Positions 1 to 64,000 of a stretch of 64,000 nt of DNA are shown here, piece after piece; position 1 is the stretch's first letter; the number at the start of each line of letters is the position of its first letter. Origin of the DNA: Botryllus schlosseri (taxonomy: Eukaryota); NCBI GenBank assembly GCA_051294905.1, contig CM119371.1:35094001-35158000 (forward strand). Direction: 5' to 3'. The notes below the pieces were generated by a model. That model had not been told where the DNA came from and ran no database searches. It worked only from the letters and a program-made list of their open reading frames with translations. The position numbers and the translations under genes are program-made.

Positions 1-3000
1 TCGGCGTCTTTAATCCGAGAGCTATACGTGTAATTTTGCGAAAGACGTTGGTCAGGTGATGATACTCGCGCAATTTCTCTGAAAAGTAGAGATGAAATTC
101 GACTCGAACTAGACGGTAGAATTGGCTAAAACTCGGTTCGATTATGCTTTGGGACAAGCCTCGACTCCTGTACGTGGTTAAAAGTGGAGCACTTGTCTAT
201 GATGGAAATATCGGCGTCTTTAATCCGAGAGCTATACGTGTAACTTTGCGAAAGACGTTTGCCAGGTGATGATAATCGCGCAATTTCTCTGAAAAGTAGA
301 GATGAAATTCGACTCGAACTAGACGGTAGAATTGGCTAAAACTAGGTTCGATTATGCTTTGGGACAAGACTCGACTCCTGTACGTGGTTAAAAGTGGAGC
401 ACTTGTCTATAATAGAAATATCGGCGTCTTTAATCCGAGAGCTATACGTGTAATTTTGCGAAAGACGTTGGTCAGGTGATGATACTCGCGCTATTTCTCT
501 GAAAAGTAGAGATGAAATTCGACTCGAACTAGACGGTAGAATTGGCTGAAACTCGGTTCGATTATGCTTTGGGACAAGCCTCGACTCCTGTACGTGGTTA
601 AAAGTGGAGCACTTGTCTATAATAGAAATATCGGCGTCTTTAATCCGAGAGCTATACGTGTAACTTTGCGAAAGACGTTTGCCAGGTGATGATAATCGCG
701 CAATTTCTCTAAAAAGTAGAGATGAAATTCGACTCGAACTAGACGGTAGAATTGGCTAAAACTCGGTTCGATTATGCTTTGGGACAAGCCTCGACTCCTG
801 AACATGGTTAAAAGTGGAGCACTTGTCTATGATAGAAATATCGGCGTCTTTAATCCGAGAGCTATACGTGTAATTTTGCGAAAGACGTTGGCCAGGTGAT
901 GATACTCGCGCAATTTCTCTGAAAAGTAGAGATGAAATTCGACTCGAACTAGACGGTAGAATTGGCTAAAACTAGGTTCGATTATGCTTTAGGACAAGAC
1001 TCGACTCCTGTACGTGGTTAAAAGTGGAGCACTTGTCTATAATAGAAATATCGGCGTCTTTAATCCGAGAGCTATACGTGTAATTTTGCGAAAGACGTTG
1101 GCCAGGTGATGATACTCGCGCCATTTCTCTGAAAAGTAGAGATGAAATTCGACTCGAACTAGACTGAAGAATTGGCTAAAACTCGGTTCGATTATGCTTT
1201 GGGACAAATCTCGACTCTTGCACGTGGTTAAAAGTGGAGCACTTGTCAATAATAGAAATATCGGCGTCTTTAATCCGAGAGCTATACGTGTAATTTTGCG
1301 AAAGACGTTGGCCAGGTGATGATACTCGCGCTATTTCTCTGAAAAGTAGAGATGAAATTCGACTCGAACTAGACGGTAGAATTGGCTAAAACTCGGTTCG
1401 ATTATGCTTTGGGACAAGCCTCGACTCCTGTTCGTGGTTAAAAGTGGAGCACTTGACTATAATAGAAATATCGGCGTCTTTAATCCGAGAGCTATACGTG
1501 TAATTTGGCGAAAGACGTTGGCCAGGTGATGATACTCGCGCTATTTCTCTGAAAAGTAGAGATGAAATTCGACTCGAACTAGACGGTAGAATTGGCTAAA
1601 ACTCGGTTCGATTATGCTTTGGGACAAGCCTCGACTCCTGCACGTGGTTAAAAGTGGAGCACTTGTAAATAATAGAAATATCGGCGTCTTTAATCCGAGA
1701 GCTATACGTGTAATTTTGCGAAAGACGTTGGCCAGGTGATGATACTCGCGCAATTTCTCTGAAAAGTAGAGATGAAATTCGACTCGAACTAGACGGTAGA
1801 ATTGGCTAAAACTAGGTTCGATTATGCTTTGGGACAAGACTCGACTCCTGTACGTGGTTAAAAGTGGAGGACTTGTCTATAATAGAAATATCGGCGTCTT
1901 TAATCCGAGAGCTATACGTGTAATTTTACGAAAGACGTTGGTCAGGTGATGATACTCGCGCAATTTCTCTGAAAAGTAGAGATGAAATTCGACTCGAACT
2001 AGACGGTAGAATTGGCTAAAACTCGGTTCGATTATGCTTTGGGACAAGCCTCGACTCCTGTACGTGGTTAAAAGTGGAGCACTTGTCTATGATGGAAATA
2101 TCGGCGTCTTTAATCCGAGAGCTATACGTGTAACTTTGCGAAAGACGTTTGCCAGGTGATGATAATCGCGCAATTTCTCTGAAAAGTAGAGATGAAATTC
2201 GACTCGAACTAGACGGTAGAATTGGCTAAAACTCGGTTCGATTATGCTTTGGGACAAGCCTCGACTCCTGAACATGGTTAAAAGTGGAGCACTTGTCTAT
2301 GATAGAAATATCGGCGTCTTTAATCCGAGAGCTATACGTGTAATTTTGCGAAAGACGTTGGCCAGGTGATGATACTCGCGCAATTTCTCTGAAAAGTAGA
2401 GATGAAATTCGACTCGAACTAGACGGTGGAATTGGCTAAAACTAGGTTCGATTATGCTTTAGGACAAGACTCGACTCCTGTACGTGGTTAAAAGTGGAGC
2501 ACTTGTCTATAATAGAAATATCGGCGTCTTTAATCCGAGAGCTATACGTGTAATTTTGCGAAAGACGTTGGCCAGGTGATGATACTCGCGCTATTTCTCT
2601 GAAAAGTAGAGATGAAATTCGACTCGAACTAGACGGAAGAATTGGCTAAAACTCGGTTCGATTATGCTTTGGGACAAATCTCGACTCCTGCACGTGGTTA
2701 AAAGTGGAGCACTTGTCAATAATAGAAATATCGGCGTCTTTAATCCGAGAGCTATACGTGTAATTTTGCGAAAGACGTTGGCCAGGTGATGATACTCGCG
2801 CAATTTCTCTGAAAAGTAGAGATGAAATTCGACTCGAACTAAACGGTAGAATTGGCTAAAACTAGGTTCGATTATGCTTTGGGACAAGACTCGACTCCTG
2901 TACGTGGTTAAAAGTGGAGCACTTGTCTATAATAGAAATATCGGCGTCTTTAATCCGAGAGCTATACGTGTAATTTTGCGAAAGACGTTGGCCAGGTGAT

Positions 3001-6000
3001 GATACTCGCGCTATTTCTCTGAAAAGTAGAGATGAAATTACACTCGAACTAGACGGTAGAATTGGCTAAAACTCGGTTCGATTATGCTTTTGGACAAGCC
3101 TCGACTCCTGCACGTGGTTAAAAGTGGAGCACTTGTCAATAATAGAAATATCGGCGTCTTTAATCCGATAGCTATACGTGTAATTTTGCGAAAGACGTTG
3201 GCCAGGTGATGATACTCGCGCAATTTCTCTGAAAAGTAGAGGTGAAATTCGACTCGAACTAAACGTTAGAATTGGCTAAAACTCGGTTCGGTTATGCTTT
3301 GGGACAAGCCTCGACTCCTGAACGTGGTTAAAAGTGAAGCACTTGTATATGATAGAAATATCGGCGTCTTTAATCCGAGAGCTATACGTGTAACTTTGCG
3401 AAAGACGTTGGCCAGGTGATGATATTCGCGCAATTTCTCTGAAAAGTAGAGATGAAATTCGACTCGAACTAGATGGTAGAATTGGCTAAAACTAGGTTCG
3501 ATTATGCTTTGGGACAAGACTCGACTCCTGTACGTGGTTAAAAGTGGAGCACTTGTCTTTAATAGAAATATCGGCGTCTTTAATCCGAGAGCTATACGTG
3601 TAATTTTGCGAAAGACGTTAACCAGGTGATGATACTCGCGCAATTTCTCTGAAAAGTAGAGATGAAATTCGACTCGAACTAGACGGTAGAATTGGCTAAA
3701 ACTCGGTTCGATTATGCTTTGGGACAAGCCTCGACTCCTGAACGTGGTTAAAAGTGGAGCACTTGTCTATGATAGAAATATCGGCGTCTTTAATCCGAGA
3801 GCTATACGTGTAACTTTGCTAAAGACGTTGGCCAGGTGATGATACTCGCGCAATTTCTCTGAAAAGTAGAGATGAAATTCGACTCGAACTAGACGGTAGA
3901 ATTGGCTAAAACTCGGTTCGATTATGCTTTGAGACAAGCCTCGACTCCTGAACGTGGTTAAAAGTGGAGCACTTGTCTATGATAGAAATATCGGCGTCTT
4001 AAATCCGAGAGCTATACGTGTAATTTTGCGAAAGACGTTGGTCAGGTGATGATACTCGCGCAATTTCTCTGAAAAGTAGAGATGAAATTCGACTCGAACT
4101 AGACGGTAGAATTGGCTAAAACTAGGTTCGATTATGCTTTGGGACAAGACTCGACTCCTGTACGTGGTTAAAAGTGGAGCATTTGTATATAATAGAAATA
4201 TCGGCGTCTTTAATCCGAGAGCTATACGTGTAATTTTGCGAAAGACGTTGGCCAGGTGATGATACTCGCGCTATTTCTCTGAAAAGTAGAGATGAAATTC
4301 GACTCGAACTAGACGGTAGAATTGGCTAAAACTCGGTTCTATTATGCTTTGGGACAAGCCTCGACTCCTGTTCGTGGTTAAAAGTGGAGCACTTGTCTAT
4401 AATAGAAATATCGGCGTCTTTAATCCAAGAGCTATACGTGTAATTTGGCGAAAGACGTTGGCCAGGTGATGATACTCGCGCTATTTCTCTGAAAAGTAGA
4501 GATGAAATTCGACTCGAACTAGACGGTAGAATTGGCTAAAACTCGGTTCCATTGTGCTTTGGGACAAGCCTCGACTCCTGCACGTGGTTAAAAGTGGAGC
4601 ACTTGTCAATAATAGAAATATCGGCGTCTTTAATCCGAGAGCTATACGTGTAATTTTGCGAAAGACGTTTGCCAGGTGATGATAATCGCGCAATTTCTCT
4701 GAAAAGTAGAGATGAAATTCGACTCGAACTAGACGGTAGAATTGGCTAAAACTCGGTTCGATTATGCTTTGGGACAAGCCTCGACTCCTGAACATGGTTA
4801 AAAGTGGAGCACTTGTCTATGATAGAAATATCGGCGTCTTTAATCCGAGAGCTATACGTGTAATTTTGCGAAAGACGTTGGTCAGGTGATGATACTCGCG
4901 CAATTTCTCTGAAAAGTAGAGATGAAATTCGACTCGAACTAGACGGTAGAATTGGCTAAAACTCGGTTCGATTATGCTTTGGGACAAATCTCGACTCTTG
5001 CACGTGGTTAAAAGTGGAGCACTTGTCAATAATAGAAATATCGGCGTCTTTAATCCGAGAGCTATACGTGTAATTTTGCGAAAGACGTTGGCCAGGTGAT
5101 GATACTCGCGCTATTTCTCTGAAAAGTAGAGATGAAATTCGACTCGAACTAGACGGTAGAATTGGCTAAAACTCGGTTCGATTATGCTTTGGGACAAGCC
5201 TCGACTCCTGTTCGTGGTTAAAAGTGGAGCACTTGACTATAATAGAAATATCGGCGTCTTTAATCCGAGAGCTATACGTGTAATTTGGCGAAAGACGTTG
5301 GCCAGGTGATGATACTCGCGCTATTTCTCTGAAAAGTAGAGATGAAATTCGACTCGAACTAGACGGTAGAATTGGCTAAAACTCGGTTCGATTATGCTTT
5401 GGGACAAGCCTCGACTCCTGCACGTGGTTAAAAGTGGAGCACTTGTAAATAATAGAAATATCGGCGTCTTTAATCCGAGAGCTATACGTGTAATTTTGCG
5501 AAAGACGTTGGCCAGGTGATGATACTCGCGCAATTTCTCTGAAAAGTAGAGATGAAATTCGACTCGAACTAGACGGTAGAATTGGCTAAAACTAGGTTCG
5601 ATTATGCTTTGGGACAAGACTCGACTCCTGTACGTGGTTAAAAGTGGAGGACTTGTCTATAATAGAAATATCGGCGTCTTTAATCCGAGAGCTATACGTG
5701 TAATTTTGCGAAAGACGTTGGTCAGGTGATGATACTCGCGCAATTTCTCTGAAAAGTAGAGATGAAATTCCACTCGAACTAGACGGTAGAATTGGCTAAA
5801 ACTCGGTTCGATTATGCTTTGGGACAAGCCTCGACTCCTGTACGTGGTTAAAAGTGGAGCACTTGTCTATGATGGAAATATCGGCGTCTTTAATCCGAGA
5901 GCTATACGTGTAACTTTGCGAAAGACGTTTGCCAGGTGATGATAATCGCGCAATTTCTCTGAAAAGTAGAGATGAAATTCGACTCGAACTAGACGGTAGA

Positions 6001-9000
6001 ATTGGCTAAAACTCGGTTCGATTATGCTTTGGGACAAGCCTCGACTCCTGATCATGGTTAAAAGTGGAGCACTTGTCTATGATAGAAATATCGGCGTCTT
6101 TAATCCGAGAGCTATACGTGTAATTTTGCGAAAGACGTTGGCCAGGTGATGATACTCGCGCAATTTCTCTGAAAAGTAGAGATGAAATTCGACTCGAACT
6201 AGACGGTGGAATTGGCTAAAACTAGGTTCGATTATGCTTTAGGACAAGACTCGACTCCTGTACGTGGTTAAAAGTGGAGCACTTGTCTATAATAGAAATA
6301 TCGGCGTCTTTAATCCGAGAGCTATACGTGTAATTTTGCGAAAGACGTTGGCCAGGTGATGATACTCGCGCTATTTCTCTGAAAAGTAGAGATGAAATTC
6401 GACTCGAACTAGACGGAAGAATTGGCTAAAACTCGGTTCGATTATGCTTTGGGACAAATCTCGACTCCTGCACGTGGTTAAAAGTGGAGCACTTGTCAAT
6501 AATAGAAATATCGGCGTCTTTATTCCGAGAGCTATACGTGTAATTTTGCGAAAGACGTTGGCCAGGTGATGATACTCGCGCAATTTCTCTGAAAAGTAGA
6601 GATGAAATTCGACTCGAACTAAACGGTAGAATTGGCTAAAACTAGGTTCGATTATGCTTTGGGACAAGACTCGACTCCTGTACGTGGTTAAAAGTGGAGC
6701 ACTTGTCTATAATAGAAATATCGGCGTCTTTAATCCGAGAGCTATACGTGTAATTTTGCGAAAGACGTTGGCCAGGTGATGATACTCGCGCTATTTCTCT
6801 GAAAAGTAGAGATGAAATTACACTCGAACTAGACGGTAGAATTGGCTAAAACTCGGTTCGATTATGCTTTTGGACAAGCCTCGACTCCTGTACGTGGTTA
6901 AAAGTGGAGCACTTGTCTTTAATAGAAATATCGGCGTCTTTAATCCGAGAGCTATACGTGTAATTTTGCGAAAGACGTTAACCAGGTGATGATACTCGCG
7001 CAATTTCTCTGAAAAGTAGAGATGAAATTCGACTCGAACTAGACGGTAGAATTGGCTAAAACTCGGTTCGATTATGCTTTGGGACAAGCCTCGACTCCTG
7101 AACGTGGTTAAAAGTGGAGCACTTGTCTATGATAGAAATATCGGCGTCTTTAATCCGAGAGCTATACGTGTAACTTTGCTAAAGACGTTGGCCAGGTGAT
7201 GATACTCGCGCAATTTCTCTGAAAAGTAGAGATGAAATTCGACTCGAACTAGACGGTAGAATTGGCTAAAACTCGGTTCGATTATGCTTTGGGACAAGCC
7301 TCGACTCCTGAACGTGGTTAAAAGTGGAGCACTTGTCTATGATAGAAATATCGGCGTCTTAAATCCGAGAGCTATACGTGTAATTTTGCGAAAGACGTTG
7401 GTCAGGTGATGATACTCGCGCAATTTCTCTGAAAAGTAGAGATGAAATTCGACTCGAACTAGACGGTAGAATTGGCTAAAACTAGGTTCGATTATGCTTT
7501 GGGACAAGACTCGACTCCTGTACGTGGTTAAAAGTGGAGCATTTGTATATAATAGAAATATCGGCGTCTTTAATCCGAGAGCTATACGTGTAATTTTGCG
7601 AAAGACGTTGGCCAGGTGATGATACTCGCGCTATTTCTCTGAAAAGTAGAGATGAAATTCGACTCGAACTAGACGGTAGAATTGGCTAAAACTCGGTTCT
7701 ATTATGCTTTGGGACAAGCCTCGACTCCTGTTCGTGGTTAAAAGTGGAGCACTTGTCTATAATAGAAATATCGGCGTCTTTAATCCAAGAGCTATACGTG
7801 TAATTTGGCGAAAGACGTTGGCCAGGTGATGATACTCGCGCTATTTCTCTGAAAAGTAGAGATGAAATTCGACTCGAACTAGACGGTAGAATTGGCTAAA
7901 ACTCGGTTCCATTATGCTTTGGGACAAGCCTCGACTCCTGCACGTGGTTAAAAGTGGAGCACTTGTCAATAATAGAAATATCGGCGTCTTTAATCCGAGA
8001 GCTATACGTGTAATTTTGCGAAAGACGTTTGCCAGGTGATGATAATCGCGCAATTTCTCTGAAAAGTAGAGATGAAATTCGACTCGAACTAGACGGTAGA
8101 ATTGGCTAAAACTCGGTTCGATTATGCTTTGGGACAAGCCTCGACTCCTGAACATGGTTAAAAGTGGAGCACTTGTCTATGATAGAAATATCGGCGTCTT
8201 TAATCCGAGAGCTATACGTGTAATTTTGCGAAAGACGTTGGTCAGGTGATGATACTCGCGCAATTTCTCTGAAAAGTAGAGATGAAATTCGACTCGAACT
8301 AGACGGTAGAATTGGCTAAAACTCGGTTCGATTATGCTTTGGGACAAGCCTCGACTCCTGTACGTGGTTAAAAGTGGAGCACTTGTCTATGATAGAAATA
8401 TCGGCGTCTTTAATCCGAGAGCTATACGTGTAACTTTGCGAAAGACGTTTGCCAGGTGATGATAATCGCGCAATTTCTCTGAAAAGTAGAGATGAAATTC
8501 GACTCGAACTAGACGGTAGAATTGGCTAAAACTCGGTTCGATTATGCTTTGGGACAAGCCTCGACTCCTGAACATGGTTAAAAGTGGAGCACTTGTCCAT
8601 GATAGAAATATCGGCGTCTTTAATCCGAGAGCTATACGTGTAATTTTGCGAAAGACGTTGGCCAGGTGATGATACTCGTGCAATTTCTCTGAAAAGTAGA
8701 GATGAAATTCGACTCGAACTAGACGGTAGAATTGGCTAAAACTAGGTTCGATTATGCTTTAGGACAAGACTCGACTCCTGTACGTGGTTAAAAGTGGAGC
8801 ACTTGTCTATAATAGAAATATCGGCGTCTTTAATCCGAGAGCTATACGTGTAATTTTGCGAAAGACGTTGGCCAGGTGATGATACTCGCGCTATTTCTCT
8901 GAAAAGTAGAGATGAAATTCGACTCGAACTAGACTGAAGAATTGGCTAAAACTCGGTTCGATTATGCTTTGGGACAAATCTCGACTCCTGCACGTGGTTA

Positions 9001-12000
9001 AAAGTGGAGCACTTGTCAATAATAGAAATATCGGCGTCTTTAATCCGAGAGCTATACGTGTAATTTTGCGAAAGACGTTGGCCAGGTGATGATACTCGCG
9101 CTATTTCTCTGAAAAGTAGAGATGAAATTCGACTCGAACTAGACGGTAGAATTGGCTAAAACTCGGTTCGATTATGCTTTGGGACAAGCCTCGACTCCTG
9201 TTCGTGGTTAAAAGTGGAGCACTTGACTATAATAGAAATATCGGCGTCTTTAATCCGAGAGCTATACGTGTAATTTGGCGAAAGACGTTGGCCAGGTGAT
9301 GATACTCGCGCTATTTCTCTGAAAAGTAGAGATGAAATTCGACTCGAACTAGACGGTAGAATTGGCTAAAACTAGGTTCGATTATGCTTTGGGACAAGCC
9401 TCGACTCCTGCACGTGGTTAAAAGTGGAGCACTTGTAAATAATAGAAATATCGGCGTCTTTTATCCGAGAGCTATACGTGTAATTTTGCGAAAGACGTTG
9501 GCCAGGTGATGATACTCGCGCAATTTCTCTGAAAAGTAGAGATGAAATTCGACTCGAACTAGACGGTAGAATTGGCTAAAACTAGGTTCGATTATGCTTT
9601 GGGACAAGCCTCGACTCCTGTTGGTGGTTAAAAGTGGAGCACTTGTCTATAATAGAAATATCGGCGTCTTTAATCCAAGAGCTATACGTGTAATTTGGCG
9701 AAAGACGTTGGCCAGGTGATGATACTCGCGCTATTTCTCTGAAAAGTAGAGATGAAATTCGACTCGAACTAGACGGTAGAATTGGCTAAAACTCGGTTCG
9801 ATTATGCTTTGAGACAAGCCTCGACTCCTGCACGTGCTTAAAAGTGGAGCACTTGTCAATAATAGAAATATCGGCGTCTTTAATCCGAGAGCTATACGTG
9901 TAATTTTGCGAAAGACGTTTGCCAGGTGATGATAATCGCGCAATTTCTCTGAAAAGTAGAGATGAAATTCGACTCGAACTAGACGGTAGAATTGGCTAAA
10001 ACTCGGTTCGATTATGCTTTGGGACAAGCCTCGACTCCTGAACATGGTTAAAAGTGGAGCACTTGTCTATGATAGAAATATCGGCGTCTTTAATCCGAGA
10101 GCTATACGTGTAATTTTGCGAAAGACGTTGGTCAGGTGATGATACTCGCGCAATTTCTCTGAAAAGTAGAGATGAAATTCGACTCGAACTAGACGGTAGA
10201 ATTGGCTAAAACTCGGTTCGATTATGCTTTAGGACAAGCCTCGACTCCTGTACGTGGTTAAAAGTGGAGCACTTGTCTATGATAGAAATATCGGCGTCTT
10301 TAATCCGAGAGCTATACGTGTAACTTTGCGAAAGACGTTTGCCAGGTGATGATAATCGCGCAATTTCTCTGAAAAGTAGAGATGAAATTCGACTCGAACT
10401 AGACGGTAGAATTGGCTGAAACTCGGTTCGATTATGCTTTGGGACAAGCCTCGACTCCTGAACATGGTTAAAAGTGGAGCACTTGTCTATGATAGAAATA
10501 TCGGCGTCTTTAATCCGAGAGCTATACGTGTAATTTTGCGAAAGACGTTGGCCAGGTGATGATACTCGCGCAATTTCTCTGAAAAGTAGAGATGAAATTC
10601 GACTCGAACTAGACGGTAGAATTGGCTAAAACTAGGTTCGATTATGCTTTAGGACAAGACTCGACTCCTGTACGTGGTTAAAAGTGGAGCACTTGTCTAT
10701 AATAGAAATATCGGCGTCTTTAATCCGAGAGCTATACGTGTAATTTTGCGAAAGACGTTGGCCAGGTGATGATACTCGCGCTATTTCTCTGAAAAGTAGA
10801 GATGAAATTCGACTCGAACTAGACTGAAGAATTGGCTAAAACTCGGTTCGATTATGCTTTGGGACAAATCTCGACTCCTGCACGTGGTTAAAAGTGGAGC
10901 ACTTGTCAATAATAGAAATATCGGCGTCTTTAATCCGAGAGCTATACGTGTAATTTTGCGAAAGACGTTGGCCAGGTGATGATACTCGCGCTATTTCTCT
11001 GAAAAGTAGAGATGAAATTCGACTCGAACTAGACGGTAGAATTGGCTAAAACTCGGTTCGATTATGCTTTGGGACAAGCCTCGACTCCTGTTCGTGGTTA
11101 AAAGTGGAGCACTTGACTATAATAGAAATATCGGCGTCTTTAATCCGAGAGCTATACGTGTAATTTGGCGAAAGACGTTGGCCAGGTGATGATACTCGCG
11201 CTATTTCTCTGAAAAGTAGAGATGAAATTCGACTCGAACTAGACGGTAGAATTGGCTAAAACTCGGTTCGATTATGCTTTGGGACAAGCCTCGACTCCTG
11301 CACGTGGTTAAAAGTGGAGCACTTGTAAATAATAGAAATATCGGCGTCTTTAATCCGAGAGCTATACGTGTAATTTTGCGAAAGACGTTGGCCAGGTGAT
11401 GATACTCGCGCAATTTCTCTGAAAAGTAGAGATGAAATTCGACTCGAACTAGACGGTAGAATTGGCTAAAACTAGGTTCGATTATGCTTTGGGACAAGAC
11501 TCGACTCCTGTACGTGGTTAAAAGTGGAGGACTTGTCTATAATAGAAATATCGGCGTCTTTAATCCGAGAGCTATACGTGTAATTTTGCGAAAGACGTTG
11601 GTCAGGTGATGATACTCGCGCAATTTCTCTGAAAAGTAGAGATGAAATTCGACTCGAACTAGACGGTAGAATTGGCTAAAACTCGGTTCGATTATGCTTT
11701 GGGACAAGCCTCGACTCCTGTACGTGGTTAAAAGTGGAGCACTTGTCTATGATGGAAATATCGGCGTCTTTAATCCGAGAGCTATACGTGTAACTTTGCG
11801 AAAGACGTTTGCCAGGTGATGATAATCGCGCAATTTCTCTGAAAAGTAGAGATGAAATTTGACTCGAACTAGACGGTAGAATTGGCTAAAACTCGGTTCG
11901 ATTATGCTTTGGGACAAGCCTCGACTCCTGTACGTGGTTAAAAGTGGAGCACTTGTCTATGATAGAAATATCGGCGTCTTTAATCCGAGAGCTATACGTG

Positions 12001-15000
12001 TAACTTTGCGAAAGACGTTTGCCAGGTGATGATAATCGCGCAATTTCTCTGAAAAGTAGAGATGAAATTCGACTCGAACTAGACGGTAGAATTGGCTAAA
12101 ACTCGGTTCGATTATGCTTTGGGACAAGCCTCGACTCCTGAACATGGTTAAAAGTGGAGCACTTGTCTATGATAGAAATATCGGCGTCTTTAATCCGAGA
12201 GCTATACGTGTAATTTTGCGAAAGACGTTGGCCAGGTGATGATACTCGCGCAATTTCTCTGAAAAGTAGAGATGAAATTTGACTCGAACTAGACGGTAGA
12301 ATTGGCTAAAACTAGGTTCGATTATGCTTTAGGACAAGACTCGACTCCTGTACGTGGTTAAAAGTGGAGCACTTGTCTATAATAGAAATATCGGCGTCTT
12401 TAATCCGAGAGCTATACGTGTAATTTTGCGAAAGACGTTGGCCAGGTGATGATACTCGCGCTATTTCTCTGAAAAGTAGAGATGAAATTCGACTCGAACT
12501 AGACTGAAGAATTGGCTAAAACTCGGTTCGATTATGCTTTGGGACAAATCTCGACTCCTGCACGTGGTTAAAAGTGGAGCACTTGTCAATAATAGAAATA
12601 TCGGCGTCTTTAATCCGAGAGCTATACGTGTAATTTTGCGAAAGACGTTGGCCAGGTGATGATACTCGCGCTATTTCTCTGAAAAGTAGAGATGAAATTC
12701 GACTCGAACTAGACGGTAGAATTGGCTAAAACTCGGTTCGATTATGCTTTGGGACAAGCCTCGACTCCTGTTCGTGGTTAAAAGTGGAGCACTTGACTAT
12801 AATAGAAATATCGGCGTCTTTAATCCGAGAGCTATACGTGTAATTTGGCGAAAGACGTTGGCCAGGTGATGATACTCGCGCTATTTCTCTGAAAAGTAGA
12901 GATGAAATTCGACTCGAACTAGACGGTAGAATTGGCTAAAACTCGGTTCGATTATGCTTTGGGACAAGCCTCGACTCCTGCACGTGGTTAAAAGTGGAGC
13001 ACTTGTAAATAATAGAAATATCGGCGTCTTTAATCCGAGAGCTATACGTGTAATTTTGCGAAAGACGTTGGCCAGGTGATGATACTCGCGCAATTTCTCT
13101 GAAAAGTAGAGATGAAATTCGACTCGAACTAGACGGTAGAATTGGCTAAAACTAGGTTCGATTATGCTTTGGGACAAGACTCGACTCCTGTACGTGGTTA
13201 AAAGTGGAGGACTTGTCTATAATAGAAATATCGGCGTCTTTAATCCGAGAGCTATACGTGTAATTTTGCGAAAGACGTTGGTCAGGTGATGATACTCGCG
13301 CAATTTCTCTGAAAAGTAGAGATGAAATTCGACTCGAACTAGACGGTAGAATTGGCTAAAACTCGGTTCGATTATGCTTTGGGACAAGCCTCGACTCCTG
13401 TACGTGGTTAAAAGTGGAGCACTTGTCTATGATGGAAATATCGGCGTCTTTAATCCGAGAGCTATACGTGTAACTTTGCGAAAGACGTTTGCCAGGTGAT
13501 GATAATCGCGCAATTTCTCTGAAAAGTAGAGATGAAATTCGACTCGAACTAGACGGTAGAATTGGCTAAAACTCGGTTCGATTATGCTTTTGGACAAGCC
13601 TCGACTCCTGAACATGGTTAAAAGTGGAGCACTTGTCTATGATAGAAATATCGGCGTCTTTAATCCGAGAGCTATACGTGTAATTTTGCGAAAGACGTTG
13701 GCCAGGTGATGATACTCGCGCAATTTCTCTGAAAAGTAGAGATGAAATTCGACTCGAACTAGACGGTAGAATTGGCTAAAACTAGGTTCGATTATGCTTT
13801 AGGACAAGACTCGACTCCTGTACGTGGTTAAAAGTGGAGCACTTGTCTATAATAGAAATATCGGCGTCTTTAATCCGAGAGCTATACGTGTAATTTTGCG
13901 AAAGACGTTGGCCAGGTGATGATACTCGCGCTATTTCTCTGAAAAGTAGAGATGAAATTCGACTCGAACTAGACGGAAGAATTGGCTAAAACTCGGTTCG
14001 ATTATGCTTTGGGACAAATCTCGACTCCTGCACGTGGTTAAAAGTGGAGCACTTGTCAATAATAGAAATATCGGCGTCTTTAATCCGAGAGCTATACGTG
14101 TAATTTTGCGAAAGACGTTGGCCAGGTGATGATACTCGCGCAATTTCTCTGAAAAGTAGAGATGAAATTCGACTCTAACTAAACGGTAGAATTGGCTAAA
14201 ACTAGGTTCGATTATGCGTTGGGACAAGACTCGACTCCTGTACGTGGTTAAAAGTGGAGCACTTGTCTATAATAGAAATATCGGCGTCTTTAATCCGAGA
14301 GCTATACGTGTAATTTTGCGAAAGACGTTGGCCAGGTGATGATACTCGCGCTATTTCTCTGAAAAGTAGAGATGAAATTACACTCGAACTAGACGGTAGA
14401 ATTGGCTAAAACTCGGTTCGATTATGCTTTTGGACAAGCCTCGACTCCTGCACGTGGTTAAAAGTGGAGCACTTGTCAATAATAGAAATATCGGCGTCTT
14501 TAATCCGAGAGCTATACGTGTAATTTTGCGAAAGACGTTGGCCAGGTGATGATACTCGCGCAATTTCTCTGAAAAGTAGAGGTGAAATTCGACTCGAACT
14601 AGACGTTAGAATTGGCTAAAACTCGGTTCGGTTATGCTTTGGGACAAGCCTCGACTCCTGAACGTGGTTAAAAGTGGAGCACTTGTATATGATAGAAATA
14701 TCGGCGTCTTTAATCCGAGAGCTATACGTGTAACTTTGCGAAAGACGTTGGCCAGGTGTTGATACTCGCGCAATTTCTCTGAAAAGTAGAGATGAAATTC
14801 CACTCGAACTAGATGGTAGAATTGGCTAAAACTAGGTTCGATTATGCTTTGGGACAAGACTCGACTCCTGTACGTGGTTAAAAGTGGAGCACTTGTCTTT
14901 AATAGAAATATCGGCGTCTTTAATCCGAGAGCTATACGTGTAATTTTGCGAAAGACGTTAACCAGGTGATGATACTCGCGCAATTTCTCTGAAAAGTAGA

Positions 15001-16880
15001 GATGAAATTCGACTCGAACTAGACGGTAGAATTGGCTAAAACTCGGTTCGATTATGCTTTGGGACAAGCCTCGACTCCTGTTCGTGGTTAAAAGTGGAGC
15101 ACTTGACTATAATAGAAATATCGGCGTCTTTAATCCGAGAGCTATACGTGTAATTTGGCGAAAGACGTTGGCCAGGTGATGATACTCGCGCTATTTCTCT
15201 GAAAAGTAGAGATGAAATTCGACTCGAACTAGACGGTAGAATTGGCTAAAACTCGGTTCGATTATGCTTTGGGACAAGCCTCGACTCCTGCACGTGGTTA
15301 AAAGTGGAGCACTTGTAAATAATAGAAATATCGGCGTCTTTAATCCGAGAGCTATACGTGTAATTTTGCGAAAGACGTTGGCCAGGTGATGATACTCGCG
15401 CAATTTCTCTGAAAAGTAGAGATGAAATTCGACTCGAACTAGACGGTAGAATTGGCTAAAACTAGGTTCGATTATGCTTTGGGACAAGACTCGACTCCTG
15501 TACGTGGTTAAAAGTGGAGGACTTGTCTATAATAGAAATATCGGCGTCTTTAATCCGAGAGCTATACGTGTAATTTTGCGAAAGACGTTGGTCAGGTGAT
15601 GATACTCGCGCAATTTCTCTGAAAAGTAGAGATGAAATTCGACTCGAACTAGACGGTAGAATTGGCTAAAACTCGGTTCGATTATGCTTTGGGACAAGCC
15701 TCGACTCCTGTACGTGGTTAAAAGTGGAGCACTTGTCTATGATGGAAATATCGGCGTCTTTAATCCGAGAGCTATACGTGTAACTTTGCGAAAGACGTTT
15801 GCCAGGTGATGATAATCGCGCAATTTCTCTGAGAAGTAGAGATGAAATTCGACTCGAACTAGACGGTAGAATTGGCTAAAACTCGGTTCGATTATGCTTT
15901 GGGACAAGCCTCGACTCCTGAACATGGTTAAAAGTGGAGCACTTGTCTGTGATAGAAATATCGGCGTCTTTAATCCGAGAGCTATACGTGTAATTTTGCG
16001 AAAGACGTTGGCCAGGTGATGATACTCGCGCAATTTCTCTGAAAAGTAGAGATGAAATTCGACTCGAACTAAACGGTAGAATTGGCTAAAACTAGGTTCG
16101 ATTATGCTTTAGGACAAGACTCGACTCCTGTACGTGGTTAAAAGTGGAGCACTTGTCTATAATAGAAATATCGGCGTCTTTAATCCGAGAGCTATACGTG
16201 TAATTTTGCGAAAGACGTTGGCCAGGTGATGATACTCGCGCTATTTCTCTGAAAAGTAGAGATGAAATTCGACTCGAACTAGACGGTAGAATTGGCTAAA
16301 ACTCGGTTCGATTATGCTTTTGGACAAGCCTCGACTCCTGCACGTGGTTAAAAGTGGAGCACTTGTCAATAATAGAAATATCGGCGTCTTTAATCCGAGA
16401 GCTATACGTGTAATTTTGCGAAAGACGTTGGCCAGGTGATGATACTCGCGCAATTTCTCTGAAAAGTAGAGGTGAAATTCGACTCGAACTAGACGTTAGA
16501 ATTGGCTAAAACTCGGTTCGGTTATGCTTTGGGACAAGACTCGACTCCTGAACGTGGTTAAAAGTGGAGCACTTGTATATGATAGAAATATCGGCGTCTT
16601 TAATCCGAGAGCTATACGTGTAACTTTGCGAAAGACGTTGGCCAGGTGATGATACTCGCGCAATTTCTCTGAAAAGTAGAGATGAAATTCGACTCGAACT
16701 AGATGGTAGAATTGGCTAAAACTAGGTTCGATTATGCTTTGGGACAAGACTCGACTCCTGTACGTGGTTAAAAGTGGAGCACTTGTCTTTAATAGAAATA
16801 TCGGCGTCTTTAATCCGAGAGCTATACGTGTAATTTTGCGAAAGACGTTAACCAGGTGATGATACTCGCGCAATTTCTCT

Positions 16881-19800
16881 GAAAAGTAGAGATGAAATTC
16901 GACTCGAACTAGACGGTAGAATTGGCTAAAACTCGGTTCGATTATGCTTTGGGACAAGCCTCGACTCCTGTTCGTGGTTAAAAGTGGAGCACTTGACTAT
17001 AATAGAAATATCGGCGTCTTTAATCCGAGAGCTATACGTGTAATTTGGCGAAAGACGTTGGCCAGGTGATGATACTCGCGCTATTTCTCTGAAAAGTAGA
17101 GATGAAATTCGACTCGAACTAGACGGTAGAATTGGCTAAAACTCGGTTCGATTATGCTTTGGGACAAGCCTCGACTCCTGCACGTGGTTAAAAGTGGAGC
17201 ATTTGTAAATAATAGAAATATCGGCGTCTTTAATCCGAGAGCTATACGTGTAATTTTGCGAAAGACGTTGGCCAGGTGATGATACTCGCGCAATTTCTCT
17301 GAAAAGTAGAGATGAAATTCGACTCGAACTAGACGGTAGAATTGGCTAAAACTAGGTTCGATTATGCTTTGGGACAAGACTCGACTCCTGTACGTGGTTA
17401 AAAGTGGAGGACTTGTCTATAATAGAAATATCGGCGTCTTTAATCCGAGAGCTATACGTGTAATTTTGCGAAAGACGTTGGTCAGGTGATGATACTCGCG
17501 CAATTTCTCTGAAAAGTAGAGATGAAATTCGACTCGAACTAGACGGTAGAATTGGCTAAAACTCGGTTCGATTATGCTTTGGGACAAGCCTCGACTCCTG
17601 TACGTGGTTAAAAGTGGAGCACTTGTCTATGATGGAAATATCGGCGTCTTTAATCCGAGAGCTATACGTGTAACTTTGCGAAAGACGTTTGCCAGGTGAT
17701 GATAATCGCGCTATTTCTCTGAAAAGTAGAGATGAAATTCGACTCGAACTAGACGGTAGAATTGGCTAAAACTCGGTTCGATTATGCTTTGGGACAAGCC
17801 TCGACTCCTGAACATGGTTAAAAGTGGAGCACTTGTCTATGATAGAAATATCGGCGTCTTTAATCCGAGAGCTATACGTGTAATTTTGCGAAAGACGTTG
17901 GCCAGGTGATGATACTCGCGCAATTTCTCTGAAAAGTAGAGATGAAATTCGACTCGAACTAGACGGTAGAATTGGCTAAAACTAGGTTCGATTATGCTTT
18001 AGGACAAGACTCGACTCCTGTACGTGGTTAAAAGTGGAGCACTTGTCTATAATAGAATTATCGGCGTCTTTAATCCGAGAGCTATACGTGTAATTTTGCG
18101 AAAGACGTTGGCCAGGTGATGATACTCGCGCTATTTCTCTGAAAAGTAGAGATGAAATTCGACTCGAACTAGACGGAAAAATTGGCTAAAACTCGGTTCG
18201 ATTATGCTTTGGGACAAATCTCGACTCCTGCACGTGGTTAAAAGTGGAGCACTTGTCAATAATAGAAATATCGGCGTCTTTAATCCGAGAGCTATACGTG
18301 TAATTTTGCGAAAGACGTTGGCCAGGTGATGATACTCGCGCTATTTCTCTGAAAAGTAGAGATGAAATTCGACTCGAACTAAACGGTAGAATTGGCTAAA
18401 ACTAGGTTCGATTATGCTTTGGGACAAGACTCGACTCCTGTACGTGGTTAAAAGTGGAGCACTTGTCTATAATAGAAATATCGGCGTCTTTAATCCGAGA
18501 GCTATACGTGTAATTTTGCGAAAGACGTTGGCCAGGTGATGATACTCGCGCTATTTCTCTGAAAAGTAGAGATGAAATTACACTCGAACTAGACGGTAGA
18601 ATTGGCTAAAACTCGGTTCGATTATGCTTTTGGACAAGCCTCGACTCCTGCACGTGGTTAAAAGTGGAGCACTTGTCAATAATAGAAATATCGGCGTCTT
18701 TAATCCGAGAGCTATACGTGTAATTTTGCGAAAGACGTTGGCCAGGTGATGATACTCGCGCTATTTCTCTGAAAAGTAGAGATGAAATTCGACTCGAACT
18801 AGACTGAAGAATTGGCTAAAACTCGGTTCGATTATGCTTTGGGACAAATCTCGACTCCTGCACGTGGTTAAAAGTGGAGCACTTGTCAATAATAGAAATA
18901 TCGGCGTCTTTAATCCGAGAGCTATACGTGTAATTTTGCGAAAGACGTTGGCCAGGTGATGATACTCGCGCTATTTCTCTGAAAAGTAGAGATGAAATTC
19001 GACTCGAACTAGACGGTAGAATTGGCTAAAACTCGGTTCGATTATGCTTTGGGACAAGCCTCGACTCCTGTTCGTGGTTAAAAGTGGAGCACTTGACTAT
19101 AATAGAAATATCGGCGTCTTTAATCCGAGAGCTATACGTGTAATTTGGCGAAAGACGTTGGCCAGGTGATGATACTCGCGCTATTTCTCTGAAAAGTAGA
19201 GATGAAATTCGACTCGAACTAGACGGTAGAATTGGCTAAAACTCGGTTCGATTATGCTTTGGGACAAGCCTCGACTCCTGCACGTGGTTAAAAGTGGAGC
19301 ACTTGTAAATAATAGAAATATCGGCGTCTTTAATCCGAGAGCTATACGTGTAATTTTGCGAAAGACGTTGGCCAGGTGATGATACTCGCGCAATTTCTCT
19401 GAAAAGTAGAGATGAAATTCGACTCGAACTAGACGGTAGAATTGGCTAAAACTAGGTTCGATTATGCTTTGGGACAAGACTCGACTCCTGTACGTGGTTA
19501 AAAGTGGAGGACTTGTCTATAATAGAAATATCGGCGTCTTTAATCCGAGAGCTATACGTGTAATTTTGCGAAAGACGTTGGTCAGGTGATGATACTCGCG
19601 CAATTTCTCTGAAAAGTAGAGATGAAATTCGACTCGAACTAGACGGTAGAATTGGCTAAAACTCGGTTCGATTATGCTTTGGGACAAGCCTCGACTCCTG
19701 TACGTGGTTAAATGTGGAGCACTTGTCTATGATGGAAATATCGGCGTCTTTAATCCGAGAGCTATACGTGTAACTTTGCGAAAGACGTTTGCCAGGTGAT

Positions 19801-22800
19801 GATAATCGCGCTATTTCTCTGAAAAGTAGAGATGAAATTAGACTCGAACTAGACGGTAGAATTGGCTAAAACTCGGTTCGATTATGCTTTGGGACAAGCC
19901 TCGACTCCTGAACATGGTTAAAAGTGGAGCACTTGTCTATGATAGAAATATCGGCGTCTTTAATCCGAGAGCTATACGTGTAATTTTGCGAAAGACGTTG
20001 GCCAGGTGATGATACTCGCGCAATTTCTCTGAAAAGTAGAGATGAAATTCGACTCGAACTAGACGGTAGAATTGGCTAAAACTAGGTTCGATTATGCTTT
20101 AGGACAAGACTCGACTCCTGTACGTGGTTAAAAGTGGAGCACTTGTCTATAATAGAATTATCGGCGTCTTTAATCCGAGAGCTATACGTGTAATTTTGCG
20201 AAAGACGTTGGCCAGGTGATGATACTCGCGCTATTTCTCTGAAAAGTAGAGATGAAATTCGACTCGAACTAGACGGAAAAATTGGCTAAAACTCGGTTCG
20301 ATTATGCTTTGGGACAAATCTCGACTCCTGCACGTGGTTAAAAGTGGAGCACTTGTCAATAATAGAAATATCGGCGTCTTTAATCCGAGAGCTATACGTG
20401 TAATTTTGCGAAAGACGTTGGCCAGGTGATGATACTCGCGCTATTTCTCTGAAAAGTAGAGATGAAATTCGACTCGAACTAAACGGTAGAATTGGCTAAA
20501 ACTAGGTTCGATTATGCTTTGGGACAAGACTCGACTCCTGTACGTGGTTAAAAGTGGAGCACTTGTCTATAATAGAAATATCGGCGTCTTTAATCCGAGA
20601 GCTATACGTGTAATTTTGCGAAAGACGTTGGCCAGGTGATGATACTCGCGCTATTTCTCTGAAAAGTAGAGATGAAATTACACTCGAACTAGACGGTAGA
20701 ATTGGCTAAAACTCGGTTCGATTATGCTTTTGGACAAGCCTCGACTCCTGCACGTGGTTAAAAGTGGAGCACTTGTCAATAATAGAAATATCGGCGTCTT
20801 TAATCCGAGAGCTATACGTGTAATTTTGCGAAAGACGTTGGCCAGGTGATGATACTCGCGCTATTTCTCTGAAAAGTAGAGATGAAATTCGACTCGAACT
20901 AGACTGAAGAATTGGCTAAAACTCGGTTCGATTATGCTTTGGGACAAATCTCGACTCCTGCACGTGGTTAAAAGTGGAGCACTTGTCAATAATAGAAATA
21001 TCGGCGTCTTTAATCCGAGAGCTATACGTGTAATTTTGCGAAAGACGTTGGCCAGGTGATGATACTCGCGCTATTTCTCTGAAAAGTAGAGATGAAATTC
21101 GACTCGAACTAGACGGTAGAATTGGCTAAAACTCGGTTCGATTATGCTTTGGGACAAGCCTCGACTCCTGTTCGTGGTTAAAAGTGGAGCACTTGACAAT
21201 AATAGAAATATCGGCGTCTTTAATCCGAGAGCTATACGTGTAATTTGGCGAAAGACGTTGGCCAGGTGATGATACTCGCGCTATTTCTCTGAAAAGTAGA
21301 GATGAAATTCGACTCGAACTAGACGGTAGAATTGGCTAAAACTCGGTTCGATTATGCTTTGGGACAAGCCTCGACTCCTGCACGTGGTTAAAAGTGGAGC
21401 ACTTGTAAATAATAGAAATATCGGCGTCTTTAATCCGAGAGCTATACGTGTAATTTTGCGAAAGACGTTGGCCAGGTGATGATACTCGCGCAATTTCTCT
21501 GAAAAGTAGAGATGAAATTCGACTCGAACTAGACGGTAGAATTGGCTAAAACTAGGTTCGATTATGCTTTGGGACAAGACTCGACTCCTGTACGTGGTTA
21601 AAAGTGGAGGACTTGTCTATAATAGAAATATCGGCGTCTTTAATCCGAGAGCTATACGTGTAATTTTGCGAAAGACGTTGGTCAGGTGATGATACTCACG
21701 CAATTTCTCTGAAAAGTAGAGATGAAATTCGACTCGAACTAGACGGTAGAATTGGCTAAAACTCGGTTCGATTATGCTTTGGGACAAGCCTCGACTCCTG
21801 TACGTGGTTAAATGTGGAGCACTTGTCTATGATGGAAATATCGGCGTCTTTAATCCGAGAGCTATACGTGTAACTTTGCGAAAGACGTTTGCCAGGTGAT
21901 GATAATCGCGCTATTTCTCTGAAAAGTAGAGATGAAATTAGACTCGAACTAGACGGTAGAATTGGCTAAAACTCGGTTCGATTATGCTTTGGGACAAGCC
22001 TCGACTCCTGAACATGGTTAAAAGTGGAGCACTTGTCTATGATAGAAATATCGGCGTCTTTAATCCGAGAGCTATACGTGTAATTTTGCGAAAGACGTTG
22101 GCCAGGTGATGATACTCGCGCAATTTCTCTGAAAAGTAGAGATGAAATTCGACTCGAACTAGACGGTAGAATTGGCTAAAACTAGGTTCGATTATGCTTT
22201 AGGACAAGACTCGACTCCTGTACGTGGTTAAAAGTGGAGCACTTGTCTATAATAGAATTATCGGCGTCTTTAATCCGAGAGCTATACGTGTAATTTTGCG
22301 AAAGACGTTGGCCAGGTGATGATACTCGCGCTATTTCTCTGAAAAGTAGAGATGAAATTCGACTCGAACTAGACGGAAAAATTGGCTAAAACTCGGTTCG
22401 ATTATGCTTTGGGACAAATCTCGACTCCTGCACGTGGTTAAAAGTGGAGCACTTGTCAATAATAGAAATATCGGCGTCTTTAATCCGAGAGCTATACGTG
22501 TAATTTTGCGAAAGACGTTGGCCAGGTGATGATACTCGCGCTATTTCTCTGAAAAGTAGAGATGAAATTCGACTCGAACTAAACGGTAGAATTGGCTAAA
22601 ACTAGGTTCGATTATGCTTTGGGACAAGACTCGACTCCTGTACGTGGTTAAAAGTGGAGCACTTGTCTATAATAGAAATATCGGCGTCTTTAATCCGAGA
22701 GCTATACGTGTAATTTTGCGAAAGACGTTGGCCAGGTGATGATACTCGCGCTATTTCTCTGAAAAGTAGAGATGAAATTACACTCGAACTAGACGGTAGA

Positions 22801-23130
22801 ATTGGCTAAAACTCGGTTCGATTATGCTTTTGGACAAGCCTCGACTCCTGCACGTGGTTAAAAGTGGAGCACTTGTCAATAATAGAAATATCGGCGTCTT
22901 TAATCCGAGAGCTATACGTGTAATTTTGCGAAAGACGTTGGCCAGGTGATGATACTCGCGCTATTTCTCTGAAAAGTAGAGATGAAATTCGACTCGAACT
23001 AGACTGAAGAATTGGCTAAAACTCGGTTCGATTATGCTTTGGGACAAATCTCGACTCCTGCACGTGGTTAAAAGTGGAGCACTTGTCAATAATAGAAATA
23101 TCGGCGTCTTTAATCCGAGAGCTATACGTG
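16881..23130. repeat. About 3 tandem copies of a 10-monomer (2100 bp) higher-order repeat
   Basis: Rare variants recur every 2100 bp: AAAGTGGAGG at 17401/19501/21601, AATAGAATTA at 18051/20151/22251, AGACGGAAAA at 18171/20271/22371. Boundaries are approximate. Confidence 0.9.
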
Positions 23131-26100
23131 TAATTTGGCGAAAGACGTTTGCCAGGTGATGATAATCGCGCAATTTCTCTGAAAAGTAGAGATGAAATTC
23201 GACTCGAACTAGACGGTAGAATTGGCTAAAACTCTGTTCGATTATGCTTTGGGACAAGCCTCGACTCCTGCACGTGGTTAAAAGTGGAGCACTTGTCAAT
23301 AATAGAAATATCGGCGTCTTTAATCCGAGAGCTATACGTGTAATTTTGCGAAAGACGTTGGCCAGGTGATGATACTCGCGCTATTTCTCTGAAAAGTAGA
23401 GATGAAATTCGACTCGAACTAAACGGTAGAATTGGCTAAAACTAGGTTCGATTATGCTTTGGGACAAGACTCGACTCCTGTACGTGGTTAAAAGTGGAGC
23501 ACTTGTCTATAATAGAAATATCGGCGTCTTTAATCCGAGAGCTATACGTGTAATTTTGCGAAAGACGTTGGCCAGGTGATGATACTCGCGCTATTTCTCT
23601 GAAAAGTAGAGATGAAATTACACTCGAACTAGACGGTAGAATTGGCTAAAACTCGGTTCGATTATGCTTTTGGACAAGCCTCGACTCCTGCACGTGGTTA
23701 AAAGTGGAGCACTTGTCAATAATAGAAATATCGGCGTCTTTAATCCGAGAGCTATACGTGTAATTTTGCGAAAGACGTTGGCCAGGTGATGATACTCGCG
23801 CTATTTCTCTGAAAAGTAGAGATGAAATTCGACTCGAACTAGACTGAAGAATTGGCTAAAACTCGGTTCGATTATGCTTTGGGACAAATCTCGACTCCTG
23901 CACGTGGTTAAAAGTGGAGCACTTGTCAATAATAGAAATATCGGCGTCTTTAATCCGAGAGCTATACGTGTAATTTTGCGAAAGACGTTGGCCAGGTGAT
24001 GATACTCGCGCTATTTCTCTGAAAAGTAGAGATGAAATTCGACTCGAACTAGACGGTAGAATTGGCTAAAACTCGGTTCGATTATGCTTTGGGACAAGCC
24101 TCGACTCCTGTTCGTGGTTAAAAGTGGAGCACTTGACAATAATAGAAATATCGGCGTCTTTAATCCGAGAGCTATACGTGTAATTTGGCGAAAGACGTTG
24201 GCCAGGTGATGATACTCGCGCTATTTCTCTGAAAAGTAGAGATGAAATTCGACTCGAACTAGACGGTAGAATTGGCTAAAACTCGGTTCGATTATGCTTT
24301 GGGACAAGCCTCGACTCCTGCACGTGGTTAAAAGTGGAGCACTTGTAAATAATAGAAATATCGGCGTCTTTAATCCGAGAGCTATACGTGTAATTTTGCG
24401 AAAGACGTTGGCCAGGTGATGATACTCGCGCAATTTCTCTGAAAAGTAGAGATGAAATTCGACTCGAACTAGACGGTAGAATTGGCTAAAACTAGGTTCG
24501 ATTATGCTTTGGGACAAGACTCGACTCCTGTACGTGGTTAAAAGTGGAGGACTTGTCTATAACAGAAATATCGGCGTCTTTAATCCGAGAGCTATACGTG
24601 TAATTTGGCGAAAGACGTTGGCCAGGTGATGATACTCGCGCTATTTCTCTGAAAAGTAGAGATGAAATTCGACTCGAACTAGACGGTAGAATTGGCTAAA
24701 ACTCGGTTCGATTATGCTTTGGGACAAGCCTCGACTCCTGCACGTGGTTAAAAGTGGAGCACTTGTAAATAATAGAAATATCGGCGTCTTTAATCCGAGA
24801 GCTATACGTGTAATTTTGCGAAAGACGTTGGCCAGGTGATGATACTCGCGCAATTTCTCTGAAAAGTAGAGATGAAATTCGACTCGAACTAGACGGTAGA
24901 ATTGGCTAAAACTCGGTTCGATTATGCTTTGGGACAAGCCTCGACTCCTGCACGTGGTTAAAAGTGGAGCACTTGTAAATAATAGAAATATCGGCGTCTT
25001 TAATCCGAGAGCTATACGTGTAATTTTGCGAAAGACGTTGGCCAGGTGATGATACTCGCGCTATTTCTCTGAAAAGTAGAGATGAAATTACACTCGAACT
25101 AGACGGTAGAATTGGCTAAAACTAGGTTCGATTATGCTTTTGGACAAGCCTCGACTCCTGCACGTGGTTAAAAGTGGAGCACTTGTCAATAATAGAAATA
25201 TCGGCGTCTTCAATCCGAGAGCTATACGTGTAACTTTGCGAAAGACGTTGGCCAGGTGTTGATACTCGCGCAATTTCTCTGAAAAGTAGAGATGAAATTC
25301 CACTCGAACTAGATGGTAGAATTGGCTAAAACTAGGTTCGATTATGCTTTGGGACAAGACTCGACTCCTGTACGTGGTTAAAAGTGGAGCACTTGTCTTT
25401 AATAGAAATATCGGCGTCTTTAATCCGAGAGCTATACGTGTAATTTTGCGAAAGACGTTAACCAAGTGATGATACTCGCGCAATTTCTCTGAAAAGTAGA
25501 GATGAAATTCGACTCGAACTAGACGGAAGAATTGGCTAAAACTCGGTTCGATTATGCTTTGGGACAAATCTCGACTCCTGCACGTGGTTAAAAGTGGAGC
25601 ACTTGTCAATAATAGAAATATCGGCGTCTTTAATCCGAGAGCTATACGTGTAATTTTGCGAAAGACGTTGGCCAGGTGATGATACTCGCGCTATTTCTCT
25701 GAAAAGTAGAGATGAAATTCGACTCGAACTAAACGGTAGAATTGGCTAAAACTAGGTTCGATTATGCTTTGGGACAAGACTCGACTCCTGTACGTGGTTA
25801 AAAGTGGAGCACTTGTCTATAATAGAAATATCGGCGTCTTTAATCCGAGAGCTATACGTGTAATTTTGCGAAAGACGTTGGCCAGGTGATGATACTCGCG
25901 CTATTTCTCTGAAAAGTAGAGATGAAATTACACTCGAACTAGACGGTAGAATTGGCTAAAACTCGGTTCGATTATGCTTTTGGACAAGCCTCGACTCCTG
26001 CACGTGGTTAAAAGTGGAGCACTTGTCAATAATAGAAATATCGGCGTCTTTAATCCGAGAGCTATACGTGTAATTTTGCGAAAGACGTTGGCCAGGTGAT

Positions 26101-29100
26101 GATACTCGCGCTATTTCTCTGAAAAGTAGAGATGAAATTCGACTCGAACTAGACTGAAGAATTGGCTAAAACTCGGTTCGATTATGCTTTGGGACAAATC
26201 TCGACTCCTGCACGTGGTTAAAAGTGGAGCACTTGTCAATAATAGAAATATCGGCGTCTTTAATCCGAGAGCTATACGTGTAATTTTGCGAAAGACGTTG
26301 GCCAGGTGATGATACTCGCGCTATTTCTCTGAAAAGTAGAGATGAAATTCGACTCGAACTAGACGGTAGAATTGGCTAAAACTCGGTTCGATTATGCTTT
26401 GGGACAAGCCTCGACTCCTGTTCGTGGTTAAAAGTGGAGCACTTGACTATAATAGAAATATCGGCGTCTTTAATCCGAGAGCTATACGTGTAATTTGGCG
26501 AAAGACGTTGGCCAGGTGATGATACTCGCGCTATTTCTCTGAAAAGTAGAGATGAAATTCGACTCGAACTAGACGGTAGAATTGGCTAAAACTCGGTTCG
26601 ATTATGCTTTGGGACAAGCCTCGACTCCTGCACGTGGTTAAAAGTGGAGCACTTGTAAATAATAGAAATATCGGCGTCTTTAATCCGAGAGCTATACGTG
26701 TAATTTTGCGAAAGACGTTGGCCAGGTGATGATACTCGCGCAATTTCTCTGAAAAGTAGAGATGAAATTCGACTCGAACTAGACGGTAGAATTGGCTAAA
26801 ACTAGGTTCGATTATGCTTTGGGACAAGACTCGACTCCTGTACGTGGTTAAAAGTGGAGGACTTGTCTATAATAGAAATATCGGCGTCTTTAATCCGAGA
26901 GCTATACGTGTAATTTTGCGAAAGACGTTGGTCAGGTGATGATACTCGCGCAATTTCTCTGAAAAGTAGAGATGAAATTCGACTCGAACTAGACGGTAGA
27001 ATTGGCTAAAACTCGGTTCGATTATGCTTTGGGACAAGCCTCGACTCCTGTACGTGGTTAAATGTGGAGCACTTGTCTATGATGGAAATATCGGCGTCTT
27101 TAATCCGAGAGCTATACGTGTAACTTTGCGAAAGACGTTTGCCAGGTGATGATAATCGCGCTATTTCTCTGAAAAGTAGAGATGAAATTAGACTCGAACT
27201 AGACGGTAGAATTGGCTAAAACTCGGTTCGATTATGCTTTGGGACAAGCCTCGACTCCTGAACATGGTTAAAAGTGGAGCACTTGTCTATGATAGAAATA
27301 TCGGCGTCTTTAATCCGAGAGCTATACGTGTAATTTTGCGAAAGACGTTGGCCAGGTGATGATACTCGCGCAATTTCTCTGAAAAGTAGAGATGAAATTC
27401 GACTCGAACTAGACGGTAGAATTGGCTAAAACTAGGTTCGATTATGCTTTAGGACAAGACTCGACTCCTGTACGTGGTTAAAAGTGGAGCACTTGTCTAT
27501 AATAGAATTATCGGCGTCTTTAATCCGAGAGCTATACGTGTAATTTTGCGAAAGACGTTGGCCAGGTGATGATACTCGCGCTATTTCTCTGAAAAGTAGA
27601 GATGAAATTCGACTCGAACTAGACGGAAAAATTGGCTAAAACTCGGTTCGATTATGCTTTGGGACAAATCTCGACTCCTGCACGTGGTTAAAAGTGGAGC
27701 ACTTGTCAATAATAGAAATATCGGCGTCTTTAATCCGAGAGCTATACGTGTAATTTTGCGAAAGACGTTGGCCAGGTGATGATACTCGCGCTATTTCTCT
27801 GAAAAGTAGAGATGAAATTCGACTCGAACTAAACGGTAGAATTGGCTAAAACTAGGTTCGATTATGCTTTGGGACAAGACTCGACTCCTGTACGTGGTTA
27901 AAAGTGGAGCACTTGTCTATAATAGAAATATCGGCGTCTTTAATCCGAGAGCTATACGTGTAATTTTGCGAAAGACGTTGGCCAGGTGATGATACTCGCG
28001 CTATTTCTCTGAAAAGTAGAGATGAAATTACACTCGAACTAGACGGTAGAATTGGCTAAAACTCGGTTCGATTATGCTTTTGGACAAGCCTCGACTCCTG
28101 CACGTGGTTAAAAGTGGAGCACTTGTCAATAATAGAAATATCGGCGTCTTTAATCCGAGAGCTATACGTGTAATTTTGCGAAAGACGTTGGCCAGGTGAT
28201 GATACTCGCGCTATTTCTCTGAAAAGTAGAGATGAAATTCGACTCGAACTAGACTGAAGAATTGGCTAAAACTCGGTTCGATTATGCTTTGGGACAAATC
28301 TCGACTCCTGCACGTGGTTAAAAGTGGAGCACTTGTCAATAATAGAAATATCGGCGTCTTTAATCCGAGAGCTATACGTGTAATTTTGCGAAAGACGTTG
28401 GCCAGGTGATGATACTCGCGCTATTTCTCTGAAAAGTAGAGATGAAATTCGACTCGAACTAGACGGTAGAATTGGCTAAAACTCGGTTCGATTATGCTTT
28501 GGGACAAGCCTCGACTCCTGTTCGTGGTTAAAAGTGGAGCACTTGACAATAATAGAAATATCGGCGTCTTTAATCCGAGAGCTATACGTGTAATTTGGCG
28601 AAAGACGTTGGCCAGGTGATGATACTCGCGCTATTTCTCTGAAAAGTAGAGATGAAATTCGACTCGAACTAGACTGAAGAATTGGCTAAAACTCGGTTCG
28701 ATTATGCTTTGGGACAAATCTCGACTCCTGCACGTGGTTAAAAGTGGAGCACTTGTCAATAATAGAAATATCGGCGTCTTTAATCCGAGAGCTATACGTG
28801 TAATTTTGCGAAAGACGTTGGCCAGGTGATGATACTCGCGCTATTTCTCTGGAAAGTAGAGATGAAATTCGACTCGAACTAGACGGTAGAATTGGCTAAA
28901 ACTCGGTTCGATTATGCTTTGGGACAAGCCTCGACTCCTGTTCGTGGTTAAAAGTGGAGCACTTGACAATAATAGAAATATCGGCGTCTTTAATCCGAGA
29001 GCTATACGTGTAATTTGGCGAAAGACGTTGGCCAGGTGATGATACTCGCGCTATTTCTCTGAAAAGTAGAGATGAAATTCGACTCGAACTAGACGGTAGA

Positions 29101-32100
29101 ATTGGCTAAAACTCGGTTCGATTATGCTTTGGGACAAGCCTCGACTCCTGCACGTGGTTAAAAGTGGAGCACTTGTAAATAATAGAAATATCGGCGTCTT
29201 TAATCCGAGAGCTATACGTGTAATTTTGCGAAAGACGTTGGCCAGGTGATGATACTCGCGCAATTTCTCTGAAAAGTAGAGATGAAATTCGACTCGAACT
29301 AGACGGTAGAATTGGCTAAAACTAGGTTCGATTATGCTTTGGGACAAGACTCGACTCCTGTACGTGGTTAAAAGTGGAGGACTTGTCTATAACAGAAATA
29401 TCGGCGTCTTTAATCCGAGAGCTATACGTGTAATTTTGCGAAAGACGTTGGTCAGGTGATGATACTCGCGCAATTTCTCTGAAAAGTAGAGATGAAATTC
29501 GACTCGAACTAGACGGTAGAATTGGCTAAAACTCGGTTCGATTATGCTTTGGGACAAGCCTCGACTCCTGTACGTGGTTAAAAGTGGAGCACTTGTCTAT
29601 GATGGAAATATCGGCGTCTTTAATCCGAGAGCTATACGTGTAACTTTGCGAAAGACGTTTGCCAGGTGATGATAATCGCGCAATTTCTCTGAAAAGTAGA
29701 GATGAAATTCGACTCGAACTAGACGGTAGAATTGGCTAAAACTCTGTTCGATTATGCTTTGGGACAAGCCTCGACTCCTGAACATGGTTAAAAGTGGAGC
29801 ACTTGTCTATGATAGAAATATCGGCGTCTTTAATCCGAGAGCTATACGTGTAATTTTGCGAAAGACGTTGGCCAGGTGATGATACTCGCGCAATTTCTCT
29901 GAAAAGTAGAGATGAAATTCGACTCGAACTAGACGGTAGAATTGGCTAAAACTAGGTTCGATTATGCTTTAGGACAAGACTCGACTCCTGTACGTGGTTA
30001 AAAGTGGAGCACTTGTCTATAATAGAAATATCGGCGTCTTTAATCCGAGAGCTATACGTGTAATTTTGCGAAAGACGTTGGCCAGGTGATGATACTCGCG
30101 CTATTTCTCTGAAAAGTAGAGATGAAATTCGACTCGAACTAGACGGAAGAATTGGCTAAAACTCGGTTCGATTATGCTTTGGGACAAATCTCGACTCCTG
30201 CACGTGGTTAAAAGTGGAGCACTTGTCAATAATAGAAATATCGGCGTCTTTAATCCGAGAGCTATACATGTAAATTTGCGAAAGACGTTGGCCAGGTGAT
30301 GATACTCGCGCAATTTCTCTGAAAAGTAGAGATGAAATTCGACTCGAACTAAACGGTAGAATTGGCTAAAACTAGGTTCGATTATGCTTTGGGACAAGAC
30401 TCGACTCCTGTACGTGGTTAAAAGTGGAGCACTTGTCTATAATAGAAATATCGGCGTCTTTAATCCGAGAGCTATACGTGTAATTTTGCGAAAGACGTTG
30501 GCCAGGTGATGATACTCGCGCTATTTCTCTGAAAAGTAGAGATGAAATTACACTCGAACTAGACGGTAGAATTGGCTAAAACTAGGTTCGATTATGCTTT
30601 TGGACAAGCCTCGACTCCTGCACGTGGTTAAAAGTGGAGCACTTGTCAATAATAGAAATATCGGCGTCTTCAATCCGAGAGCTATACGTGTAACTTTGCG
30701 AAAGACGTTGGCCAGGTGTTGATACTCGCGCAATTTCTCTGAAAAGTAGAGATGAAATTCCACTCGAACTAGATGGTAGAATTGGCTAAAACTAGGTTCG
30801 ATTATGCTTTGGGACAAGACTCGACTCCTGTACGTGGTTAAAAGTGGAGCACTTGTCTTTAATAGAAATATCGGCGTCTTTAATCCGAGAGCTATACGTG
30901 TAATTTTGCGAAAGACGTTAACCAAGTGATGATACTCGCGCAATTTCTCTGAAAAGTAGAGATGAAATTCGACTCGAACTAGACGGAAGAATTGGCTAAA
31001 ACTCGGTTCGATTATGCTTTGGGACAAATCTCGACTCCTGCACGTGGTTAAAAGTGGAGCACTTGTCAATAATAGAAATATCGGCGTCTTTAATCCGAGA
31101 GCTATACGTGTAATTTTGCGAAAGACGTTGGCCAGGTGATGATACTCGCGCTATTTCTCTGAAAAGTAGAGATGAAATTCGACTCGAACTAAACGGTAGA
31201 ATTGGCTAAAACTAGGTTCGATTATGCTTTGGGACAAGACTCGACTCCTGTACGTGGTTAAAAGTGGAGCACTTGTCTATAATAGAAATATCGGCGTCTT
31301 TAATCCGAGAGCTATACGTGTAATTTTGCGAAAGACGTTGGCCAGGTGATGATACTCGCGCTATTTCTCTGAAAAGTAGAGATGAAATTACACTCGAACT
31401 AGACGGTAGAATTGGCTAAAACTCGGTTCGATTATGCTTTTGGACAAGCCTCGACTCCTGCACGTGGTTAAAAGTGGAGCACTTGTCAATAATAGAAATA
31501 TCGGCGTCTTTAATCCGAGAGCTATACGTGTAATTTTGCGAAAGACGTTGGCCAGGTGATGATACTCGCGCTATTTCTCTGAAAAGTAGAGATGAAATTC
31601 GACTCGAACTAGACTGAAGAATTGGCTAAAACTCGGTTCGATTATGCTTTGGGACAAATCTCGACTCCTGCACGTGGTTAAAAGTGGAGCACTTGTCAAT
31701 AATAGAAATATCGGCGTCTTTAATCCGAGAGCTATACGTGTAATTTTGCGAAAGACGTTGGCCAGGTGATGATACTCGCGCTATTTCTCTGAAAAGTAGA
31801 GATGAAATTCGACTCGAACTAGACGGTAGAATTGGCTAAAACTCGGTTCGATTATGCTTTGGGACAAGCCTCGACTCCTGTTCGTGGTTAAAAGTGGAGC
31901 ACTTGACTATAATAGAAATATCGGCGTCTTTAATCCGAGAGCTATACGTGTAATTTGGCGAAAGACGTTGGCCAGGTGATGATACTCGCGCTATTTCTCT
32001 GAAAAGTAGAGATGAAATTCGACTCGAACTAGACGGTAGAATTGGCTAAAACTCGGTTCGATTATGCTTTGGGACAAGCCTCGACTCCTGCACGTGGTTA

Positions 32101-35100
32101 AAAGTGGAGCACTTGTAAATAATAGAAATATCGGCGTCTTTAATCCGAGAGCTATACGTGTAATTTTGCGAAAGACGTTGGCCAGGTGATGATACTCGCG
32201 CAATTTCTCTGAAAAGTAGAGATGAAATTCGACTCGAACTAGACGGTAGAATTGGCTAAAACTAGGTTCGATTATGCTTTGGGACAAGACTCGACTCCTG
32301 TACGTGGTTAAAAGTGGAGGACTTGTCTATAATAGAAATATCGGCGTCTTTAATCCGAGAGCTATACGTGTAATTTTGCGAAAGACGTTGGTCAGGTGAT
32401 GATACTCGCGCAATTTCTCTGAAAAGTAGAGATGAAATTCGACTCGAACTAGACGGTAGAATTGGCTAAAACTCGGTTCGATTATGCTTTGGGACAAGCC
32501 TCGACTCCTGTACGTGGTTAAATGTGGAGCACTTGTCTATGATGGAAATATCGGCGTCTTTAATCCGAGAGCTATACGTGTAACTTTGCGAAAGACGTTT
32601 GCCAGGTGATGATAATCGCGCTATTTCTCTGAAAAGTAGAGATGAAATTAGACTCGAACTAGACGGTAGAATTGGCTAAAACTCGGTTCGATTATGCTTT
32701 GGGACAAGCCTCGACTCCTGAACATGGTTAAAAGTGGAGCACTTGTCTATGATAGAAATATCGGCGTCTTTAATCCGAGAGCTATACGTGTAATTTTGCG
32801 AAAGACGTTGGCCAGGTGATGATACTCGCGCAATTTCTCTGAAAAGTAGAGATGAAATTCGACTCGAACTAGACGGTAGAATTGGCTAAAACTAGGTTCG
32901 ATTATGCTTTAGGACAAGACTCGACTCCTGTACGTGGTTAAAAGTGGAGCACTTGTCTATAATAGAATTATCGGCGTCTTTAATCCGAGAGCTATACGTG
33001 TAATTTTGCGAAAGACGTTGGCCAGGTGATGATACTCGCGCTATTTCTCTGAAAAGTAGAGATGAAATTCGACTCGAACTAGACGGAAAAATTGGCTAAA
33101 ACTCGGTTCGATTATGCTTTGGGACAAATCTCGACTCCTGCACGTGGTTAAAAGTGGAGCACTTGTCAATAATAGAAATATCGGCGTCTTTAATCCGAGA
33201 GCTATACGTGTAATTTTGCGAAAGACGTTGGCCAGGTGATGATACTCGCGCTATTTCTCTGAAAAGTAGAGATGAAATTCGACTCGAACTAAACGGTAGA
33301 ATTGGCTAAAACTAGGTTCGATTATGCTTTGGGACAAGACTCGACTCCTGTACGTGGTTAAAAGTGGAGCACTTGTCTATAATAGAAATATCGGCGTCTT
33401 TAATCCGAGAGCTATACGTGTAATTTTGCGAAAGACGTTGGCCAGGTGATGATACTCGCGCTATTTCTCTGAAAAGTAGAGATGAAATTACACTCGAACT
33501 AGACGGTAGAATTGGCTAAAACTCGGTTCGATTATGCTTTTGGACAAGCCTCGACTCCTGCACGTGGTTAAAAGTGGAGCACTTGTCAATAATAGAAATA
33601 TCGGCGTCTTTAATCCGAGAGCTATACGTGTAATTTTGCGAAAGACGTTGGCCAGGTGATGATACTCGCGCTATTTCTCTGAAAAGTAGAGATGAAATTC
33701 GACTCGAACTAGACTGAAGAATTGGCTAAAACTCGGTTCGATTATGCTTTGGGACAAATCTCGACTCCTGCACGTGGTTAAAAGTGGAGCACTTGTCAAT
33801 AATAGAAATATCGGCGTCTTTAATCCGAGAGCTATACGTGTAATTTTGCGAAAGACGTTGGCCAGGTGATGATACTCGCGCTATTTCTCTGAAAAGTAGA
33901 GATGAAATTCGACTCGAACTAGACGGTAGAATTGGCTAAAACTCGGTTCGATTATGCTTTGGGACAAGCCTCGACTCCTGTTCGTGGTTAAAAGTGGAGC
34001 ACTTGACAATAATAGAAATATCGGCGTCTTTAATCCGAGAGCTATACGTGTAATTTGGCGAAAGACGTTGGCCAGGTGATGATACTCGCGCTATTTCTCT
34101 GAAAAGTAGAGATGAAATTCGACTCGAACTAGACGGTAGAATTGGCTAAAACTCGGTTCGATTATGCTTTGGGACAAGCCTCGACTCCTGCACGTGGTTA
34201 AAAGTGGAGCACTTGTAAATAATAGAAATATCGGCGTCTTTAATCCGAGAGCTATACGTGTAATTTTGCGAAAGACGTTGGCCAGGTGATGATACTCGCG
34301 CAATTTCTCTGAAAAGTAGAGATGAAATTCGACTCGAACTAGACGGTAGAATTGGCTAAAACTAGGTTCGATTATGCTTTGGGACAAGACTCGACTCCTG
34401 TACGTGGTTAAAAGTGGAGGACTTGTCTATAATAGAAATATCGGCGTCTTTAATCCGAGAGCTATACGTGTAATTTTGCGAAAGACGTTGGTCAGGTGAT
34501 GATACTCACGCAATTTCTCTGAAAAGTAGAGATGAAATTCGACTCGAACTAGACGGTAGAATTGGCTAAAACTCGGTTCGATTATGCTTTGGGACAAGCC
34601 TCGACTCCTGTACGTGGTTAAATGTGGAGCACTTGTCTATGATGGAAATATCGGCGTCTTTAATCCGAGAGCTATACGTGTAACTTTGCGAAAGACGTTT
34701 GCCAGGTGATGATAATCGCGCTATTTCTCTGAAAAGTAGAGATGAAATTAGACTCGAACTAGACGGTAGAATTGGCTAAAACTCGGTTCGATTATGCTTT
34801 GGGACAAGCCTCGACTCCTGAACATGGTTAAAAGTGGAGCACTTGTCTATGATAGAAATATCGGCGTCTTTAATCCGAGAGCTATACGTGTAATTTTGCG
34901 AAAGACGTTGGCCAGGTGATGATACTCGCGCAATTTCTCTGAAAAGTAGAGATGAAATTCGACTCAAACTAGACGGTAGAATTGGCTAAAACTAGGTTCG
35001 ATTATGCTTTAGGACAAGACTCGACTCCTGTACGTGGTTAAAAGTGGAGCACTTGTCTATAATAGAATTATCGGCGTCTTTAATCCGAGAGCTATACGTG

Positions 35101-37120
35101 TAATTTTGCGAAAGACGTTGGCCAGGTGATGATACTCGCGCTATTTCTCTGAAAAGTAGAGATGAAATTCGACTCGAACTAGACGGAAAAATTGGCTAAA
35201 ACTCGGTTCGATTATGCTTTGGGACAAATCTCGACTCCTGCACGTGGTTAAAAGTGGAGCACTTGTCAATAATAGAAATATCGGCGTCTTTAATCCGAGA
35301 GCTATACGTGTAATTTTGCGAAAGACGTTGGCCAGGTGATGATACTCGCGCTATTTCTCTGAAAAGTAGAGATGAAATTCGACTCGAACTAAACGGTAGA
35401 ATTGGCTAAAACTAGGTTCGATTATGCTTTGGGACAAGACTCGACTCCTGTACGTGGTTAAAAGTGGAGCACTTGTCTATAATAGAAATATCGGCGTCTT
35501 TAATCCGAGAGCTATACGTGTAATTTTGCGAAAGACGTTGGCCAGGTGATGATACTCGCGCTATTTCTCTGAAAAGTAGAGATGAAATTACACTCGAACT
35601 AGACGGTAGAATTGGCTAAAACTCGGTTCGATTATGCTTTTGGACAAGCCTCGACTCCTGCACGTGGTTAAAAGTGGAGCACTTGTCAATAATAGAAATA
35701 TCGGCGTCTTTAATCCGAGAGCTATACGTGTAATTTTGCGAAAGACGTTGGCCAGGTGATGATACTCGCGCTATTTCTCTGAAAAGTAGAGATGAAATTC
35801 GACTCGAACTAGACTGAAGAATTGGCTAAAACTCGGTTCGATTATGCTTTGGGACAAATCTCGACTCCTGCACGTGGTTAAAAGTGGAGCACTTGTCAAT
35901 AATAGAAATATCGGCGTCTTTAATCCGAGAGCTATACGTGTAATTTGGCGAAAGACGTTTGCCAGGTGATGATAATCGCGCAATTTCTCTGAAAAGTAGA
36001 GATGAAATTCGACTCGAACTAGACGGTAGAATTGGCTAAAACTCTGTTCGATTATGCTTTGGGACAAGCCTCGACTCCTGCACGTGGTTAAAAGTGGAGC
36101 ACTTGTCAATAATAGAAATATCGGCGTCTTTAATCCGAGAGCTATACGTGTAATTTTGCGAAAGACGTTGGCCAGGTGATGATACTCGCGCTATTTCTCT
36201 GAAAAGTAGAGATGAAATTCGACTCGAACTAAACGGTAGAATTGGCTAAAACTAGGTTCGATTATGCTTTGGGACAAGACTCGACTTCTGTACGTGGTTA
36301 AAAGTGGAGCACTTGTCTATAATAGAAATATCGGCGTCTTTAATCCGAGAGCTATACGTGTAATTTTGCGAAAGACGTTGGCCAGGTGATGATACTCGCG
36401 CTATTTCTCTGAAAAGTAGAGATGAAATTACACTCGAACTAGACGGTAGAATTGGCTAAAACTCGGTTCGATTATGCTTTTGAACAAGCCTCGACTCCTG
36501 CACGTGGTTAAAAGTGGAGCACTTGTCAATAATAGAAATATCGGCGTCTTTAATCCGAGAGCTATACGTGTAATTTTGCGAAAGACGTTGGCCAGGTGAT
36601 GATACTCGCGCTATTTCTCTGAAAAGTAGAGATGAAATTCGACTCGAACTAGACTGAAGAATTGGCTAAAACTCGGTTCGATTATGCTTTGGGACAAATC
36701 TCGACTCCTGCACGTGGTTAAAAGTGGAGCACTTGTCAATAATAGAAATATCGGCGTCTTTAATCCGAGAGCTATACGTGTAATTTTGCGAAAGACGTTG
36801 GCCAGGTGATGATACTCGCGCTATTTCTCTGAAAAGTAGAGATGAAATTCGACTCGAACTAGACGGTAGAATTGGCTAAAACTCGGTTCGATTATGCTTT
36901 GGGACAAGCCTCGACTCCTGTTCGTGGTTAAAAGTGGAGCACTTGACAATAATAGAAATATCGGCGTCTTTAATCCGAGAGCTATACGTGTAATTTGGCG
37001 AAAGACGTTGGCCAGGTGATGATACTCGCGCTATTTCTCTGAAAAGTAGAGATGAAATTCGACTCGAACTAGACGGTAGAATTGGCTAAAACTCGGTTCG
37101 ATTATGCTTTGGGACAAGCC

Positions 37121-40100
37121 TCGACTCCTGCACGTGGTTAAAAGTGGAGCACTTGTAAATAATAGAAATATCGGCGTCTTTAATCCGAGAGCTATACGTG
37201 TAATTTTGCGAAAGACGTTGGCCAGGTGATGATACTCGCGCAATTTCTCTGAAAAGTAGAGATGAAATTCGACTCGAACTAGACGGTAGAATTGGCTAAA
37301 ACTAGGTTCGATTATGCTTTGGGACAAGACTCGACTCCTGTACGTGGTTAAAAGTGGAGGACTTGTCTATAACAGAAATATCGGCGTCTTTAATCCGAGA
37401 GCTATACGTGTAATTTTGCGAAAGACGTTGGTCAGGTGATGATACTCGCGCAATTTCTCTGAAAAGTAGAGATGAAATTCGACTCGAACTAGACGGTAGA
37501 ATTGGCTAAAACTCGGTTCGATTATGCTTTGGGACAAGCCTCGACTCCTGTACGTGGTTAAAAGTGGAGCACTTGTCTATGATGGAAATATCGGCGTCTT
37601 TAATCCGAGAGCTATACGTGTAACTTTGCGAAAGACGTTTGCCAGGTGATGATAATCGCGCAATTTCTCTGAAAAGTAGAGATGAAATTCGACTCGAACT
37701 AGACGGTAGAATTGGCTAAAACTCTGTTCGATTATGCTTTGGGACAAGCCTCGACTCCTGAACATGGTTAAAAGTGGAGCACTTGTCTATGATAGAAATA
37801 TCGGCGTCTTTAATCCGAGAGCTATACGTGTAATTTTGCGAAAGACGTTGGCCAGGTGATGATACTCGCGCAATTTCTCTGAAAAGTAGAGATGAAATTC
37901 GACTCGAACTAGACGGTAGAATTGGCTAAAACTAGGTTCGATTATGCTTTAGGACAAGACTCGACTCCTGTACGTGGTTAAAAGTGGAGCACTTGTCTAT
38001 AATAGAAATATCGGCGTCTTTAATCCGAGAGCTATACGTGTAATTTTGCGAAAGACGTTGGCCAGGTGATGATACTCGCGCTATTTCTCTGAAAAGTAGA
38101 GATGAAATTCGACTCGAACTAGACGGAAGAATTGGCTAAAACTCGGTTCGATTATGCTTTGGGACAAATCTCGACTCCTGCACGTGGTTAAAAGTGGAGC
38201 ACTTGTCAATAATAGAAATATCGGCGTCTTTAATCCGAGAGCTATACATGTAAATTTGCGAAAGACGTTGGCCAGGTGATGATACTCGCGCAATTTCTCT
38301 GAAAAGTAGAGATGAAATTCGACTCGAACTAAACGGTAGAATTGGCTAAAACTAGGTTCGATTATGCTTTGGGACAAGACTCGACTCCTGTACGTGGTTA
38401 AAAGTGGAGCACTTGTCTATAATAGAAATATCGGCGTCTTTAATCCGAGAGCTATACGTGTAATTTTGCGAAAGACGTTGGCCAGGTGATGATACTCGCG
38501 CTATTTCTCTGAAAAGTAGAGATGAAATTACACTCGAACTAGACGGTAGAATTGGCTAAAACTAGGTTCGATTATGCTTTTGGACAAGCCTCGACTCCTG
38601 CACGTGGTTAAAAGTGGAGCACTTGTCAATAATAGAAATATCGGCGTCTTCAATCCGAGAGCTATACGTGTAACTTTGCGAAAGACGTTGGCCAGGTGTT
38701 GATACTCGCGCAATTTCTCTGAAAAGTAGAGATGAAATTCCACTCGAACTAGATGGTAGAATTGGCTAAAACTAGGTTCGATTATGCTTTGGGACAAGAC
38801 TCGACTCCTGTACGTGGTTAAAAGTGGAGCACTTGTCTTTAATAGAAATATCGGCGTCTTTAATCCGAGAGCTATACGTGTAATTTTGCGAAAGACGTTA
38901 ACCAAGTGATGATACTCGCGCAATTTCTCTGAAAAGTAGAGATGAAATTCGACTCGAACTAGACGGTAGAATTGGCTAAAACTCGGTTCGATTATGCTTT
39001 GGGACAAGCCTCGACTCCTGTTCGTGGTTAAAAGTGGAGCACTTGACTATAATAGAAATATCGGCGTCTTTAATCCGAGAGCTATACGTGTAATTTGGCG
39101 AAAGACGTTGGCCAGGTGATGATACTCGCGCTATTTCTCTGAAAAGTAGAGATGAAATTCGACTCGAACTAGACGGTAGAATTGGCTAAAACTCGGTTCG
39201 ATTATGCTTTGGGACAAGCCTCGACTCCTGCACGTGGTTAAAAGTGGAGCACTTGTAAATAATAGAAATATCGGCGTCTTTAATCCGAGAGCTATACGTG
39301 TAATTTTGCGAAAGACGTTGGCCAGGTGATGATACTCGCGCAATTTCTCTGAAAAGTAGAGATGAAATTCGACTCGAACTAGACGGTAGAATTGGCTAAA
39401 ACTAGGTTCGATTATGCTTTGGGACAAGACTCGACTCCTGTACGTGGTTAAAAGTGGAGGACTTGTCTATAATAGAAATATCGGCGTCTTTAATCCGAGA
39501 GCTATACGTGTAATTTTGCGAAAGACGTTGGTCAGGTGATGATACTCGCGCAATTTCTCTGAAAAGTAGAGATGAAATTCGACTCGAACTAGACGGTAGA
39601 ATTGGCTAAAACTCGGTTCGATTATGCTTTGGGACAAGCCTCGACTCCTGTACGTGGTTAAAAGTGGAGCACTTGTCTATGATGGAAATATCGGCGTCTT
39701 TAATCCGAGAGCTATACGTGTAACTTTGCGAAAGACGTTTGCCAGGTGATGATAATCGCGCAATTTCTCTGAAAAGTAGAGATGAAATTCGACTCGAACT
39801 AGACGGTAGAATTGGCTAAAACTCGGTTCGATTATGCTTTGGGACAAGCCTCGACTCCTGAACATGGTTAAAAGTGGAGCACTTGTCTGTGATAGAAATA
39901 TCGGCGTCTTTAATCCGAGAGCTATACGTGTAATTTTGCGAAAGACGTTGGCCAGGTGATGATACTCGCGCAATTTCTCTGAAAAGTAGAGATGAAATTC
40001 GACTCGAACTAGACGGTAGAATTGGCTAAAACTAGGTTCGATTATGCTTTAGGACAAGACTCGACTCCTGTACGTGGTTAAAAGTGGAGCACTTGTCTAT

Positions 40101-43100
40101 AATAGAAATATCGGCGTCTTTAATCCGAGAGCTATACGTGTAATTTTGCGAAAGACGTTGGCCAGGTGATGATACTCGCGCTATTTCTCTGAAAAGTAGA
40201 GATGAAATTCGACTCGAACTAGACGGAAGAATTGGCTAAAACTCGGTTCGATTATGCTTTGGGACAAATCTCGACTCCTGCACGTGGTTAAAAGTGGAGC
40301 ACTTGTCAATAATAGAAATATCGGCGTCTTTAATCCGAGAGCTATACGTGTAATTTTGCGAAAGACGTTGACCAGGTGATGATACTCGCGCAATTTCTCT
40401 GAAAAGTAGAGATGAAATTCGACTCGAACTAAACGGTAGAATTGGCTAAAACTAGGTTCGATTATGCTTTGGGACAAGACTCGACTCCTGTACGTGGTTA
40501 AAAGTGGAGCACTTGTCTATAATAGAAATATCGGCGTCTTTAATCCGAGAGCTATACGTGTAATTTTGCGAAAGACGTTGGCCAGGTGATGATACTCGCG
40601 CTATTTCTCTGAAAAGTAGAGATGAAATTCGACTCGAACTAGACGGTAGAATTGGCTAAAACTCGGTTCGATTATGCTTTTGGACAAGCCTCGACTCCTG
40701 CACGTGGTTAAAAGTGGAGCACTTGTCAATAATAGAAATATCGGCGTCTTTAATCCGAGAGCTATACGTGTAATTTTGCGAAAGACGTTGGCCAGGTGAT
40801 GATACTCGCGCTATTTCTCTGAAAAGTAGAGATGAAATTCGACTCGAACTAGACGGAAGAATTGGCTAAAACTCGGTTCGATTATGCTTTGGGACAAATC
40901 TCGACTCCTGCACGTGGTTAAAAGTGGAGCACTTGTAAATAATAGAAATATCGGCATCTTTAATCCGAGAGCTATACGTGTAATTTTGCGAAAGACGTTG
41001 GCCAGGTGATGATACTCGCGCAATTTCTCTGAAAAGTAGAGATGAAATTCGACTCGAACTAGACGGTAGAATTGGCTAAAACTAGGTTCGATTATGCTTT
41101 GGGACAAGACTCGACTCCTGTACGTGGTTAAAAGTGGAGGACTTGTCTATAACAGAAATATCGGCGTCTTTAATCCGAGAGCTATACGTGTAATTTTGCG
41201 AAAGACGTTGGTCAGGTGATGATACTCGCGCAATTTCTCTGAAAAGTAGAGATGAAATTCGACTCGAACTAGACGGTAGAATTGGCTAAAACTCGGTTCG
41301 ATTATGCTTTGGGACAAGCCTCGACTCCTGTACGTGGTTAAAAGTGGAGCACTTGTCTATGATGGAAATATCGGCGTCTTTAATCCGAGAGCTATACGTG
41401 TAACTTTGCGAAAGACGTTTGCCAGGTGATGATAATCGCGCAATTTCTCTGAAAAGTAGAGATGAAATTCGACTCGAACTAGACGGTAGAATTGGCTAAA
41501 ACTCTGTTCGATTATGCTTTGGGACAAGCCTCGACTCCTGAACATGGTTAAAAGTGGAGCACTTGTCTATGATAGAAATATCGGCGTCTTTAATCCGAGA
41601 GCTATACGTGTAATTTTGCGAAAGACGTTGGCCAGGTGATGATACTCGCGCAATTTCTCTGAAAAGTAGAGATGAAATTCGACTCGAACTAGACGGTAGA
41701 ATTGGCTAAAACTAGGTTCGATTATGCTTTAGGACAAGACTCGACTCCTGTACGTGGTTAAAAGTGGAGCACTTGTCTATAATAGAAATATCGGCGTCTT
41801 TAATCCGAGAGCTATACGTGTAATTTTGCGAAAGACGTTGGCCAGGTGATGATACTCGCGCTATTTCTCTGAAAAGTAGAGATGAAATTCGACTCGAACT
41901 AGACGGAAGAATTGGCTAAAACTCGGTTCGATTATGCTTTGGGACAAATCTCGACTCCTGCACGTGGTTAAAAGTGGAGCACTTGTCAATAATAGAAATA
42001 TCGGCGTCTTTAATCCGAGAGCTATACGTGTAAATTTGCGAAAGACGTTGGCCAGGTGATGATACTCGCGCAATTTCTCTGAAAAGTAGAGATGAAATTC
42101 GACTCGAACTAAACGGTAGAATTGGCTAAAACTAGGTTCGATTATGCTTTGGGACAAGACTCGACTCCTGTACGTGGTTAAAAGTGGAGCACTTGTCTAT
42201 AATAGAAATATCGGCGTCTTTAATCCGAGAGCTATACGTGTAATTTTGCGAAAGACGTTGGCCAGGTGATGATACTCGCGCTATTTCTCTGAAAAGTAGA
42301 GATGAAATTACACTCGAACTAGACGGTAGAATTGGCTAAAACTAGGTTCGATTATGCTTTTGGACAAGCCTCGACTCCTGCACGTGGTTAAAAGTGGAGC
42401 ACTTGTCAATAATAGAAATATCGGCGTCTTCAATCCGAGAGCTATACGTGTAACTTTGCGAAAGACGTTGGCCAGGTGTTGATACTCGCGCAATTTCTCT
42501 GAAAAGTAGAGATGAAATTCCACTCGAACTAGATGGTAGAATTGGCTAAAACTAGGTTCGATTATGCTTTGGGACAAGACTCGACTCCTGTACGTGGTTA
42601 AAAGTGGAGCACTTGTCTTTAATAGAAATATCGGCGTCTTTAATCCGAGAGCTATACGTGTAATTTTGCGAAAGACGTTAACCAAGTGATGATACTCGCG
42701 CAATTTCTCTGAAAAGTAGAGATGAAATTCGACTCGAACTAGACGGTAGAATTGGCTAAAACTCGGTTCGATTATGCTTTGGGACAAGCCTCGACTCCTG
42801 TTCGTGGTTAAAAGTGGAGCACTTGACTATAATAGAAATATCGGCGTCTTTAATCCGAGAGCTATACGTGTAATTTGGCGAAAGACGTTGGCCAGGTGAT
42901 GATACTCGCGCTATTTCTCTGAAAAGTAGAGATGAAATTCGACTCGAACTAGACGGTAGAATTGGCTAAAACTCGGTTCGATTATGCTTTGGGACAAGCC
43001 TCGACTCCTGCACGTGGTTAAAAGTGGAGCACTTGTAAATAATAGAAATATCGGCGTCTTTAATCCGAGAGCTATACGTGTAATTTTGCGAAAGACGTTG

Positions 43101-44590
43101 GCCAGGTGATGATACTCGCGCAATTTCTCTGAAAAGTAGAGATGAAATTCGACTCGAACTAGACGGTAGAATTGGCTAAAACTAGGTTCGATTATGCTTT
43201 GGGACAAGACTCGACTCCTGTACGTGGTTAAAAGTGGAGGACTTGTCTATAATAGAAATATCGGCGTCTTTAATCCGAGAGCTATACGTGTAATTTTGCG
43301 AAAGACGTTGGTCAGGTGATGATACTCGCGCAATTTCTCTGAAAAGTAGAGATGAAATTCGACTCGAACTAGACGGTAGAATTGGCTAAAACTCGGTTCG
43401 ATTATGCTTTGGGACAAGCCTCGACTCCTGTACGTGGTTAAAAGTGGAGCACTTGTCTATGATGGAAATATCGGCGTCTTTAATCCGAGAGCTATACGTG
43501 TAACTTTGCGAAAGACGTTTGCCAGGTGATGATAATCGCGCAATTTCTCTGAAAAGTAGAGATGAAATTCGACTCGAACTAGACGGTAGAATTGGCTAAA
43601 ACTCGGTTCGATTATGCTTTGGGACAAGCCTCGACTCCTGAACATGGTTAAAAGTGGAGCACTTGTCTGTGATAGAAATATCGGCGTCTTTAATCCGAGA
43701 GCTATACGTGTAATTTTGCGAAAGACGTTGGCCAGGTGATGATACTCGCGCAATTTCTCTGAAAAGTAGAGATGAAATTCGACTCGAACTAGACGGTAGA
43801 ATTGGCTAAAACTAGGTTCGATTATGCTTTAGGACAAGACTCGACTCCTGTACGTGGTTAAAAGTGGAGCACTTGTCTATAATAGAAATATCGGCGTCTT
43901 TAATCCGAGAGCTATACGTGTAATTTTGCGAAAGACGTTGGCCAGGTGATGATACTCGCGCTATTTCTCTGAAAAGTAGAGATGAAATTCGACTCGAACT
44001 AGACGGAAGAATTGGCTAAAACTCGGTTCGATTATGCTTTGGGACAAATCTCGACTCCTGCACGTGGTTAAAAGTGGAGCACTTGTCAATAATAGAAATA
44101 TCGGCGTCTTTAATCCGAGAGCTATACGTGTAATTTTGCGAAAGACGTTGACCAGGTGATGATACTCGCGCAATTTCTCTGAAAAGTAGAGATGAAATTC
44201 GACTCGAACTAAACGGTAGAATTGGCTAAAACTAGGTTCGATTATGCTTTGGGACAAGACTCGACTCCTGTACGTGGTTAAAAGTGGAGCACTTGTCTAT
44301 AATAGAAATATCGGCGTCTTTAATCCGAGAGCTATACGTGTAATTTTGCGAAAGACGTTGGCCAGGTGATGATACTCGCGCTATTTCTCTGAAAAGTAGA
44401 GATGAAATTCGACTCGAACTAGACGGTAGAATTGGCTAAAACTCGGTTCGATTATGCTTTTGGACAAGCCTCGACTCCTGCACGTGGTTAAAAGTGGAGC
44501 ACTTGTCAATAATAGAAATATCGGCGTCTTTAATCCGAGAGCTATACGTGTAATTTTGCGAAAGACGTTGGCCAGGTGATGATACTCGCG
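37121..44590. repeat. Tandem duplication of an 18-monomer (3780 bp) block
   Basis: AACAGAAATA at 37371/41151, CAATCCGAGA at 38651/42431 and ACTTGTCTGT at 39881/43661 all show a 3780 offset. ORF pairs 38528/42308 and 39677/43457 agree. Confidence 0.9.
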
Positions 44591-47500
44591 CAATTTCTCT
44601 GAAAAGTAGAGGTGAAATTCGACTCGAACTAGACGTTAGAATTGGCTAAAACTCGGTTCGGTTATGCTTTGGGACAAGCCTCGACTCCTGAACGTGGTTA
44701 AAAGTGGAGCACTTGTATATGATAGAAATATCGGCGTCTTTAATCCGAGAGCTATACGTGTAACTTTGCGAAAGACGTTGGCCAGGTGATGATACTCGCG
44801 CAATTTCTCTGAAAAGTAGAGATGAAATTCGACTCGAACTAGATGGTAGAATTGGCTAAAACTAGGTTCGATTATGCTTTGGGACAAGACTCGACTCCTG
44901 TACGTGGTTAAAAGTGGAGCACTTGTCTTTAATAGAAATATCGGCGTCTTTAATCCGAGAGCTATACGTGTAATTTTGCGAAAGACGTTAACCAGGTGAT
45001 GATACTCGCGCAATTTCTCTGAAAAGTAGAGATGAAATTCGACTCGAACTAGACGGTAGAATTGGCTAAAACTCGGTTCGATTATGCTTTGGGACAAGCC
45101 TCGACCCCTGTTCGTGGTTAAAAGTGGAGCACTTGACTATAATAGAAATATCGGCGTCTTTAATCCGAGAGCTATACGTGTAATTTGGCGAAAGACGTTG
45201 GCCGGGTGATGATACTCGCGCTATTTCTCTGAAAAGTAGAGATGAAATTCGACTCGAACTAGACGGTAGAATTGGCTAAAACTCGGTTCGATTATGCTTT
45301 GGGACAAGCCTCGACTCCTGCACGTGGTTAAAAGTGGAGCACTTGTAAATAATAGAAATATCGGCGTCTTTAATCCGAGAGCTATACGTGTAATTTTGCG
45401 AAAGACGTTGGCCACGTGATGATACTCGCGCAATTTCTCTGAAAAGTAGAGGTGAAATTCGACTCGAACTAGACGTTAGAATTGGCTAAAACTCTGTTCG
45501 GTTATGCTTTGGGACAAGCCTCGACTCCTGAACGTGGTTAAAAGTGGAGCACTTGTATATGATAGAAATATCGGCGTCTTTAATCCGAGAGCTATACGTG
45601 TAACTTTGCGAAAGACGTTGGCCAGGTGATGATACTCGCGCAATTTCTCTGAAAAGTAGAGATGAAATTCGACTCGAACTAGATGGTAGAATTGGCTAAA
45701 ACTAGGTTCGATTATGCTTTGGGACAAGACTCGACTCCTGTACGTGGTTAAAAGTGGAGCACTTGTCTTTAATAGAAATATCGGCGTCTTTAATCCGAGA
45801 GCTATACGTGTAATTTTGCGAAAGACGTTAACCAGGTGATGATACTCGCGCAATTTCTCTGAAAAGTAGAGATGAGATTCGACTCGAACTAGACGGTAGA
45901 ATTGGCTAAAACTCGGTTCGATTATGCTTTGGGACAAGCCTCGACCCCTGTTCGTGGTTAAAAGTGGAGCACTTGACTATAATAGAAATATCGGCGTCTT
46001 TAATCCGAGAGCTATACGTGTAATTTGGCGAAAGACGTTGGCCGGGTGATGATACTCGCGCTATTTCTCTGAAAAGTAGAGATGAAATTCGACTCGAACT
46101 AGACAGTAGAATTGGCTAAAACTCGGTTCGATTATGCTTTGGGACAAGCCTCGACTCCTGCACGTGGTTAAAAGTGGAGCACTTGTAAATAATAGAAATA
46201 TCGGCGTCTTTAATCCGAGAGCTATACGTGTAATTTTGCGAAAGACGTTGGCCAGGTGATGATACTCGCGCAATTTCTCTGAAAAGTAGAGATGAAATTC
46301 GACTCGAACTAGACGGTAGAATTGGCTAAAACTAGGTTCGATTATGCTTTGGGACAAGACTCGACTCCTGTACGTGGTTAAAAGTGGAGGACTTGTCTAT
46401 AATAGAAATATCGGCGTCTTTAATCCGAGAGCTATACGTTTAATTTTGCGAAAGACGTTGGTCAGGTGATGATACTCGCGCAATTTCTCTGAAAAGTAGA
46501 GATGAAATTCGACTCGAACTAGACGGTAGAATTGGCTAAAACTCGGTTCGATTATGCTTTGGGACAAGCCTCGACTCCTGTACGTGGTTAAAAGTGGAGC
46601 ACTTGTCTATGATGGAAATATCGGCGTCTTTAATCCGAGAGCTATACGTGTAACTTTGCGAAAGACGTTTGCCAGGTGATGATAATCGCGCTATTTCTCT
46701 GAAAAGTAGAGATGAAATTCGACTCGAACTAGACGGTAGAATTGGCTAAAACTCGGTTCGATTATGCTTTGGGACAAGCCTCGACTCCTGAACATGGTTA
46801 AAAGTGGAGCACTTGTCTATGATAGAAATATCGGCGTCTTTAATCCGAAAGCTATACGTGTAATTTTGCGAAAGACGTTGGCCAGGTGATGATACTCGCG
46901 CAATTTCTCTGAAAAGTAGAGATGAAATTCGACTCGAACTAGACGGTAGAATTGGCTAAAACTAGGTTCGATTATGCTTTAGGACAAGACTCAACTCCTG
47001 TACGTGGTTAAAAGTGGAGCACTTGTCTATAATAGAAATATCGGCGTCTTTAATCCGAGAGCTATACGTGTAATTTTGCGAAAGACGTTGGCCAGGTGAT
47101 GATACTCGCGCTATTTCTCTGAAAAGTAGAGATGAAATTCGACTCGAACTAGACGGAAAAATTGGCTAAAACTCGGTTCGATTATGCTTTGGGACAAATC
47201 TCGACTCCTGCACGTGGTTAAAAGTGGAGCACTTGTCAATAATAGAAATATCGGCGTCTTTAATCCGAGAGCTATACGTGTAATTTTGCGAAAGACGTTG
47301 GCCAGGTGATGATACTCGCGCAATTTCTCTGAAAAGTAGAGATGAAATTCGACTCGAACTAAACGGTAGAATTGGCTAAAACTAGGTTCGATTATGCTTT
47401 GGGACAAGACTCGACTCCTGTACGTGGTTAAAAGTGGAGCACTTGTCTATAATAGAAATATCGGCGTCTTTAATCCGAGAGCTATACGTGTAATTTTGCG

Positions 47501-49338
47501 AAAGACGTTGGCCAGGTGATGATACTCGCGCTATTTCTCTGAAAAGTAGAGATGAAATTACACTCGAACTAGACGGTAGAATTGGCTAAAACTCGGTTCG
47601 ATTATGCTTTTGGACAAGCCTCGACTCCTGCACGTGGTTAAAAGTGGAGCACTTGTCAATAATAGAAATATCGGCGTCTTTAATCCGAGAGCTATACGTG
47701 TAATTTTGCGAAAGACGTTGGCCAGGTGATGATACTCGCGCAATTTCTCTGAAAAGTAGAGGTGAAATTCGACTCGAACTAGACGTTAGAATTGGCTAAA
47801 ACTCGGTTCGGTTATGCTTTGGGACAAGCCTCGACTCCTGAACGTGGTTAAAAGTGGAGCACTTGTATATGATAGAAATATCGTCGTCTTTAATCCGAGA
47901 GCTATACGTGTAACTTTGCGAAAGACGTTGGCCAGGTGATGATACTCGCGCAATTTCTCTGAAAAGTAGAGATGAAATTCGACTCGAACTAGATGGTAGA
48001 ATTGGCTAAAACTAGGTTCGATTATGCTTTGGGACAAGACTCGACTCCTGTACGTGGTTAAAAGTGGAGCACTTGCCTTTAATAGAAATATCGGCGTCTT
48101 TAATCCGAGAGCTATACGTGTAATTTTGCGAAAGACGTTAACCAGGTGATGATACTCGCGCAATTTCTCTGAAAAGTAGAGATGAAATTCGACTCGAACT
48201 AGACGGTAGAATTGGCTAAAACTCGGTTCGATTATGCTTTGGGACAAGCCTCGACTCCTGAACGTGGTTAAAAGTGGAGCACTTGTCTATGATAGAAATA
48301 TCGGCGTCTTTAATCCGAGAGCTATACGTGTAACTTTGCTAAAGACGTTGGCCAGGTGATGATACTCGCGCAATTTCTCTGAAAAGTAGAGATGAAATTC
48401 GACTCGAACTAGACGGTAGAATTGGCTAAAACTCGGTTCGATTATGCTTTGAGACAAGCCTCGACTCCTGAACGTGGTTAAAAGTGGAGCACTTGTCTAT
48501 GATAGAAATATCGGCGTCTTAAATCCGAGAGCTATACGTGTAATTTTGCGAAAGACGTTGGTCAGGTGATGATACTCGCGCAATTTCTCTGAAAAGTAGA
48601 GATGAAATTCGACTCGAACTAGACGGTAGAATTGGCTAAAACTAGGTTCGATTATGCTTTGGGACAAGACTCGACTCCTGTACGTGGTTAAAAGTGGAGC
48701 ACTTGTATATAATAGAAATATCGGCGTCTTTAATCCGAGAGCTATACGTGTAATTTTGCGAAAGACGTTGGCCAGGTGATGATACTCGCGCTATTTCTCT
48801 GAAAAGTAGAGATGAAATTCGACTCGAACTAGACGGTAGAATTGGCTAAAACTCGGTTCTATTATGCTTTGGGACAAGCCTCGACTCCTGTTTGTGGTTA
48901 AAAGTGGAGCACTTGTCTATAATAGAAATATCGGCGTCTTTAATCCAAGAGCTATACGTGTAATTTGGCGAAAGACGTTGGCCAGGTGATGATACTCGCG
49001 CTATTTCTCTGAAAAGTAGAGATGAAATTCGACTCGAACTAGACGGTAGAATTGGCTAAAACTCGGTTCGATTATGCTTTGGGACAAGCCTCGACTCCTG
49101 CACGTGGTTAAAAGTGGAGCACTTGTCAATAATAGAAATATCGGCGTCTTTAATCCGAGAGCTATACGTGTAATTTTGCGAAAGACGTTGGTCAGGTGAT
49201 GATACTCGCGCAATTTCTCTGAAAAGTAGAGATGAAATTCGACTCGAACTAGACGGTAGAATTGGCTAAAACTAGGTTCGATTATGCTTTGGGACAAGAC
49301 TCGACTCCTGTACGTGGTTAAAAGTGGAGCACTTGTAT

Positions 49339-49341
49339 TAT
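49339..49341. other. Out-of-register junction between the two satellite domains
   Basis: The sequence reads ...GGAGCACTTGTAT (monomer pos 198) + TAT + ATTGGCTAAAACTCGG (monomer pos 121). The next monomer starts at 49432, which is 291 bp after 49141 instead of 210. Confidence 0.93.
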
Positions 49342-50751
49342 ATTGGCTAAAACTCGGTTCGATTATGCTTTGGGACGAGACTCGACTCCTGTACGTGGTT
49401 AAGAGTGGAGCACTTGTCTATAATGGAAATATCGGCGTCTTTAATCCGAGAGCTATACGTGTAATTTTGCGAAAGACGTTGGCAAGGTGATGATACACGC
49501 GCAATTTCTCTGAAAAGTAGAGATGAAATTCGACTCGAACTAGACGGTAGAATTGGCTAAAACTAGGTTCGATTATGCTTTGGGACAAGACTCGACTCCT
49601 GTACGTGGTTAAAAGTGGAGCACTTGTATATAATAGAAATATCGGCGTCTTTAATCCGAGAGCTATGCGTGTAATTTTGCGAAAGACGTTGGCCAGGTGA
49701 TGATACTCGCGCTATTTCTCTGAAAAGTAGAGATGAAATTCGCTTCGAACTAGACGGCAGAATTGGCCAAAACTCGGTTCGATTATGCTTTGGGACAAGC
49801 CTCGACTCCTGTACGTGGTTAAAAGTGGAGCACTTGTCTATAATAGAAATATCGGCGTCTTTAATCCGAGAGCCATACGTGTAATTTTGCGAAAGACGTT
49901 GGCCAGGTGATGATACTCGCGCAATTTCTCTGAAAAGTAGAGATGAAATTCGACTCGAACTAGACGGTAGAATTGGCTAAAACTAGGTTCGATTATGCTT
50001 TGGGACAAGACTCGACTCCTGTACGTGGTTAAAAGTGGAGCACTTGTATATAATAGAAATATCGGCGTCTTTAATCCGAGAGCTATACGTGTAATTTTGC
50101 GAAAGACGTTGGCCAGGTGATGATACTCGCGCTATTTCTCTGAAAAGTAGAGATGAAATTCGACTCGAACTAGACGTTAGAATTGGCTAAAACTCGGTTC
50201 GATTATGCTTTGGGACAAGCCTCGACTCCTGTACGTGGTTAAAAGTGGAGCACTTGTCTATAATAGAAATATTGGCGTCTTTAATACGAGAGCTATACGT
50301 GTAATTTTGCGAAAGACATTGGCCAGGTGATGATACTCGCGCTATTTCTCTGAAAAGTAGAGATCAAATTCGACTCAAACTAGACGGTAGAATTGGCTAA
50401 AACTCGGTTCGATTATGCTTTGGGACAAGCCTCGACTCCTGCACGTGGTTAAAAGTGGAGCACTTGTCTATAATAGAAATATCGACGTCTTTAATCCGAG
50501 AGCTATACGTGTAATTTTGCGAAAGACGTTGGCCAGGTGATGATACTCGCGCAATTTCTCTGAAAAGTAGAGATGAAATTCGACTCGAACTAGACGGTAG
50601 AATTGGCTAAAACTAGGTTCGATTATGCTTTGAGACAAGACTCGACTCCTGTACGTGGGTAAAAGTGGAGCACTTGTCTATAATAGAAATATCGGCGTCT
50701 TTAATCCGAGAGCTATACGTGTAATTTTGCGAAAGACGTTGGCCAGGTGAT

Positions 50752-50956
50752 AATCGCACGGATTCTTTTGAAACTACACTCTAATTTCAACCGGAACAAG
50801 ACGGTAGAATTCGATGAAACTTAGTTCGAACTTGATTCAGGACAAGCTTCGACTCGTGTACGTGTCTTCGTTTTGATGCCGTATCGATAATTTAAATTGT
50901 GACATCTTAAATCAGATGTCCATGTGCTAATTTTCGACAAACATTGGCGGAGTGAT
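50752..50956. repeat. Type-B divergent monomer, copy 1 (205 bp)
   Basis: AATCGCACGGATTCTTTTGAAACTAC...CAAACATTGGCGGAGTGAT replaces one A unit. It is collinear with A and shares AGACGGTAGAATT, GGACAAGC, TCGACTC and TGTACGTG. Confidence 0.93.
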
Positions 50957-51586
50957 GATACTCGCGCAATTTCTCTGAAGAGTAGAGATGAAATTCGACT
51001 CGAACTAGACCGTAGAATTGGCTAAAACTCGGTTCGATTATGCTTTGGGACAAGACTCGACTTCTGTACGTGGTTAAAAGTGGAGCACTTGTCTATAATA
51101 GAAATATCGGCGTCTTTAATCCGAGAGCTATACGTGTAATTTTGCGAAAGACATTGGCCAGGTGATGATACTCGCGCTATTTCTCTGAAAAGTAGAGATG
51201 AAATTCGACTCGAACTAGACGGTAGAATTGGCTAAAACTCGTTTCGATTATGCTTTGGGACAAGCTTCGACTCCTGCACGTGGTTAAAAGTGGAGCACTG
51301 GTCTATAATAGAAATATCGTCGTCTTTAATCCGAGAGCTATACGTGTAATTTTGCGAAAGACGTTGGCCAGGTGATGATACTCGCGCAATTTCTCTGAAA
51401 AGTAGAGATGAAATTCGACTCGAAATAGACGGTAGAATTGGCTAAAACTAGGTTCGATTATGCTTTGGGACAAGACTCGACTCCTGTACGTGGTTAAAAG
51501 TGGAGCACTTGTATAGAATAGAAATATCGGCGTCTTTAATCCGAGAGCTATACGTGTAATTTTGCGAAAGACGTTGGCCAGGTGAT

Positions 51587-51791
51587 AATCGCACGGATTC
51601 TTTTGAAACTACACTCTAATTTCAACCGGAACAAGACGGTAGAATTCGATGAAACTTAGTTCGAACATGATTCAGGACAAGCTTCGACTCGTGTACGTGT
51701 CTTCGTTTTGATGCCGTATCGATAATTTAAATTGTGACATCTTAAATCAGATGGCCATGTGCTAATTTTCGACAAACATTGGCGGAGTGAT
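51587..51791. repeat. Type-B monomer, copy 2
   Basis: Same 205 bp unit and boundaries; lies 3 A units after copy 1. Confidence 0.93.
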
Positions 51792-52211
51792 GATACTCGC
51801 GCAATTTCTCTGAAGAGTAGAGATGAAATTCGACTCGAACTAGACGGTAGAATTGGCTAAAACTCGGTTTGATTATGCTTTGGGACAAGCCTCGACTCCT
51901 GTACGTGGTTAAAAGTGGAGCACTTGTCTATAATAGAAATATCGGCGTCTTTAATCCGAGAGCTATACGTGTAATTTTGCGAAAGACGTTGGCCAGGTGA
52001 TGATACTCGCGCAATTTCTCTGAAAAGTAGAGATGAAATTCGACTCGAACTAGACGGTAGAATTGGCTAAAACTAGGTTCGATTATGCTTTGGGACAAGA
52101 CTCGACTCCTGTACGTGGTTAAAAGTGGAGCATTTGTCTATAATAGAAATATCGGCGTCTTTAATCCGAGAGCTATACGTGTAATTTTGCGAAAGACGTT
52201 GGCCAGGTGAT

Positions 52212-52416
52212 AATCGCACGGAATCTTTTGAAACTACACTCTAATTTCAACCGGAACAAGACGGTAGAATTCGATGAAACTTAGTTCGAACATGATTCAG
52301 GACAAGCTTCGACTCGTGTACGTGTCTACGTTTTGATGCCGTATCGATAATTTAAATGGTGACATCTTAAATCAGACGGCCATGTGCTAATTTTCGACAA
52401 ACATTGGCGGAGTGAT
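52212..52416. repeat. Type-B monomer, copy 3
   Basis: Same unit with variants GGAATCTT, GTCTACG, AAATGGTG; lies 2 A units after copy 2. Confidence 0.93.
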
Positions 52417-53675
52417 GATACTCGCGCAATTTCTCTGAAAAGTAGAGATGAAATTCGACTCGAACTAGACGGTAGAATTGGATAAAACTAGGTTCGATTA
52501 TGCTTTGGGACAAGACTCGACTCCTGTACGTGGTTAAAAGTGGAGCACTTGTCTATAATAGAAATATCGGCGTCTTTAATCCGAGAGCTATACGTGTAAT
52601 TTTGCGAAAGACGTTGGCCAGGTGATGATACACGCGCAATTTCTCTGAAAAGTAGAGATGAAATTCGACTCGAACTAGACGGTAGAATTGGCTAAAACTA
52701 GGTTCGATTATGCTTTGGGACAAGACTCGACTCCTGTACGTGGTTAAAAGTGGAGCACTTGTATATAATAGAAATATCGGCGTCTTTAATCCGAGAGCTA
52801 TACGTGTAATTTTGCGGAAGACGTTGGCCAGGTGATGATACTCGCGCTATTTCTCTGAAAAGTAGAGATGAAATTCGCTTCGCACTAGACGGCAGAATTG
52901 GCCAAAACTCGGTTCGATTATGCTTTGGGACAAGCCTCGACTCCTGTACGTGGTTAAAAGTGGAGCACTTGTCTATAATAGAAATATCGGCGTCTTTAAT
53001 CCGAGAGCTATACGTGTAATTTTGCGAAAGACGTTGGCCAGGTGATGATACTCGCGCAATTTCTCTGAAAAGTAGAGATGAAATTCGACTCGAACTAGAC
53101 GGTAGAATTGGCTAAAACTAGGTTCGAATATGCTTTGGGACAAGACTCGACTCCTGTACGTGGTTAAAAGTGGAGTACTTGTATATAATAGAAATATCGG
53201 CGTCTTTAATCCGAGAGCTATACGTGTAATTTTGCGAAAGACGTTGGCCAGGTGATGATACTCGCGCTATTTCTCTGAAAAGTAGAGATGAAATTCGACT
53301 CGAACTAGACGGTAGAATTGGCTAAAACTCGGTTCGATTATGCTTTGGGACAAGCCTCGACTCCTGTACGTGGTTAAAAGTGGAGCACTTGTCTATAATA
53401 GAAATATCGGCGTCTTTAATCCGAGAGCTATACGTGTAATTTTGCGAAAGACATTGGCCAGGTGATGATACTCGCGCTATTTCTCTGAAAAGTAGAGATG
53501 AAATTCGACTCGAACTAGACGGTAGAATTGTCTAAAACTAGGTTCGATTATGCTTTGGGACAAGACTCGACTCCTGTACGTGTTAAAAGTGGAGCACTTG
53601 TCTATAATAGAAATATCGGCGTCTTTAATCCGAGAGCTATACGTGTAATTTTGCGAAAGACGTTGGCCAGGTGAT

Positions 53676-53880
53676 AATCGCACGGATTCTTTTGAAACTA
53701 CACTCTAATTTCAACCGGAACAAGACGATAGAATTCGATGAAACTTAGTTCGAACATGATTCAGGACAAGCTTCGACTCGTGTACGTGTCTTCGTTTTGA
53801 TGCCGTATCGATAATTTATATGATGACATCTTAAATCAGATGGCCATGTGCTAATTTTCGACAAACATTGGCGGAGTGAT
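53676..53880. repeat. Type-B monomer, copy 4
   Basis: Same unit with variants GACGATAG, TTTATATGATG; lies 6 A units (one with a 1 bp deletion) after copy 3. Confidence 0.93.
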
Positions 53881-55980
53881 GATACTCGCGCAATTTCTCT
53901 GAAAAGTAGAGATGAAATTCGACTCGAACTAGACGGTAGAATTGGCTAAAACTCGGTTCGATTATGCTTTGGGACAAGACTCGACTCCTGTACGTGGTTA
54001 AAAGTGGAGCACTTGTCTATAATAGAAATATCGGCGTCTTTAATCCGAGAGCTATACGTGTAATTTTGCGAAAGACGTTGGCCAGGTGATGATACTCGCG
54101 CAATTTCTCTGAAAAGTAGAGATGAAATTCGACTCGAACTAGACGGTAGAATTGGCTAAAACTAGGTTCGATTATGCTTTGGGACAAGACTCGACTCCTG
54201 TACGTGGTTAAAAGTGGAGCACTTGTATAGAATAGAAATATCGGCGTCTTTAATCCGAGAGCCATACGTGTAATTTTGCGAAAGACGTTGGCCAGGTGAT
54301 GATACTCGCGCATTTTCTCTGAAAAGTAGAGATGAAATTCGACTCGAACTAGACGGTAGAATTGGCTAAAACTCGGTTCGATTATGCTTTGGGACAAGCC
54401 TCGACTCCTGTACGTGGTTAAAAGTGGAGTACTTGTATAGAATAGAAATATCGGCGTCTTTAATCCGAGAGCTATACGTGTAATTTTGCGAAAGACGTTG
54501 GCCAGGTGATGATACTCGCGCAATTTCTCTGAAAAGTAGAGATGAAATTCGACTCGAACTAGACGGTAGAATTGGCTAAAACTCGGTTCGATTATGCTTT
54601 GGGACAAACCTCGACTCCTGTACGTGGTTAAAAGTGGAGTATTTGTCTATAATAGAAATATCGGCGTCTTTAATCCGAGAGCTATACGTGTAATTTTGCG
54701 AAAGACGTTGGCCAGGTGATGATACTCGCGCAATTTCTCTGAAAAGTAGAGATGAAATTCGACTCGAACTAGACGGTAGAATTGGCTAAAACTAGGTTCG
54801 ATTATGCTTTGGGACAAGACTCGACTCCTGTACGTGGTTAAAAGTGGAGCACTTGTATAGAATAGAAATATCGGCGTCTTTAATCCGAGAGCTATACGTG
54901 TAATTTTGCGAAAGACGTTGGCCAGGTGATGATACTCGCGCAATTTCTCTCAAAAGTAGAGATGAAATTCGACTCGAACTAGACGGTAGAATTGGCTAAA
55001 ACTCGGTTCGATTATGCTTTGGGACAAGACTCGACTCCTGTACGTGGTTAAAAGTGGAGTACTTGTCTATAATAGAAATATCGGCGTCTTTAATCCGAGA
55101 GCTATACGTGTAATTTTGCGGAAGACGTTGGCCAGGTGATGATACTCGCGCTATTTCTCTGAAAAGTAGAGATGAAATTCGCTTCGCACTAGACGGCAGA
55201 ATTGGCCAAAACTCGGTTCGATTATGCTTTGGGACAAGCCTCGACTCCTGTACGTGGTTAAAAGTGGAGCACTTGTCTATAATAGAAATATCGGCGTCTT
55301 TAATCCGAGAGCTATACGTGTAATTTTGCGAAAGACGTTGGCCAGGTGATGATACTCGCGCAATTTCTCTGAAAAGTAGAGATGAAATTCGACTCGAACT
55401 AGACGGTAGAATTGGCTAAAACTAGGTTCGATTATGCTTTGGGACAAGACTCGACTCCTGTACGTGGTTAAAAGTGGAGTACTTGTATATAATAGAAATA
55501 TCGGCGTCTTTAATCCGAGAGCTATACGTGTAATTTTGCGAAAGACGTTGGCCAGGTGATGATACTCGCGCTATTTCTCTGAAAAGTAGAGATGAAATTC
55601 GACTCGAACTAGACGGTAGAATTGGCTAAAACTCGGTTCGATTATGCTTTGGGACAAGCCTCGACTCCTGTACGTGGTTAAAAGTGGAGCACTTGTCTAT
55701 AATAGAAATATCGGCGTCTTTAATCCGAGAGCTATACGTGTAATTTTGCGAAAGACATTGGCCAGGTGATGATACTCGCGCTATTTCTCTGAAAAGTAGA
55801 GATGAAATTCGACTCGAACTAGACGGTAGAATTGTCTAAAACTAGGTTCGATTATGCTTTGGGACAAGACTCGACTCCTGTACGTGGTTAAAAGTGGAGC
55901 ACTTGTCTATAATAGAAATATCGGCGTCTTTAATCCGAGAGCTATACGTGTAATTTTGCGAAAGACGTTGGCCAGGTGAT

Positions 55981-56185
55981 AATCGCACGGATTCTTTTGA
56001 AACTACACTCTAATTTCAACCGGAACAAGACGGTAGAATTCGATGAAACTTAGTTCGAACATGATTCAGGACAAGCTTCGACTCGTGTTTGTGTCTACGT
56101 TTTGATGCCGTATCGATAATTTAAATGGTGACATCTTAAATCAGACGGCCATGTGCTAATTTTCGACAAACATTGGCGGAGTGAT
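55981..56185. repeat. Type-B monomer, copy 5
   Basis: Same unit with variant GTGTTTGTGTCTACG; lies 10 A units after copy 4. Confidence 0.93.
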
Positions 56186-56605
56186 GATACTCGCGCAATT
56201 TCTCTGAAAAGTAGAGATGAAATTCGACTCGAACTAGACGGTAGAATTGGCTAAAACTCGGTTCGATTATGCTTTGGGACGAGACTCGACTCCTGTACGT
56301 GGTTAAAAGTGGAGCACTTGTCTATAATGGAAATATCGGCGTCTTTAATCCGAGAGCTATACGTGTAATTTTGCGAAAGACGTTGGCAAGGTGATGATAC
56401 ACGCGCAATTTCTCTGAAAAGTAGAGATGAAATTCGACTCGAACTAGACGGTAGAATTGGCTAAAACTAGGTTCGATTATGCTTTGGGACAAGACTCGAC
56501 TCCTGTACGTGGTTAAAAGTGGAGCACTTGTATATAATAGAAATATCGGCGTCTTTAATCCGAGAGCTATACGTGTAATTTTGCGAAAGACGTTGGCCAG
56601 GTGAT

Positions 56606-56810
56606 AATCGCACGGATTCTTTTGAAACTACACTCTAATTTCAACCGGAACAAGACGGTAGAATTCGATGAAACTTAGTTCGAACATGATTCAGGACAAG
56701 CTTCGACTCGTGTACGTGTCTTCGTTTTGATGCCGTATCGATAATTTATATGATGACATCTTAAATCAGATGGCCATGTGCTAATTTTCGACAAACATTG
56801 GCGGAGTGAT
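56606..56810. repeat. Type-B monomer, copy 6
   Basis: Same unit, TTTATATGATG subtype; lies 2 A units after copy 5. Confidence 0.93.
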
Positions 56811-57020
56811 GATACTCGCGCAATTTCTCTGAAAAGTAGAGATGAAATTCGACTCGAACTAGACGGTAGAATTGGCTAAAACTAGGTTCGATTATGCTTT
56901 GGGACAAGACTCGACTCCTGTACGTGGTTAAAAGTGGAGCACTTGTATATAATAGAAATATCGGCGTCTTTAATCCGAGAGCTATACGTGTAATTTTGCG
57001 AAAGACGTTGGCCAGGTGAT

Positions 57021-57225
57021 AATCGCACGGATTCTTTTGAAACTACACTCTAATTTCAACCGGAACAAGACGGTAGAATTCGATGAAACTTAGTTCGAAC
57101 ATGATTCAGGACAAGCTTCGACTCGTGTACGTGTCTTCGTTTTGATGCCGTATCGATAATTTATATGATGACATCTTAAATCAGATGGCCATGTGCTAAT
57201 TTTCGACAAACATTGGCGGAGTGAT
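57021..57225. repeat. Type-B monomer, copy 7
   Basis: Same subtype as copy 6; lies 1 A unit after it. Confidence 0.93.
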
Positions 57226-58065
57226 GATACTCGCGCAATTTCTCTGAAAAGTAGAGATGAAATTCGACTCGAACTAGACGGTAGAATGGGCTAAAACTCG
57301 GTTCGATTATGCTTTGGGACAAGACTCGACTCCTGTACGTGGTTAAAAGTGGAGCACTTGTCTATAATAGAAATATCGGCGTCTTTAATCCGAGAGCTAT
57401 ACGTGTAATTTTGCGAAAGACGTTGGCCAGGTGATGATACTCGCGCAATTTCTCTGAAAAGTAGAGATGAAATTCGACTCGAACTAGACGGTAGAATTGG
57501 CTAAAACTAGGTTCGATTATGCTTTGGGACAAGACTCGACTCCTGTGCGTGGTTAAAAGTGGAGCACTTGTATAGAATAGAAATATCGGCGTCTTTAATC
57601 CGAGAGCCATACGTGTAATTTTGCGAAAGACGTTGGCCAGGTGATGATACTCGCGCATTTTCTCTGAAGAGTAGAGATGAAATTCGACTCGAACTAGACG
57701 GTAGAATTGGCTAAAACTCGGTTTGATTATGCTTTGGGACAAGCCTCGACTCCTGTACGTGGTTAAAAGTGGAGCACTTGTCTATAATAGAAATATCGGC
57801 GTCTTTAATCCGAGAGCTATACGTGTAATTTTGCGAAAGACGTTGGCCAGGTGATGATACTCGCGCAATTTCTCTGAAAAGTAGAGATGAAATTCGACTC
57901 GAACTAGACGGTAGAATTGGCTAAAACTAGGTTCGATTATGCTTTGGGACAAGACTCGACTCCTGTACGTGGTTAAAAGTGGAGCATTTGTCTATAATAG
58001 AAATATCGGCGTCTTTAATCCGAGAGCTATACGTGTAATTTTGCGAAAGACGTTGGCCAGGTGAT

Positions 58066-58270
58066 AATCGCACGGAATCTTTTGAAACTACACTCTAATT
58101 TCAACCGGAACAAGACGGTAGAATTCGATGAAACTTAGTTCGAACATGATTCAGGACAAGCTTCGACTCGTGTACGTGTCTACGTTTTGATGCCGTATCG
58201 ATAATTTAAATGGTGACATCTTAAATCAGACGGCCATGTGCTAATTTTCGACAAACATTGGCGGAGTGAT
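58066..58270. repeat. Type-B monomer, copy 8
   Basis: Same variants as copy 3 (offset 5854); lies 4 A units after copy 7. Confidence 0.93.
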
Positions 58271-59529
58271 GATACTCGCGCAATTTCTCTGAAAAGTAGA
58301 GATGAAATTCGACTCGAACTAGACGGTAGAATTGGATAAAACTAGGTTCGATTATGCTTTGGGACAAGACTCGACTCCTGTACGTGGTTAAAAGTGGAGC
58401 ACTTGTCTATAATAGAAATATCGGCGTCTTTAATCCGAGAGCTATACGTGTAATTTTGCGAAAGACGTTGGCCAGGTGATGATACACGCGCAATTTCTCT
58501 GAAAAGTAGAGATGAAATTCGACTCGAACTAGACGGTAGAATTGGCTAAAACTAGGTTCGATTATGCTTTGGGACAAGACTCGACTCCTGTACGTGGTTA
58601 AAAGTGGAGCACTTGTATATAATAGAAATATCGGCGTCTTTAATCCGAGAGCTATACGTGTAATTTTGCGGAAGACGTTGGCCAGGTGATGATACTCGCG
58701 CTATTTCTCTGAAAAGTAGAGATGAAATTCGCTTCGCACTAGACGGCAGAATTGGCCAAAACTCGGTTCGATTATGCTTTGGGACAAGCCTCGACTCCTG
58801 TACGTGGTTAAAAGTGGAGCACTTGTCTATAATAGAAATATCGGCGTCTTTAATCCGAGAGCTATACGTGTAATTTTGCGAAAGACGTTGGCCAGGTGAT
58901 GATACTCGCGCAATTTCTCTGAAAAGTAGAGATGAAATTCGACTCGAACTAGACGGTAGAATTGGCTAAAACTAGGTTCGATTATGCTTTGGGACAAGAC
59001 TCGACTCCTGTACGTGGTTAAAAGTGGAGTACTTGTATATAATAGAAATATTGGCGTCTTTAATCCGAGAGCTATACGTGTAATTTTGCGAAAGACGTTG
59101 GCCAGGTGATGATACTCGCGCTATTTCTCTGAAAAGTAGAGATGAAATTCGACTCGAACTAGACGGTAGAATTGGCTAAAACTCGGTTCGATTATGCTTT
59201 GGGACAAGCCTCGACTCCTGTACGTGGTTAAAAGTGGAGCACTTGTCTATAATAGAAATATCGGCGTCTTTAATCCGAGAGCTATACGTGTAATTTTGCG
59301 AAAGACATTGGCCAGGTGATGATACTCGCGCTATTTCTCTGAAAAGTAGAGATGAAATTCGACTCGAACTAGACGGTAGAATTGTCTAAAACTAGGTTCG
59401 ATTATGCTTTGGGACAAGACTCGACTCCTGTACGTGTTAAAAGTGGAGCACTTGTCTATAATAGAAATATCGGCGTCTTTAATCCGAGAGCTATACGTGT
59501 AATTTTGCGAAAGACGTTGGCCAGGTGAT

Positions 59530-59734
59530 AATCGCACGGATTCTTTTGAAACTACACTCTAATTTCAACCGGAACAAGACGATAGATTTCGATGAAACTT
59601 AGTTCGAACATGATTCAGGACAAGCTTCGACTCGTGTACGTGTCTTCGTTTTGATGCCGTATCGATAATTTATATGATGACATCTTAAATCAGATGGCCA
59701 TGTGCTAATTTTCGACAAACATTGGCGGAGTGAT
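59530..59734. repeat. Type-B monomer, copy 9
   Basis: Shares the GACGATAG variant and the upstream 1 bp deletion with copy 4 (offset 5854). Confidence 0.93.
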
Positions 59735-61834
59735 GATACTCGCGCAATTTCTCTGAAAAGTAGAGATGAAATTCGACTCGAACTAGACGGTAGAATTGGC
59801 TAAAACTCGGTTCGATTATGCTTTGGGACAAGACTCGACTCCTGTACGTGGTTAAAAGTGGAGCACTTGTCTATAATAGAAATATCGGCGTCTTTAATCC
59901 GAGAGCTATACGTGTAATTTTGCGAAAGACGTTGGCCAGGTGATGATACTCGCGCAATTTCTCTGAAAAGTAGAGATGAAATTCGACTCGAACTAGACGG
60001 TAGAATTGGCTAAAACTAGGTTCGATTATGCTTTGGGACAAGACTCGACTCCTGTACGTGGTTAAAAGTGGAGCACTTGTATAGAATAGAAATATCGGCG
60101 TCTTTAATCCGAGAGCCATACGTGTAATTTTGCGAAAGACGTTGGCCAGGTGATGATACTCGCGCATTTTCTCTGAAAAGTAGAGATGAAATTCGACTCG
60201 AACTAGACGGTAGAATTGGCTAAAACTCGGTTCGATTATGCTTTGGGACAAGCCTCGACTCCTGTACGTGGTTAAAAGTGGAGTACTTGTATAGAATAGA
60301 AATATCGGCGTCTTTAATCCGAGAGCTATACGTGTAATTTTGCGAAAGACGTTGGCCAGGTGATGATACTCGCGCAATTTCTCTGAAAAGTAGAGATGAA
60401 ATTCGACTCGAACTAGACGGTAGAATTGGCTAAAACTCGGTTCGATTATGCTTTGGGACAAACCTCGACTCCTGTACGTGGTTAAAAGTGGAGTATTTGT
60501 CTATAATAGAAATATCGGCGTCTTTAATCCGAGAGCTATACGTGTAATTTTGCGAAAGACGTTGGCCAGGTGATGATACTCGCGCAATTTCTCTGAAAAG
60601 TAGAGATGAAATTCGACTCGAACTAGACGGTAGAATTGGCTAAAACTAGGTTCGATTATGCTTTGGGACAAGACTCGACTCCTGTACGTGGTTAAAAGTG
60701 GAGCACTTGTATAGAATAGAAATATCGGCGTCTTTAATCCGAGAGCTATACGTGTAATTTTGCGAAAGACGTTGGCCAGGTGATGATACTCGCGCAATTT
60801 CTCTCAAAAGTAGAGATGAAATTCGACTCGAACTAGACGGTAGAATTGGCTAAAACTCGGTTCGATTATGCTTTGGGACAAGACTCGACTCCTGTACGTG
60901 GTTAAAAGTGGAGTACTTGTCTATAATAGAAATATCGGCGTCTTTAATCCGAGAGCTATACGTGTAATTTTGCGGAAGACGTTGGCCAGGTGATGATACT
61001 CGCGCTATTTCTCTGAAAAGTAGAGATGAAATTCGCTTCGCACTAGACGGCAGAATTGGCCAAAACTCGGTTCGATTATGCTTTGGGACAAGCCTCGACT
61101 CCTGTACGTGGTTAAAAGTGGAGCACTTGTCTATAATAGAAATATCGGCGTCTTTAATCCGAGAGCTATACGTGTAATTTTGCGAAAGACGTTGGCCAGG
61201 TGATGATACTCGCGCAATTTCTCTGAAAAGTAGAGATGAAATTCGACTCGAACTAGACGGTAGAATTGGCTAAAACTAGGTTCGATTATGCTTTGGGACA
61301 AGACTCGACTCCTGTACGTGGTTAAAAGTGGAGTACTTGTATATAATAGAAATATCGGCGTCTTTAATCCGAGAGCTATACGTGTAATTTTGCGAAAGAC
61401 GTTGGCCAGGTGATGATACTCGCGCTATTTCTCTGAAAAGTAGAGATGAAATTCGACTCGAACTAGACGGTAGAATTGGCTAAAACTCGGTTCGATTATG
61501 CTTTGGGACAAGCCTCGACTCCTGTACGTGGTTAAAAGTGGAGCACTTGTCTATAATAGAAATATCGGCGTCTTTAATCCGAGAGCTATACGTGTAATTT
61601 TGCGAAAGACATTGGCCAGGTGATGATACTCGCGCTATTTCTCTGAAAAGTAGAGATGAAATTCGACTCGAACTAGACGGTAGAATTGTCTAAAACTAGG
61701 TTCGATTATGCTTTGGGACAAGACTCGACTCCTGTACGTGGTTAAAAGTGGAGCACTTGTCTATAATAGAAATATCGGCGTCTTTAATCCGAGAGCTATA
61801 CGTGTAATTTTGCGAAAGACGTTGGCCAGGTGAT

Positions 61835-62039
61835 AATCGCACGGATTCTTTTGAAACTACACTCTAATTTCAACCGGAACAAGACGGTAGAATTCGATGA
61901 AACTTAGTTCGAACATGATTCAGGACAAGCTTCGACTCGTGTTTGTGTCTACGTTTTGATGCCGTATCGATAATTTAAATGGTGACATCTTAAATCAGAC
62001 GGCCATGTGCTAATTTTCGACAAACATTGGCGGAGTGAT
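61835..62039. repeat. Type-B monomer, copy 10
   Basis: Same GTGTTTGTG variant as copy 5 (offset 5854). Confidence 0.93.
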
Positions 62040-63509
62040 GATACTCGCGCAATTTCTCTGAAAAGTAGAGATGAAATTCGACTCGAACTAGACGGTAGAA
62101 TTGGCTAAAACTCGGTTCGATTATGCTTTGGGACGAGACTCGACTCCTGTACGTGGTTAAAAGTGGAGCACTTGTCTATAATGGAAATATCGGCGTCTTT
62201 AATCCGAGAGCTATACGTGTAATTTTGCGAAAGACGTTGGCAAGGTGATGATACACGCGCAATTTCTCTGAAAAGTAGAGATGAAATTCGACTCGAACTA
62301 GACGGTAGAATTGGCTAAAACTAGGTTCGATTATGCTTTGGGACAAGACTCGACTCCTGTGCGTGGTTAAAAGTGGAGCACTTGTATAGAATAGAAATAT
62401 CGGCGTCTTTAATCCGAGAGCCATACGTGTAATTTTGCGAAAGACGTTGGCCAGGTGATGATACTCGCGCATTTTCTCTGAAAAGTAGAGATGAAATTCG
62501 ACTCGAACTAGACGGTAGAATTGGCTAAAACTCGGTTCGATTATGCTTTGGGACAAGCCTCGACTCCTGTACGTGGTTAAAAGTGGAGTACTTGTATAGA
62601 ATAGAAATATCGGCGTCTTTAATCCGAGAGCTATACGTGTAATTTTGCGAAAGACGTTGGCCAGGTGATGATACTCGCGCATTTTCTCTGAAAAGTAGAG
62701 ATGAAATTCGACTCGAACTAGACGGTAGAATTGGCTAAAACTCGGTTCGATTATGCTTTGGGACAAGCCTCGACTCCTGTACGTGGTTAAAAGTGGAGTA
62801 TTTGTCTATAATAGAAATATCGGCGTCTTTAATCCGAGAGCTATACGTGTAATTTTGCGAAAGACGTTGGCCAGGTGATGATACTCGCGCAATTTCTCTG
62901 AAAAGTAGAGATGAAATTCGACTCGAACTAGACGGTAGAATTGGCTAAAACTAGGTTCGATTATGCTTTGGGACAAGACTCGACTCCTGTACGTGGTTAA
63001 AAGTGGAGCACTTGTATAGAATAGAAATATCGGCGTCTTTAATCCGAGAGCTATACGTGTAATTTTGCGAAAGACGTTGGCCAGGTGATGATACTCGCGC
63101 AATTTCTCTCAAAAGTAGAGATGAAATTCGACTCGAACTAGACGGTAGAATTGGCTAAAACTCGGTTCGATTATGCTTTGGGACAAGCCTCGACTCCTGC
63201 ACGTGGTTAAAAGTGGAGCACTTGTCTATAATAGAAATATCGACGTCTTTAATCCGAGAGCTATACGTGTAATTTTGCGAAAGACGTTGGCCAGGTGATG
63301 ATACTCGCGCAATTTCTCTGAAAAGTAGAGATGAAATTCGACTCGAACTAGACGGTAGAATTGGCTAAAACTAGGTTCGATTATGCTTTGGGACAAGACT
63401 CGACTCCTGTACGTGGGTAAAAGTGGAGCACTTGTCTATAATAGAAATATCGGCGTCTTTAATCCGAGAGCTATACGTGTAATTTTGCGAAAGACGTTGG
63501 CCAGGTGAT

Positions 63510-63714
63510 AATCGCACGGATTCTTTTGAAACTACACTCTAATTTCAACCGGAACAAGACGGTAGAATTCGATGAAACTTAGTTCGAACATGATTCAGGA
63601 CAAGCTTCGACTCGTGTACGTGTCTTCGTTTTGATGCCGTATCGATAATTTATATGATGACATCTTAAATCAGATGGCCATGTGCTAATTTTCGACAAAC
63701 ATTGGCGGAGTGAT
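63510..63714. repeat. Type-B monomer, copy 11
   Basis: Same unit, TTTATATGATG subtype; lies 7 A units after copy 10. Confidence 0.93.
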
Positions 63715-64000
63715 GATACTCGCGCAATTTCTCTGAAAAGTAGAGATGAAATTCGACTCGAACTAGACGGTAGAATTGGCTAAAACTCGGTTCGATTATG
63801 CTTTGGGACAAGACTCGACTCCCGTACGTGGTTAAAAGTGGAGCACTTGTCTATAATAGAAATATCGGCGTCTTTAATCCGAGAGCTATACGTGTAATTT
63901 TGCGAAAGACGTTGGCCAGGTGATGATACTCGCGCATTTTCTCTGAAAAGTAGAGATGAAATTCGACTCGAACTAGACGGTAGAATTGGCTAAAACTAGG

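What the first reader, a model, noticed from the sequence alone, without database searches (positions are those of the whole stretch)
50752..63714. A second, anciently diverged 205 bp monomer family is interspersed as singletons within the 210 bp satellite
Seen: 11 near-identical B units, each collinear with A but only about 67% identical (about 141 matches in my manual alignment), whereas A-A and B-B copies differ by a few bases. B is never adjacent to another B and is separated by 3, 2, 6, 10, 2, 1, 4, 6, 10 and 7 A units. Inference: B is an old paralog of the same ancestral satellite (satellite library model) that now spreads only as a passenger in A-B-A blocks. It could be a relic of an older array, or a monomer captured from another locus. 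No intermediate-divergence monomers are visible.
Basis: partly seen in the sequence, partly recalled or inferred. Interest (0 to 1): 0.7.

Follow-up and report, generated by a model that had tools for sequence, protein, structure and literature searches.

The report
Old passenger monomer in satellite array
A distantly related 205-base repeat unit sits as single copies inside a 210-base satellite DNA array and is copied along with its neighbours, a real but already described way in which satellite arrays carry old relatives.

Summary
Confirmed. Of 304 monomers, 11 are 205-bp B units, spaced 3,2,6,10,2,1,4,6,10,7 as stated; A and B share 138 of 210 columns (z 17 against shuffles) and the window holds no intermediates. 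The 11 copies are not independent: all have identical junctions in one shared 5-bp word, share flanking A haplotypes, lie in a distinct array layer starting near 49.2 kb, and three come from one 4.7-kb, 99.9% duplication. 'Never adjacent' is unremarkable by chance (p 0.12) and follows automatically if crossovers need like-with-like pairing. Read contigs show B elsewhere in the genome in other subtypes, crossing into A wherever a listed piece crosses its end; no B-B joint was listed (power limited); older diverged relatives exist at low depth. Best reading: one old A-B-A junction, B trapped at one copy and amplified by block duplication. Origin (dimer remnant or captured monomer) is open. The same organisation is described in rice centromeres and Drosophila.

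The parts
56..49195 (+). A-only layer: 234 monomers of 210 bp with irregular local higher-order duplications
   Evidence: 24 common alleles private to this layer, carried by 231 of 234 units; commonest offset between identical monomers 10 units
49196..63919 (+). B-bearing layer: 59 A and 11 B monomers with their own A allele pool; runs off the window's right end
   Evidence: 16 private alleles carried by 45 of 59 A units; the cut at monomer 234 minimises shared alleles (10 of 66, against 40-50 for sampled cuts at monomers 25-200)
49261..49417 (+). 81-bp internal duplication that makes one 291-bp A unit, at the layer boundary
   Evidence: TRF period 81, 1.9 copies; unit 49196-49486
50747..50951 (+). 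B unit 1 (205 bp), lineage 152T
51582..51786 (+). B unit 2, lineage 152T
52207..52411 (+). B unit 3, lineage 122A+171C (closest to the genome-wide major alleles at these sites)
53671..53875 (+). B unit 4, lineage 149T+153A
55976..56180 (+). B unit 5, lineage 122A+171C
56601..56805 (+). B unit 6, lineage 149T+153A; reference for the read lay
57016..57220 (+). B unit 7, identical to unit 6; second copy of a 415-bp A-B dimer duplication
58061..58265 (+). B unit 8, duplicate of unit 3
59525..59729 (+). B unit 9, duplicate of unit 4 (one change)
61830..62034 (+). B unit 10, duplicate of unit 5
63505..63709 (+). B unit 11, lineage 149T+153A
51787..56506 (+). first copy of a 4720-bp block (3 B units) repeated 5854 bp downstream
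   Evidence: 4 mismatches in 4720 bp at offset 5854
57641..62360 (+). second copy of the 4720-bp block

Best explanation
B is an old paralog of the 210-bp satellite that is joined to A by one ancient pair of junctions, both inside the same 5-bp word (GTGAT), so that each B is exactly one unit in register. At 66% identity (longest exact shared run 13 bp) B is too far from A to pair with it for unequal exchange or conversion, so it is neither homogenised nor cut into hybrids. Exchanges happen only A with A or B with B; these change the number of A units between two B and copy whole A-B-A blocks, but can never bring two B together. B is therefore locked at one copy per site and multiplies as a neutral passenger of block duplications. 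In this window one layer of the array (from about 49.2 kb) expanded from a B-bearing haplotype next to a B-free layer. Shown: sequence, junction identity, shared flanks, duplications, layer boundary, other B subtypes in read contigs. Inferred: the recombination rule, neutrality, a single origin of the junction. Origin of the junction: I put about 45% on a remnant of an ancient A-B dimer from which A escaped as a monomer by a crossover in that word and then expanded, 35% on capture of one unit from a B array, 20% on other routes.
For: Junction flanks identical in 11 of 11 B (15 bases on each side of both ends). After dropping the second copy of the 4.7-kb block (22 monomers), 8 of 8 A units before B carry 79A+104A (12 of 32 others), 8 of 8 have no variant in positions 146-210 (16 of 32 others), and 8 of 8 A units after B have none in 1-28 (13 of 32 others); Fisher p 0.003, 0.013, 0.004, though the copies remain related. 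Three B were made by a 4720-bp duplication with 4 mismatches and one by a 415-bp A-B duplication. B-B divergence (2.1% per base) is like that of A in the same layer (2.8%). No partial B and no conversion tract. In run X1 about 75% of B depth carries alleles seen in 0 of 11 window copies (positions 61, 89, 113), so B has other subtypes elsewhere; B depth does not fall at the B start (53,556 and 52,780 against 42,770-48,749 in the next four bins) while A depth falls 5- to 8-fold at the cut ends of the reference, so B is mostly preceded by A. All 9 listed low-divergence pieces that cross a B end continue in A-type sequence; no B-to-B joint among the 15 joints shown, and none listed for X13 (26 records laid) or X14 (7 laid). 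Same pattern described in rice (one monomer fixed at one copy, partner 1-115 copies; 10.1101/2024.07.28.605524, passages).
Against: No whole genome was available, so pure B or long (AB)n arrays elsewhere are not excluded: 43 of 58 joints and 83 of 93 loose ends were hidden, only 24 pieces of about 13,600 were shown, only 1 of the 9 crossing pieces meets the tool's 31-letter rule on both sides, and even the A-A joint has little support in such contigs. X1 depth at the B end is somewhat lower (17,179 against 19,999-30,804 in the five bins from 56706 to 56775), and the left half of B is about twice as deep as the right, unexplained. A 67-column core is more conserved than the rest (54 of 67; p 0.038 for a window size chosen after looking, not significant at 20, 30 or 40), which could mean constraint or old conversion. 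Neutrality is untested.
Confidence: 0.75

Rival explanations
1. Recurrent capture: a pure B array exists elsewhere and single B units (for example as monomer circles) insert again and again into A arrays at the shared 5-bp word.
For: Both ends in one 5-bp word are what integration of a one-unit circle would leave; microhomology-aided insertion of one satellite into another is proposed for Drosophila Rsp-like/1.688 (PMC7403614, passages); several B subtypes exist in run X1.
Against: All window copies share flanking haplotypes and lack the genome-wide major alleles at positions 61, 89, 113 and 118 (0 of 11), so they descend from one local copy; no B-B joint listed in three DNA runs (limited power).
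Confidence: 0.1
2. Eroded relic: B is what is left of an older array after A spread through it by conversion, found only at array edges.
For: B occurs only in the right-hand layer; diverged relatives exist at low depth (X1 record 1, X13 record 9, 16 differences in 112); layered arrays with sharp transitions are known from alpha satellite (PMC9859433, passages).
Against: Erosion should leave B pieces of varied length; 11 of 11 are one full unit with identical ends and no B fragment lies outside them (five overlapping 12-mers from one point variant). The B-bearing layer is as homogeneous as the A-only layer (2.8% against 3.8%), so it is a recent expansion and not decayed edge.
Confidence: 0.07
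3. Functional punctuation: B is kept because it changes chromatin phasing or protein binding. A is 20 helical turns with a 10.5-bp A/T dinucleotide rhythm; B is 5 bp shorter, lacks the rhythm and shifts everything downstream by half a turn.
For: A has WW power 8.8 at 10.6 bp, reached by 43 of 3000 shuffles within the 10-11 bp band; B has 3.2, reached by 1260 of 3000. Conserved core 54 of 67. B has persisted long enough to form subtypes. In one RNA run the few reads cover B at least as deeply as A.
Against: The periodicity is not significant over the whole spectrum (74 of 500 shuffles); 49 kb of the array has no B; spacing is irregular (1-10) and explained by duplications; 209- and 291-bp units also break phase; the RNA signal is 16 reads, 12 only partly on the reference.
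Confidence: 0.06
4. Assembly or sequencing artefact.
For: Satellite arrays are hard to assemble; the 4.7-kb block copies are 99.9% alike.
Against: B and A-B junctions appear in contigs of three DNA runs and B in raw reads of a fourth; the block copies differ at 4 sites; variants are shared in nested patterns.
Confidence: 0.02

Closest known systems
Rice CEN155 dimers with biased copy number (XYm / XmY) and non-canonical 'sati' intervals (bioRxiv 10.1101/2024.07.28.605524; passages read; supplements not seen)
   Same: One monomer family stays at one copy while its related partner varies (1-8 or 1-115 copies); short derived units lie dispersed between canonical monomers; the spacing pattern is repeated by local duplication.
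   Different: Here the singleton is 34% diverged from the host monomer over its full length; I did not see the divergence values between rice superfamilies, and rice sati units are mostly of other lengths. The sequences are from another lineage; centromere function is shown for rice, not here.
Drosophila Rsp-like inserted in 1.688 clusters (PMC7403614; passages read)
   Same: A rare satellite joined to a common one at 4-7 bp of microhomology; the same junction recurs; spread by hitchhiking with flanking repeats of the common satellite.
   Different: Rsp-like and 1.688 are unrelated in sequence, junction monomers are truncated, the second junction varies, and Rsp-like forms its own clusters; here the two units are homologous, in register, with both junctions fixed and no B cluster seen.
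Tribolium madens TmSat1/TmSat2 intermingled arrays (PMC13081366; passages read)
   Same: Major and minor satellites from one ancestral unit, long major arrays interrupted by the minor one, conserved transition zones.
   Different: The minor satellite forms short arrays with 704-bp complex units and macro-dyad inversions; here B is a single collinear unit and the window has no inversion.
Primate alpha satellite dimers and layered arrays (PMC9859433 and PMC5109768; passages read)
   Same: Diverged monomer families found associated as dimers; layers with sharp transitions.
   Different: There the dimer is the repeating unit; here A also repeats alone and outnumbers B. No binding box was tested here.

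Membership tests
Satellite DNA (complex tandem repeat) | Long head-to-tail array of a homogeneous monomer | tested here: met
   TRF period 210, 304.6 copies over the whole window; no inversion
Satellite DNA (complex tandem repeat) | Not a known structured RNA gene array | tested here: met
   No Rfam match up to E 1 in 56181-57430; tRNA scan and ORF scan were not run
Satellite superfamily / paralogous subfamilies | Full-length homology with a clear gap between families | tested here: met
   138 of 210, z 17; stem 0.47 against 0.025; no intermediates in the window
Satellite library model | Related species share the families at different abundance | tested here: inconclusive
   A and B occur in runs labelled organism B and organism C, with different B alleles and apparent ratios in X13, but depths are low and mixed samples or contamination cannot be excluded
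XYm-type biased dimer (rice) | One family fixed at one copy, the partner variable | tested here: met
   11 of 11 B single; A runs 1-10
XYm-type biased dimer (rice) | Spacing pattern repeated by local duplication | tested here: met
   6,10 spacing repeated by the 4720-bp block
Regular higher-order repeat | Fixed multimer repeated many times in tandem | tested here: not met
   Spacing irregular; the largest block occurs twice, with 1134 bp between the copies
Captured satellite (Rsp-like type) | Donor arrays of the captured unit exist | tested here: inconclusive
   No B-B joint listed in three DNA runs, but most X1 rows were hidden; no genome held
Centromeric satellite | CENP-A/CENH3 occupancy or position at the primary constriction | not testable with these tools
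   No chromatin data; an unchecked scan note names another very abundant 177-base satellite in this genome

The most novel reading that the evidence does not exclude
B is a conserved punctuation unit: a 34%-diverged partner kept genome-wide, perhaps across related species, always as a single copy between A units because it resets rotational phase by half a turn or carries a different protein-binding face, and so marks a chromatin domain distinct from B-free layers.
Probability: 0.06. Interest if true: 0.6.

Novelty: new member of a known kind. Interest (0 to 1): 0.27.

Why it matters
It is a clean natural marker for how satellite arrays turn over. Because B cannot be homogenised by A, it records block duplications and shows a sharp boundary between two expansion layers. 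A complete assembly could use it to test whether homogenisation fails beyond a divergence threshold and whether a monomeric satellite arose from a dimer. These points refine known models; they do not add a new kind of element. I found no description of this satellite family in the searches made, which cover only the open library.

Tried and rejected
Whole genome: none held. Exact-pattern scans found nothing: a B motif and an A motif in JGI metagenome contigs, an A motif in prokaryote genomes, a B motif in viral contigs; these collections are ill suited, so this is no evidence. Rfam: no match. Paper search with short motifs gave 3 unrelated chance hits; searches for a described 210-bp satellite in marine, cnidarian or tunicate contexts gave nothing relevant in the listings (listings only). 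Run search: no RNA holder listed on record. 'Never adjacent' as evidence of avoidance: rejected, p 0.12 for 11 in 62 and 0.23 for 7 in 35. My simulation of like-with-like exchange gave no B-B in the 6 of 400 runs that kept 5 or more B, but it forbids B-B by construction and produced shorter gaps than seen, so it is an illustration and no test. A-to-B conversion: 19 of 45 A variant alleles at divergent sites match B (a third expected without transition bias), as scattered single sites; A polymorphism is not enriched at divergent sites (p 0.56, 0.87). Internal subrepeats: none (autocorrelation at most 0.33). CpG decay: C-to-T alleles 15 at 30 CpG positions against 23 at 60 others, p 0.37, no methylation signature. 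Copy-number ratio from contig depth (B 13-54 thousand against A 0.5-1.2 million in X1; higher in X13 and X14): not taken as a measurement, because branching inflates summed depth unevenly. Transcription of B: 16 reads from about 6% of one run, 75% running on into unlike sequence; too few to claim.
Full report
Observation. The whole 64-kb window is one tandem array of period 210. Splitting it gave 304 complete monomers: 290 of 210 bp, 2 of 209, 1 of 291 and 11 of 205. The consensus units align end to end at 138 of 210 columns with two gaps (3 and 2 bases); base shuffles reach at most 52.9% and dinucleotide shuffles a score of at most 73 against 196 observed. The corrected distance is 0.43. There is no continuum in the window: 292 A units match the A consensus at 201-209 positions and B at 131-139, the 11 B match B at 201-204, and in a tree of 134 distinct monomers the B stem is 0.47 long while no other branch exceeds 0.025.

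The copies are one family of descent. Fifteen bases on each side of both junctions are identical in 11 of 11 copies, and both the entry into B and the return to A fall in the same five shared bases, GTGAT, so each B is exactly one unit in register. The A unit before B carries 79A+104A in 11 of 11 cases (18 of 48 other A units in the layer) and has no variant in its last 65 bases (23 of 48 others have one); the A unit after B has none in its first 28 bases (29 of 48 others have one). After dropping the 22 monomers of the second copy of the large duplication the contrasts remain (8 of 8 against 12, 16 and 13 of 32), though relatedness inflates such tests. A 4720-bp block with three B is repeated 5854 bp downstream with 4 mismatches, which is why the spacing 6, 10 occurs twice, and a 415-bp A-B pair is duplicated at 56391-57220. 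The 11 B are 7 distinct sequences in three lineages, 2.1% apart on average, against 2.8% for A in the same layer.

The A units change their variant pool abruptly at about 49196, seven units before the first B and at an 81-bp internal duplication. Twenty-four common alleles are private to the left part and 16 to the right; a cut at monomer 234 leaves 10 of 66 common alleles shared, against 40-50 for sampled cuts between monomers 25 and 200. The window thus spans the border of two separately expanded layers, one descended from a B-bearing haplotype. Sharp layer transitions are described for human alpha satellite (PMC9859433, passages).

Why singletons. Random placement already gives no B-B pair with probability 0.12. 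More to the point, if exchange needs like-with-like pairing, a B flanked by A stays flanked by A: a crossover between two A units changes only the number of A units, and one between two B units joins an A-B left side to a B-A right side. This is inference. It fits the absence of hybrids: the longest exact A/B run is 13 bases, no A unit has more than 2 B alleles at 67 diagnostic sites, and no B fragment occurs outside the 11 units apart from one point variant. My simulation only restates this rule and is not evidence.

Beyond the window. No genome was held, so I laid four coded runs on a non-repetitive half-A, B, half-A reference, 56496-56910. In X1 (organism A, possibly the source sample) summed contig depth over B is 13-54 thousand against 0.5-1.2 million over inner A bins; this is no copy number, but B is not a local rarity. 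About three quarters of the B depth has alleles at positions 61, 89 and 113 that 0 of 11 window copies carry, and at 122, 149 and 171 the reference allele is almost absent genome-wide: the window's B is a minor, locally derived subtype. Nine listed pieces with low divergence cross a B end and all continue in A-type sequence (only one has 31 letters on both sides). Depth does not drop at the B start, whereas it drops 5- to 8-fold at the cut ends of A; at the B end the drop is under twofold. No B-to-B joint is among the 15 of 58 joints shown, and none is listed for X13 or X14, where few records were laid and almost all fit whole. This argues against large pure B arrays without excluding small ones. 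A and B are also present in runs labelled organism B and C, X13 with a different B allele profile; whether these are true relatives or mixed samples I cannot tell. Two low-depth contigs (X1 record 1, X13 record 9) cross the A-to-B junction with 16 differences in 112 bases; by my hand comparison the X13 loose end continues B-like (21 of 25 to B, 16 of 25 to A), its upstream end is ambiguous (23 against 21 of 29), and another loose end is about equally far from both (20 and 22 of 30). So an old, diverged A-to-B junction and further diverged relatives exist outside the window. The RNA run gave 16 reads, mostly on B and mostly running on into unlike sequence; too few for a claim.

How it most likely works. 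One old A-B-A configuration; B escapes homogenisation because it is too diverged, and is carried along whenever a block that contains it is duplicated. Two origins give the same exact one-unit structure: an ancient A-B dimer from which A was released as a monomer by a crossover in the shared five bases and then expanded, or integration of a one-unit B circle at that word. The old diverged A-to-B junction and the lack of listed B-B joints tip me slightly to the dimer (about 45% against 35%). Erosion of an older array is disfavoured, since it would leave ragged ends. A functional role is possible but weakly supported: A shows a 10.5-bp A/T dinucleotide rhythm (43 of 3000 shuffles within the 10-11 bp band; not significant over the whole spectrum, 74 of 500) that B lacks, and a 67-column core is 81% identical (p 0.038, window chosen after looking).

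Comparison with what is known. Rice centromeres show the same organisation: dimers in which one family stays at one copy while the partner ranges from 1 to 115, with the bias repeated by local duplication, and derived 'sati' units dispersed among canonical monomers (10.1101/2024.07.28.605524, passages; its supplements, which hold the divergence values, were not seen). Hitchhiking of a rare satellite joined to a common one at a short microhomology is proposed in Drosophila (PMC7403614, passages). Related major and minor satellites intermingle with conserved transition zones in Tribolium madens (PMC13081366, passages). What is somewhat unusual here is the combination of deep divergence, full collinearity and two fixed junctions. 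I found no description of this satellite in the searches made and no look-alike in the scan's notes. Unchecked notes on the same genome call it a sea squirt and mention a different, very abundant 177-base satellite, so centromeric status of this array should not be assumed.

Verdict. Real, correctly described, and explained by ordinary satellite dynamics: a new member of a known kind. Interest 0.27.

Noticed in passing
window 49196 (monomer 234): Sharp boundary between two array layers with almost disjoint A variant pools, coinciding with an 81-bp internal duplication.
   Followed up: yes
window 56-49195: The A-only layer has irregular nested higher-order duplications; identical monomers recur most often at offsets of 10, 18, 26, 35 and 38 units.
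   Followed up: partly
window 56516-56627 (reference): Low-depth contigs in X1 and X13 carry a diverged A-to-B junction (16 differences in 112 bases) with B-like continuation; possibly a third, older monomer type.
   Followed up: partly
window 56601-56805 (reference): In X1 the left half of B has about twice the summed depth of the right half; unexplained, perhaps a mapping effect of subtype differences or half-B hybrids elsewhere.
   Followed up: no
window 56601-56805 (reference): The 16 RNA reads of X23 fall mostly on B, share alleles with the X13 B type, and 75% run on into unlike sequence.
   Followed up: no
A consensus, whole window: CpG-rich monomer (15 CpG per 210 bp at 43% GC) with no excess of C-to-T changes at CpG, which suggests little germ-line methylation.
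   Followed up: partly
A consensus, whole window: A/T dinucleotide periodicity near 10.5 bp (20 cycles per monomer), nominally significant in band only; absent from B.
   Followed up: partly
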